Positions 1 through 52,572 of a stretch of 52,572 nucleotides of DNA are shown one piece after another. Source of the DNA: Nanobdellota archaeon (GTDB taxonomy: Archaea > Nanobdellota > Nanobdellia > Woesearchaeales > JAGLXL01); contig JBHPDN010000005.1 of NCBI GenBank assembly GCA_042577865.1, positions 1 to 52,572 of the forward strand, in the 5' to 3' direction. The stretch's first letter is position 1. The number at the start of each line of letters is the position of its first letter. Under the pieces are notes generated by a model that saw only the letters and a list, made by a program, of their open reading frames with translations, had not been told where the DNA came from and searched no databases. The position numbers and the translations under genes are program-made.

Positions 1-2
1 AT

Positions 3-197
3 TTTACTCATTTTAATAACCGTTTGCGCTTGGTTGAGGATAAAACCTCTAATCTTAATCAAAAAATAGAGGTTATTGAGAAAAACATGCTCCACAATTT
101 CAAGAAGATGAACGACAACATTAAAGTTCTTGATAAGGATATTCTTGATTTAAAACATGAAATGAACACTATTAGAGAAAGGACAGATTTATATTAA
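3..197 (+). CDS. 3' end of a coiled-coil protein (partial, begins before the window)
   Basis: Manual translation, open from base 3 to TAA 195-197: FTHFNNRLRLVEDKTSNLNQKIEVIEKNMLHNFKKMNDNIKVLDKDILDLKHEMNTIRERTDLY. Heptad-like hydrophobic pattern; same strand as the downstream ATPase. Confidence 0.6.
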   Translation, partial: FTHFNNRLRLVEDKTSNLNQKIEVIEKNMLHNFKKMNDNIKVLDKDILDLKHEMNTIRERTDLY

Positions 198-245
198 ATT
201 TATGTGATTATCTTAGAGTAACAAAAAGGTCAAAAAGGGAAAAAG

Positions 246-2519
246 ATGGTGGTTAAAGAAAGCAAATGTTTTGCCTATGAAATAGTCCGAGAAGGCGAAG
301 AAAAAGTTCTGAAGATTAATTGTGAAGAGTGTACTTTCACCCCATCTATAGAAGATAATAACATTGCCATGGGCAAGACAGTTGACATCCTGCTGGAAGT
401 CAGCGGAGTAACTAGGATTATCCTTTCCCAAAAGAGTGATTATGAGTATGATTTTTATCAAACTCAGATATTGAATGAAATTGCACAAGTGCATAAACGA
501 GTAAGCGCCGATGAAAGATTAAATTATTCTTCTTTAGTGACAGGAACAGGGTGTGAGAGATTCTTACGCGCAGGTTATGCTTCACTGCAATATATTTTAT
601 TTACAGTGTTTAAAAGTGATCCGGTAACAGCTTATGTTGAGCTACGCAGGCTATTGAGAAAAGAAAAAATAAAATTAGAGAATGTGATTGACGGGGCAGA
701 AATAAAATGCCAGGAATACTTTATTTCTATGATTGAGTATGTTTTAGATATTTGGGATAAGACTCGAATGATAAATTTGACCAGACCTTTTTTAGCGGGC
801 TTTCAGGTCGGAGACAGAAACATCTACAAAAGAGTGTTTAATCCTACAACTCGACCTGATTTTATGTTTGCCAAACTAATGGCAACTTACCCTACAGACG
901 GCGAAGTTCTAGACAGTTATTCAGTAGGCAATACTGAAATTACTATTTTTGGTTTTCCTGATGAAATTAAAACACTTTACCACATGGTACCTCCTGAATT
1001 TAAATTTCCTGAGGAAAAATATGAGATTTTAGATACGGCAAGGAATATTATGGCTGAACACAAGCCAACAAAAGAGGAATTTGTTGACCCGGCCAGGATG
1101 AGAGAAGTTTTTTTCAACGTGGGCAAGGATTTGATAAATGATTTGTTGAGATACAGAAAAATTAAATTAAAAGAAAGTGAAGTTGATGAATTGGCTCAGG
1201 TTTTGTTAAGATATACAGTTGGTTTTGGTTTGATGGAAGTTCTACTTTCTGACCCAAAGGTCCAGGATGCCAATGCCAACTCTCCGATGGGCAAGCTGCC
1301 GATCTTCCTGGTTCACCAGGATTTTGATGATTGTACCACTAATGTTATCCCAACAGTGCATGAAGCAGAAAGCTGGGCAACCAAATTAAGAATGATTTCT
1401 GGCCGACCTTTAGATGAAGCCAATCCAGTTTTAGACACTGAATTAAAAGTGCCAGGAATAACATCAAGAGTGGCCGCAGTGTCAGCACCGTTAAATCCCA
1501 GCGGACTGGCCTTTTCTTTTAGAAGGCACAGGGACAAGCCATGGACCTTGCCTTTGTTTATGAAGGCGAAGATGATTGATGATGTTGCAGCAGGATTATT
1601 GAGTTTTTTAATTGACGGAACAAGAACACTGCTGATTGCAGGAACAAGAAGTTCAGGAAAGACCTCGTTGTTGGGTTCTTGTTTAATTGAAATAATGAGA
1701 AGATACCGAGTTGTAACGATTGAAGATACATTAGAACTACCAGTGCCAGCTTTAAGAGAACTTGAGTTCAATGTCCAGTCACTTAAGGTAGCGAGTGCCT
1801 TGGCAGGCAAAGAAACGTCTGAGGTGAGTGCCTCACGAGGTATTAGAACGACCTTGCGTTTAGGAGACTCTGCCCTGATTATTGGGGAAGTAAGAAGCGA
1901 TGAAGCAATTGCTCTTTATGAAGCAATGAGAATCGGAGCAGCAGCCAATGTGGTGGCAGGAACAATTCACGGTGCTTCACCATATGGAGTATTTGACAGG
2001 GTAGTCAATGACATTGGCGTGCCAAAAACATCATTTAAGGCAACAGATATAATTGTAGTAGCCAACCCAATCAGGACAGCGTCTGGTTTGAAAAAACAAA
2101 GAAGAGTTCTACAAATTACTGAAGTAAGAAAAGACTGGCAGGACGATCCAATAAGAGAGAGGGGGTTTGTTGATTTAATGAAGTATGACCCCACAACCGA
2201 CAAACTGGAAGTAACAGATGCTTTGGCTAACGGAGATTCTGAAATTTTGAAAGATATTGCTGGCAATATCAAAGATTTTGCAGGTAATTGGGAAGCGGTT
2301 TGGGATAATATTATGTTAAGGGCTAAGGTGAAAAGAGCTGTGGTGGATATTTCAGATGAAACAAAGAGACCAGAATTGCTGGAAGCATCATTTGTGGTTT
2401 TGGCTAATGATATGTTTCACAAGATTGTGGATAAGGTAAGAACTGAGGTGGGGATGGACTCCAAGAGAATATTCTTTGAATTTAATGAATGGTTAAAACG
2501 AGAGGTTAAAAAGAAATAA
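246..2519 (+). CDS. Type II/IV secretion (TadA/FlaI/VirB11-family) pilus assembly ATPase
   Basis: Walker A AGTRSSGKT, Asp box TIEDTLEL, Walker B LIIGEVR, His box GTIHG; long N-terminal extension with CEEC. Confidence 0.93.
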   Translation: MVVKESKCFAYEIVREGEEKVLKINCEECTFTPSIEDNNIAMGKTVDILLEVSGVTRIILSQKSDYEYDFYQTQILNEIAQVHKRVSADERLNYSSLVTGTGCERFLRAGYASLQYILFTVFKSDPVTAYVELRRLLRKEKIKLENVIDGAEIKCQEYFISMIEYVLDIWDKTRMINLTRPFLAGFQVGDRNIYKRVFNPTTRPDFMFAKLMATYPTDGEVLDSYSVGNTEITIFGFPDEIKTLYHMVPPEFKFPEEKYEILDTARNIMAEHKPTKEEFVDPARMREVFFNVGKDLINDLLRYRKIKLKESEVDELAQVLLRYTVGFGLMEVLLSDPKVQDANANSPMGKLPIFLVHQDFDDCTTNVIPTVHEAESWATKLRMISGRPLDEANPVLDTELKVPGITSRVAAVSAPLNPSGLAFSFRRHRDKPWTLPLFMKAKMIDDVAAGLLSFLIDGTRTLLIAGTRSSGKTSLLGSCLIEIMRRYRVVTIEDTLELPVPALRELEFNVQSLKVASALAGKETSEVSASRGIRTTLRLGDSALIIGEVRSDEAIALYEAMRIGAAANVVAGTIHGASPYGVFDRVVNDIGVPKTSFKATDIIVVANPIRTASGLKKQRRVLQITEVRKDWQDDPIRERGFVDLMKYDPTTDKLEVTDALANGDSEILKDIAGNIKDFAGNWEAVWDNIMLRAKVKRAVVDISDETKRPELLEASFVVLANDMFHKIVDKVRTEVGMDSKRIFFEFNEWLKREVKKK

Positions 2520-4705
2520 TGGACAAGGAAATGGAAAAATTATTGGCCAAGTACAAAGAGAGGCTGAAAGAAGAGTTGGGAGGAGTCAAGGATAGAAGAG
2601 GACAACCTCAAGTGGTTTCCAGAGAGTACAAGGAGTTTAAAAAATCTTTTTTAACCAAACCAATGGGCTGGTATGAAAAGGGATGTAAAGTTGCCGGAAA
2701 AATATTGAGAATTAAACCTAGTCCAAAAAAGGCAGCGCTGTTCAAAAGAAATGTTGAAATCTGCCATTTGGAGATTACGCCTACTGGAGCAATGTCGTTT
2801 GCTTTTCTGTTTCCTTTATTAGTGATGGTGGTTGGTGCTTTGCTTTCATTTGCCTTATTCCAATCATTGTTTTTTGTTTTTTCTTTTGTAATTATTGGAT
2901 TGATATTGATTGTACTTTTCCAAAAACTGCCTTCTTTTTTAGCTAACAGCTGGCGGATGAAAGCTTCCAACCAAATGGTTCAATGTATTTTTTATGTTGT
3001 CACTTATATGAGGCATACTTCTAACTTAGAGAGAGCGATTGAATTTGCCTCTGACCACTTAGCACCGCCACTTTCTTTGGATTTAAGAAAGGTTTTATGG
3101 GATGTGGAAACACACAGATATGGAACAATCAAGGACTCTTTGGACGATTACCTGGCTACTTGGAAAGATTGGAACAAGGAATTTATTGAAGCATTCCATC
3201 TGATTGAATCTTCTCTTTTTGAATCGTCTGAAGGCAGACGATTAGATATGTTAGACAAATCCCTAAGTGTGATTTTGACTGAAACTTATGAAAAAATGCT
3301 TCACTATGCCCATGATTTGAAATCACCAATTACTATGCTGCACATGATGGGAGTAATCCTGCCAATTTTAGGTTTAGTTATTTTGCCTTTAGTAGTGAGT
3401 TTTATGAGCAGTGATGATTTATCAGCTGGTTTTTTAGTAACAGTCATGGCTTTTCTTTATAATATATTAATTCCAGTGGGTGTTTTCTTTTTGGGGAAGG
3501 TTATTTTGTCCAAAAGACCAACGGGTTACGGTGAATCGGATATATCTGAGGAAAACCCAGAGCTAAAGAAGTACAAGTATATTCTGTTAAAGTTTGGAAA
3601 GAAAGAAATAAAAATAAACCCTTTGTTTGTGGCTTTGTTAGTTTTTGGCATCTTATTTTTTATTGGAATAAGTCCGGTAATAATGCATATTTTGGACCCT
3701 AATTTTGATGTTCCGTTTGATGAAGAAGGTCGCTTTTCTTTATTGGGATATGTCTGTCCAGGAGGCAGTTTAACATGTGATTTGAGCGAAAAAATAGGGC
3801 CTTTTGGAATTGGTGCTTCACTTTTATCGTTAGTTTTAACTCTGAGTTTTGGAGTGGGGTTAGGGATTTATTATTCTTTAAGAAGCAAGAATGTAATTAA
3901 AATCAGAGCAAGGACTAAAAAGTTAGAAGATGAGTTTGCTTCTTCATTATTTCAACTGGGAAACAGGTTGGGTGATGGCCTGCCAGCAGAGATTGCGTTC
4001 GGCAAGGTCTCTGAGGTGATGCAGGGAACAACATCAGGTGGTTTTTATTCGTTAGTGAGCAGAAATATTTCCAAGTTAGGAATGAGTGTCAAAGATGCTA
4101 TTTTTAGTGTTGAAGTAGGAGCTTTGGTTTATTTTCCATCAAAAGTAATTGAAAGTTCAATGAAGGTTTTAGTAGAGAGTGTTAAGAAAGGTCCTAAGAT
4201 TGCAGCTCAGGCCCTGGTTTCAATGTCAAGATACATCAAAGAGATTCACAGAGTCAATGAAAGATTAAAGGATTTACTAGCAGATATTATCTCTTCAATG
4301 AAATCCCAGGTTAAATTCTTAACACCAGCAATTGCTGGTATTGTAGTGGGAATTACTTCTATGATCACCACTATTTTGACTAGGTTGGGAGGACAAATCT
4401 CCAGGATTACAGAAGAAGGTGGGTCATCAAGTTTGAGTGGGGTAAGTGGTATTGTTAATCTGTTTGGTGACGGAGTGCCAACTTATTATTTCCAAATTGT
4501 AGTGGGGCTTTATGTAGTACAGATAATCTATATTTTGACTGTCCTGAGCAATGGAATTGAGAATGGATCAGACAAATTAAATGAAAGATATTCTTTAGGG
4601 AAAAATTTGCTTAAGGGAACAATACTTTATTGTTTGATTGCTTTTGCAGTGATGATGATGTTCAATCTGATTGCAGGACAAGTAATGATGAATTCATTTA
4701 GTTAA
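2519..4705 (+). CDS. Type II secretion system F / TadBC (FlaJ-like) membrane platform protein
   Basis: Multiple TM segments alternating with two cytoplasmic T2SSF-like domains; start overlaps the ATPase stop (TAATG). Confidence 0.85.
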   Translation: MDKEMEKLLAKYKERLKEELGGVKDRRGQPQVVSREYKEFKKSFLTKPMGWYEKGCKVAGKILRIKPSPKKAALFKRNVEICHLEITPTGAMSFAFLFPLLVMVVGALLSFALFQSLFFVFSFVIIGLILIVLFQKLPSFLANSWRMKASNQMVQCIFYVVTYMRHTSNLERAIEFASDHLAPPLSLDLRKVLWDVETHRYGTIKDSLDDYLATWKDWNKEFIEAFHLIESSLFESSEGRRLDMLDKSLSVILTETYEKMLHYAHDLKSPITMLHMMGVILPILGLVILPLVVSFMSSDDLSAGFLVTVMAFLYNILIPVGVFFLGKVILSKRPTGYGESDISEENPELKKYKYILLKFGKKEIKINPLFVALLVFGILFFIGISPVIMHILDPNFDVPFDEEGRFSLLGYVCPGGSLTCDLSEKIGPFGIGASLLSLVLTLSFGVGLGIYYSLRSKNVIKIRARTKKLEDEFASSLFQLGNRLGDGLPAEIAFGKVSEVMQGTTSGGFYSLVSRNISKLGMSVKDAIFSVEVGALVYFPSKVIESSMKVLVESVKKGPKIAAQALVSMSRYIKEIHRVNERLKDLLADIISSMKSQVKFLTPAIAGIVVGITSMITTILTRLGGQISRITEEGGSSSLSGVSGIVNLFGDGVPTYYFQIVVGLYVVQIIYILTVLSNGIENGSDKLNERYSLGKNLLKGTILYCLIAFAVMMMFNLIAGQVMMNSFS

Positions 4706-4708
4706 GAA

Positions 4709-6397
4709 TTATTTCTTAAGATTTTTAAGCTGTTCCTGATAGTATTTCAGCTGTTCTTTGATGTTGGTTGGTTTTTTTGAACTGGTAAACTGTTGTTGAG
4801 GGAAAGCTTGGTTGAGATATTTGTTGACAGTGTTCTTTGGCCAGCCTTTTTCAACAAGTGCTTTTTTGATGTCTTCTTTGGAGAAGCCATCTAATTTAGA
4901 GTTATTGATGAATTCAGTAAGAATCTGAACTTTTTTCTGATTTTGTTTTACTTGAGTAGTTTCTTTTACTTGTTTGGTCTTGGTTGTTTGTTTGTATTGG
5001 TGGATGCCTGTTTTCAGGTATTTCTGATAAGTATAAAATGATGAAGCGATAAGGATAACGGCTAACAAGGAAAAGATAATAATCAGTTCAGCAGTAGTGA
5101 CGATTTCACTAGGAATAGGCATCCTGATTTCTCCGGTAAAGACACATTGGTTTTCCTGACAAATGAAAGTCCTGCCGCAATCATTATCAACATAACATTC
5201 GATGCCATAAGGAGCACAGACTCCATTGAGGCAGTTTTCACTCATACAATCATTATCTTGGTGGCAGTTCTTGCCAAGAGGGCACTGGGCGCATGTTTCC
5301 CCACCACAATCAACATCTGATTCGTCCTGGTTTTGGATACTGTCATCACATTGAGGAAGGTAGTCACAAGTCTGGATTTCTTCTGGCTTTTCTTCAGTGA
5401 TTATAATCGCTCCTTTTTCCTCACAACGTTCACTGTCATAACAAATTCTGGTTTGAGTGTTGTTGAGCTGGCAGTTACCCCAAGGACTGCATTCCCAATT
5501 TGGCTGACAAGCACTTCTTCCTCCACCTCCACCCCCTCTTGATGGTTGAGGTGCAAGACAGGCCGGATGAGAAGCACAGTCTGTGTCTTCACAATCAGTG
5601 AAACCATTGAGATTATCATCTATGAGATTAGTACAATCTTCCAGAGCGTCTAAGTTGTAGGAGAAAGTGACGTTGAAACTGTTGACAACAAATGAAAAAT
5701 CACCCCCAGGGTAAGGGATGGTTACATTCTGGCCTGGTGTAACAATGGTGGTGTTGATGAGGCCAGAGCCATTGTAAATACCTAGAACCATGTAAGGTAA
5801 GGAAGTTGTAATATTATTGCCCTGGTCATCAAGAACATCATAAACTGAATAAACTAAGTTGCCGCCGACTTGTTCATAGACTGTGGTGTAGTTGCCACTA
5901 AGGAAACCAGTAGTTTGAGTTAAAGGATAATAAGTTGGTGAAGAGTTAAAGAAAGGGGTGGAATCTTTGGCAATAGTAACAATGCCAGGATAATAGGCAG
6001 AGAAAAGATTAGTGTCTAAGTCAATGAGAGCACAACCTGAACCATTGATGTCTCCACTAGTAATTTGGGCCGGAAGAACTGATAAATCAACTTCTGTAGT
6101 CTGGACACGATAGACAAGTTTGATGTATTGGTTGAGCAGATCTACAGCAGCATTGTCTGAACAGATCTCAACAAACATATTATCATTTTCTAAAGAGAAG
6201 TCGGTGTAAGTTGAAGTGTTGTCATCGTAAACTAAAGTGGCGGTAGAGCCATTAGGCCAAACTAAGCGTTGAGATGTGATGGCTCCTGCTACAGCAAAAC
6301 CAGTGATGTCTCCATATTGTGCAAAAACAGCAAAGACTGCTAAAGCTATTAAAATTCCGATGATAATTGTTTTTTGTTGTTTTTCTAACTGAACCAT
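4709..6397 (-). CDS. Membrane-anchored surface protein 'C': signal anchor + ITGFAVAG, domain Y, Cys-rich TSP1-like/DCGG stalk, TM, cytoplasmic GWP domain
   Basis: Hydrophobic N-terminus; poly-Gly then CQPNWECSPWGNC..QTRIC and QNQDESDVDCGG; TM LIIIFSLLAVILIASSFY; tail EFINNSKLDGFSKEDIKKALVEKGWP. Confidence 0.85.
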   Translation of the reverse strand: MVQLEKQQKTIIIGILIALAVFAVFAQYGDITGFAVAGAITSQRLVWPNGSTATLVYDDNTSTYTDFSLENDNMFVEICSDNAAVDLLNQYIKLVYRVQTTEVDLSVLPAQITSGDINGSGCALIDLDTNLFSAYYPGIVTIAKDSTPFFNSSPTYYPLTQTTGFLSGNYTTVYEQVGGNLVYSVYDVLDDQGNNITTSLPYMVLGIYNGSGLINTTIVTPGQNVTIPYPGGDFSFVVNSFNVTFSYNLDALEDCTNLIDDNLNGFTDCEDTDCASHPACLAPQPSRGGGGGGRSACQPNWECSPWGNCQLNNTQTRICYDSERCEEKGAIIITEEKPEEIQTCDYLPQCDDSIQNQDESDVDCGGETCAQCPLGKNCHQDNDCMSENCLNGVCAPYGIECYVDNDCGRTFICQENQCVFTGEIRMPIPSEIVTTAELIIIFSLLAVILIASSFYTYQKYLKTGIHQYKQTTKTKQVKETTQVKQNQKKVQILTEFINNSKLDGFSKEDIKKALVEKGWPKNTVNKYLNQAFPQQQFTSSKKPTNIKEQLKYYQEQLKNLKK

Positions 6398-8136
6398 AGA
6401 CTTGCAGTACTCCTAATTTGGTGGATGAAGTTCAAAATAACTTCAACGTAAGTGTTTTGGTAATGTGTTGATAATGAATATCTCTCAGTAGCATTTGGCT
6501 GGACAGCAGTTTGACTGGTCAAAGTGAAATTGAACTCCCCTACTTTTTGGTTGTTGGTGAAGAGTTGGAGTTCTGTTCCAGCTGCGTTAAAGATTTCAAA
6601 GTAAAGGGAGTAGTTGCCAACGTGGTCGTCAATATTAGTGTAAGCATAGGATGAAGTGTAGAGTTTGTTGCCGGTCGGGATAAGGGTTAAGTCAACCATG
6701 CCGTTGTCGTCTGTGAGTAATTCGGCAGTGGAGAGGGATTTGACTCCTCTTTGATTGCCGCTAACTGTGTAAGTTTGTGTTGGTGCTAACAAACTGAGAC
6801 CATTTTGTTCTGTTAACATGATTGTTGTGTTGGCAGAAGGGTTGCCGTTGGAGTTGTTAATTTGGATAGTAACATTGTATGGTCTGCCAGGATATGGAAA
6901 AGTATCATTTTGGATACCATCAATCCAAACATAAGGCAAGTAGACAAGTTCGATAGAGAATGAACCAGGATCGTCGTCATTGCCATTATTACAATCTGCA
7001 ATACCTGCAGCTGCATCCAAGGCTGTGGCGTTAACTGTTTTAGCGCCATTAGACAAACCAGTAGTATTGTAAAGCACCCAAGCAGTCTTGTGAGAACCTC
7101 CAGCTGTCAGTCCTCCGGTAACAAGGTAATTTCCAAGGAAAACATTATTGGTTTGATCGTAAAATGAAACATTGAAACTTGAGGTGATGTCAACATTACC
7201 ATCATTTTCCACTTGAGCAGAGACATTAACTATAGGTCCGGCTGGAGTAACTGAAGGAACTACCAGGACGTTATCTAGGTTGACATTAGGGCCGATACAA
7301 AGACTAGTTCCTAAGCCATTCACAACCATGTATCTAGTATCAGTAGCTGATTCTGTAGGTGAAGGCACGCCAGAGTAGAGTTCAATTCCTGAACTGATTT
7401 GCGAGGTGGTGTTGACAATAACACCATCATGACATACTTGGCCGTAAGTGTCATTACAGACAGCAACAACAATTGGTCTTTGTGAGTGGACTCCAAGAGT
7501 TACGTGAGTTAGTGCTCTTGAAAAACTATTTCCACTAACATCTATAAAAGTAACTTGAGGATTGGTGCCAAAAGTGATGTTTTTAGTTGTTTGGCTGTAA
7601 GTTCCAGAGACTGAATAAGAACCACGCAGCCAACTACCTGTATTCATAAAAACATAACTAGGAGCGGAAAGGTCTTGGTTAGTATCATAGGCAGTCCAAG
7701 GTCTGCCTGGGAAAGCTGCATAGTATACTGTTGGTGTTTTGGAACCAAGATAAGACCCGGAAATAAACAAAGGTGATGCCTGAGTCCAATAACAAGTTCC
7801 TCCATTAGGGGAGCCAGTGGAAGCTAAGGCAGTAGTGTATGTAGGATCAGATTTGTAAGTGATAGGAACAAAAATCATAGTGCCACTTACATTAGCACCA
7901 TAACCTCCAGAGACATATTTGTTGAGACCTGCTCCACAAATTTCTATACCTACATCAGGGTTACCACTAGTGTCTGCATAATGGACACCAAATGCACTAA
8001 CTGTTCCTGTGTAGGAAACATACCGGGTGGTACCAGATAAATTAATGAGCTGAGAAGTGACTTGGGCTTGAGCAGAGACAGCAAAAAGAGTGCAAATTAT
8101 TATTGATAAAAGGATTAACCAGATTTTTTTGTTCAT
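6385..8136 (-). CDS. Secreted protein 'B': domain Y, CARDB/Ig-like domain, C-terminal domain X
   Basis: Signal peptide MNKKIWLILLSIIICTLFAVSAQA; CARDB-like VNVSAQVENDGNVDI..FNVSFY. ATG 8136 is preferred over GTG 8145 because GAGGTG lies 6 nt upstream of it. Confidence 0.8.
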   Translation of the reverse strand: MNKKIWLILLSIIICTLFAVSAQAQVTSQLINLSGTTRYVSYTGTVSAFGVHYADTSGNPDVGIEICGAGLNKYVSGGYGANVSGTMIFVPITYKSDPTYTTALASTGSPNGGTCYWTQASPLFISGSYLGSKTPTVYYAAFPGRPWTAYDTNQDLSAPSYVFMNTGSWLRGSYSVSGTYSQTTKNITFGTNPQVTFIDVSGNSFSRALTHVTLGVHSQRPIVVAVCNDTYGQVCHDGVIVNTTSQISSGIELYSGVPSPTESATDTRYMVVNGLGTSLCIGPNVNLDNVLVVPSVTPAGPIVNVSAQVENDGNVDITSSFNVSFYDQTNNVFLGNYLVTGGLTAGGSHKTAWVLYNTTGLSNGAKTVNATALDAAAGIADCNNGNDDDPGSFSIELVYLPYVWIDGIQNDTFPYPGRPYNVTIQINNSNGNPSANTTIMLTEQNGLSLLAPTQTYTVSGNQRGVKSLSTAELLTDDNGMVDLTLIPTGNKLYTSSYAYTNIDDHVGNYSLYFEIFNAAGTELQLFTNNQKVGEFNFTLTSQTAVQPNATERYSLSTHYQNTYVEVILNFIHQIRSTASLWFS

Positions 8137-8146
8137 TTTTTTCACC

Positions 8147-10837
8147 TCAATTTAGAGCATAATATAAGTTTTGGATAACGAAATAGGCATTGCTGATAGC
8201 TTGTTTAAGATCATCATTTTCGTAACTGACACCGGATCGCGGTTCAAGATTTTCATTGATTGACATGGTGATATTAGCGACAGCATCATAAGTACTATTG
8301 TAGATAAGCAGCTCAACCTGAGAGCTTGCTGGCGAGTAAGATGTTGGTGTAAGGAAAAACTCCTGGCTAGTCGGAGTATATCTGTTAAACAAAGTATGGT
8401 TTTTAGAACCAGTATATGGAGATTTGTAAATTGGGTTAATCATAAGCAATCCTTCAAGTTCTTTTGGTTCTACATAGCCTGAAATGATCTGGTCAGTTGA
8501 ATTTTTGAGAGTAACATTGATAAGATTAACAGCACCTGTTTGGAATTTATCATCTGTGGTTGATGAAGATAAGGTGTAGGTGCCGTTTTCATAAACTGTG
8601 AAATTAAAAATATTGGCTTGTGGAGGACTATTAGCCCAGATGTACAAGGAATTGACGACATAAATCATGGAATTAACACCTATCTTAGTGTCATCTGCGA
8701 TATCCTGATCACTAAACGATTTTTTCTCCTGTGGAATAGCAGAATAAGAGATGACAGAGAGGTTGAGCTGATCAACAATGTTGTAACTATTGTCTAATTT
8801 AGCAACATAGATAGAATAATTATCTGAATTATATCGAGTAGGAGCAACAACAAAGGTGATGTTGCCATTGCTATCTGTTTCACCTATGGTCAAGCTTCTA
8901 GTGAGAGAACCGCTGAGTTTGAGAGGGAAGAAAATGACATTGGCATTTTCCTCAAAGATACCAATTTTAGTGTCGGGTGTGGAAACAACATCAACCAAAT
9001 AAGGCAAGGCGGTTTTGGAGAAGTTGTCTGATTCAGTTCCGTCAACATAGACTGTGAGTTCAGTGGTGCTTAAATCACAGCAGATGGAGGTGTCATAAGC
9101 ATGTGAGGCATTGCAGCTGGCAGCGTGCATATTGGTGGTGTTGTCAGTGAGATTCATTGGAACTGTAAGGAGACAAGTTTCAGTTGGCAAAGAGCAGTTG
9201 CCGTAATAATCTTCATAATAGGAACAAGTAATTGAACCAGTGTCAGTGGAGATAGAAGCGTTGACAGTGTAATATTCTGTACTTGAGAGAGTGAGGTTAG
9301 AGCCGTTGTTATAATGGATAAAGGCGCCATTAGGGATTTCGACGTGGGAATTGGTGGTTTGATAGAGATTAAGGAAATTAGAGCTGGAAGAATCACCAGT
9401 ATCATTAGTGCCGAGGGTGACGCCTGCTGTAGTAGGAGCACAGCAAAGAGAATAGTCAAAACTGGATTCGTTAGCAAGTTCGACGTGGGAATTGTTGCAG
9501 GAATAAATTCCCATGATTTTAGTGTAGTTAAAGGTGCTTTGAATATATGAACAATCACCTTCAATGACAGTGCAGTTAAGATTAGACTGGTTGCCTATAA
9601 AACCAGAACATATTTGTGGTGGGGGAACTAAATATTTGACAGTGTGGTAATCATTATTGATATTACCAGTTAGCAAGATATTATTTGTGGAATCAATAGC
9701 CACGCCTCTGGCTTGAGATGGACTAATTCCAGGACCAAAAGTACTGTTCCAGAGTTCATTGCCGTCTTCATCATATTTGATAGTGTAATAATAATAATTT
9801 CCACTGATGTAACTATAACCTGTGACGATGATGTTGTCGAAGGAGTCTGTAGCTACTGCTTTGGCTTGTTCACCGAGAGATGTAAAATCGATGGTTTTGT
9901 TCCAGAGGTGGTTTCCATTTGAGTCGTATTTGATGGTGAAATAATCTGTATTGCCTCCTAGATTGCTGTAGCCCGTTACAATCACATTATTTGAAGAATC
10001 TGCGGCTACACCGTAAGCAACATCAGCAGCCCCGCCATCATAGGTTTTATTCCAGAGGTGGTTGCCATTTGAATCATACTTGATGGTGAAATAGTCATTA
10101 TCCCCTCCAAGATTGCTGTTACCGGTGACGATGACATTATTGGAGAAATCTGTTGTTACTGCACGGATTTGGTCATTATTACTACCATTGTAGGTTTTGT
10201 TCCAGAGTGCAGTGCCATTTTCGTCGTATTTGATGGTAAGGAAGTCATAATCTCCCACCCCAACATACTCGCTGCCTGCTACAATTATGTTATCTAAAGA
10301 ATCTATGGCCACTCCATAAGCACTATCACTACCAACACCACCATCATAGGTTTTGTTCCAGAGATGGTTGCCGCTGGAGTCGTATTTGATGGTGAAACGA
10401 TCATAATCTCCTGCTAAATAACTTTCGCCTGTTACGATGACGTTGTTTGAAGAATCTGTGGCTACGCCATAAGCAGTGTCACCACCAGCACTATCATAGG
10501 TTTTGTTCCAGAGGTGGTTGCCATTTGAGTCGTATTTGATGGTGAAATAAGCAGTGGTTCCTAAATTGCTAGAGCCGGTGACGATGACATTGTTCGAGGT
10601 ATCTGTAGCTACTGCCTGGGCTTCATCAATAGCTCCACCATTGTAAGTTTTATTCCACTGTTCAGTTATATTGTCAGCACCAGCAATGGCTCCAGCTGGA
10701 GCAGCAGCAACAGCTGCCCCAGTGGTTAAATCAAAAGGTGCTTCTGGCTGCCAAGAGTACAAGAAAAAACTAGCAAATGAGATTAAGAGTGTAGCAGCTA
10801 GGAAAATGACGGATGTTTTGATTAAATCATTTTTCAT
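8147..10837 (-). CDS. Secreted protein 'A': 7-bladed beta-propeller (SBBP-like repeats), Cys-rich domain, two copies of domain X
   Basis: N-terminal hydrophobic segment + TTGAAV; seven ~50-aa repeats WNKTYDGG..A.GVATDSSNNVIVTG.S....DYFTIKYDSNG; NSHVE..Y..CC motifs. Confidence 0.88.
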   Translation of the reverse strand: MKNDLIKTSVIFLAATLLISFASFFLYSWQPEAPFDLTTGAAVAAAPAGAIAGADNITEQWNKTYNGGAIDEAQAVATDTSNNVIVTGSSNLGTTAYFTIKYDSNGNHLWNKTYDSAGGDTAYGVATDSSNNVIVTGESYLAGDYDRFTIKYDSSGNHLWNKTYDGGVGSDSAYGVAIDSLDNIIVAGSEYVGVGDYDFLTIKYDENGTALWNKTYNGSNNDQIRAVTTDFSNNVIVTGNSNLGGDNDYFTIKYDSNGNHLWNKTYDGGAADVAYGVAADSSNNVIVTGYSNLGGNTDYFTIKYDSNGNHLWNKTIDFTSLGEQAKAVATDSFDNIIVTGYSYISGNYYYYTIKYDEDGNELWNSTFGPGISPSQARGVAIDSTNNILLTGNINNDYHTVKYLVPPPQICSGFIGNQSNLNCTVIEGDCSYIQSTFNYTKIMGIYSCNNSHVELANESSFDYSLCCAPTTAGVTLGTNDTGDSSSSNFLNLYQTTNSHVEIPNGAFIHYNNGSNLTLSSTEYYTVNASISTDTGSITCSYYEDYYGNCSLPTETCLLTVPMNLTDNTTNMHAASCNASHAYDTSICCDLSTTELTVYVDGTESDNFSKTALPYLVDVVSTPDTKIGIFEENANVIFFPLKLSGSLTRSLTIGETDSNGNITFVVAPTRYNSDNYSIYVAKLDNSYNIVDQLNLSVISYSAIPQEKKSFSDQDIADDTKIGVNSMIYVVNSLYIWANSPPQANIFNFTVYENGTYTLSSSTTDDKFQTGAVNLINVTLKNSTDQIISGYVEPKELEGLLMINPIYKSPYTGSKNHTLFNRYTPTSQEFFLTPTSYSPASSQVELLIYNSTYDAVANITMSINENLEPRSGVSYENDDLKQAISNAYFVIQNLYYALN
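9630..10665 (-). repeat. Intragenic tandem repeat, 7 x ~150 bp, encoding propeller blades
   Basis: Near-identical blocks such as ttccagaggtggttgccatttgagtcgtatttgatggtgaaata recur near 9900, 10050, 10355 and 10505. Confidence 0.85.
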
Positions 10838-11004
10838 TTGGCTTCCTCAAATTCCATATACCACATTTCTTTTTTAGTGTCGTATTTGAAAACAACATTG
10901 TATTTCTTATTCTGAAGATCAAGACTGAAGAGAAGAGGTTTGGGCATAGTCACTTCAAAACTACTACCGCGACTGTAAATTTTTCTTTTTAATTCAGCTG
11001 GCAT
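10834..11004 (-). CDS. Small AbrB/MazE-like (swapped-hairpin) DNA-binding protein, 56 aa; absent from the ORF track
   Basis: Manual translation MPAELKRKIYSRGSSFEVTMPKPLLFSLDLQNKKYNVVFKYDTKKKMWYMEFEEAK; clear paralog of 19380..19577; ATGA overlap with gene A. The fold is inferred from the RKI..RG.S..VT.P pattern. Confidence 0.8.
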   Translation of the reverse strand: MPAELKRKIYSRGSSFEVTMPKPLLFSLDLQNKKYNVVFKYDTKKEMWYMEFEEAK

Positions 11005-11104
11005 GGTAAAATTTCTTTAAAGTCCAGGGCACTTCTAATTGAAGTGTATCAAATAGAGAAATCGTTTTAGAAATCTTTCTTTCTAAATTATCTATCATTT
11101 TCAT
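10994..11104 (-). CDS. Putative 36-aa leader micro-ORF
   Basis: MKMIDNLERKISKTISLFDTLQLEVPWTLKKFYHAS, preceded by AGAGGGG; its end overlaps the start of the AbrB-like gene by 11 nt. Confidence 0.45.
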   Translation of the reverse strand: MKMIDNLERKISKTISLFDTLQLEVPWTLKKFYHAS

Positions 11105-11135
11105 TCCCCTCTTTAAACTTTTTAGTTAGAAGGAA

Positions 11136-11160
11136 TTTACTATATTTAAATCTTACTATT
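11136..11160 (-). promoter_or_regulatory. Cassette-1 promoter/operator: TATA box flanked by ATAGTAA direct repeats
   Basis: Minus strand AATAGTAAGATTTAAATATAGTAAA; 24/25 identical to 19614..19638. Confidence 0.7.
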
Positions 11161-11229
11161 TTATTTATATTTATACTTATATTTTTACTTTATAAAGTTG
11201 TTTTTATATAAGTATGAGATAATTAGAAG

Positions 11230-11397
11230 TGGGGACGCCGGGACTGTCAAGCTAACGCTCTCGGTCGTTATCAACCTTGTCGCTAACTATTTGAACCCGG
11301 GACACCTAGATGTCTGCAAAATCATTGGTTTAAACAAACCTCATCACATCAAGGATGTACTTCAGTCTAGTGCTCTCCCAGGCTGAGCTACGTCCCC
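11230..11397 (-). tRNA. tRNA-Phe(GAA) with two introns: 48 nt at 37/38 (11312-11359) and 46 nt at 59/60 (11244-11289); CCA not encoded
   Basis: Reverse complement: GGGGACG TA GCTC AGCCTGGGA GAGC A CTAGA CTGAAG[intron]A TCTAG GTGTC CCGGG TTCAAA[intron]T CCCGG CGTCCCC A. All four stems pair and the spliced length is 74 nt. Confidence 0.93.
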
Positions 11398-11422
11398 AGT
11401 AGAAATGAGAAATTAAAAGTTG

Positions 11423-11438
11423 ATTTATAAGGTTTTTG
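11423..11438 (-). promoter_or_regulatory. Probable BRE/TATA promoter of tRNA-Phe
   Basis: Minus strand CAAAAACCTTATAAAT, about 30 nt upstream of the tRNA 5' end. Confidence 0.5.
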
Positions 11439-11439
11439 G

Positions 11440-12030
11440 TTAAATAGGACAACAGTATGTTTCCCACCTACAGTTGTAATTCCCAGGTGTACCTTGGACT
11501 CCGACACGAATACCTGCTATGAAATGACCACTAGTGGAACATATTTTTTGAGGAATTGAATCAACATTGCCACATGAACCAAGAGCTCCACTCCATGATC
11601 CATTTTCCCAAGCACAAGTACCCCAAACATTATTATCTGCAAGAACATTTCCAGTAATAGATGCTTGGCCAGAAACAACAAGCTTGCTTGAGCTACCAGG
11701 AGTGGGTGTACCTATACCTAAAGTACCATCTCGAGTGATAACTACAGGATTATTTCCTGCAGCATCTGTTGAATAGAATTGATAATCGCTTGTTCCCCAG
11801 CCACCTTTAATTCTGAGACCACTGCCTCCAGGAAAAATATTAAGTGCTTCAATCCAAAGGCGATAAGTTCCAGGATCAGTTGCACCAACACCTAGGCTTC
11901 CGTTAAAACTAAAATTACCTGTAGCAAAAGTTCCTGGATTTACTTGAGAAGCAGGGTGGAACTGTTGAGCAGAAACACTAACAGAAATTAAAATAGATAC
12001 GATGAGGATGATAATTCCTGTTTTTTTCAT
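11440..12030 (-). CDS. Secreted protein with tail-fibre-like LGIGT.TP repeats and Cys-rich C-terminus
   Basis: Signal peptide ending SVSVSA-QQFHPASQV; LGVGATDP and LGIGTPTP motifs; ends CRWETYCCPI. Confidence 0.8.
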   Translation of the reverse strand: MKKTGIIILIVSILISVSVSAQQFHPASQVNPGTFATGNFSFNGSLGVGATDPGTYRLWIEALNIFPGGSGLRIKGGWGTSDYQFYSTDAAGNNPVVITRDGTLGIGTPTPGSSSKLVVSGQASITGNVLADNNVWGTCAWENGSWSGALGSCGNVDSIPQKICSTSGHFIAGIRVGVQGTPGNYNCRWETYCCPI

Positions 12031-12077
12031 AATTCAATGCCTCCTTTTTTATGTTATTCTAATGGGATTTTTGGTGA

Positions 12078-12827
12078 TTATCTAGGGAGCCAACAACGAT
12101 AAGCAGGATAAGTTTCTCCACCACCTATACAAGCTTGTTGATTTATACCGCCACTACCCATAACACCATACTGCTCATTGGCATTGAACCAACAAAAATC
12201 ATCAACCCATTCGTCGTCATCACTTTCATTGTTTAAAATAAAATGATTGGCAGCTAAGTACCATTCAGATGAACTTGGAAGTTTCCCACCATAAGTAATG
12301 AAGCAATCATTGTTTGCAGCCCACCAATCAACACCCGTCCCTTCTTCATTAGTTTGCATACAACCCAACTGTCTTCTTCCAGATTCAATACTTTGGAAAC
12401 CAGAAGGACAAGAAACCCAAATACCTGATCCACCAGTAAAATAACCAGCATAACCAGTACTTGTGGATTCACCATAAATACCATAACCATCTGAAGAACC
12501 TGAATAAACACCTGAAACTCCTCTTGCTCCTGTTGAATCAGCAGAGGCTTCTCCCTTAACTCCCCAGTAAGCTCCATTGCCGTATCCATAAATGGCATAG
12601 CCTGAAAGAACTTCACTGTAAATCCCATAAAGGCCAGAAGGATTACTATTACTAACTTTGAGAACAGGATTTGGATGGGCTACGTTTCCTTCAAATATAA
12701 ATCCTGTTGAAGTGGCTGTAGCTGTACCATCTGTTAGTTGATTCAAGGGATGTGATTGTTGAGCAGAAACACTAACAGATAACAAAATAAAAAAAATTAA
12801 AACAACAAGTATTGATTTCCCCATCAT
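12078..12827 (-). CDS. Secreted protein with Gly-rich beta repeats and C-terminal C-type-lectin-fold (FGE/Lcl/Mtd-like) domain
   Basis: Signal ending SVSVSA-QQSHPLNQL; YGIY/YAIYG/WGVKG repeats; W..A...C....GKLPSSSEW..A...EWV...AYRC. Confidence 0.78.
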   Translation of the reverse strand: MMGKSILVVLIFFILLSVSVSAQQSHPLNQLTDGTATATSTGFIFEGNVAHPNPVLKVSNSNPSGLYGIYSEVLSGYAIYGYGNGAYWGVKGEASADSTGARGVSGVYSGSSDGYGIYGESTSTGYAGYFTGGSGIWVSCPSGFQSIESGRRQLGCMQTNEEGTGVDWWAANNDCFITYGGKLPSSSEWYLAANHFILNNESDDDEWVDDFCWFNANEQYGVMGSGGINQQACIGGGETYPAYRCWLPR

Positions 12828-12851
12828 TCAATTACCTCTTTGATAGTTATT

Positions 12852-13223
12852 TTATATGGTTTCTTCTTCTGGATTTAGATCTTCGGGAAGCTCTTCTTCA
12901 GGAGCAGCTGGTTCAGGAGCTGGTTGTGCCTCTCCTTTTTCTACAATTTCTATCTTGCCGAATTTACCAGTGGAAAGTTGTTTTTCCCCTTGGTACTCAC
13001 CAACATAACCATTAGCAATGTGGATTTTATCTCCAACATTGACCTGATCGACCTGCTCATTCCATAGAGTGAGTTTAATCTGGCCGGAATCATCTTTAGC
13101 AGTAGCGTTACATACACGGCCTGTTTTGCCGAACTTTTCAAATTCTCTAACGTCGCCTTTTTCAACTATTTCAAGAACAAGATCAACGCTGCCTTGTTTA
13201 GGCTGTAAGTCTTTTATTTCCAT
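12852..13223 (-). CDS. Single-OB-fold ssDNA-binding protein (RPA/SSB-like) with acidic Pro-rich tail
   Basis: G.V.NATAKDDSGQIKLTLWNEQ..NGYVGEYQGEKQLSTGKFG; acidic tail. Confidence 0.9.
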   Translation of the reverse strand: MEIKDLQPKQGSVDLVLEIVEKGDVREFEKFGKTGRVCNATAKDDSGQIKLTLWNEQVDQVNVGDKIHIANGYVGEYQGEKQLSTGKFGKIEIVEKGEAQPAPEPAAPEEELPEDLNPEEETI

Positions 13224-16200
13224 TTTCTTAAACCCCCTAGTTTTTGTTCTAGATTTTTCAATTCTTGCTTGAAAACCCGGAGTTTTTTAAACTTTTGTAT
13301 TTGTGAATTTAGATATTGGTCAACAATATCAATTGGCCAACCTTGGGAGATGAGCATCTTTTCCAGTGGCCTTCTGGAATAACCTTTGTTGAGAGAAGCA
13401 TCAATAAAGTCCTTAAGTTCTCTGGCCCGGTCGATCTCTACAGAGAAAGATGGTGCTTTTGATTTAGGTCTAATGATTCTTTGCATAGTCTTCCAGACAC
13501 CAATATGAGAGACCTCTTCGGTAATTTGAGTTTGTTGTTTCTCTAGAAGCATTTTTTCCTGTGTTTTCTTGGCTTCTTTGGTTACTTTTCTGTGTTCTTT
13601 AGCTGCCTGGTCTACATAATTGTCAACAATTTTCTTTGGCCAGCCTTTATGAACTAAGGCATCCTTGATGTGCTTGGCAGTAAAGCCGTGAAGGAATGAA
13701 TTTTTAATGAATTCTGACAAGAGCTGACTGTAACCTTCAGCAGATTTTTTCCTTTGTTTTTTGATGATTTGTTTTTTCTTAGTCTGACGAGCGGTTGAAT
13801 GAACATAACTCTTGAAGGCAACATAAGTTGCTAAGACGGCACCAATGATTAACAAGAAAATGATGGTGGAAACAACATTGGCTTGGAGGAAAGGAACAGC
13901 TTCGGCTATTTTTTTAGTTAAGCCTAGACTTGATTCGTAAGCCTGGTTAAAAGCAACTTTAGCGATGCTTAAAGCATCAACTTGGATTTGTTTCATAACA
14001 TCAAGATATTCTGAAACATAATCACCAACAACCGGGATGGTATTTTTAGCAAGTTGATAAACATGCTCCCAAAGTGTAACTTCAATAGTGAGAGGCAGTC
14101 TTTCTAAATCAATCAAAGTGCAAACATTACTTTGGCAATAGTGATCTTCTGGGCAGTCGCTATTGTCCAGGCAATCTGCTTCAGCTGGAAGACAAGTATT
14201 TTTGAAACAATGACTGGTTTGGCAATCACTGTCTTGCTGACAAGTTTTGTCTTGGTCGCATGGACTGCAGACAGTTCCACCACAATCTACATCTGTTTCA
14301 TCTTGGTTTTGGGAATTGTCGCTGCAAGTTGAAATGTAAGTACAAGTTTGGTTTTCAGCAGGTTTAGTACCATAAATGAGGCGGACATTCTTTTCTTCAC
14401 ATCTACTGAGATCAGTACAAGTTCTATATTGCATACCATCTGGCTGACAAGCTTCCCAATCAGTACATTCCCATCTCTGCTGGCAAGCACTACTTCCTCC
14501 ACCTCCTCCTCCACTAGTGGAAGGAGGGAGTGGTAAGGGTGGATTGTAAATTGTATCTAAATCTATTGGATTTGAAACAGAGCAAGTATAAGTGGTACCT
14601 TGGTAAACAATGGTTCCGGAATAACAAAGGTCATTGGTGATGTTGGTATTGTTGAGGACAGCATCAATAACGGTTGAATTGACGATGGTAACGTTATTCA
14701 GAGTGCTGCCAGTGACATCTGAATTGTTAATGGTTGAGTTGGTGATAGTGGAGTCATCAACTGTGGAATCGGTTATTTCAGAATCTTCAATAGTGGAGTC
14801 GTCTATATCGCTATTGGTGATGTTAGAATCAGTGACATTTGAATTAGTAACAGTCGAGTCGGTGACGTTGCTATTGGTGATGTTAGAACCTTGTTCTATA
14901 GTTGAATTGTCTATAGTGGAGTCATCAATTACTGAATCATCAATAGTGCTGTCAGTAACATTGGAGTCAGTGACATTTGAATCATAAACATCACTATCAA
15001 AAATGTTGGAGTTGTCAATATCTGAGTTGTTGATGTCACTGTTGTTGATGGTGGAAAAATCAACATATGAGTCTGAGATGTTGGAATCAAAAATATGTGA
15101 ACCATTGACAATAGCAGTACTGGTAATGTTGCTGTTTCTGACCTCTGAGTCAGAGACATTGGAATCATCTACATAGGAGTCTGAGATGTTGGAGTTTGTC
15201 CAATTGTTATTGGAGCCGGTAACATTAGTAATATTAGATGGATCAACATACCAACCTTCTCCATTAGAGTTAATAATAATACTATCATAACATCGGGAGT
15301 GGTTTAATTCTGAGTTAGTGATATCACAATTAGATGAAGTGACATTGAGGAAAGTTGAAATGTTGATGTTTGAGACATTGTCGATAGTTGAATCTATTTC
15401 TATGGAATCAAAAATGTTACTGTTGAGGTTGATGGAATTTATTTTGGTGGCATTGGTTAAGTTTGAGGTGGTGTAGACCTCTACATAATAAGTTTCAAAT
15501 TGGGTTTCTAAATTATTTGAAGTGTCAACAGCTCGACTGTAAATTGGATATTCTCCATCTGATGATGGTGTCCAAGAGTAATTCCAGTTAGAGGTTCCAG
15601 TAGTGTTATAGAAAGTGCCGTTGATACTAACTTCAATGTAAGATAGACCAACATCATCGCTGGCAGTACCCGAGATATTGATTGGGAAGTTGTTTTGGCC
15701 GATGTCTGAATTGTTGGCTGGGGAATTGATAAGTGATATTGGTGGGACGGTATCTATATCGGCTTTTAAAGTAGTGAAGTGTGTTGTGTTGAAAATGTAA
15801 ACCAGAGTGGAATTGTTGTAGGAAATTTCGTTACAGAACGTGCATGGTTCAAACTGAGTATCATCGTTCAGATCAACATAAGGTTCTGGGTCTGTTAAGT
15901 TGATGTTGTACAAAGTGATATTGGCGCTGACATTCAAACCATTTTGTGAAGAATTAACATAAACAGAATTATTGTTTATTTGAATGTCTGAACTAGAAGA
16001 GTCGAAAAGGCTGGCTGTGTTGCTCGTGGTAGCATTTTCATTAACTTGTGCAGTAAATGAAAGTTTTCCATTAGTTGTATCTTCCAGTGAGAGTAAATCT
16101 GCATTAATAAGACTATATCTGCCAATCACCAAATCAACAATAGAACTGTTGAAAGTGTTATCATAGTAAATATCACGGTAGTAATTTGCCGGGTATGATC

Positions 16201-19200
16201 CGGAAAAAGTGCAGTCCTTGACTATGGTGTGATTAACTCCATAATATATTATAGCACTCACTGTTTGGATTGGGTTGGATCTCTTAGTAAATGCATTGTC
16301 TTCAATTGTAATGCCTGATGAAGACTGGGCAGAGATACAATACTTACCACAATCCACAGTGTTGTTTGTTATCCAAATATCAACCACACTACTGGACATT
16401 CTAACAGATGCCCAGGTATTACTAGAACCCCAAAAAGTATTATTTCTAACAGTGACATTGGAAGTGTAACCCAGATATAATTCTGAGGAACCGCTGCCTT
16501 GGAAAGTATTGTTTTCAATCAAATGGCCACTCATCTGGCTGACAGTAAGGCCAGCATTGCTATTGCTAGAGAATGTGTTGTTTCTGATAGTTTGTCCTGT
16601 ACCAGAATAAGTGGTTCCAGGCCAAAAGTAAGCCCCATTAAAACTATTCCTAAATTGATTGTTTAGAAGCACACCATTCCTGAGTTTGAATAAGTAAGCA
16701 GCATAATAAAAGGTAGTTATGTCACAATTTTGAATAGTAATGTTTTCCTGGGTTGGAACATAAATACCATAACCACTGCTGGCTGCAGTGCCATTGCCAG
16801 TGATAGTGTAACCAGCGCAATCAAAAATAACATTGTCAGCCAAGATGTTAAAGCAAGTGCCATTAGAAGAAATGTTTTGAGTAAGAGTGTAAGTTCCTGG
16901 TGCAGAAATGTTATTACAGGAAGACAATGATGCACCTGCTTGGTAAGTTGTGAAATGGTTAACAAGATAATTTAATTCATTAGTTCCATTATCAAAACTG
17001 ACATTAGTACAAACACTTCCTGGACATTGGACAAAAAGACCATCGTCTTCTGGGTCCCAAAGAGGTTGGTTTTGACTTGACTGCAAACTGTAATGAGTTA
17101 AGTTAGCAGAGATATTGAAGCCTGGTTGTGATGAAGAATTGACAAAGATTGAATTGTTGTCTATTCTAATATCTGAGGTTGGTGAACCAAATAGATTACT
17201 GCCGCTTTCGGCGATATTGGCTAAAAATTCAAGCTGACCAAAAGCAGTATTTTCTAAAGAGAGGTTATTGGCTGAAACAAACTCGTACGAACCCAACACA
17301 GAATCAACAATATCCACCTCAGAAGAGTGGATTCTTATGTCGGCTGTGCCGCTTGAGGAAGCACTACAGTTTGCTAAAAGATTGTTAGTAGTAGAAAGTT
17401 CAAATTGAAAGCCATAGAGATCATTTGAAGTGGCAGTGTTGTTGAGGAGTGTGTTGTTATCACTGTAGTCATCGATTAAGAATCCCCTAACTTTATTTGA
17501 ATTAGCAATGTTATTGATGATAGTGTTGTTAGTAGCTATTAGATAAATTCCTGTTGCGGTGTTGTTGTTGGCGGTGTTGTTGATAATTCTATAATCTGAG
17601 CCACTATAGATATGGATACCATGCTTGTTGTTGTTGGCGGTGTTGTTTATTATTTGAACGTTTTTAGCACTGTGTGAATAAACTCCCCCAAAAGGCAAAA
17701 CTAGTCCGTTGTTGTAAAATTGATTATCTCTAATAACATGGTCTGAACCAGCAGCGAGATAAATACCATTTTGAAAACTAGTAAAGATACAATTTTTGAT
17801 AGTGATGTTATCCATACCACCAGTATATATAGCAAATCCGCTTCCGTTTCCAGTAAGAGCATAACCTTGACAATCAATAGTTATATTATCTGATAGAATA
17901 CTAAAACAAGTACTGTTATCAGAAAGGTTGGCAGTGATGTTTTGATTAAGCGAGTAGGCTCCTGGCGTGGTGATATTAACGCAGGAAGACAAAGAAGAGG
18001 TATTGAATGTAGTGTTAGTTGTACCATAAGTGGTAAAGTGACTAACATTGACTACTAAAGTACCGCTAGAGTAACTAATCTTATTACAAGTAGAGTTAGG
18101 ACATTCTATGTAAGTGCCATTATCTCCATAATCAGCGTAGATCTTGCTGTCGTTAAGAGAACTAAAGTTCTGATTGTAAAATGTCAGAGTGGCATTTTTG
18201 TTAAAAGAAGCCATAGCTGATACATTGACAAAGATTTGGTCAGGATCAAATTGGAAGAGATCTGGGAATCTAACGGAACCACCAGCATTGGATATGTTAG
18301 GGTAGAGTAGTTCAGTAACATTTCTTTCTCCAATAAGGATATTATAAGAATTACCACTAGCACTTGAAAGTGCAAAAGGACAATTGGAATTTTCAATATC
18401 ATAAAATGAAATATTTATATTGCCACTAGTACGGATGTGGTTAGAATGACTGGTGTTACAAAAATTGTTTTCGAAGAGTGTATTGTTAGTACGAGTAATT
18501 TCATAACCATAAATATTACTGGTTCCATCTTCAGAATTATTAATAAGAGAAACATTTTCTGATAGGCCAACACCAAAACCATAAGAAGTAAGAAGGGTTA
18601 TGTTGTTATTGATTAGTTGAGTATTATGACACCAACCATTAAGCCAGATACCACGAATAGAAGCGTTAATGATAGTGTTGTTTAAGACAGTAGAATCACG
18701 TGTGTAAGACAGGATTATGCCTACTTGGCTCATATTTATAATTTGGTTGTTGGCTATGTAAAGATTAGTGGAGTTATAGGACTGCGAATCAGAAATACCA
18801 GATACATAGCCAGTAATATAATTATTGGTAAAATTACTATAAGTGCTGTTACTGATACTAATAGCAAAGGTGGGGGTGGAAGTACCATTGTGATAGAAAG
18901 TATTATTTTCAGCAAGGATGTTTGAACTAGAAATTAAACTGAGACCTGATCCACCAGATAAATCACTTTTTCCAAAAGTATTATTGATGATGCTGATATT
19001 TGTACCTATCACAGATACACCATAACCCCAATTATCAAATTGACAATTCTTTATAGTAAAATTGTTTCTAGGAGTTGGAGATGCCCCATATGATTTAATT
19101 GCTGTACCGGTGCTGCCAGGACCGGTGATAGTATAACCTTGGCAATCTAAAACAGCATTGTTGCTCATGGTGAAGCAAGTAGAATTGGGAGTGCTTATAT

Positions 19201-19399
19201 TTTGAACAAGAACACTCTGGCCGGAAAGTTGGTAATCACAATGAGTGATATTACCTGTACCTCCTGGGAAGGATTGACCAGCGACAGCAAAACCAGTAAT
19301 GCCTGGTTCTAAATCTACGAAAAGGAATACTCCAATGACTACAATAATGACTGCTGCCAGGACAGCGGCAACTGCTAAATCACCTTTTTTGTTTCTCAT
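13214..19399 (-). CDS. Giant (2061 aa) surface protein 'D': class III-like signal, three parallel beta-helix (NosD/pectin-lyase-like) modules, Ig-like domain, pentapeptide rod, Cys-rich stalk, TM, two cytoplasmic GWP domains
   Basis: MRNKKG/DLAV + hydrophobic segment + ITGFAVAG; three repeats of C..I..PG.Y.L.QNI...TCF.I..DN...DC.GY.ITG followed by I.NN repeats; DTVPP..SP..ISGTASDD Ig-like domain; TM IIFLLIIGAVLATYVAF. Confidence 0.9.
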   Translation of the reverse strand: MRNKKGDLAVAAVLAAVIIVVIGVFLFVDLEPGITGFAVAGQSFPGGTGNITHCDYQLSGQSVLVQNISTPNSTCFTMSNNAVLDCQGYTITGPGSTGTAIKSYGASPTPRNNFTIKNCQFDNWGYGVSVIGTNISIINNTFGKSDLSGGSGLSLISSSNILAENNTFYHNGTSTPTFAISISNSTYSNFTNNYITGYVSGISDSQSYNSTNLYIANNQIINMSQVGIILSYTRDSTVLNNTIINASIRGIWLNGWCHNTQLINNNITLLTSYGFGVGLSENVSLINNSEDGTSNIYGYEITRTNNTLFENNFCNTSHSNHIRTSGNINISFYDIENSNCPFALSSASGNSYNILIGERNVTELLYPNISNAGGSVRFPDLFQFDPDQIFVNVSAMASFNKNATLTFYNQNFSSLNDSKIYADYGDNGTYIECPNSTCNKISYSSGTLVVNVSHFTTYGTTNTTFNTSSLSSCVNITTPGAYSLNQNITANLSDNSTCFSILSDNITIDCQGYALTGNGSGFAIYTGGMDNITIKNCIFTSFQNGIYLAAGSDHVIRDNQFYNNGLVLPFGGVYSHSAKNVQIINNTANNNKHGIHIYSGSDYRIINNTANNNTATGIYLIATNNTIINNIANSNKVRGFLIDDYSDNNTLLNNTATSNDLYGFQFELSTTNNLLANCSASSSGTADIRIHSSEVDIVDSVLGSYEFVSANNLSLENTAFGQLEFLANIAESGSNLFGSPTSDIRIDNNSIFVNSSSQPGFNISANLTHYSLQSSQNQPLWDPEDDGLFVQCPGSVCTNVSFDNGTNELNYLVNHFTTYQAGASLSSCNNISAPGTYTLTQNISSNGTCFNILADNVIFDCAGYTITGNGTAASSGYGIYVPTQENITIQNCDITTFYYAAYLFKLRNGVLLNNQFRNSFNGAYFWPGTTYSGTGQTIRNNTFSSNSNAGLTVSQMSGHLIENNTFQGSGSSELYLGYTSNVTVRNNTFWGSSNTWASVRMSSSVVDIWITNNTVDCGKYCISAQSSSGITIEDNAFTKRSNPIQTVSAIIYYGVNHTIVKDCTFSGSYPANYYRDIYYDNTFNSSIVDLVIGRYSLINADLLSLEDTTNGKLSFTAQVNENATTSNTASLFDSSSSDIQINNNSVYVNSSQNGLNVSANITLYNINLTDPEPYVDLNDDTQFEPCTFCNEISYNNSTLVYIFNTTHFTTLKADIDTVPPISLINSPANNSDIGQNNFPINISGTASDDVGLSYIEVSINGTFYNTTGTSNWNYSWTPSSDGEYPIYSRAVDTSNNLETQFETYYVEVYTTSNLTNATKINSINLNSNIFDSIEIDSTIDNVSNINISTFLNVTSSNCDITNSELNHSRCYDSIIINSNGEGWYVDPSNITNVTGSNNNWTNSNISDSYVDDSNVSDSEVRNSNITSTAIVNGSHIFDSNISDSYVDFSTINNSDINNSDIDNSNIFDSDVYDSNVTDSNVTDSTIDDSVIDDSTIDNSTIEQGSNITNSNVTDSTVTNSNVTDSNITNSDIDDSTIEDSEITDSTVDDSTITNSTINNSDVTGSTLNNVTIVNSTVIDAVLNNTNITNDLCYSGTIVYQGTTYTCSVSNPIDLDTIYNPPLPLPPSTSGGGGGGSSACQQRWECTDWEACQPDGMQYRTCTDLSRCEEKNVRLIYGTKPAENQTCTYISTCSDNSQNQDETDVDCGGTVCSPCDQDKTCQQDSDCQTSHCFKNTCLPAEADCLDNSDCPEDHYCQSNVCTLIDLERLPLTIEVTLWEHVYQLAKNTIPVVGDYVSEYLDVMKQIQVDALSIAKVAFNQAYESSLGLTKKIAEAVPFLQANVVSTIIFLLIIGAVLATYVAFKSYVHSTARQTKKKQIIKKQRKKSAEGYSQLLSEFIKNSFLHGFTAKHIKDALVHKGWPKKIVDNYVDQAAKEHRKVTKEAKKTQEKMLLEKQQTQITEEVSHIGVWKTMQRIIRPKSKAPSFSVEIDRARELKDFIDASLNKGYSRRPLEKMLISQGWPIDIVDQYLNSQIQKFKKLRVFKQELKNLEQKLGGLRKWK
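14630..15455 (-). repeat. Pentapeptide S-x-[IV]-x-[DN] repeat region (15-bp period)
   Basis: SNVTD SNVTD STIDD SVIDD STIDN..., dozens of units within gene D. Confidence 0.85.
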
Positions 19400-19577
19400 T
19401 CTTTTTTAGTTTTTTTAGTTCTTCAAAATCGATGTACCATCGATTATTTTCAGGATCAAATTTGAAAAGAACGTTGTATCTTTTTTTATGAGGATCTAAT
19501 TTAAAGAGAAGTGGGAGTGGTAAAGTTGTTTCATAAGAACTACCGCGAATGTAAAGTTTTCTTTTTATCTCAGTCAA
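19380..19577 (-). CDS. Small AbrB/MazE-like DNA-binding protein, 65 aa (TTG start)
   Basis: KRKLYIRGSSYETTLPLPLLF.LD..K.YNV.FK.D....WY..FEE is shared with 10834..11004; AGAGGG upstream; overlaps the start of gene D. Confidence 0.82.
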   Translation of the reverse strand: MTEIKRKLYIRGSSYETTLPLPLLFKLDPHKKRYNVLFKFDPENNRWYIDFEELKKLKKNEKQKR

Positions 19578-19613
19578 ACTACAACCCTCTTTTAATAATT
19601 TAGAAAGAAAGCG

Positions 19614-19638
19614 TTTACTATATTTAAAACTTACTATT
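19614..19638 (-). promoter_or_regulatory. Cassette-2 promoter/operator: TATA box flanked by ATAGTAA direct repeats
   Basis: Minus strand AATAGTAAGTTTTAAATATAGTAAA; 24/25 identical to 11136..11160. Confidence 0.7.
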
Positions 19639-19702
19639 ATTCATAATAAAATTAGTCATAAAAAAAGTATAAATATACTTATATTGAATCAAAAAAAAAT
19701 AC

Positions 19703-21172
19703 TTATTTTTTCTGTATGAATAAGTTAAAGATTTTGGTGTTGAGGTCTTTAATCTTGACTCTGACTTGTTTAGTGGTGTTTCTGTCTCTGATGGTGACAG
19801 CTTTATCTTTTAATGAGTCAAAGTCAATGGTGATACAGTAAGGGATGCCAATTTCATCTGCCCGGGCGTATCGTCTTCCGACACTGCCGGATTCATCGTA
19901 ATGGCAAGTGTAACAACAATTAAGCTCCTGAAAGATTTTCTGAGCCAGTTTGACAAGTTTGGGTTCTTTTTTGACTAAGGGGAAGATACCTAATTTGATG
20001 GGAGCGAGATTGTTTGGGATTTTGATGACGGCGTTGCCTCGTTTTTGATCATCCTGGATGTTAAGGTCAAGCAGAGCATAGACATTACGGTCAACCCCAA
20101 ATGATAATTCCAGGACGTGTGGAATGAATTTCTTATTGTTTTCGTCCAGAGCTTCCATAGATTGCTTGCTGATTTTCTGGTGTCCTCTAAGGTCGTGGTC
20201 TGTTCGGTAATGCAGGCCGCCCATTTCAGTGAAACCCAAATTATTAAGTTCTATTTCTAAGTCAAAATGATATTTGTTGTAAAAGGCTTTTTCCTCGTCA
20301 TTGAGTTGGAATAGCCTGAATTTGTTTTCTGGAATTTTTAGGATCTCTAAATAGAATTTTTGGATTTTGGCCAGATGATAAAGATACCATTCTGGGAAAT
20401 CTTTTTTTAGAGATTTACAAGCTAGTTTTTTTGGTTTGTTTTGTTTTCTGTCTTTGACTAAAAGAACGATGAGTTTGTAATCTTCTACCTCTTTGAAATT
20501 GACTTCAAAATTGTCTGGATTGAAGAAAATTTGGAGTTCGGCTTGGGTAAAGGCTCTTTGTCTTAAGGTGAGATTTCTTGGAGAAATTTCATTTCTAAAG
20601 GCTTTGCCAATGACAGCTAGTCCCAGAGGTAGTTTTTTTCTTTGAAGCTCGTACTGAGTTTTGAAATTGACATAAGGTGACTGAGCTGTCTCTGGTCTGA
20701 GGTAAGCTTGGGAAGTTTTTTGTGTTCCCAATTGAATAGGAAACATCATGTTGGCTAACTGAGTAGGTTGGAAATAAGATTTACATTTAGGACATTTGAG
20801 ATTGTGTTTTTTGATTAATTTATCAAACTGTTCTGGCGTGAGACCTTCAATGTTTTCTTCTTTAGTACTATTAGTGATGAAATGGTCGGCACGGTCATTG
20901 AATTCACATTTGGAGCAGGAAATGATGGGATCAACAAAATGTTCCAGATGGCCTGAGGCCTTGAAAACATTTTTATGCATAATCTGACAGGCTTCAATTT
21001 CGTAATAGTTTTGACTGAGCTTGAGAAAATATTTCCTCCAAAGGTTTTGGAAGTTTTGTTTTAAAGGAGTTCCTAAATGTCCATAATCATAAAATCCTGC
21101 CAAACCACCGTAGATTTCTGAACTGGGGTAGATAAAGCCTTTTTTCTTGAGAAAAGTGGGTAAGTCTTCCAT
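19703..21172 (-). CDS. glyS: Glycine--tRNA ligase (alpha2 type)
   Basis: EIYGGLAGFYDYG, YLRPETAQ, GKAFRNEISP, ELSFGVDR, GSVGRRYARADEIG. Confidence 0.97.
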   Translation of the reverse strand: MEDLPTFLKKKGFIYPSSEIYGGLAGFYDYGHLGTPLKQNFQNLWRKYFLKLSQNYYEIEACQIMHKNVFKASGHLEHFVDPIISCSKCEFNDRADHFITNSTKEENIEGLTPEQFDKLIKKHNLKCPKCKSYFQPTQLANMMFPIQLGTQKTSQAYLRPETAQSPYVNFKTQYELQRKKLPLGLAVIGKAFRNEISPRNLTLRQRAFTQAELQIFFNPDNFEVNFKEVEDYKLIVLLVKDRKQNKPKKLACKSLKKDFPEWYLYHLAKIQKFYLEILKIPENKFRLFQLNDEEKAFYNKYHFDLEIELNNLGFTEMGGLHYRTDHDLRGHQKISKQSMEALDENNKKFIPHVLELSFGVDRNVYALLDLNIQDDQKRGNAVIKIPNNLAPIKLGIFPLVKKEPKLVKLAQKIFQELNCCYTCHYDESGSVGRRYARADEIGIPYCITIDFDSLKDKAVTIRDRNTTKQVRVKIKDLNTKIFNLFIQKK

Positions 21173-21198
21173 TTAGTTGAGGATTATTCAGTTGTTTT

Positions 21199-22407
21199 TT
21201 AATTTTTCCTTAACCAAAGGACTTCTTCTTTACTGAGATTGAATTCATCAATGAATTGTTTTTGGTAATCTTTGTCTTTTTTGAAGATGGTTTGGAAATA
21301 AGGAAGAGTATTTTGAATAGCTTGTTTGGTAGAAGTGTGGGTTTTTTGAGCTATCTTACTGGCGATGGACTGTTTTTTGAGATTTTTTTGTTTGGCTTTC
21401 CAGAGTTTGAGAATTCTTTGGGTTCTTTGATACTTGGTGAAAGTCCGGTATTTTTCTTCTTTGCTCAAGGAAATGCCGGCACTGAGAAGTGTTTTGATGT
21501 AAATGATAAATCTCCAATGCTGTCTTCTTCTGATTCTTCTTCTGAAGATATCAGCTCTGGACATTTTTTCATAAGCTTTAGCTAAATCTTGCGGTTGAGT
21601 ATATTCCCTGGGCAGATTTTCATCAATCCAAAGAAAGAGTTCATCAGTGTTTTCATTGATGAGATCGGCTGATTCTAAGGAAATTTTTGGATCTGTGGTT
21701 TTGAAAATTCTTAAGATGGCATTGAGAATGCTTTCAGTTTGTTTTCTGGGATCTAATTTTTCTAAATCATCTTCAGTTAGGGTTTTATCTTGAGTTAAGG
21801 ATTGTAAATCAATGATGGCTCCTCTTAAATCTCCGTCAACCCTTCTTGCCAGAGTTTTTAGAGCCAGGTCTTCGTATTGAATGTTTTCGTTTTGACAGAT
21901 TTTTTTTAGGACTTTAGCAACTGAGGTGTATTTTAATTTTGAGAACTGAAGCATTTCAGTATAATTTCTTAAAGTGGCAAACTTCTTGTCCCAAGGATTA
22001 TTGGCTGTCAGGATAAGAGGATACTGAGCTGTTTTGATTAGTTCGATGATGGCTTTGACTCCACCACGGTCTTCTCTTCCGAAAATACCATCAACTTCAT
22101 CTACAAGGATGAGTTTAGATTTGAAGAATAAGGATTTTTGTTTTAAGGCTCCGCCAACTATTTGATTGATTTTTTCTTCGTTTCTTAAATCACTGGCGTT
22201 GATTTCTAAGAGTTCTAGATCGAGTTCTTTAGCCAGAGCATGGACTGATGAAGTTTTTCCATTGCCGACATCACCATAAATAGTGAGTGCGTTTTTGGAC
22301 TGCTGTTTGAAATTCTGAACAAAGTTTTTTAGAGCCAGGATTGATTTATTCTGGCCTTGAATTTCATCTAAAGTTTTTGGCTGGTATTTGACTGTCCAGG
22401 GTTTCAT
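21199..22407 (-). CDS. rfcL: Replication factor C large subunit
   Basis: W..KY.PKT, GDVGNGKT, EINASD.R, ILVDEVDG, GDLRGAI, WIDEN. Confidence 0.95.
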   Translation of the reverse strand: MKPWTVKYQPKTLDEIQGQNKSILALKNFVQNFKQQSKNALTIYGDVGNGKTSSVHALAKELDLELLEINASDLRNEEKINQIVGGALKQKSLFFKSKLILVDEVDGIFGREDRGGVKAIIELIKTAQYPLILTANNPWDKKFATLRNYTEMLQFSKLKYTSVAKVLKKICQNENIQYEDLALKTLARRVDGDLRGAIIDLQSLTQDKTLTEDDLEKLDPRKQTESILNAILRIFKTTDPKISLESADLINENTDELFLWIDENLPREYTQPQDLAKAYEKMSRADIFRRRIRRRQHWRFIIYIKTLLSAGISLSKEEKYRTFTKYQRTQRILKLWKAKQKNLKKQSIASKIAQKTHTSTKQAIQNTLPYFQTIFKKDKDYQKQFIDEFNLSKEEVLWLRKN

Positions 22408-22492
22408 GTTAAGTTTTGAGATTTGATGGTTTTTAAAGATTTATGTTCAAAAGAACAACATTTTTAAATAAATCAATTAATTTCTCTTAAGT

Positions 22493-24889
22493 ATGAACTT
22501 GCCTAAAAGGTATGAAGCAAAGGATGTGGAAGCTAAATGGCAGAAGTATTGGGAAGATAAAGATATTTACAAACTTGATACCAAAAGCAAGAAGCCTGTT
22601 TTTGCCATAGATACCCCACCACCGACTGTTTCTGGGAAAATGCATATTGGACATGCCTTTAGTTATGCTCAGCAAGATTTTATTGCTAGATTCAAAAGGA
22701 TGGACCAGCCAGTTTTTTATCCGTTTGGTACAGATGACAATGGCCTGCCAACAGAAAGACTGGTTGAAAAAATAAACAAAGTCAAAAGCAAGAAGATGTC
22801 GAGAGATGATTTTATCAAACTTTGTTTGAAGACTTTGAAAGAAACTACCCCTAATTTTATTGCCGACTGGAAAAAATTAGGAATCTCTGCTGATTACAAG
22901 GTTTATTATTCTACCATTGATGAAAATTCAAGAAAGATATCTCAGAAATCGTTTATTGATTTGTATAAGAAAGGAGAAATCTACAAAAAAGATTTTCCAA
23001 CAGTTTGGTGCCCTGCATGCCAGACAGCAGTGGCTCAAGCTGAACTGGAAGATAAAGAAGAAAATAGTTTGTTCTCAACTTTGAAATTTGAATCTGAAGG
23101 CAAGGATCTGTTGATTGCAACAACCAGACCAGAATTGTTGGGTGCATGTGTGGCTGTTTTTGTTAATCCTCAAGATAAAAGGTATAAAAATTTAATTGGG
23201 AAAAAAGCCAAAGTACCTCTGTTTGATTTTGAAGTTCCAGTGGTTGGGGATGAGTCTGCTCAAATAGACAAGGGAACTGGTGTGTTGATGGTTTGTTCTT
23301 ATGGAGATAAATATGATGTTGATGCTATTAACAAACATAAACTAAAACCGAGACTGATTTTGGGAGCTGATGGAAGAATCAAAGAAGGCGAGTATGAAAA
23401 TTTGAAAGTTAAAGAAGCCAGAAAGAAGACATTGGCCGATCTTAAAGATAAGGATTTGATTAAAGAACAAAAACAAATTGGGCATGCTGTCAATGTGCAT
23501 GACAAATGTGGGACAGAGATTGAGTTTTTGCCAACAGAACAATGGTTTATCAGAATATTAGATAAAAAGAAGAAACTAGTGGCCCAAGGAAAAAAGATAA
23601 AGTGGTATCCTGAATTTATGTTTAAGAGGTACAAAAACTGGGTTGAGGGTTTAGATTGGGATTGGTCGATCTCAAGGGACAGACATTTTGGTATACCCAT
23701 GCCAGTTTGGTACTGTTGTGATGAGATTATTTTAGCTGATGAAAAGGAATTACCAATTGATCCATTAAAAACAAGTAAGAAGTGTCCTAAATGCGGCGAG
23801 AAGGCTAAACCTGAACAAAAAGTTCTGGATACCTGGGCAACATCATCTTTAACTCCACAAATAGGGGTGTCTTTGAGTAAGGGAAAGGTTAAATTACCTT
23901 TATCATTAAGACCACAAGCTCATGATATCATTAGAACTTGGGCTTTTTACACTATAACCAAGTCTTTACTGCATGAAAATAAAATTCCTTGGGAAGATGT
24001 GATGATTTCTGGATTTGTAACACTCAAAGGAGAGAAAATGTCAAAATCCAAGGGTAATGTTATTGATCCTCAAGGAGTGTTGGAGAAATATGGAGCCGAT
24101 GCTTTGAGATTTTGGGCAGCTGCTTCAAAACTGGGGGATGACTTGGATTATCAGGAAAAAGATTTAGTGACAGCCCAAAGATTTGTGACTAAAATATGGA
24201 ATGCTTCCAAGTTTGTGTTTATGCACTTAGAGGACTTTAAAGGGAAGAAACCAAAAAATCTGAAAGTAATGGACAAATGGCTTTTGTCAAAACTTAGCCA
24301 AGTTATCAAAAGTTCTACTGCTTCTTTTGAGAAATATGAGTATTCAAAAACAAGGGCTGAAGTGGAACAATTTTTTTGGCATTCTTTTTGTGATAATTAT
24401 TTAGAGATTGTTAAAGACAGATTGTATAATCCTGATAAACGTGGTGTTGAAGCTCGTGAGAGTGCCCAGTATGGCCTTTACCATGCTCTTTTGAATATTT
24501 TAAAGTTAATTGCACCAATCATGCCTTATATTACTGAAGAGATTTATCATATTTACTTTGCTGAGAAAGAAAAAGAAAAGAGCATCCATATTAGTTCTTG
24601 GCCTCAAGTTGATAAGAAGGAAGTTGATGTTAAGGCGGAGGAGGCTGGAGACCTTGCAGTTGAAGTTATTTCTGCGGTGCGTAAGTTTAAGGCTTCTAAA
24701 AATTTGTCATTGAAGGCTGAGATTTCTGAATTGATTTTAGACAGTGAGATCAAAGACTTTGAAGGGAAGATTAAGTTAGTTGAAGATGACATCAAGGCGG
24801 CAACTCACGCAGCTTTGATTAAATTTAGTAAGGAAGCTGATATTTCTTGTGAAGGGTTTCCAGTTAAAATTGGAGTTAAATTAGCTTAA
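22493..24889 (+). CDS. valS: Valine--tRNA ligase (archaeal type)
   Basis: IDTPPPTVSG.MHIGH, DWSISR, RPQAHDIIRTW, KMSKS. Confidence 0.97.
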   Translation: MNLPKRYEAKDVEAKWQKYWEDKDIYKLDTKSKKPVFAIDTPPPTVSGKMHIGHAFSYAQQDFIARFKRMDQPVFYPFGTDDNGLPTERLVEKINKVKSKKMSRDDFIKLCLKTLKETTPNFIADWKKLGISADYKVYYSTIDENSRKISQKSFIDLYKKGEIYKKDFPTVWCPACQTAVAQAELEDKEENSLFSTLKFESEGKDLLIATTRPELLGACVAVFVNPQDKRYKNLIGKKAKVPLFDFEVPVVGDESAQIDKGTGVLMVCSYGDKYDVDAINKHKLKPRLILGADGRIKEGEYENLKVKEARKKTLADLKDKDLIKEQKQIGHAVNVHDKCGTEIEFLPTEQWFIRILDKKKKLVAQGKKIKWYPEFMFKRYKNWVEGLDWDWSISRDRHFGIPMPVWYCCDEIILADEKELPIDPLKTSKKCPKCGEKAKPEQKVLDTWATSSLTPQIGVSLSKGKVKLPLSLRPQAHDIIRTWAFYTITKSLLHENKIPWEDVMISGFVTLKGEKMSKSKGNVIDPQGVLEKYGADALRFWAAASKLGDDLDYQEKDLVTAQRFVTKIWNASKFVFMHLEDFKGKKPKNLKVMDKWLLSKLSQVIKSSTASFEKYEYSKTRAEVEQFFWHSFCDNYLEIVKDRLYNPDKRGVEARESAQYGLYHALLNILKLIAPIMPYITEEIYHIYFAEKEKEKSIHISSWPQVDKKEVDVKAEEAGDLAVEVISAVRKFKASKNLSLKAEISELILDSEIKDFEGKIKLVEDDIKAATHAALIKFSKEADISCEGFPVKIGVKLA

Positions 24890-24978
24890 AATAGGCTCAA
24901 ATAAAGCAAACATTTTTAAATAAAAAGAGATTTTAAGTTAAAGTTAGTTGAAAATTAAGAATATGCGAGGTGAATCAA

Positions 24979-25137
24979 ATGACTGAAGCTTATTGTGTTA
25001 AATGTAAGGCAAAAAGAGAAATGAAGAACGGCAAAGAAGTTGAAATGAAAGGTAAAGGCGGTACCAAAAGAAGAGCTATGAAGGGAGAATGCCCTAAATG
25101 CGGTACAACCATGTTCAGAATTATGCCTAACAAATAA
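24979..25137 (+). CDS. Small basic zinc-ribbon protein (DUF5679-like), 52 aa; absent from the ORF track
   Basis: MTEAYCVKCKAKREMKNGKEVEMKGKGGTKRRAMKGECPKCGTTMFRIMPNK; two CxxC pairs; GAGGTG at 24967-24972; T-tract after the stop. Confidence 0.88.
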   Translation: MTEAYCVKCKAKREMKNGKEVEMKGKGGTKRRAMKGECPKCGTTMFRIMPNK

Positions 25138-25150
25138 TTTCTTTTTTTTC

Positions 25151-26569
25151 TTATATTTTTTTAACGATTGTTCCTTCTTTGGTGTCGTCTATTTGGTAAC
25201 CAAGTTCTTTAATTTGGTCTCTTAACTGGTCTGATAATGTCCAGTCTTTTTCTGCTCTGGCTTTTTCTCTTTTTTGAACCAGTTCTTCAACTTTTTTTGG
25301 GACAATAGTTTTTTCTTCTAGAACTAAACCCAGAACACCAGTTAATTCAAGCAAAAGATTAAGACCAGCCTGCAGGGCTTCTTTACTTTGACCAGATGAG
25401 TTTAAATCTTTAGCTAAATCAAAGATAGCAGCAAAGGCTCCTGGTGTGTTGAAATTATTATCCATCTCTTTGATGAACTTTTCTTGGTGTTGGTTAATTT
25501 TTTTGAGGAAAGATTCATCTTTGCCGGACTTGGCATTTTTTATTTTGTGTTTTACTGAAGTAATGGTATTTTTTAATTTGTCAAGTCCTTCTTTGGCTGA
25601 CTGAATAGCTTGATCAGTGATGTTGAGTTCGGTTTGATAGTGTTTTGAGATGAGGAAGAAACGAGTGAGCATAGGGCTGTGTTTTTCCATGAATTCTTCG
25701 GCAGTGAAGAAGTTTCCTTGGGATTTGGACATTTTTTGTCCGTCAATCTTGAGATATTCAGAATGAAGCCAATAATTGACAAATTTTTTGCCGGTGGCTG
25801 CCTCGGCCTGGGCAATTTCGTTTTCGTGGTGCGGAAAAATCAAGTCTTTTCCCCCTCCATGAATGTCAAACGGCTGGATTAAGTATTTAGCAGACATGGC
25901 TGAACATTCAATGTGCCAGCCAGGATAACCAAGACCCCAAGGAGATTTCCATTTGAGAGCGTGTTCTTCAGGAGCCTTAAACCACAAGGCAAAATCATGA
26001 GGACTATGCTTTTCTTGAATGGTCTCTTTTTTCATCCTTTCTGAAGCTCCGGCTTCAAGTTTTTCTAAAGTGTTGCCGCTGAGTTTGCCATATTTTTTGA
26101 ATTTAGAAACATCAAAGTAAACAGTGCCGTCAACTTCATAAGCAAAACCTTTTTTGATAAGAATTTCTACAAGTTTAATCATTTCCTGAACGTGTTCGCT
26201 GGCCTTAGGAGAGATATCAGGTTTGTCCCAGTTAAGTTTTTCCATGGCTTCAAAATATTTTTGGGTGTATTTTTTAGCTAAATCAAGAGGTGAAACTTTT
26301 TCTTTCTGAGCAGCCTTGAGCATCTTGTCCTGACGAACTTCGTCTTCAGTCAAGTGGCCGACATCAGTGATGTTTTGGATATGTTTGACTTTGTAGCCGC
26401 GATATTTTAGGTATCTTGCTATTACATCAAAGGCCAAGAAAGTTCTGGCGTTGCCGATATGAATAAAATCATAAACTGTTGGTCCGCAAGAATACATGGT
26501 AATCTGTTTATCCTTAATTGGTTTGAGAATCTGTTTCTTTTTTCCGAGAGTGTTGAAGACTTTAATCAT
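25151..26569 (-). CDS. cysS: Cysteine--tRNA ligase
   Basis: YSCGPTVYD..HIGN, PGWHIECSAM, DIHGGG.DL.FPHHENE, KMSKS. Confidence 0.97.
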   Translation of the reverse strand: MIKVFNTLGKKKQILKPIKDKQITMYSCGPTVYDFIHIGNARTFLAFDVIARYLKYRGYKVKHIQNITDVGHLTEDEVRQDKMLKAAQKEKVSPLDLAKKYTQKYFEAMEKLNWDKPDISPKASEHVQEMIKLVEILIKKGFAYEVDGTVYFDVSKFKKYGKLSGNTLEKLEAGASERMKKETIQEKHSPHDFALWFKAPEEHALKWKSPWGLGYPGWHIECSAMSAKYLIQPFDIHGGGKDLIFPHHENEIAQAEAATGKKFVNYWLHSEYLKIDGQKMSKSQGNFFTAEEFMEKHSPMLTRFFLISKHYQTELNITDQAIQSAKEGLDKLKNTITSVKHKIKNAKSGKDESFLKKINQHQEKFIKEMDNNFNTPGAFAAIFDLAKDLNSSGQSKEALQAGLNLLLELTGVLGLVLEEKTIVPKKVEELVQKREKARAEKDWTLSDQLRDQIKELGYQIDDTKEGTIVKKI

Positions 26570-27177
26570 GATATGTTAATTATTTCAACTTGTTTTAAAT
26601 TATTTTCTATTATTTCCTTAAGATTAAGTTTTGATTCTTCTTGTTCGATGATTTTGAGTTTAGCCTGAGTGGCTGGGTTCCTTGGTACAAAAGGACAAGA
26701 AGCTGATTTTTGAATAGAAAGGTCATAAGTTCCTATTTCTCTGGCGATTTTCATGGTTTCGGTTTTGTCAAAAGTCAAAAGAGGTCTTAGAATTTTTATT
26801 TTAATGGCCTGATGAAGGACAGTCATATTAGTTAGGGTTTGAGAGGCAACCTGACCAATATTTTCTCCAGTAAGAAGGTAGCTGATTTTTTCTTTTTGAG
26901 CAATGACTTCAGCAATCCGGTACATTAATCTCTTGCAAATGAGGCATTGAAATCTTCTGTTGCAGTTTTGAGCGATTATTTTTTGGTTTTCTAAGTTGTT
27001 GATGATAAAAAGTTTTTTGACTTTTATTTTTTTGGCCAATTGTTTTACTTTTCCCAGATTTTTTTTGTCTCCACTGTGTTCAAAATGGATGGCTGAGATT
27101 TCGTAACCTTTTTTTATCATAAGATGGCCAGCGACAGGAGAGTCAATCCCGGTTGATAATAAGAGTAAAGCTTTCAT
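26566..27177 (-). CDS. thiI: ThiI-like PP-loop sulfurtransferase, catalytic domain only (no THUMP)
   Basis: LLSTGIDSPVA, CLICKR.MYRIA, TGENIGQVASQTL.N, RPL..DK.E....AR.IGTY, distal Cys in CPFVP. Confidence 0.8.
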   Translation of the reverse strand: MKALLLLSTGIDSPVAGHLMIKKGYEISAIHFEHSGDKKNLGKVKQLAKKIKVKKLFIINNLENQKIIAQNCNRRFQCLICKRLMYRIAEVIAQKEKISYLLTGENIGQVASQTLTNMTVLHQAIKIKILRPLLTFDKTETMKIAREIGTYDLSIQKSASCPFVPRNPATQAKLKIIEQEESKLNLKEIIENNLKQVEIINIS

Positions 27178-27232
27178 TTTAGAGTCTGCTTAAAATGGTC
27201 TCTTTTAAAACTTACGGAAAAAAAGAAAAAAA

Positions 27233-27538
27233 TTAAAATACTTCCTGCCGGAGGTCAAAGTCGAAACGGGCAGCAAATTCTTTAGCGAGTCTCTGACTTT
27301 TTTCTTCCAAATAGTCATAGATGTCTCTGCTAAAGCAGTGGGCACAAATAGACATTCCCTTACCGCAGAAAATGCATTTAGTCGGCCCATCCAAATGATA
27401 TCCCTTGACATCCTTAGCAAGTCTAGGTTTGGTCTCAGCCAGCCAATATTGCATTTTTTCTGCCAGACAGTCTGGGCAGATAGGGTTGGTAATAACTTCA
27501 TTACAAATTACACACCCGTTTTCTGTTTGTGCTTTCAT
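27233..27538 (-). CDS. Small Cys-rich zinc-finger protein
   Basis: Four CxxC pairs: CVIC, CPDC, CIFC, CAHC. Confidence 0.8.
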   Translation of the reverse strand: MKAQTENGCVICNEVITNPICPDCLAEKMQYWLAETKPRLAKDVKGYHLDGPTKCIFCGKGMSICAHCFSRDIYDYLEEKSQRLAKEFAARFDFDLRQEVF

Positions 27539-27799
27539 TTTGTTGCCTGTTTCGGCACCACCTCGGTTTTAGTTTTTCAAATTGAGGTTCAAAACAATGC
27601 CATAGAATTTGTGTGTTAAGAACCTCAGATTGATTGGGAACTTACCACATCGGATTTGGTTTGTAGCAATCAAATCTAATCAAAAGAATCTTCATAAATT
27701 GATCAAATAAATGATTTAATTGCATGTAAGTTAGAAGGTAATTGGAATTTAAATAGTTTTCCATAAGGTATTTAAATGAATGATTATGTGTTAAGGTAA

Positions 27800-28717
27800 A
27801 TGGTAATATGTTTCATTGCTTTGCCGGTACTGATTATTCTGGGTTTATTTAGTGTCAGATACAGAAAGCTGGCTTGGGAGGCTTTTGACTGTGTTTTTAG
27901 GATGGTAACTTTGCGCAGATGCAGAAGCAGTTTTGATCAAAGAATTAAGTCAGCAATTGTAGGCAAGTTGATGAAAAGAATGCCACGGCTGGCTGGATTT
28001 ATACACAAGAAATTTGTTTTGTTGTCCTGGATTTTTGTGATTTTGTTTATTGCAAGTATAATTGGCAGTGGTTATGGACTTTATAATTATTATGTCTATG
28101 GCAATTGTAATGGTCCTGATTCAAGTGCTTTTTGCATCTTTGATCCTTTTCAAGACAGAAGTGTCGAAGAAGATGAACATGCTACTTGTGGGGTTGAAAG
28201 TGTTGAAAGTGATTTGAAATTACCTCAAGATTTATCCGGACTGCCAATGATAGGCAAATCTTCGGTAAAAGTGGTAATGTTTGGTTGTTTTACCTGCCCA
28301 TATACCAGAGATGCTACTAATGTGATTAGGAGAATAGTTAGTGATTATGGAACTAAAGTAGAATTTTATTTTGTAGCTTTCCCATTGGACCAGCACGACA
28401 TGGCTTATGAAGCAAGCCTGGCGGCCGAATGTGTTTATGATCAAGATAGGATTAAGTATTGGTCATTTGTTTTGAGTATTTTAGAACATAATCATGAAAT
28501 GACTCATGAAGATTTAATTAACCATGCTGAGAATTTAGATTTAGATATTGAAGAATGTTTGGAGAACAGAGAATTTGAAGATGAAGTTGAAAGAAAGATT
28601 GAATTAGGGCGTGAGGCTGGAATTTACGGCACACCAACATTTTTTGTGAACGGCGAGGCAATTGTCGGTCCTCAAGAAGATAAAGTTTTTGAAGCAATTG
28701 ATGAGGCTTTGAAATGA
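27800..28717 (+). CDS. Membrane-anchored DsbA-like thioredoxin-fold protein
   Basis: Two N-terminal TMs; FGCFTCPYT, FPL..H..A..A..AAEC, GIYGTPTFFVNG. Confidence 0.88.
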   Translation: MVICFIALPVLIILGLFSVRYRKLAWEAFDCVFRMVTLRRCRSSFDQRIKSAIVGKLMKRMPRLAGFIHKKFVLLSWIFVILFIASIIGSGYGLYNYYVYGNCNGPDSSAFCIFDPFQDRSVEEDEHATCGVESVESDLKLPQDLSGLPMIGKSSVKVVMFGCFTCPYTRDATNVIRRIVSDYGTKVEFYFVAFPLDQHDMAYEASLAAECVYDQDRIKYWSFVLSILEHNHEMTHEDLINHAENLDLDIEECLENREFEDEVERKIELGREAGIYGTPTFFVNGEAIVGPQEDKVFEAIDEALK

Positions 28718-29376
28718 AAATAACTAAATTTGCACAGTCTTGTTTTTTGATTGAAACTAAAGGCAAAAAGATTTTAATTGATCCGGGAAAATTTTGTTAC
28801 AATGGTTTTAAACCAGAAGATTGGAAAGAAATTGATATTTTACTTTTAACACATCGGCATAAGGATCACTGTCTGCCTGAAGCAGTAAAGACGATTTCTG
28901 AGAATAATAATGTGGAGATTTTATGTAACAGTGAGGTTGCTGAAATTTTAGAGGGAATTGAGACAACAGTGATGAAAGAAGGAGAAAAGAAGGACTTAGA
29001 TGGTGTGGAAATCGAGATGACAAAAGCAGTTCATGGTTTTTTGTCAATCATGAAGGAAAAAAATAATTTTCCAAAAGAGAACAGTGGTTTTATAATTAGG
29101 GATGGAGAAAAATCTGTTTATCACTGTGGTGATACTCTTAATTTTGAAAATGATTTCAAAGTGGATGTGGTCTTGGTACCGATTTGCGGACACGGAGTAG
29201 TAATGGAAGCCTTGGTAGCCATAGAATTTTCAGAAGATGTAGGAGCAAAACTGGTTATTCCAATGCATTATGATTCTCCAGGACATCCTCAAGGCACAGA
29301 CAAATTTGAGGAAGTTGCCAAAGAAAAAGGAATAAATTATAAAATATTAAAAGATGGAGAGAGTATTGAAGTATGA
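28714..29376 (+). CDS. MBL-fold metallo-hydrolase (UPF0173/UlaG-like)
   Basis: ILIDPG, THRHKDH, YHCGDT, IPMHY. Confidence 0.9.
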   Translation: MKITKFAQSCFLIETKGKKILIDPGKFCYNGFKPEDWKEIDILLLTHRHKDHCLPEAVKTISENNNVEILCNSEVAEILEGIETTVMKEGEKKDLDGVEIEMTKAVHGFLSIMKEKNNFPKENSGFIIRDGEKSVYHCGDTLNFENDFKVDVVLVPICGHGVVMEALVAIEFSEDVGAKLVIPMHYDSPGHPQGTDKFEEVAKEKGINYKILKDGESIEV

Positions 29377-30548
29377 AAGTGGAAAAACTACGCCAGGATT
29401 TTGAAGTTTTGAAAAAAGGCATCATCTACTTTGACAATGCCTGTATGACACTTCGTCCAAGGCAAGTGGTTGCTGCGATTAATTCTTATTACAATGAATT
29501 TCCTGCCTGTGGAGAAAGGAGCCAACATCAACTTGGGAAAAGGGTAACTGAAGAAATGGAAAAGGCTAGGAGAGTTATGGCTAAATTTATTGGAGCTAAG
29601 GAAAGAGAGATTATTTTTACCAAAAATACTACTGAAGGTATTAATCTGGTTTCACATGGTTTGGATTTAGACAAGAATGATGTGGTTCTGACAACTGACA
29701 AGGAACACAACAGTAATTTACTACCTTGGCAAGGATTTGACCATTCTGTGGTTAGATCGAATGAGGATAATACTTTTAATTTAGAAAGGTTTGAAGAGAT
29801 GGTGAGGAAGAAGAAACCAAAATTAGTGGCCATGGGATGGACTTCTAATTTAGATGGGATTTCTATTCCAGTCAGAGAAGTAGTCAAGATTGCTCATGAA
29901 AATGGGGCCTTAGTTTTATTGGATGGGGCGCAGGCAGTGCCGCATAAGGAAATTAATGTGAAAAAATTGGATGTTGATTTTTTAGCTTTTTCAGGACATA
30001 AAATGTGCGGTCCAACTGGTACTGGTGTGCTGTACGGCAAATTAGACTTATTGGAAAAATTAAGACCATTTATTATTGGCGGGGGAACAGTCAAAGAAAG
30101 CTGGTATGGGAAGTGTGAATTTGAAGAAGTGCCAGAAAGATTTGAAGCTGGTCTGCAGAATTACAGTGGTATTATTGGTTTGGCAGAAGCAGCCAAGTAT
30201 TTGAACAAGATTGGTTTAGGGAATATCAGCAAGCATGAAATGAGTTTGAATAAGAGAATAACAGAAGGGCTTGGTGATGATGTAAAGTTGATTGGCCCTC
30301 AAGATGCCAGTTTGAGGGAGGGAATTTTCTCTTTTAATATTCCTGGTGTAGATATGCATGAAGTGGCTGGAGTTTTAGACAGTTCGGCTAAAATCGCAGT
30401 AAGAGCTGGAGGACATTGTGTGCATTCATGGTTTAATGAACACAATTTGAAAGGGAGTGTGCGGGCTTCTGTTTATTTCTACAACACCTTGGAAGAAGCC
30501 GAAAAGTTTGTCGAAGAAGTAAAAAAGATTGTTAAATTTCTTAAGTAA
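29373..30548 (+). CDS. sufS: Cysteine desulfurase, SufS/class V aminotransferase
   Basis: YFDNA, EHNSN, DGAQ, FSGHKMCGPTG, RAGGHC, RASVYFYNT. Confidence 0.92.
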   Translation: MKVEKLRQDFEVLKKGIIYFDNACMTLRPRQVVAAINSYYNEFPACGERSQHQLGKRVTEEMEKARRVMAKFIGAKEREIIFTKNTTEGINLVSHGLDLDKNDVVLTTDKEHNSNLLPWQGFDHSVVRSNEDNTFNLERFEEMVRKKKPKLVAMGWTSNLDGISIPVREVVKIAHENGALVLLDGAQAVPHKEINVKKLDVDFLAFSGHKMCGPTGTGVLYGKLDLLEKLRPFIIGGGTVKESWYGKCEFEEVPERFEAGLQNYSGIIGLAEAAKYLNKIGLGNISKHEMSLNKRITEGLGDDVKLIGPQDASLREGIFSFNIPGVDMHEVAGVLDSSAKIAVRAGGHCVHSWFNEHNLKGSVRASVYFYNTLEEAEKFVEEVKKIVKFLK

Positions 30549-30590
30549 TTAGAAAGTTTAATAAATAAAAATTAATTCTCTACTATTACT

Positions 30591-31829
30591 ATGAAAAGAG
30601 TGGTGATATTAACAATTCTAGTTGTATTCCTATGCAGTCTTTCCTATGGGGTTCAAGCAACTTATTTTAGTTCACATCAACTAGATGCAGTTCTATTAAA
30701 CCAAGAACCTGATCCGGTCAGGCCAGGAGAAATAGTTGAAGTTCGATTTAAAATTGAAAATAGTGGAGCAGAAACAACAGATGATGTTTTTATTGAAATT
30801 GTGCCAAGTTTTCCATTTACAATTTATTCAGGAGATTCTTTGATTAATGTGGGCAAGATGGGAGCAGGACAAACAGGGGCTGATGCTGTTATCGTTAAAT
30901 TTAAGCTTAAAGTTGACGAAGATGCAATTGAAGGTGATAATGATATTGGAATCAGGGTTGGAGTTGGCGGTGAGAGTTGGAAAACTTATACAAACGGAGA
31001 GTTTCAAATCAAAGTAGAAACGCCAGATGCAATCTTGGGTGTGGATGAAGTTTATACCAAACCAGCAACAATAGTGCCTGGACAGGATGCTAAGTTGTAC
31101 ATTAAATTAACAAATGCGGCAGACAGTTTACTAAGAAATATTAAAGTTCAACTGGATTTAGACGATTTAACTGTGGTACCACTTGATTCTTCTGATGAAA
31201 AAAGTGTTTACCAGATTGGAGCCGGTGAAGAAGAATGGGTTGTTTTTAATTTAGTAGCTGAACCTGATACGGAATCTAAGATTTACAAGCTGCCAATTAT
31301 TTTAACTTATTATGATGTGGCCGGCAATATGTACACCAAAGAAAGTACAATCGGTTTAAAGATTGGGGATGACCCTGAATTATTACTTTATGTTTCTGAA
31401 GCTGATATTTATTCTGAAGGCCAAACAGGAACAGTAACCATAACTATGGCTAACCATGGTTTGGCCAATATTAAATTATTGAAAATGACTTTGATGCCTT
31501 CTGACAATTATGAAATTATTTCAGCCGGTGAAGTCTATATTGGTGATGTTGATTCTGATGATATTGAAAGCCAAGAATTTGATATTTACATTAAGGAAGG
31601 TGGAGATTTAATTGATTTGCCGGTAAAATTAGAGTTTAGAGACGCTAACAACAAAAAAATTGAACAAACATATGATGTGAGTTTGAAGTTGTTCAGCAGC
31701 AGAGAAGCAAAGAGATACGGATTAACAACCAGCAGTTCGTTAGTCTGGATAATTTTAATAGTTATTCTGGGTGGAGTTGGATATTTCTTTTATCGCAGGT
31801 ATAAGCGCAAGAAAAAGAAAAAACAATGA
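30591..31829 (+). CDS. COG1361 S-layer-domain protein
   Basis: Signal peptide, QEPDPV.PG Ig-like repeats, C-terminal TM + Lys tail; directly precedes the ABC exporter genes. Confidence 0.85.
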   Translation: MKRVVILTILVVFLCSLSYGVQATYFSSHQLDAVLLNQEPDPVRPGEIVEVRFKIENSGAETTDDVFIEIVPSFPFTIYSGDSLINVGKMGAGQTGADAVIVKFKLKVDEDAIEGDNDIGIRVGVGGESWKTYTNGEFQIKVETPDAILGVDEVYTKPATIVPGQDAKLYIKLTNAADSLLRNIKVQLDLDDLTVVPLDSSDEKSVYQIGAGEEEWVVFNLVAEPDTESKIYKLPIILTYYDVAGNMYTKESTIGLKIGDDPELLLYVSEADIYSEGQTGTVTITMANHGLANIKLLKMTLMPSDNYEIISAGEVYIGDVDSDDIESQEFDIYIKEGGDLIDLPVKLEFRDANNKKIEQTYDVSLKLFSSREAKRYGLTTSSSLVWIILIVILGGVGYFFYRRYKRKKKKKQ

Positions 31830-33046
31830 TATTGGATTATTTCAAGCTTGCTTATCGAAGCATCCGCAATAGGAAACTTCGAAGCTGGCTAACTATGATT
31901 GGTATTTTTATTGGTATTACTGCAGTAGTCGGTCTGATTTCTTTGGGGCAGGGAATGCAACTGTCAATTGACAAAGAGTTTGAAAGTATTGGCAAGAACA
32001 GACTGACAATCAGTCCGGGAGCAGGAGCTTTTGATATTGCTGGCGGGGGGGCGGTAGTCGGAAAGATTACTGAAGATGATTTAGAGGTGATTAAAAAGGT
32101 TAGGGGAGTGGAAGTGGCAGCCGGGATTTTGGCCAAGAATTCTAAAGTAAAGTACAAGGACGAAGTAAAATTTTTGAGTATATGGGGTTTTGATACCGGC
32201 CCTGACGGTCAAGAGGTTGTTGAAAGAACTAGTTTTTTAGAAATAGAAAAAGGCAGACAATTGAAAGATGGAGATAAGTATAAGGTGGTTTTGGGTAATA
32301 GTATTGCTGATAGTACTTTTGATAAAGATGTTCTTCTGGGCAGCAAGATTGAAATTAATGAAAAGGTCTTCGAGGTGGTAGGGATACAAAAACTAGCTGG
32401 AACTGGAGTTCATGATGTAATCTTAAGAATTCCCTTAGATACAGCTCGGGAAGTTTTTGATGAAGAAGAAGCAATTGATATCATTTTTGCTTTGACTGGA
32501 CCAGGTTTTGAGCCAGGTGATGTGGCAGAAGATGTGAAAAAAGAATTGAGGAATTTTAGAGATTTGGATGAAGATGAAGAAGATTTTACTGTTGAAACGG
32601 CAGAGCAGGCAATTGCTTCATTAACTGAGATTTTGGATATTATTACAATTGTAGTTGTGGGCATCGCAGCAATTTCTTTATTGGTTGGGGGAGTGGGCAT
32701 CATGAATACGATGTACACCACTGTCTTAGAAAGGACCAGGGAAATTGGAATCATGAAAGCAATTGGAGCAAGGAACAGTTCAATTATATTCTTATTTTTA
32801 GTGGAGTCAGGAATGTTGGGTTTGATTGGCGGCCTGATAGGAGTTATTTTTGGGTTAGGTATTGCCAAAGTAGGAGAGTTGATTGCAGGAAGTTTTGGGG
32901 CAACAATTTTTAAGGCTTATTTTGGTTTTGATTTAATTTTAGGGGCTTTGTTATTTTCTTTTTTAGCGGGCTCACTCTCAGGCATGCTACCAGCCAGACA
33001 AGCTTCAAGGATGAAACCAGTTGATGCCTTAAGAAAAACAAAATAA
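31826..33046 (+). CDS. ABC transporter permease (MacB/FtsX family)
   Basis: RSWLTMIGIFIGI, SLLVGGVGIMNTM...V.ERTREIG.MKAIGA. Confidence 0.95.
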   Translation: MILDYFKLAYRSIRNRKLRSWLTMIGIFIGITAVVGLISLGQGMQLSIDKEFESIGKNRLTISPGAGAFDIAGGGAVVGKITEDDLEVIKKVRGVEVAAGILAKNSKVKYKDEVKFLSIWGFDTGPDGQEVVERTSFLEIEKGRQLKDGDKYKVVLGNSIADSTFDKDVLLGSKIEINEKVFEVVGIQKLAGTGVHDVILRIPLDTAREVFDEEEAIDIIFALTGPGFEPGDVAEDVKKELRNFRDLDEDEEDFTVETAEQAIASLTEILDIITIVVVGIAAISLLVGGVGIMNTMYTTVLERTREIGIMKAIGARNSSIIFLFLVESGMLGLIGGLIGVIFGLGIAKVGELIAGSFGATIFKAYFGFDLILGALLFSFLAGSLSGMLPARQASRMKPVDALRKTK

Positions 33047-33047
33047 A

Positions 33048-34265
33048 ATGATAAAAGATTACATAGGATTTTCATTGAAATCCTTCAAAGTCAGGAAAAC
33101 AAGAACTTTTCTGACTTTGTTAGGTATATTCATAGGGATTGCAGCAGTGATTAGTTTGATTTCTCTAGGTCAAGGTTTAGAGAGGGCAATTACTGAACAA
33201 TTTGAACAGTTGGGTACAAATAAAATAATTGTAACCCCTGCTGGAAGTTTGTTTGGCGGGGGTCCGGGAGAGGCGGCATCTGAGATGACGACAGACGACT
33301 TGGAGGTGATTAGGAAAGTCAGAGGAGTAAAGTCGGCAGCTGAAATGAATTTTAAAACTGCCAAAGTTGAATTTGGGGACGAGGCCCAGTATACTTTTGT
33401 GATTGGGATGCCAACGACAGGAGAGTTTATTCAGATGTTTGAAGAAATTGGCGGCTGGGATATTGCAGAAGGAAGAAGCCTGAAAGAGGAAGACAAATTT
33501 AAAGCAACGATGGGGATTATGGTAAGAGAAGGCGATGTTTTTGAAAAGGAAGTTAATATTAGGGACAAACTCAATATTAATGGCTATGAGTTTAAGGTAG
33601 TAGGCAGCCATGGTAGAGTGGGCAATCCAGCAGATGACAGCCAAGTCTATATTCCAATTGAAGCGTTTAGGGAAATTTTTGATGAACCAACTAAAGTTGA
33701 TTATGTGATGCTAGAAACAGTAAAAGGAGCGTCAATTGCCACTGTTTCTGAAAGTATCAAAAAAAGACTGAGAGATTTTCGTGAAGTTGAAGAAGGAGAG
33801 GAAGATTTTAATGTACAAACTTTTGAAGAATTGTTGGAATCATTTAGTGTGGTTTTTTCAATTGTGCAGGCTGTTTTGATTGGGATTGCAGCAATTTCTT
33901 TATTAGTTGGTGGAGTGGGCATCATGAACACGATGTACACTTCTGTTTTGCAAAGGACAAATGAGATTGGTTTAATGAAGGCGATTGGAGCCAAGAATAG
34001 TGATATTTTAGCAATATTTTTAATTGAATCTGGTTTCCTAGGTTTGGTAGGAGGAGTTATTGGTGTTTTGATTGGTGTGGGTTTGAGCAAATTAGTGGAA
34101 ATAGCAGCAGCCCAAGCCGGTCTGGACATATTAAAGGCTTTTTTCCCATGGTATCTAATCCTAGGAGCATTGGCCTTTTCGTTTTTATTAGGAATGATTG
34201 CTGGTGTGTCTCCGGCAAGACAGGCGTCAAAACTAAAACCGGTTGAGGCATTAAGATACGAATAA
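33048..34265 (+). CDS. ABC transporter permease (MacB/FtsX family), paralog
   Basis: Same motifs; ends PVEALRYE. Confidence 0.95.
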   Translation: MIKDYIGFSLKSFKVRKTRTFLTLLGIFIGIAAVISLISLGQGLERAITEQFEQLGTNKIIVTPAGSLFGGGPGEAASEMTTDDLEVIRKVRGVKSAAEMNFKTAKVEFGDEAQYTFVIGMPTTGEFIQMFEEIGGWDIAEGRSLKEEDKFKATMGIMVREGDVFEKEVNIRDKLNINGYEFKVVGSHGRVGNPADDSQVYIPIEAFREIFDEPTKVDYVMLETVKGASIATVSESIKKRLRDFREVEEGEEDFNVQTFEELLESFSVVFSIVQAVLIGIAAISLLVGGVGIMNTMYTSVLQRTNEIGLMKAIGAKNSDILAIFLIESGFLGLVGGVIGVLIGVGLSKLVEIAAAQAGLDILKAFFPWYLILGALAFSFLLGMIAGVSPARQASKLKPVEALRYE

Positions 34266-34266
34266 G

Positions 34267-34989
34267 ATGAAAAAAAATATTATTAGATTGGATCAAGTTT
34301 GGAAAGTTTATAAAATTGGAGATATTGAAGTACCAGCAGTGCGGGGAGTAGATCTGGAAGTCAAGAAAGGGGAATTCATGGCTATTGTAGGTCCTTCTGG
34401 CTGCGGGAAGTCTACTTTAATGAATTTAGTGGGGGCCTTGGATGTACCAACTAAGGGAAGAATACTTCTGGGCGGCAAGGATATTGCTCATATGTCTGAA
34501 TCTGAACTGGCCAACGTGAGAGGAAAGAAGATTGGTTTTATTTTCCAGCAGTTTAACTTGATTAATACTCTGGATGCTTTGAACAATGTCATGCTGCCAA
34601 TGACTTTTCAAGGAATGCCTGAAGCCGAGAGGAAAATAAGGGCAACTAAATTACTGACGATGGTGGGTTTGGGTGATAGAATGAAACACAAGCCAACAGA
34701 ATTGTCTGGAGGACAGCAGCAAAGAGTAGCGATTGCCAGGGCTTTATCAAACAATCCAGACATGATCTTGGCAGACGAGCCAACAGGCAATCTTGACAGT
34801 AAAAGCGGCAAGCAAATCATGGATTTTTTAGGTGATTTGCATCTCAAAAAAGGAAAAACAATTGTAATGGTAACACATGATTTGCATCTGGTTAAATATG
34901 CTCACAGAGTAATCCACTTAAAAGATGGTTTAGTTTTGAAGGAGAGTAAGATCTCCACAAATCATCGTCACAAAGAACATAAATCCTAG
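34267..34989 (+). CDS. ABC transporter ATP-binding protein (LolD/MacB-like)
   Basis: GPSGCGKST, LSGGQQQR, ILADEPTGNLD, VTHD. Confidence 0.96.
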   Translation: MKKNIIRLDQVWKVYKIGDIEVPAVRGVDLEVKKGEFMAIVGPSGCGKSTLMNLVGALDVPTKGRILLGGKDIAHMSESELANVRGKKIGFIFQQFNLINTLDALNNVMLPMTFQGMPEAERKIRATKLLTMVGLGDRMKHKPTELSGGQQQRVAIARALSNNPDMILADEPTGNLDSKSGKQIMDFLGDLHLKKGKTIVMVTHDLHLVKYAHRVIHLKDGLVLKESKISTNHRHKEHKS

Positions 34990-35049
34990 AGTTTAATAAA
35001 GTTTATAAAGAGATTTGTTGATTCTAAATTTATAACTGGGGGTGTACTT

Positions 35050-36120
35050 ATGGAAGAAGAAAAAACACACAAAGAAGAACATCATGAAACTCATCATGTT
35101 CATAAAACAAAAAGTAAAAAAAAGGTTAATTATTGGAAATACAGTTCATTAGTTCTAGTGATTTTATTGATAGCTTCCGTTTATTTTGATGTTGGTTCAT
35201 TGAGAGAGCCGTCATCTGAAGAAGCAGGCAATGAGATTATGACTTTTATCAATGATGTAATGGTGCAGCCAGGAATGACTGCAGAATTAAAAAATATAGA
35301 AGATGCTCAAGGAGTTTACAAAATTGACTTGGATATAGAAGGTCAAGAATTTACATCTTATATTACTAAAGATGCCGAAATTTTCTTTCCACAAGGTTTT
35401 GTGGTGGCTGAATTGAAGGAAGAATTAGGTGCTGCTGAAGAAAGTACTGGAGCAACAGGAGCAGCAACTACAACAGCCACTAAATCAGACAAACCAAATA
35501 TCAAAATGTTTGTCATGACTTACTGCCCATACGGCCAACAAGCTGAAGCTGGTTTGTACCCTGCTTTAGAGTTATTAGGAGATACGGTTGAATTTGAACC
35601 TCACTTTATATTTTACAGCAATTACTGCGGCTGGGGTATTAAATGTACAGATGAACCTGAAGAAAGAGTAAACTACTGTTATGATGCTGATGAAGAAGAA
35701 CCCCAGTACTGTTCAATGCACGGAATCAACGAATTAAACGAAGGAGTCCGCCAATTATGCATCGATACAGAATATCCTGACAAGTGGTGGGATTATGTCA
35801 ACAAAATCAATGCTGAATGTTCTTTAAATGAAATAGAAACCTGCTGGCAAGATGTAGCTGAAGAAGTTGGTATTGATGTGGCGGCAATTGAAGATTGCTT
35901 TGACACTAAAATTGAACTGTTATTGAAGAAGGAAGTGTTGTTGAAAGAACAATATGGGGCAAGCGGTTCACCAACAATCATCATCAATGACGGACCTTAT
36001 GGTGGCGGCAGAGCAGCAGAAAACTACAAACAAGCACTGTGTGATGCTTTTAATGAAGCCCCAGCAGTTTGTGGTGAGGCATTAAGCACAACAGGAGGAG
36101 CAGCTGAGGGCAGCTGCTAA
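35050..36120 (+). CDS. Membrane-anchored thioredoxin-fold (DsbA/GILT-like) protein
   Basis: His-rich N-terminus, TM, FVMTYCPYG, SMHG..E, GSPTIIIN, C-terminal GSC. Confidence 0.8.
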   Translation: MEEEKTHKEEHHETHHVHKTKSKKKVNYWKYSSLVLVILLIASVYFDVGSLREPSSEEAGNEIMTFINDVMVQPGMTAELKNIEDAQGVYKIDLDIEGQEFTSYITKDAEIFFPQGFVVAELKEELGAAEESTGATGAATTTATKSDKPNIKMFVMTYCPYGQQAEAGLYPALELLGDTVEFEPHFIFYSNYCGWGIKCTDEPEERVNYCYDADEEEPQYCSMHGINELNEGVRQLCIDTEYPDKWWDYVNKINAECSLNEIETCWQDVAEEVGIDVAAIEDCFDTKIELLLKKEVLLKEQYGASGSPTIIINDGPYGGGRAAENYKQALCDAFNEAPAVCGEALSTTGGAAEGSC

Positions 36121-36136
36121 TTTTTTTCTTTTTTTT
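36121..36136 (+). terminator. Oligo-T tract, possible archaeal terminator
   Basis: TTTTTTTCTTTTTTTT immediately after the stop at 36120. Confidence 0.4.
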
Positions 36137-36139
36137 AAA

Positions 36140-37348
36140 ATGATGTTCGAAAGCGTCTTGAAAAATCTGGACAAAATTGGGAAGTTGATGGATTTGAGTG
36201 AGAGTGAACTAGAGCTATTAAAAAAACCAAGACGAATCCATAAAGCAGAGATTGAAGCTGGTGGAAAAAAGTATCAGGCTTACCGTGTTCAATACAATGA
36301 TGCGCGTGGTCCAACTAAAGGAGGAATAAGATTCCACCCTGAAGTTGATGAAGATGAAGTCAAGGCCTTGGCATTTTGGATGTCTTTGAAATGTGCAGTG
36401 GTAGGGATCCCTTATGGAGGAGGTAAAGGAGGAGTTTCAGTAAATCCTAAGGAATTATCTGATTCTGAAATTGAGGAATTGAGCAGAGGATTTGTACGGG
36501 CTTTTGCAGATCATTTAGGTCCTTGGAAAGACATTCCAGCACCCGATGTTTATACTAATGCTCAAATCATGGCCTGGATGTTAGATGAATTTGAGAAAAT
36601 CAAAGGATATCAGGCACCAGGAATGATTACTGGAAAACCTTTGGAGTTAGGAGGCAGTTTAGTTCGAGATATTGCAACTGCTCAGGGCGGAGCTTTTGTG
36701 CTGCGTGATTTAGTTAAGAAATTGGGTCTTTCTGATATCAAAGTTGTGATTCAAGGATTTGGTAATGCCGGCATGAACGTGGCTGAGATTTTGAATAATT
36801 TTGGTTATAAGATTATTGGGGCAAGTGACAGCAAAGGTGGAGTTTTTAATGTTGAAGGTTTTGATGTTGAAGCTTTAATTAAACATAAGAAAGAAAACGG
36901 CACAGTGATTGGTTTTGGTGAAGAGATTTCTAATTCTGATTTATTGCGTTTGGAATGTGATGTTTTGGTGCCAGCTGCGCTTGGTGGAGTAATTACTGGT
37001 GTAAATGCTCCCGATATTAAAGCTAAGGTGATTTTGGAATTGGCCAACGGTCCGGTTGATCCTGAAGCTGATGAAATTCTTTTTGAAAAAGGAATTGTTG
37101 TGTTGCCGGATATTTTAGCTAATGCAGGTGGTGTGACTGTTTCATATTTTGAATGGGTTCAGAATTTGAAAGGTTATTACTGGAGCCATGATAAGATTAT
37201 GGAAAAATTAGAAAAAGTAATGGTTAAGGCTTTTGAAGAGTTGTATGCTAAATATTCTGAATTAGGAAAAGATATGAGAACAGCAGCTTATGTTTTAGCA
37301 ATTGAAAAAATATTAACTGCAGAAAGATTAAGAGGAAATCTTAAATAG
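36140..37348 (+). CDS. gdhA: Glu/Leu/Phe/Val (glutamate) dehydrogenase
   Basis: RGPTKGGIRFHP, PYGGGKGG, DIPAPDV, QGFGNAG, ANAGGVTVSYFEW. Confidence 0.95.
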   Translation: MMFESVLKNLDKIGKLMDLSESELELLKKPRRIHKAEIEAGGKKYQAYRVQYNDARGPTKGGIRFHPEVDEDEVKALAFWMSLKCAVVGIPYGGGKGGVSVNPKELSDSEIEELSRGFVRAFADHLGPWKDIPAPDVYTNAQIMAWMLDEFEKIKGYQAPGMITGKPLELGGSLVRDIATAQGGAFVLRDLVKKLGLSDIKVVIQGFGNAGMNVAEILNNFGYKIIGASDSKGGVFNVEGFDVEALIKHKKENGTVIGFGEEISNSDLLRLECDVLVPAALGGVITGVNAPDIKAKVILELANGPVDPEADEILFEKGIVVLPDILANAGGVTVSYFEWVQNLKGYYWSHDKIMEKLEKVMVKAFEELYAKYSELGKDMRTAAYVLAIEKILTAERLRGNLK

Positions 37349-37369
37349 GCTAATTACATTTCTGGGGGT

Positions 37370-38320
37370 ATGGATTATTACAATCTGGTTTTTAATATAG
37401 TCGTAGTTTTGGTGAGTTTGTTTATTATTTTGAAGGCTTCTGATTTAGTTCTTTATGGGATTACTGGTTATGCCAAGAGATTGGGTTTGTCAAAATATTT
37501 GGCAGGACTGGTGATTGTTTCAATTGCAGCATCAATGCCTGAAGTGATCAGTTCTTTGAGTGGGTGGTTGGTTGGCAGGGAAGAGATGATGGTCGGTGCT
37601 ATTTTAGGAAATAACATGGTGCACATGGCTTTATTGATTGGAGTGATGGCAATAGTTGGAAAGAAAATGAAATTTGAGTCAACTTTATTGGAAAAATCCA
37701 AGTTTTTGATGTGGATTTTTTTACTGCTGCCTTTAGGCCTTTTGTTAGATGGAACGTTGAGCAGGATTGACGGATTGGTTTTGGTGCTTTGTTATGGAAT
37801 TTATATTGGATTTTTATGGCAGAAGGAAAAAACATTTGGCAAATTAAAGCAGAGAGTTAAATTTAGTCATATTTGGAGATATGGTTTGATTTTTTTGGGT
37901 GCTCTTTTGGCAATGCTGATGGCTGGTCGGTGGTTAGTGATTGGAGCAGTGGAACTGGCTGAAATTTCAGGAGTGCCGACTTTCTTTGTGGCTTTGATTG
38001 TAATTGGGATTGGTTCAGCAATTGATGATTTTGCTATTGGTATCAGAGCGGTTTTGAAAGGAAAACAGGAGATTGGGATTGGTGATGCTTTAGGTTCAAT
38101 TTTGAATGAACTGGTTTTGTTTTTTGGAGTAATTGCTTTGATTCGGCCGATTGAGATTGGGTTGAATATGATTTGGAGTTCTTTGTTGTTTTTAGGTATT
38201 AGTATTTCGCTAGTGATGTTATTCTTGCGGAAGAAAAAAATGACTTGGAAAGGTGGTTTGCTGATGGTTGGGATTTATCTGGTGTTTTTAGCAGTAGAGA
38301 TAACAAAAGTTATTCTTTAA
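37370..38320 (+). CDS. Sodium:calcium antiporter (CaCA/YrbG family)
   Basis: About 10 TMs; alpha-repeats ASMPE..GAILGNN and GSAIDD..GDALGS. Confidence 0.87.
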   Translation: MDYYNLVFNIVVVLVSLFIILKASDLVLYGITGYAKRLGLSKYLAGLVIVSIAASMPEVISSLSGWLVGREEMMVGAILGNNMVHMALLIGVMAIVGKKMKFESTLLEKSKFLMWIFLLLPLGLLLDGTLSRIDGLVLVLCYGIYIGFLWQKEKTFGKLKQRVKFSHIWRYGLIFLGALLAMLMAGRWLVIGAVELAEISGVPTFFVALIVIGIGSAIDDFAIGIRAVLKGKQEIGIGDALGSILNELVLFFGVIALIRPIEIGLNMIWSSLLFLGISISLVMLFLRKKKMTWKGGLLMVGIYLVFLAVEITKVIL

Positions 38321-39776
38321 TTATTTTAACAACACCTTTATCGGCGTCTACTTCTATCATATCTCCATCTTTAATCACTTCTGTAGCAATCTTTGTTCCA
38401 ACAATACAGGGGATATTAAATTCTCTTGCCAGGATTGAAGCGTGAGAAGTGATTCCACCTTCATTAGTTACAATCGCTGCTGCTCTCCGGGCCAGCATCA
38501 CCATGGTCGGTTGAGTCATTGTGGTAATCATAATATCTCCTTTCTGAAAGTGCTTTACATCATCTAATAATCTTTCCAAATCTTCCACTTTAATGATACG
38601 GGCACGTCCTTTCACTTTTCCCACACTTGCGGGTGTACCAAAAATTGTGTTTACTGATTTATGTTTTTTTGTGTATTTACCAATCAAATCATAGTATTGG
38701 CCGTAAGCTTTCTGCCCAGAGTCAAATTTTAAGATACCTTCCTTAAGATAAAAAGCGTAAGTTTCTTCTCTTTGAGTCATTTCATCTTTTGATAAGGTTT
38801 TGCCATTTTCCAAAAAATTCATCATCTCTTCAAAACGATACGTCATAAACAAATCTTTTACAGCAATATCAAGGCGATTACTTATCTCTTTAAAAAAATT
38901 CAAAAATAAATATTCAGCTCCGCCCCACCATTTTTTCAACTTCAATCTATCTATAGCTAATGAGCCAAATATTTTAGAAAGCCTTTCAACTTCTTCTTTA
39001 TCTTTGATTTGAGCAAGAATATTTTGATATTTTTTTTGATGTTCTTCAAGTCCTTGATTTAATTCCCCTAACTGTTTTTGTCTTTTTTGTTTAGGTATCT
39101 CTTGCCAATCTGAGAATTTTTTTCTTAAAAATTCAATAATGACAGATTTATCATAAGTATTGAAAAACAACCAAGGAAATTTTTCTCCATGATCCAAAAA
39201 ATCTTTTTCCATCAGGTTATTTTTAAAAGACAATTCAATAGCTGAGATTTCTTCTTCTTTAATAAGATCGATTTCAGTCGGCGTAGTAAGAGTAATAAAG
39301 GCCTGAACCGCCTCTTTCTTACCTAAATTCTTTTCAAGTAATTTTTCTAATCTTTCTTTTGCTATTTCTAAATATTCTGGTTGTGAGATTTTAAAATAAG
39401 CCCAAGTCAAATCATAAAGTTCTTGATACTGATTTAAAAATTCACTTAGTTCTCCATTACTCAATTTTTTTAAATCACGGCTATTAATTTTCTTAACAAA
39501 GTTATTGAAAGACACCCTAATCAATCGAGATTTTTTTAAATGTTGGACTATAAATCCCTTTTCAACGATTATTTTACCCGCATTATGGGCTGAGGGATAA
39601 TCTTGAGTTGCATTATAGGTGTGGACAGTGCCTTTTTCTACATACATAAAGACATTTTTATTCTCATTCGCAATAATATCCCTCAAATAAACATAGCCCC
39701 TTAACCAAGATTCTGTTGAGATTACAGAATGTTGTTCCCCCCAAGAAAATTCATATTGTGAACTTTTTTCTTTCAT
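38310..39776 (-). CDS. PEP-utilising enzyme phospho-His (swivel) domain protein lacking an ATP-grasp domain
   Basis: C-terminal G.PAS.G.V.G.AR..GDI..T.MT.P..AAAIVTNEGGITSHASILAREFNIPCIVG; helical N-terminal region. Confidence 0.85.
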   Translation of the reverse strand: MKEKSSQYEFSWGEQHSVISTESWLRGYVYLRDIIANENKNVFMYVEKGTVHTYNATQDYPSAHNAGKIIVEKGFIVQHLKKSRLIRVSFNNFVKKINSRDLKKLSNGELSEFLNQYQELYDLTWAYFKISQPEYLEIAKERLEKLLEKNLGKKEAVQAFITLTTPTEIDLIKEEEISAIELSFKNNLMEKDFLDHGEKFPWLFFNTYDKSVIIEFLRKKFSDWQEIPKQKRQKQLGELNQGLEEHQKKYQNILAQIKDKEEVERLSKIFGSLAIDRLKLKKWWGGAEYLFLNFFKEISNRLDIAVKDLFMTYRFEEMMNFLENGKTLSKDEMTQREETYAFYLKEGILKFDSGQKAYGQYYDLIGKYTKKHKSVNTIFGTPASVGKVKGRARIIKVEDLERLLDDVKHFQKGDIMITTMTQPTMVMLARRAAAIVTNEGGITSHASILAREFNIPCIVGTKIATEVIKDGDMIEVDADKGVVKIIKE

Positions 39777-39876
39777 AGTTAATCAAATAGTTAACTTTCT
39801 TCCTTTATTAATCTTTTTCTAAAGCAAAAGTTTTATAAGAGATAATTAACTATTTCTTTATAAAAAGAGGTTGACT

Positions 39877-40848
39877 ATGGGATATGATGTTTTATGTGCG
39901 GGTTCGGCAACAATAGATGTGTTTATTGATTATAATAAAAGGACTCGCGATATTAAATCTGGGGAAAAGGTTTTAATTTCTAATTTAGAAAAGCATACTG
40001 GCGGCGGAGCCAATAATTCTGCTACGGCTTTGAAAAAGATGGGTTTGAAGGTTAAGGCCTTGTTTAAGGTTGGTGATGACCATGACGGAGAACTGATTGG
40101 CAAGGAGTTGAGGAATGATGGAGTTAAGTGTTTGGAAGTAATTGATAAAAAACACAGGACTTCTTTTTCTGCAATTTTAAGTTCGACTAAAGAGAGCGAT
40201 AGAACACTTTACACATTTAAAGGAGCTTCTGATTATTTGGATTGGAATGATTTTAATAAAAAAGAACTGAAAGGTTTGAAATGTATTTATTTAGGAACTT
40301 TGTTGAAAAATTCTTTTAAAGTGGCTATTAAATTGGCTAAGTTTGCTAAAGATAATAAAATTGAACTGTTGTTTAATCCGAGTTCTTACCTAGCTAAAGA
40401 GGGCAAGATTTTTTTGAAACCTGTTTTAGAGGCGACTACCATTTTAGTTTTGAACCGAGAAGAAGCCAAGAAATTGTTAGGTGTCAAAACAAATAATGTG
40501 AAAGAACTATCAATGAGTTTAATGAAGTGCGGTCCAAAACTAGTGATTATTACTGAAGGTCCTAAGGGAGTTAACGCTTATGATGGCGAATGTTTATATT
40601 CTGTCAAACCATACAAAGTAAAAGTGGTTCATACAGCCGGAGCAGGAGATTCCTTTACTTCTGCTTTTCTAGCAGTTTATTTGAAAACAAAAAATATTGA
40701 GAAAGCCCTGAGGTTTGGCAATGCCAATGCAGCTTCGGTAATTCAACATTATGGCACTAAACACAAACTTTTGAGTTGGCGAGAGGCTGAGAATTTTATC
40801 AAAAAGAAAAAATCCAAAATAACAAAAAGGTGTGTGATGAAAAAATGA
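39877..40848 (+). CDS. PfkB-family carbohydrate kinase
   Basis: GGGANNSA, KVGDD.DG, FNP, LNREEA, HTAGAGDSF. ATG 39877 preferred over TTG 39871. Confidence 0.92.
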   Translation: MGYDVLCAGSATIDVFIDYNKRTRDIKSGEKVLISNLEKHTGGGANNSATALKKMGLKVKALFKVGDDHDGELIGKELRNDGVKCLEVIDKKHRTSFSAILSSTKESDRTLYTFKGASDYLDWNDFNKKELKGLKCIYLGTLLKNSFKVAIKLAKFAKDNKIELLFNPSSYLAKEGKIFLKPVLEATTILVLNREEAKKLLGVKTNNVKELSMSLMKCGPKLVIITEGPKGVNAYDGECLYSVKPYKVKVVHTAGAGDSFTSAFLAVYLKTKNIEKALRFGNANAASVIQHYGTKHKLLSWREAENFIKKKKSKITKRCVMKK

Positions 40849-41630
40849 AAAAGATTAATCCAATTTTCAAAGGAGGCAAATCATTAATTTTAGCCTATGA
40901 TCATGGGATGGAGCATGGACCAAAGGAATTTAATTTAGTTAATGTTGATCCACAACATATTGTGGAAATTGCAGTCAAGGGAAATTACAATGCTTTGGCT
41001 TGTCAAAGTGGAATTGCACAACACTATGTGGATCACCACAAGAAAAGAGTGCCGTTAATTCTAAAATTAAACGGCAAAACAAACATCCCTCAAATTGAAC
41101 CAATCTCTTTGCAGAATTGTTCTGTAAAAAGAGCAGTTAAGCTAGGAGCTGATGCTGTAGGGTATACAATCTATTTAGGAAGTGAACGCGAAAGAGAAAT
41201 GTTTGCCCAATTTGGCAAGATTGTTGAGGAAGCTCATGATTATATGATTCCAGTGATGGCTTGGATTTATCCCCGCGGTCAATTTGTGAAAGATAAACTA
41301 AGTACAGATATTGCAGCCTATGCAGCCAGAGTTGGTTTGGAATTAGGGGCAGATGCAATTAAATTGAAGTATAACAGTGACAAAGAAGGCTTTAAGTGGG
41401 TAGTGCAAAGTGCTGGCAAAGCCAAAGTATTAGTGGCAGGAGGTCCAAAAGTTGATTTTGGAAACAAATATTTGAAAGAAGTAAGAGATTTCATGGAAGC
41501 CGGTGCTTCTGGTATGGCGGTAGGCAGGAATGTTTGGAAATCAGACAAACCTTTGAAAGTAACTAAGGCCTTGAAATCAATTATTTTTGACAATGCCAAA
41601 GTCAAGGATGCATTAAAATGGCTAAAATAA
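40845..41630 (+). CDS. fbaB: Class I (DhnA-type) fructose-bisphosphate aldolase
   Basis: LAYDHGMEHGP, ILKLNGK, LGADAVGYT, YPRG, ELGADAIKLKY, AGG, GRNVW; ATGA overlap with the kinase. Confidence 0.92.
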   Translation: MKKINPIFKGGKSLILAYDHGMEHGPKEFNLVNVDPQHIVEIAVKGNYNALACQSGIAQHYVDHHKKRVPLILKLNGKTNIPQIEPISLQNCSVKRAVKLGADAVGYTIYLGSEREREMFAQFGKIVEEAHDYMIPVMAWIYPRGQFVKDKLSTDIAAYAARVGLELGADAIKLKYNSDKEGFKWVVQSAGKAKVLVAGGPKVDFGNKYLKEVRDFMEAGASGMAVGRNVWKSDKPLKVTKALKSIIFDNAKVKDALKWLK

Positions 41631-42070
41631 TTTACATTGGAGCGGACCATGCTGGTTTTAAGTTGAAAGAGAAGATGAAGAAGTATTTGGAAAGATTAGG
41701 ATATGAAGTGAGGGATGAAGGCAATAATAAATTTGAATTAAGAGATGATTTTACTGATTTTGCAGTTAAGGTTTCTAAAAATGTTGTTAAAACAAAGGGC
41801 AAGGGAATTTTAATCTGCGGCACAGGACAAGGGATGTGTGTAGCTGCCAATAAAGTCAAGGGAACTAGGGCGTATTATGCTTATGATAAAAATACAGCAG
41901 AACATGCAGCCAAACATGGCGATGCCAACATACTTTGTTTACCAGGTTATTCAAAAGAAAAAACAGCCCAGGATATAGTTAAGACTTGGTTCAAAACAAA
42001 ATTTTCTAAAGCCAAAAGATATGTTCGCAGAATAAAAAAATTAAAAAATATTGAAAGGTCAAATAAATGA
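41618..42070 (+). CDS. rpiB: Ribose-5-phosphate isomerase B
   Basis: GADHAG..LKE, GILICGTGQG, ANKVKG.RA. Confidence 0.94.
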   Translation: MAKIIYIGADHAGFKLKEKMKKYLERLGYEVRDEGNNKFELRDDFTDFAVKVSKNVVKTKGKGILICGTGQGMCVAANKVKGTRAYYAYDKNTAEHAAKHGDANILCLPGYSKEKTAQDIVKTWFKTKFSKAKRYVRRIKKLKNIERSNK

Positions 42071-42681
42071 TTATTCCCACAGTTGTTAGTAATTCTCAGA
42101 AAGATTTGGAAAAAAGGATTAAGAAAGTCAGGAAATTTGCCAAAAGATTTCAAATAGATGTGGTGGACGGCAAGTTTGCTAAGAATGTCAGTTTTGAATT
42201 TGATTTTAAACTGCCTCAAGGGTTGAAGTATGAGGCACATCTGATGGTTAATGATCCTATGAAGTGGATTGAGAAACACGGCCATAAAGTTGATATGATT
42301 ATCTTTCATGTGGAGCCGGTTAAGGACATTGGCAAGGTGATCAAGCTGATTAAATCCAAGAAAAAGAAAGTGGGTTTGGGTCTGAAGGCGAAGACACCAG
42401 TTAGCAAGATTAAGAAATATTTTAAGAGAGTGGATCAAGTAACAGTTTTAACTGTCAACCCTGGATTTTACGGTAGCAAGTTTTTGCCAGGACCTCTTAA
42501 GAAAATAAAAGAAATTAAGAAAGGAAATAAAAAAATTAAAATCCAGGTTGATGGTGGAATGGGTCCGGAAACAATTGGTTTGGCAAAAAAGGCCGGAGCA
42601 GATTCTTTTTGTGTGGGTTCTTACCTTCAAAAAAGCAGAGATGTAAAAAAAGCGATTGAGGTTTTGAAAAAAGCAAAATGA
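42067..42681 (+). CDS. rpe: Ribulose-phosphate 3-epimerase
   Basis: IDVVDG.F, EAHLMV.DP, TVNPGFYG, VDGG, VGS. Confidence 0.93.
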   Translation: MIIPTVVSNSQKDLEKRIKKVRKFAKRFQIDVVDGKFAKNVSFEFDFKLPQGLKYEAHLMVNDPMKWIEKHGHKVDMIIFHVEPVKDIGKVIKLIKSKKKKVGLGLKAKTPVSKIKKYFKRVDQVTVLTVNPGFYGSKFLPGPLKKIKEIKKGNKKIKIQVDGGMGPETIGLAKKAGADSFCVGSYLQKSRDVKKAIEVLKKAK

Positions 42682-43232
42682 AGATTTTTTTTGTAACTGG
42701 AAACAAAGGAAAGTTTATGGAAGTCAAAGAGATAATGGATGGCCAGGAGATTGAAGTGGAACAGATTGAAATAGACAAACCAGAGATGAAATCTGATTCA
42801 ATCAAGGAAATTGCCAAAGATGCGGCTGAGAAATTAGCTAATCAGTTAGGAAAGACGATTGTAGTGGAAGATACGGGATTTTTTTTGAAGGCCTTTAATA
42901 ATTTTCCAGGAGCACATCCAAAATTTGTTTATGATGGAATTGGTCTGGAAGGTATTTTCAAATTATTAGAAGGAAAGGACAGAAGTGCTTACTTTAAGAC
43001 GGTGGCTGCTTATAGTGAGCCGGGCAAAGAAGCAGTTTGTTTTGAAGGTGTTTTTGAAGGCAGAGTAGCAGATAATATTTCAGATGTAGATTCTTTGCCA
43101 GGACTGCCTTATGACAAGATGTTTATTCCGGCAAATGGAGACAAACCTTGGTCAGAGATACCAGAAGCCAAAAAAGAAGGCAACCACAGAAAAGAAGCCT
43201 TTGAAAAATTAGCAAAATTTTTAAAAAAATGA
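42678..43232 (+). CDS. rdgB: Non-canonical purine NTP pyrophosphatase (RdgB/HAM1)
   Basis: TGNKGK..E, VEDTG, FPG, YD..F.P, NHRK.A. Confidence 0.9.
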   Translation: MKIFFVTGNKGKFMEVKEIMDGQEIEVEQIEIDKPEMKSDSIKEIAKDAAEKLANQLGKTIVVEDTGFFLKAFNNFPGAHPKFVYDGIGLEGIFKLLEGKDRSAYFKTVAAYSEPGKEAVCFEGVFEGRVADNISDVDSLPGLPYDKMFIPANGDKPWSEIPEAKKEGNHRKEAFEKLAKFLKK

Positions 43233-43256
43233 AACTTTCAAAAAAGAGGGAAGAGA

Positions 43257-45065
43257 ATGGCATCTAAAAAGATATTAAGTCAAATTGCTAAAAGATTGAG
43301 AATTAATTCTTTGAAAATGACCACAGCATCTGGTTCTGGTCATCCAACTACTTGTCTGTCAATTGCAGAATTAATGAGTTGTTTGTTTTTTAATGAAATG
43401 AAATACAGAGTAAAGAGACCCCATGATTTTAATAATGATGAATTGGTTTTGTCCGAAGGTCATGCCGCCCCAATCTTGTGGAGCTGTTATGCTGAGGCAG
43501 GGATTATACCTCAAAATGATTTAATGAATCTGCGTAAAGTCAACAGTGTTTTAGAAGGACATCCAACACCAAGGATGCCTTGGATTAAAGTGTCCACTGG
43601 TTCATTGGGACAAGGTTTGAGCGCAGGTGTGGGTATGGCTTTGGCTATGAGATTAGGAAAGAGCCAGGGCAATGTTTATGTGATGATGGGTGATGGTGAA
43701 TGTGCAGAAGGCAATGTTTGGGAAGCAGCCAATTCAGCAGCTTATTTTGGTTTGAAAAATATATGTGCAATTGTCAATGTAAACCGGCTGGGACAGAGTC
43801 AGCAAACAATGCATGGCCATGATTTGTATGTTTATGTAAAGAAGTTTAGGGCTTTTGGTTGGGAAGCAATTGAGATTGACGGGCATGACATTGATGAAAT
43901 TTTAATAGCTTTGAAGAAAGCCCGGCAAAGCAAAAAACCATTTGCTATTATTGCCCGGACAATTAAAGGCCAAGGAATTTCTTTTTTGGAAAATAAAAAC
44001 GGTTGGCATGGTGTGCCTTTGAAAAAACCTGATTTGGCTGCGGCTTTGGAAGAGCTAGGTGAGATGCCTGAAGTGATGAGTAAGAATTACGTCAAGGTGA
44101 GAAAGAGTAGTAATTTGAAACTGAAAAATGATTTTAGACTGGAGAAGACCAAATACAACAAACATGATATGGTGGCAACTAGGGATGCTTACGGCAAAGC
44201 TTTGGTGAGTTTAGGCAAGGTTAACAAAGCGGTGGTTTGTGTAGATGGTGATGTGAAAAATTCTACCAGAGCGGAAAGTTTTTTTGAAAAGTATCCTGAA
44301 AGGAGTTTTGAGAGTTATATTGCTGAGCAAAACATGGTGGGTATGGCGGCAGGAATGGCATCCAAAGGGTACATTCCTTTTACAGCAACTTTTGCTGCTT
44401 TTTTGACGCGGGCCCACGACCAAATCAGAATGGCGGGACATTCTTTTTTGAACATGAAGTTTTGCGGCAGTCATGTAGGTGTGAGCATTGGCCAGGACGG
44501 TCCGTCACAGATGGGTCTGGAAGATATAGCTATGTTCAGACCAATTCCTGAGTGTGTGATTTTTTATCCTTGTGATGCTTATTCAACTGAAGAATGTGTT
44601 AAAGAAATGGCCAAGTATGAAGGGATGGTTTATCTTCGGACAACCAGGCCAAAAACACCAATTGTTTATGGAAGAGGGAAAAGATTTCCAATTGGTGGCT
44701 CTAAAGTTTTGAAAAGGAGCGCTCATGACAAGGCAACAGTGGTTTGTGCAGGAATCACTGTCTTTGAAGCCTTGAAAGCTTATGATGAATTGAAAAAAGA
44801 AGGAATCAAAATTAGAGTGATTGATGCTTATTCAGTCAAACCAATTGATACTAAGACTTTGAAAAGAGCTGCTAAACAGACCGGCAGAGTAATTGTGGTT
44901 GAAGATCATTTTGAAGGTGGTCTGGGAGATGCGGTGGCTGATGTGGTTGGTGATGTGGTGAGATTATGTGTGAAGAAATTTCCCCGCTCTGGCAAGCCAG
45001 CTGAATTGATGAAGAAGTATGGGATTGATTATAAATCAATAATGAGAGAGGTTAAAAAAAAGTAG
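43257..45065 (+). CDS. tkt: Transketolase (single chain)
   Basis: GSGHPT, EGHPTP, TGSLGQG, GDGE.AEG..WEA, IAEQNM, GQDGPSQM.LED. Confidence 0.95.
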   Translation: MASKKILSQIAKRLRINSLKMTTASGSGHPTTCLSIAELMSCLFFNEMKYRVKRPHDFNNDELVLSEGHAAPILWSCYAEAGIIPQNDLMNLRKVNSVLEGHPTPRMPWIKVSTGSLGQGLSAGVGMALAMRLGKSQGNVYVMMGDGECAEGNVWEAANSAAYFGLKNICAIVNVNRLGQSQQTMHGHDLYVYVKKFRAFGWEAIEIDGHDIDEILIALKKARQSKKPFAIIARTIKGQGISFLENKNGWHGVPLKKPDLAAALEELGEMPEVMSKNYVKVRKSSNLKLKNDFRLEKTKYNKHDMVATRDAYGKALVSLGKVNKAVVCVDGDVKNSTRAESFFEKYPERSFESYIAEQNMVGMAAGMASKGYIPFTATFAAFLTRAHDQIRMAGHSFLNMKFCGSHVGVSIGQDGPSQMGLEDIAMFRPIPECVIFYPCDAYSTEECVKEMAKYEGMVYLRTTRPKTPIVYGRGKRFPIGGSKVLKRSAHDKATVVCAGITVFEALKAYDELKKEGIKIRVIDAYSVKPIDTKTLKRAAKQTGRVIVVEDHFEGGLGDAVADVVGDVVRLCVKKFPRSGKPAELMKKYGIDYKSIMREVKKK

Positions 45066-45078
45066 TAGGTAAGATGCT

Positions 45079-45909
45079 TTAAATAAATTCACTAATTAAT
45101 TCTGAGATATTGATATTTTCGATTGGCTCTTGAGTGAGATTTCTTTGTTCTGGAAGAGGTCTTTGTTCTTGATAGAAGATACCTAGAGGTATTTTCTCTC
45201 CCCATTCCTGGGCTTTTTTGAAAGCTTCTATCTTGTTGCTGGAATCATGGTTTTCCATTTTGTAGACGCGTTCTTGATACCAAGCAAAAGTATTGATTTT
45301 GTTGAAAGTAATACAAGGCTGAAGAATATCAATCAAAGCAAAACCTTGGTGATTGAGGGCAGCTTTGATAAGTTCCTTGAGATGCTGAATGTCACCTGAA
45401 AAACCCCGAGCTATGAAAGTAGCGCCTGAGGCAAGAGCCAAAGCAAGAGGATTGATAGCTGATTCTTCCACACCATGAGGAGTTGATTTGGTTTTAAGAC
45501 CGGGGTCAGAAGTTGGTGTAGCCTGGCCAGTGGTCAAGGAGTAGATTTGGTTATTGTGGACAAGATAAGTTACGTTGATGTTTTTTCTAGCAGCATGGAC
45601 TAAATGATTGGTTCCTTCGCCATAAGCTCCACCATCACCGTTTTGAGCGATGACTGTGAGATTAGGGTTGACAATCTTGGCACCAACAGCTGGTGGAAGA
45701 GAACGTCCATGTAAGGAGTGGAAAGCATAAGTATTGTACCAACTACATTGATTGCCGCCACAACCAACATCAGTGAACATGAGAATTTTGTTTTGAGAAA
45801 GGTTTAATTCTGAAAGTGTTTGAGTAAGAGCAGCCATAATACCAAAATCACCGCAACCTGGGCACCAGGTGGGTTTGATAGGTGTTAGGTAGTCTTTTAC
45901 TTCAGGCAT
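45079..45909 (-). CDS. korB: 2-oxoacid:ferredoxin oxidoreductase beta subunit
   Basis: WCPGCGDF, LHGR, GDGG, NN.IY.LT.GQ, QPCITFN. Substrate not determinable. Confidence 0.92.
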   Translation of the reverse strand: MPEVKDYLTPIKPTWCPGCGDFGIMAALTQTLSELNLSQNKILMFTDVGCGGNQCSWYNTYAFHSLHGRSLPPAVGAKIVNPNLTVIAQNGDGGAYGEGTNHLVHAARKNINVTYLVHNNQIYSLTTGQATPTSDPGLKTKSTPHGVEESAINPLALALASGATFIARGFSGDIQHLKELIKAALNHQGFALIDILQPCITFNKINTFAWYQERVYKMENHDSSNKIEAFKKAQEWGEKIPLGIFYQEQRPLPEQRNLTQEPIENINISELISEFI

Positions 45910-47594
45910 TTTGTTAATTCCTCTTCAATTTGATCGGCAGTGAATTGGTGGCCATCATATTTATTGATAAGATAATCTGGTTTGATGAGGGTATTTTCCT
46001 TGATTAAACGAGCAAGCTGGCCAGTTTTGTTGTTTTCAATAACAATAATTTTCTTGTTTTGGATTAAGTTTTTGATGTCGGGAAAAGGAGTGAGGTATTT
46101 GATTTGAAGAAAATTGGTGTCTGGAAATTTTTCCAGGTTTTCTAAGATGGCTCCTTTGGTTGAACCCCAGCTGATGATAGATGTTGAAGCTGCTGAATTG
46201 CCGTAAAGAACGGGCTGAGGGAGTTCAGTTTTGAGGGTTTCTATTTTTTGGAAACGTTTGTCAACCATTTTGGTTCGGTTGGTTTGTTCATCTGAAGAAT
46301 AACCATGCTCTTCATGTTCATCTGAGTTAGCAGTAAAAAGTCCTTTTTCCTGTCCAGGTATGGAACGAGGAGAGATACCAGTTTCAGTAAACTGATAACG
46401 TTTGAAATCTTCAATAGTTTGGAGTTCTTGATCTGTGATAAAGGATTGTTTTTTTATTGGAACATTAGTTTGGAGTAAAGGAGTGGTTTGGATAGCTTCG
46501 TTAAGGAATTTATCTGTGAGGATGACGGTTGGAATTTGGTATTTTTCTGCTAACTGGAAAGCTCTGACTGTTTCTTCAAAACATTCCTGAACATCGCCAG
46601 GCGCAACAATGATTCTTGGAAACTCTCCATGGCCAGCATTCTGAACAAAAAGTAAGTCTGACTGTTCTGTTTTAGTTGGCATACCAGTGGCCGGGCCAGC
46701 TCTCTGACCATAGTTGATAACTAAAGGAATTTCGGCAATGCCGGCAAAACTAAAGGCTTCGGCCATTAAAGAGAAGCCGGCACCAGAAGTGGCAATAAAA
46801 GTTCTGACTCCTGCATGAGAAGCACCAATAGCTTGAAGAATGCCAGAGATTTCGTCTTCTGGAGTTTGAACAATATAATTATAATCTTTAGACTTAAGAG
46901 CAAGGTATTGTAATAGAGGGTTGATGGGAGTGATGGGGTAAATAGGAGCAAATTTTAATCCGGCTTTGATAGCACCCAGAGCAATAGCGTGATTGCTGCT
47001 GATTAACATTTGTTTTTCTGATGCCTGAGGTCTTAACTGGAAAAGACATTCTTTTTCTTTGAGATAGTTATAACCGGACTGAGCTGCTTGGATATTTGGT
47101 TCGATAACTTGTGGTTTTTTGGCGAAGAGGTCTCTGATGACATTTTCTAAAATATTGAAATCAAGTTTGAGAAGTCCAAAAGAAGCACCTAAAGCTACAG
47201 TATTGCGCATGACATCAGCATGACCATATTCCTGAGCAAATCGGTTTAAGGGAATGGGAAAAAGATTGATATTGGGAAAGTCTTCTTTGTTTAATTGGAT
47301 GTTTTCATCGTAGATGATGCAGGCGTTTTCGGTGAGTTCGTGTTTGTAAAGATTAATGGTTTCCTGATTAAGGGCAACAAGGATGTTTGACTTTGAAAGG
47401 TAAGCAGAGATTGTTTTTTCAGAAATTCTAACGGTAAAAGTATTGCTGCCTCCGCGGACTAGAGAAGGGTAATCATTAGTAGCAAAAACCTTAAGTCCTG
47501 CTCTAGAGCAGACTTTACCAAAAATCTCGCCTGCAGACATGATCCCATAGCCTGCCTGACCTCCTATTTTCCACTGAAGATTATTAATGGGCAT
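45897..47594 (-). CDS. korA: 2-oxoacid:ferredoxin oxidoreductase alpha (fused gamma-alpha) subunit
   Basis: GGQAGYG, RGG, YPITP, EDEI, TSGAGF.LM.E, QRAGPATGMPT. Start taken at ATG 47594 (MPINNL). Confidence 0.92.
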   Translation of the reverse strand: MPINNLQWKIGGQAGYGIMSAGEIFGKVCSRAGLKVFATNDYPSLVRGGSNTFTVRISEKTISAYLSKSNILVALNQETINLYKHELTENACIIYDENIQLNKEDFPNINLFPIPLNRFAQEYGHADVMRNTVALGASFGLLKLDFNILENVIRDLFAKKPQVIEPNIQAAQSGYNYLKEKECLFQLRPQASEKQMLISSNHAIALGAIKAGLKFAPIYPITPINPLLQYLALKSKDYNYIVQTPEDEISGILQAIGASHAGVRTFIATSGAGFSLMAEAFSFAGIAEIPLVINYGQRAGPATGMPTKTEQSDLLFVQNAGHGEFPRIIVAPGDVQECFEETVRAFQLAEKYQIPTVILTDKFLNEAIQTTPLLQTNVPIKKQSFITDQELQTIEDFKRYQFTETGISPRSIPGQEKGLFTANSDEHEEHGYSSDEQTNRTKMVDKRFQKIETLKTELPQPVLYGNSAASTSIISWGSTKGAILENLEKFPDTNFLQIKYLTPFPDIKNLIQNKKIIVIENNKTGQLARLIKENTLIKPDYLINKYDGHQFTADQIEEELTKCLK

Positions 47595-47669
47595 GGGATT
47601 TTGGGGAAAGAGGTGGTTTTTAAAGGTTGTGATAAATAAATATATAAATAGTGGAAATAAGGCTATTTT

Positions 47670-48056
47670 ATGGAAAAAGTGATGGTTTTTGGGACGTTTG
47701 ACATTCTTCATCTAGGTCATTTAGACTATTTTAAGCAGGCCAAGAAATGGGGTGATTATTTGGTTGTGGTGGTGGCCAGAGACAAGAATGTTTTGAAGTC
47801 TAAAGGAAAAAAACCAAAGTATAATGAGAAAGTAAGATTGGGAAAAATTAAGAAAGTAAAAATGGTTGACAAAGTGGTTTTGGGTTATGTAAGAGATAGG
47901 TTTAAGATGATTGAAAAGATGAATCCCGATACAGTTTGTTTTGGTTATGATCAAAAAGTTGATTTGGATTTGATGAAAAAAATAAAAAAACAAAAGATTA
48001 AAATAAGAAGGTTAAAATCATATAAACCAAGAAAATATAAATCAAGCTTATTATAA
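47670..48056 (+). CDS. ribL: Archaeal FAD synthase / cytidylyltransferase-family protein
   Basis: VMVFGTFDILHLGH, VVVARD, GYDQ, KYKSS. Confidence 0.82.
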   Translation: MEKVMVFGTFDILHLGHLDYFKQAKKWGDYLVVVVARDKNVLKSKGKKPKYNEKVRLGKIKKVKMVDKVVLGYVRDRFKMIEKMNPDTVCFGYDQKVDLDLMKKIKKQKIKIRRLKSYKPRKYKSSLL

Positions 48057-48057
48057 A

Positions 48058-48840
48058 ATGGCCTTTATCAACAATATCAATCCAGTGCTTTTTAGTTTAG
48101 GTTCTTTAGAGATAAGATTTTATGGATTAGTTTATGTTTTAGGAGCGATCGTGGGCTTGCTGGTATTATTGTATTATCAAAAAAAAGGCAAGATTGACTT
48201 GACTAAGGACGAAGTTTGGGATTTTGTTTTTTGGTTAATGGTGGGTTTGGTGGTTGGAGCCAGATTATTTGCAGTGGTGTTTTTTTCTCCAGGTTTTTAT
48301 TTTACAAATCCATTAGAAATTTTTAAGGTTTGGAAAGGAGGAATGAGTTTTCATGGTGGTGTGGTTGGTTTAATTGTGGTGGGTTATATTTATGCCAGGA
48401 AGAAAAAACTTGATTTCTGGAAACTGGCCGACATGATTGCCATACCCGGAATTATTGTAGCTGGTTTAGGAAGGTTGGCTAATTTTACCAACAGCGAATT
48501 TTACGGAACAGCCACTAATTTACCTTGGTGTGTTGTTTTCAAGAAAATTGATGATGTCTGCAGACACCCATATCAAATCTATTCTTTTTTTCAAAGAGTG
48601 GTTTTGGGCGGGGCATTGGCTTGGATTTATAGAAAAGACAGAAAACCAGGTTTTATCTTTTGGCTGATGATTTTATTTGAAGGAATTGGTAGGATTTTGG
48701 TTGATACTGTTCGGGTTGAATCAAAGTTTTTGTATTTGAGTATGGGGCAGTGGTTGAGTGTAGTAATGGCTGTGGTGGCGATAGTGGTATTAATCAAATG
48801 GTACAGAAAAGAGCTAAAGAATTTAATTTCTTTTAGATGA
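48058..48840 (+). CDS. lgt: Prolipoprotein diacylglyceryl transferase (bacterial-type Lgt)
   Basis: I.PV...G.LEIRFYGLVY, GARL, W.GGMSFHGG, GRLANF.N.E.YG, RHP.Q.Y, LSMGQWLS. Confidence 0.92.
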   Translation: MAFINNINPVLFSLGSLEIRFYGLVYVLGAIVGLLVLLYYQKKGKIDLTKDEVWDFVFWLMVGLVVGARLFAVVFFSPGFYFTNPLEIFKVWKGGMSFHGGVVGLIVVGYIYARKKKLDFWKLADMIAIPGIIVAGLGRLANFTNSEFYGTATNLPWCVVFKKIDDVCRHPYQIYSFFQRVVLGGALAWIYRKDRKPGFIFWLMILFEGIGRILVDTVRVESKFLYLSMGQWLSVVMAVVAIVVLIKWYRKELKNLISFR

Positions 48841-48912
48841 ATGAGTTTGTTTTTCATCCACATCATTTATATATCTGGAGTTATTTTTATTGTAAAAACG
48901 GAGGTATACACA

Positions 48913-49164
48913 ATGGTAAAAGAAGTAAAAGTCTACTCAACCCCAGCCTGTCCTTGGTGCGTCAAGGCAAAGGAATTCTTAAAAGAAAACAAAGTCAAAT
49001 TCAGCGACTTAGATGTAGCTGAAGATGAAAAGGCCAGAGATGAAATGATTGAAAAAAGCGGTCAAATGGGAGTGCCAGTAATTATTGTTGTCAAAGATGA
49101 CGACAGTGAAGAAGTAATTGTTGGTTTTGATCAGGGCAAATTGAAAGCTGCATTAGACATGTAA
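48913..49164 (+). CDS. Glutaredoxin-like protein (YruB/NrdH type)
   Basis: YSTPACPWC, SGQMGVPV, VGFD; GGAGGT RBS upstream of ATG 48913. Confidence 0.92.
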   Translation: MVKEVKVYSTPACPWCVKAKEFLKENKVKFSDLDVAEDEKARDEMIEKSGQMGVPVIIVVKDDDSEEVIVGFDQGKLKAALDM

Positions 49165-49166
49165 AT

Positions 49167-50102
49167 ATGTACGAAACCATAATTATTGGAGCAGGAATTG
49201 CTGGAGTAACAGCCGCAATTTATGCGTCTAGGAAACGAATGAATTATCTGTTTATTTCTAAGGACTTTGGCGGCCAGATGAACATTAGCGGTGAAGTAGA
49301 AAATTATCCTGGATTTAGCAAGACGACTGCTGTGGAAATGATGAAGTTGTTTAAAGAGCAACTGAAATACAATAAAATTGATTTAAAAGAAGGTGTAGAA
49401 GTTAAAGGGATTAAGAAAAAAGGCAATAATTTTTTAGTGAAGACTAGTAGTGGGGACCATGAAACACAAACAGTCATTCTTTGCACTGGGGCTCGGCCTC
49501 GTAAATTAGGTGTGCCTGGCGAAGATAAGTTTGCCAAATTAGGAGTAACTTACTGTGCTATTTGTGACGGGCCGATTTTCAAAGATATGGAAGTGGTAGT
49601 AGTTGGCGGCGGTGATGCTGGTTTAGAAGCAGTTGATTTTCTGCTAAATATTGCCAAGAAAATTTATGTGCTGCAAAGAGGTCCAAAACTAATCGCCCAG
49701 AAATATCTGGTTGAAAGAATTCAAGGAAATCCTAAAGTGGAAGTAATTTTGAATTCTGAAACTAAAGAGGTTGTAGGTGATAAAGCAGTGACTGGGTTAA
49801 AGTATGTGCAAAACGGTGAAGAAAAGGAACTTAAGGTTAAGGGGATTTTTGTTGAGATTGGCAGACTGCCTAATACAGAAATGGTCAAGGGTTTAGTTGA
49901 TATGGATGACCACAACCATGTTAAAGTAAGTGTACAGTGCGATACTTCTTTGCCAGGGATTTATGCAGCAGGAGATTGTACTAATATTCATGAATATCAA
50001 TATATTATTTCAGGCGGCCAAGGGGCCACGGCTTTAATTAAAGCAGCGAGATATATTGCAGGAGGTCAAAATAATGCCAAAAATAACACTAAAAAAAAAT
50101 GA
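49167..50102 (+). CDS. trxB: Thioredoxin reductase (TrxB/AhpF-like)
   Basis: IIGAGIAG, YCAICDG, VGGGDAG, YAAGD. Confidence 0.92.
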   Translation: MYETIIIGAGIAGVTAAIYASRKRMNYLFISKDFGGQMNISGEVENYPGFSKTTAVEMMKLFKEQLKYNKIDLKEGVEVKGIKKKGNNFLVKTSSGDHETQTVILCTGARPRKLGVPGEDKFAKLGVTYCAICDGPIFKDMEVVVVGGGDAGLEAVDFLLNIAKKIYVLQRGPKLIAQKYLVERIQGNPKVEVILNSETKEVVGDKAVTGLKYVQNGEEKELKVKGIFVEIGRLPNTEMVKGLVDMDDHNHVKVSVQCDTSLPGIYAAGDCTNIHEYQYIISGGQGATALIKAARYIAGGQNNAKNNTKKK

Positions 50103-50283
50103 ATGTATTGGCTGCGGAGCTTGTGTAGCGGTTTGTGGTGATTTTTTTGAGATGGGCGATGATGGTTTAGCTCATTTGAAAGGAAGTAAAGAAGAGGATG
50201 TTGAGGAGTTAGAAGTTAAAGATACTAAATGTACAGAAGAAGCAATTGAATCTTGTCCAGTGAGAATAATTAAAGTAGAATAA
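50074..50283 (+). CDS. Monocluster ferredoxin
   Basis: CIGCGACVAVC...CPV; GGAGGT RBS upstream of ATG 50074. Confidence 0.92.
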   Translation: MPKITLKKNECIGCGACVAVCGDFFEMGDDGLAHLKGSKEEDVEELEVKDTKCTEEAIESCPVRIIKVE

Positions 50284-50553
50284 TCAGGTTTTCATTTTTC
50301 TTTTGTAAAGTTGATGTTGATAGTTAGCTAAATGAGTTTTAATCTTGTCTAATGTTTTGACATATTCTTTTCTGGCTTTGTCGGCGCCTTCCCAATTTTT
50401 ACGGTGTTGGATAAGGTGTTTGGCTTTCTTTGTTTTTTGGTGTTTGACGTAATGTTTTTGAGATTTTTTGGTTCGCCAGTGTAAACGAGTACTAAGACGA
50501 TAGAGTTTGATGGTATTATTGTAAATAAACCGGGCTTCTGAAAGCAATGACAT
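50284..50553 (-). CDS. Basic helical hypothetical protein
   Basis: 89-aa Lys/His-rich ORF with a GAGGTG RBS, directly downstream of fibrillarin. Confidence 0.65.
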   Translation of the reverse strand: MSLLSEARFIYNNTIKLYRLSTRLHWRTKKSQKHYVKHQKTKKAKHLIQHRKNWEGADKARKEYVKTLDKIKTHLANYQHQLYKRKMKT

Positions 50554-50557
50554 AATT

Positions 50558-51223
50558 TCACCTCTTTTTGCAGATTATAAAACAATGGTCTTTTTGAAAC
50601 GGTTCTAAAGTACGGAAGTCGATGATAGTTAAATCTTTTTCTAATTTTTGCCTGACTTCATTGAAAATAGTTTTGGATTTCTTTTTGATATCAATGGACC
50701 GGGCTTTGACAGCTAAAAGCGCGTAGCCGCCTGGTTTGAGAAAAATGTCGATGTTTTTAAGAAAAATTTCAGCCTGGTTTCTTTGAGCCAAGTCTTGATA
50801 AATAATGTCTGCCTGGGAGACTTTGTCTATGTAAAGGTCTGGTTGATTGGCATCAGCCATGATAGGAATAATGTTTTTTCTTTTTTGACAGAGGAAGATG
50901 AGGTCTCTGGTGGTTCGCGGTGCTAAATCCAGACCAAAGATATAACCATTAGGTCCAATAATGTCGGAGACAAATGATGGGGTGTAACCATGTGAGGCGC
51001 CCAGGTAAAGGATGACTTGGTCTTTTCTGATGAAAATGTTTTTGCAGCCTTTGAGAATAGCAGCAGCCAATTTAGAATGTCTGGGATCCCACTCCCGATA
51101 TTCCTTTTTTTCTTTTTTGAATAACTTTTCCTGGAAGAATGTTTGTCCGGGAGTAAGGTTAAGGGTGTAAATTCTATTTTTATCCTGGTAAACTTCGAAG
51201 ATGGGTGATGGTTTAATTTGCAT
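50558..51223 (-). CDS. flpA: Fibrillarin-like rRNA/tRNA 2'-O-methyltransferase
   Basis: YREWDP..SKLAAAI, ILYLGAS.G.TPS.VSDI, IYQDLAQ, KARSID. Start taken at ATG 51223 (MQIKPS). Confidence 0.95.
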   Translation of the reverse strand: MQIKPSPIFEVYQDKNRIYTLNLTPGQTFFQEKLFKKEKKEYREWDPRHSKLAAAILKGCKNIFIRKDQVILYLGASHGYTPSFVSDIIGPNGYIFGLDLAPRTTRDLIFLCQKRKNIIPIMADANQPDLYIDKVSQADIIYQDLAQRNQAEIFLKNIDIFLKPGGYALLAVKARSIDIKKKSKTIFNEVRQKLEKDLTIIDFRTLEPFQKDHCFIICKKR

Positions 51224-51719
51224 AGTATTCCTCGAGATATTTGTTGAAAATAGTAAGTGCTTCTGGGACAAACTTTTCTTTTTGAGTAAATTCTTTGATT
51301 TCATCAAAAGACATGAATTTTCCCTGGGTAATTGATGCTTCTTCTAATTTGATTGGTCCGTCATAAACACACTTGAAAACATTTTGGAAAGAAGGGGCAT
51401 CTTGATCATCTGGATGTCTGAATAAAAAAAGAAAATCCAAGGGAATATTTTTAATTCCAAGTTCTTCTCCTAATTCTCTGAAAGCATTTTCTTTGGTGGT
51501 TTCTCCGGCAGCAACAACTCCTCCCGCCTTAAGATCATAATAACCTGGACGGCGACCAACATTAAGAGACCTTTGATGAACAAAAAGTTCTCCTTGGGAA
51601 TTAAAGACCAAAATAGCACTAGCTCGATGATGAAGTTTTTTTCTAATCATTTCTGAACGTGGAACTATGCCAATTTGATTATCATTTTGATCAACAATGA
51701 TTACCTGTTCTTTGGTCAT
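51213..51719 (-). CDS. NUDIX hydrolase (YfcD/IDI-1-like)
   Basis: VD.ND..IG, HRA, HQRS, GGVV.AGE...NA.REL.EELGI. Confidence 0.9.
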   Translation of the reverse strand: MTKEQVIIVDQNDNQIGIVPRSEMIRKKLHHRASAILVFNSQGELFVHQRSLNVGRRPGYYDLKAGGVVAAGETTKENAFRELGEELGIKNIPLDFLFLFRHPDDQDAPSFQNVFKCVYDGPIKLEEASITQGKFMSFDEIKEFTQKEKFVPEALTIFNKYLEEYYAN

Positions 51720-52237
51720 TTGTTTTTCTCCGCGTACATTTTCTCTAAATCTCTAGCTCCAAGATTGGTGGTCTGATCCATGGTGAAACCAAGTTTTTGG
51801 ACGGACTCAATAACTTCCTCTTCAGTAGGAGCTTCGACTTCCAGCCAAGTAGGCATGGTCGGGTAAGTATCAATTTCAAAACTTATTTGGTTTAACTTGT
51901 AAGATTCTCTTTTTCTTTGGCCTTCATAAACTCTGATGAAACCAAGTTTTTCAAAAATTTTAACTGTATCTTCAAAATTACTGGTGTTAACTTCAATTTC
52001 TTCTTTAGTTTTGAACTGGGCTGATTCGTTTTTGCCTTTGAAGCAGAGCTCTACTTTATCGCCGACTTGTCTGACTCTAAGATGATTGTCCTTTTTTAAC
52101 AAACTTTCATCAGGAAAATCAAATAAAATGGTATTCAGTTCTCCGTCAAAGACTTTTTCTGCACCTATACCTAGGATTTTCTTTCTGACTTCTTCTGGAT
52201 TGATTTCTAATATTTTAACTTCTATTTCTCTAGTCAT
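51716..52237 (-). CDS. cyaB: CYTH-domain protein (class IV adenylate cyclase-like)
   Basis: EIEVK (ExExK), LRVR, KG, EEIEV, WLEVE. Confidence 0.88.
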   Translation of the reverse strand: MTREIEVKILEINPEEVRKKILGIGAEKVFDGELNTILFDFPDESLLKKDNHLRVRQVGDKVELCFKGKNESAQFKTKEEIEVNTSNFEDTVKIFEKLGFIRVYEGQRKRESYKLNQISFEIDTYPTMPTWLEVEAPTEEEVIESVQKLGFTMDQTTNLGARDLEKMYAEKNK

Positions 52238-52572
52238 TTGAATTTCTTCTCCAGTTCTTTTCTCATCTCTTTGGCTTTGAATTCACCTTTGAAAAAGTCT
52301 AATCGTGAGGCAAGGGAGATTTTGTCTGCTAGTGCTCTGGCAGCTTTGCCTTTTTCCTTGGCATTTTGAACTAAGGGATGTTGAAGGATAAGTCCGTGTT
52401 TTGGAGATCTTGCTCCGGTTCTAATATGTCTAAAGAGAGCTTTTTCGGCACCAAGGAGCTGGACAGTTGAAGATGGGAAAGTAGCCAATCGTTTGAGGCT
52501 GCCGGCCAGTTCAATCAACCCAGAACCAATAGTTGAACCGCAAAGTTCAAGCAAATTAGGACAGTATTTTTT
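52234..52572 (-). CDS. nop5: Nop5/Nop56 C/D box sRNP protein, C-terminal part (starts beyond the window)
   Basis: LA..PSSTVQLLGAEKALFRH...SPKHG.I.QHP, GK.AR.LA.K. Confidence 0.93.
   Translation of the reverse strand, partial: KKYCPNLLELCGSTIGSGLIELAGSLKRLATFPSSTVQLLGAEKALFRHIRTGARSPKHGLILQHPLVQNAKEKGKAARALADKISLASRLDFFKGEFKAKEMRKELEKKFK

Follow-up and report, generated by a model that had tools for sequence, protein, structure and literature searches.

Three adjacent genes in the analysed window, the whole stretch of 52,572 nucleotides from a tiny archaeon of symbiont type, probably encode a membrane-anchored surface complex that bears a variable sticky head. Our preferred reading, to which we give a probability of about 0.4, is that their products A, B and C are subunits of a conserved surface assembly in which domain X docks on domain Y, in the order membrane – C – B – A. 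The genes are three abutting ORFs on the minus strand, namely A (8147..10837, 896 aa), B (6385..8145, 586 aa from a GTG) and C (4709..6397, 562 aa), exactly at the coordinates of a previous sequence-only reading. The domains of A, B and C described below, and a small ORF beside A, lie on the same strand. The stop of A is separated from the start of B by 1 base and the start of C overlaps the end of B by 13 bases. An alternative start of B, the ATG at 8136 preceded by GAGGTG, would leave a gap of 10 bases and a protein of 583 aa, which is the length of the database copy (P0004). This ATG is more likely the true start than the GTG.

A small ORF of 56 aa (10834..11004), read from the sequence, has a stop that overlaps the ATG of A (ATGA) and may be the operon's first gene. 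It matches no Pfam family and was not found upstream of A in the 12 other loci searched. A paralogue with 56% identity is found at 19425-19574, upstream of the gene of a 2061-aa beta-helix protein. On the other side, the genes of a T2SSE ATPase (246-2519) and of a 728-aa membrane protein (2519-4705) run convergently towards C. In the 12 other loci that were fetched first, no match to either gene is found; this linkage is not conserved, and on this ground the locus was rejected as an archaeal type IV pilus locus or one resembling that of the archaellum. No phage genes adjoin the operon.

By sequence comparison, X and Y are two undescribed domain families without a Pfam model. The sequence-only reading proposed an N-terminal domain Y common to B and C, a domain X common to A and B, and no extracellular domain common to A and C, and all three claims hold. 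The Y domains of B and C align by BLASTP over 209 residues with 24% identity (E 0.002), and hhalign between a 20-sequence B family and an 8-sequence C family gives a probability of 98.2% (E 3.8e-14, 172 columns). On a 32-row B+C alignment, the Y motifs pointed out earlier fall on invariant or near-invariant columns (C79, Y96, C122, A134, P137, G138, G168 and N239 in C numbering). X of A and X of B match by BLASTP with E 0.001. In hhalign, residues 592-738 and 739-896 of A each match the B family (99.5%, E 2.9e-22, and 97.4%, E 9.2e-12) and also each other (98.9%). Therefore, A has two tandem X copies, which the sequence-only reading did not mention. Between A and C no shared domain is detected (BLASTP best E 1.5; hhalign probabilities 0.2 and 1.0).

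Each X is a beta-sandwich of ~150 residues which ends in a helix. Neither X nor Y has a Pfam model above cut-off or a solved relative by sequence. Membership of X in the macroglobulin MG4 family (PF17789) was rejected, with 16.2 bits for the window's B against a cut-off of 24.7. MG4 is weakly matched by six of 20 B family members (best E 4.6e-4), a resemblance of fold class only. The best structural match of Y has a Z of 7.3, below the level the search tool calls meaningful, and the fold matches for proteins bearing X or Y are generic beta-sandwiches only. The X domains of B form a single clade (support 97/89), and the three X lineages are old.

C would be the base of the assembly, a type-I membrane protein with Y at its outer tip. 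Its Y domain (residues 36-250, 5648..6292) is divided into two halves, each a beta-sandwich (about 35-168 and 169-247), and sequence similarity among relatives of C is found mainly here. It is followed by a Gly-rich linker and a Cys-rich stalk (residues 251-430, 5108..5647), variable among C orthologues, by a transmembrane helix (residues 432-462, 5012..5104; hydropathy scan and AF2) and by a helical cytoplasmic tail in which a K-G-W-P motif is conserved (residues 463-562, 4712..5011; alignment and AF2). Of the three proteins, C alone bears a hydrophobic segment that is distant from the N-terminus (432-450 by hydropathy; helix at 435-462 in an AF2 model of pLDDT 76.9), which confirms it as the sole owner of a C-terminal membrane anchor, as claimed before. 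The 2061-aa beta-helix protein of the window has the same module of transmembrane helix plus tail at its C-terminus (13526-14224, E 1.4e-21).

B would be a secreted adaptor without its own anchor. A signal peptide is followed by Y (residues 28-284, 7294..8064; hhalign against the C family, HMM 4e-52), a CARDB-type beta-sandwich (residues 285-397, 6955..7293) and X (residues 398-586, 6388..6954; hhalign, HMM and AF2). The CARDB assignment (PF07705) is made at the family level, with matches in 12 of 20 family members (best E 8.9e-18) while the window's own B is unmatched at E 0.01. The family profile also finds the solved CARDB-like chains 2l0d (E 5e-12), 2kl6 and 3idu. The AF2 model of B has a pLDDT of 86.9, and the helix closing X (565-585) has a low confidence of 57-64. 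Macroglobulins, adhesins and integrin legs are among the matches of a fold search with B.

A would be the exchangeable head-bearing subunit, always closing in X-X. Its N-terminal hydrophobic segment (residues 8-26, 10760..10816, hydropathy scan) may serve as signal peptide or as signal anchor, in the latter case an anchor of its own. Then comes a lineage-specific head, a seven-bladed SBBP-type beta-propeller (residues 58-405, 9623..10666). It matches Pfam SBBP (PF06739) in two stretches with 32.6 bits (cut-off 20.5, E 8e-8) and has seven W-N motifs at residues 60, 109, 159, 211, 261, 311 and 362, spaced by ~50 residues; the earlier description of A as a propeller protein is thus correct. A Cys-rich head domain (residues 406-588, 9074..9622), with 60% identity to a same-family relative (L044), leads to X copy 1 (residues 589-736, 8630..9073; beta-sandwich then helix, HMM i-E-value 6e-38) and X copy 2 (residues 739-896, 8150..8623, reaching the C-terminus; 3e-32). 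Relatives match A mainly within X-X, as those of C match it within Y, so conservation falls on the shared domains; only one of the four relatives of A found (P0067) has an SBBP propeller. A-type heads elsewhere are beta-helix, PKD, lectin-like or giant multi-domain regions. Binding-type families (Beta_helix/NosD, PQQ, PKD, Laminin_G_3, MAM, FG-GAP and CARDB) are present in the heads of 12 of 13 proteins scanned.

The architecture is strictly kept wherever the genes are found. The gene order XX, YX, Y is seen in 29 of 29 loci read, from many families, and is complete in 22. Of the 401 genomes of the class, 13 have full-length B. In these 401 genomes, X is found in the same 13 plus one weak match, and Y in the same 13, two in each, plus one partial match. 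In the order, X is found in 23 of 401 genomes, including G583 (unpublished). The orthologues of the trio carry the source name 'Nanoarchaeota archaeon'. In the window's own genome X is restricted to A and B, and Y to B and C; the trio is single-copy, with one A-type cargo gene per genome. A search for X over 1.84 billion representatives gave 236 X-bearing ones. Among the best 150 of these, X always lies at the extreme C-terminus, 97 are A-type (ending in X-X, X being followed by 0-12 and preceded by 0-4823 residues) and 39 are B-type (Y...X, with 0-6 residues after X). None of the 39 B-type representatives has a membrane segment beyond the signal peptide. Two natural Y...X-X proteins exist (P0112 and P0117).

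The domains of the trio do not share one history. We compared evolutionary distances for 15 domain pairs in 22 complete trios. The highest correlations fall into two blocks, one of both X copies of A with Y of B (r 0.92-0.94) and the other of X of B with Y of C (r 0.90). Pairs of like domains are among the weakest (X of B with copies 1 and 2 of A, 0.73 and 0.80; Y of B with Y of C, 0.72), and only the two X copies of A with Y of C are lower than every such pair (0.67 and 0.71). The correlation of Y of C with X of B exceeds that with Y of B by 0.18 [0.06, 0.38]. Over the adjacent CARDB domain as control the excess is small, 0.08 [0.01, 0.17] for X of B with Y of C and 0.05 [-0.01, 0.14] for Y of B with X copy 1; all these bootstrap intervals are too narrow because the genomes are kin. 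To be noted, X-X of A adjoins Y of B on the DNA, and X of B adjoins Y of C.

The same two blocks are visible as a mosaic in the window. Against the same-family L044, BLASTP bits are 207 for the head, 16 and 17 for the X copies of A, 40 for Y of B, 84 for CARDB, 208 for X of B and 207 for Y of C; against L032 the corresponding values are 14, 99, 129, 134, 33, 122 and 50. L046 repeats this pattern, L042 less crisply. In the tree of X of B plus Y of C, the window is joined with L044 (99/96) and with L045 (80/78). The tree of X-X plus Y of B, in which L034 and L042 form long branches, separates the window from both (100/100), and their union is rejected (AU p 0.0003, for a family-f1 group named after the nearest-neighbour table had been viewed). 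A six-row clade of the former tree is not rejected on the other block (AU p 0.40), so part of the difference could be rate change and not exchange. Thus, the history of X-X of A with Y of B differs from that of X of B with Y of C. In the window, the former segment has apparently been exchanged jointly, though part of the signal could be due to rate change, while the head of A, CARDB and X of B and all of C stay near the same-family relative.

These differing histories point to X docking on Y. The terminal X would be a plug and the N-terminal Y a socket; X of B would dock on Y of C, X-X of A on Y of B, and the chain would run from the membrane over C and B to A. On this reading, A, B and C would bind one another through these surfaces and the head of A would bind a host cell or another substrate. 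The shared domains, the conserved architecture and the lone anchor of C make plausible an ordered assembly in which B is the adaptor, as the sequence-only reading suggested; its pairing of like domains, Y with Y holding B on C and X with X capturing A, is the part that we do not favour, with like pairs at 0.72-0.80 against 0.90-0.94 for unlike ones. Such pairing, which would give paralogous hetero-oligomers in the same membrane – C – B – A order, is in our view clearly improbable. The X and Y homologies hold for it equally, and paralogous domains descending from a self-associating ancestor often go on associating. The fixed copy number of X, two in A and one in B, could mean a three-X bundle, and the closing helix of X in B has the low confidence expected if it needed a partner. 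However, besides the weak covariation, identities to the same-family relative are very unequal between like domains (X of B 56% and X copies of A 21%; Y of C 49% and Y of B 30%), so each would have to tolerate a very different partner.

Three further explanations concern the assembly as a whole. The proteins may form no stable complex, being tandem paralogous surface proteins that each act alone, with the mosaic made by recombination of adjacent DNA. Adjacent genes with common domains are expected from tandem duplication, all domain-pair correlations fall roughly with DNA distance, and the two blocks would also result if any contiguous segment across the A/B junction had been replaced. The hydrophobic segment of A and the generic fold matches fit as well. 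We nevertheless regard this explanation as unlikely, since three architectures co-occur in fixed order at every locus read, B is without an anchor in every representative, X is always terminal, its lineages are old with that of B in one clade, and the module is retained in genomes below 1 Mb (6.1 kb of 867 kb here). B, having both socket and plug, might instead polymerise head to tail into a non-pilin archaeal fibre with C as base, B as shaft and A as tip adhesin, for which we see little probability. A would then cap the chain, the cassette of X-X plus Y would be swapped between lineages to re-fit tips, and P0112 and P0117 would be alternative chain members. Least probable of all is a role as S-layer components or in S-layer anchoring. 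In Sulfolobales the S-layer consists of two proteins, one forming a membrane stalk and the other an outer canopy; here too the genes are adjacent, and C has a C-terminal membrane stalk while A and B lack a C-terminal anchor. The archaeal S-layer protein 7ptp appears in the fold search with B, among many beta-sandwich chains. A preprint on a cultivated relative (10.1101/2023.10.27.564410) reports an S-layer protein whose folds are immunoglobulin-like and which lacks homology to known ones. On the other hand, the trio differs in having three proteins with common domains, a hypervariable head and a single copy per genome. Being patchy (13 of the 401 class genomes), it is not a core structure, and A heads that range from ~200 to ~4,800 residues with unrelated folds are hard to place in one lattice. 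Pfam gives no match to stalk or canopy proteins in A, B or C, and all that fold searches find are beta-sandwich chains of a generic kind.

The preferred X-on-Y assembly resembles the bacterial cellulosome, in which cohesin-dockerin pairs connect an anchoring scaffoldin, an adaptor scaffoldin and dockerin-bearing cargo. In both, variable cargo closes in a conserved, internally duplicated terminal module (here X-X of A), an adaptor has both kinds of module (B), one subunit is attached to the cell (C) and the order is defined; for X and Y the docking is predicted from sequence. No cohesin or dockerin match is found at E up to 1 in A, B or C, nor in 20 B family members. Unlike the small calcium-binding dockerin, X is a beta-sandwich with a helix, and unlike the cellulosome there is a single cargo gene per genome, whose product resembles binding modules and not enzymes. 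Phage tail fibres and their adaptors exchange modules, and there, as here, the exchanged cassette crosses a gene junction; therefore, a conserved attachment part could go on fitting its receiving partner while the remaining parts follow the lineage history. Here, however, the operon is cellular, and it is the attachment modules that were exchanged, with the Cys-rich head retained by the lineage. Surface proteins of the macroglobulin and CARDB beta-sandwich type are similar in the middle of B and in the weak MG4 likeness of X, but neither X nor Y, as a family, scores above a Pfam cut-off.

Archaea of this type, with their small genomes, presumably live attached to other cells, and little is understood of their mode of attachment. 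The A-B-C operon is a concrete candidate for it, a conserved and genome-economical three-gene module. X and Y, if they form a matched docking pair, would constitute a new protein–protein docking system, and the swap of X-X plus Y over the border between two genes would clearly exemplify an interface that moves as one unit. Proteins closing in X-X would then offer a handle for finding the host-binding proteins of uncultured archaea.

Domain comparison of the three neighbouring minus-strand surface-protein genes A, B and C shows that B shares one domain with each of its partners. Domain Y forms the N-terminal part of both B and C. The two copies match by BLASTP with an E value of 0.002, and a comparison of profiles from 20 relatives of B and 8 relatives of C gives a probability of 98.2% (E 3.8e-14, 172 columns). 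The residues picked by eye in the sequence-only reading, which had proposed this sharing, are invariant or nearly invariant columns in a 32-row alignment of Y, including two cysteines, A-x-x-P-G, the glycine of L-x-G-x-Y and the asparagine of V-V-N. Domain X, a beta-sandwich followed by a helix, is the C-terminal domain of B and is also found in A (BLASTP E 0.001). In profile comparisons with the C-terminus of B, residues 592-738 of A match at 99.5% (E 2.9e-22) and residues 739-896 at 97.4% (E 9.2e-12), while the two A segments match each other at 98.9%. Thus, the suspected link between A and B through X holds, and A carries X twice (X1 and X2). BLASTP and profile comparisons found no domain common to A and C, as had been presumed for their extracellular parts; a short motif immediately after the N-terminal hydrophobic segment is seen by eye in both. 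Pfam contains no model above cut-off for X or Y. A full-text literature search found no description of this operon or its domains, which does not by itself prove absence. Within the scope of Pfam and this search, X and Y are, at the sequence level, two undescribed domain families.

All 29 loci compared (the window and 28 others fetched) have the same arrangement, X-X / Y..X / Y. Of these, 22 are complete, six are truncated at the end of a contig, and in one B is divided between two ORFs. Full-length B is present in 13 of the 401 genomes of the class. X is found in the same 13 genomes, usually in three copies per genome, plus one weak match, and the Y part in the same 13, twice in each, plus one partial match. 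Among the 401 genomes of the order, X is present in 23, including the unpublished genome G583. The window's own genome (867 kb, 88% complete) has no X or Y outside the trio. The orthologues carry the source name 'Nanoarchaeota archaeon', and genes close to the trio encode a clamp loader of archaeal type and a single-strand-binding protein with an OB fold. The split B belongs to locus L049 (2875-4472, genome G437), with a Y ORF of 316 aa and an X ORF of 216 aa; this may reflect a frameshift, an error in sequencing or a true split. In locus L046 (genome G415), A is 4,040 aa and C at least 1,904 aa long, and B has its usual size with 581 aa.

A (8147-10837, 896 aa), B (6385-8145, 586 aa from GTG) and C (4709-6397, 562 aa) are abutting ORFs on the minus strand, and the span given in the sequence-only reading coincides with them. 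The stop codon of A is separated from the GTG of B by one base, and B and C overlap by 13 bases. The start of B is more likely the ATG at 8136, judging from the preceding GAGGTG, and this start agrees with the length of the database copy (583 aa). A small minus-strand ORF of 56 aa (10834-11004) ends on the start codon of A. This ORF and another at 19425-19574 (minus) are paralogues with 56% identity over 50 residues. Each lies immediately upstream of the gene for a large surface protein, A for one and a 2061-aa beta-helix protein for the other. Neither has a Pfam family, and a search of 12 other loci gave no counterpart upstream of A. On the plus strand, two genes (246-4705), one for an ATPase of the T2SSE family (757 aa) and one for a membrane protein of 728 aa, converge on C and stop 3 bases from its end. 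A link of the trio to these secretion genes was considered and rejected, since they are not conserved next to it in the 12 other loci compared first; the remaining flanking genes are common only to subsets of loci. The minus-strand stretch at about 11230-11400 looks tRNA-like by eye, with an acceptor and D-arm start, an anticodon loop that would read GAA, a T-arm and a 3' end, interrupted by two apparent inserts. It may be a multi-intron tRNA gene, and neither ARAGORN nor Rfam gave a call for it.

A resembles its relatives mainly over X-X, with N-terminal parts that differ; for C and its relatives, the match is mainly over Y, and it is the stalk that differs. A search of 1.84 billion representative proteins with the X profile returned 236 matches at E up to 0.001. 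Among the best 150 of these 236, 97 are of the type ...X-X, 39 Y...X, 10 have one X, two are Y...X-X and two were left unassigned by the models. In the same best 150, X lies 0-12 residues from the C-terminus in 97/97 ...X-X proteins and 0-6 residues in 39/39 Y...X proteins, and the length preceding X-X ranges from 0 to 4,823 residues. Beta-helix, propeller, PKD, lectin-like, MAM, FG-GAP or CARDB families are carried by 12 of 13 long heads scanned. No membrane segment beyond the N-terminus is found in any of the 39 B-type proteins. Two proteins of the best 150, P0112 (965 aa) and P0117 (564 aa), have an N-terminal Y and a C-terminal X-X on one chain. In the X tree, all 13 B copies form one clade (support 97/89) and the two A copies are separate in most genomes, which indicates that the three X lineages are old.

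It had been proposed that like domains pair, Y of B with Y of C and X of B with X of A. When evolutionary distances are correlated among six segments, using the 22 complete trios, two blocks emerge. X1 and X2 of A and Y of B correlate at 0.92-0.94, and X of B correlates with Y of C at 0.90. Pairs of like domains rank among the lowest (X of B with X1 0.73 and with X2 0.80; Y of B with Y of C 0.72), and only A's X copies with Y of C are lower than all of them (0.67 and 0.71). Bootstrapping over genomes, the correlation of Y of C with X of B exceeds that with Y of B by 0.18 [0.06, 0.38], and that of Y of B with X1 exceeds that of X of B with X1 by 0.20 [0.00, 0.45]. The BLASTP bit scores of the window's individual segments show why. 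Against locus L044, from the same family, the window scores 207 for the Cys-rich head of A, 16 for X1, 17 for X2, 40 for Y of B, 84 for CARDB (the middle of B), 208 for X of B, 207 for Y of C and 164 for the remaining C. Against L032, from another family, the respective values are 14, 99, 129, 134, 33, 122, 50 and 14. These profiles point to a contiguous cassette, A's X-X plus B's Y, with another origin than both flanks. The cassette ends at domain borders, in two genes; the pattern is also seen in L046 and less crisply in L042. If X of B had to fit A's X, or Y of B had to fit Y of C, such an exchange should break the fit, whereas both fits survive if X-X fits Y of B and X of B fits Y of C. 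Pairing of like domains is therefore disfavoured, and docking of X onto Y is favoured from these sequence comparisons: A's X-X would bind B's Y, and B's X would bind C's Y.

In the tree of X of B plus Y of C (X_B+Y_C), the window joins L044 (99/96) and L045 (80/78), and in the X1+X2+Y_B tree, L044, L045 and L034 lie beyond a 100/100 branch. The latter tree rejects the union of the family (log-likelihood difference 52, AU p 0.0003), for a group chosen after the nearest-neighbour table was seen. When the six-row X_B+Y_C clade is imposed on the X1+X2+Y_B block, it is not rejected (AU p 0.40), which counts against a simple topological conflict. The X1+X2+Y_B tree has long branches, and the genomes in the correlation analysis are not independent. 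Furthermore, the co-varying segments are also DNA neighbours, and any double crossover swaps a contiguous piece. The excess correlation relative to the adjacent CARDB is small or non-significant (0.08 [0.01, 0.17] and 0.05 [-0.01, 0.14]). Co-folding of A 589-896 with B 398-586 gave run scores of 0.34, 0.00 and 0.00, evidence for neither side.

The model of B is confident (pLDDT 86.9) and all-beta; its linker is disordered and its terminal helix has low confidence. At the level of the family, a CARDB domain forms the middle of B, and CARDB alone has solved relatives at the sequence level. Foldseek with B returned generic tandem beta-sandwich chains only. In the model of C, Y, the membrane helix and the tail are predicted with confidence and part of the Cys-rich stalk poorly; the best matches of C are E 9.2e-4 in Foldseek and Z 7.3 in VIA-align wide. 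These fold searches with B and C named no family for X or Y beyond a generic beta-sandwich likeness. A protein Atlas search with B 28-284 gave no usable feature match, the structural rows having TM <0.3 and the Atlas model being poor. Residues 350-420 in the Cys-rich stalk of C contain a short motif, C-D-D ... N-Q-D-E-T-D-V-D-C-G-G, matching many unrelated bacterial, archaeal and eukaryotic proteins (P0031-P0066) over 7-35% of the query. C is the only one of the three proteins with a membrane segment beyond the N-terminus, in agreement with its assignment as the sole C-terminally anchored member; in the model, this segment is a helix at 435-462 with a helical tail behind it. The same transmembrane-helix-plus-tail module (E 1.4e-21) is found at the C-terminus (13526-14224) of the 2061-aa beta-helix / Big_7 / pentapeptide protein (13214-19399, minus). 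Comparable tails occur in further genomes of the class, and the module appears to be a widely used anchor at the C-terminus. The head of A, described earlier as a propeller protein, indeed contains a seven-bladed SBBP propeller, followed by a Cys-rich domain.

In the proposed assembly, C would serve as base and B as adaptor, with A as the subunit that bears the head. By eye, B shows a signal cleavage site of the typical A-x-A type. Being secreted and anchorless, B would not stay with the cell if it were not bound to something fixed. This, the strict joint occurrence of the three genes and their close spacing make a physical assembly of A, B and C the most economical reading of the sequences. 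The earlier order with B as adaptor thus fits, while the Y-Y and X-X contacts through which it was to be built are not favoured. In the boldest reading, of low probability, B would polymerise head to tail into a fibre with C at its base and A at its tip. The trio resembles cohesin-dockerin display in its logic: the base is anchored, the adaptor carries modules of both kinds, and the cargo has a duplicated module at its terminus. By sequence, however, it belongs to neither the cohesin nor the dockerin family. It also loosely resembles a stalk-and-canopy S-layer; the patchy distribution and the hypervariable head argue against a lattice role. To be noted, the N-terminal segment of A may be an anchor and not a cleaved signal, and in that case the geometry of the assembly would change.
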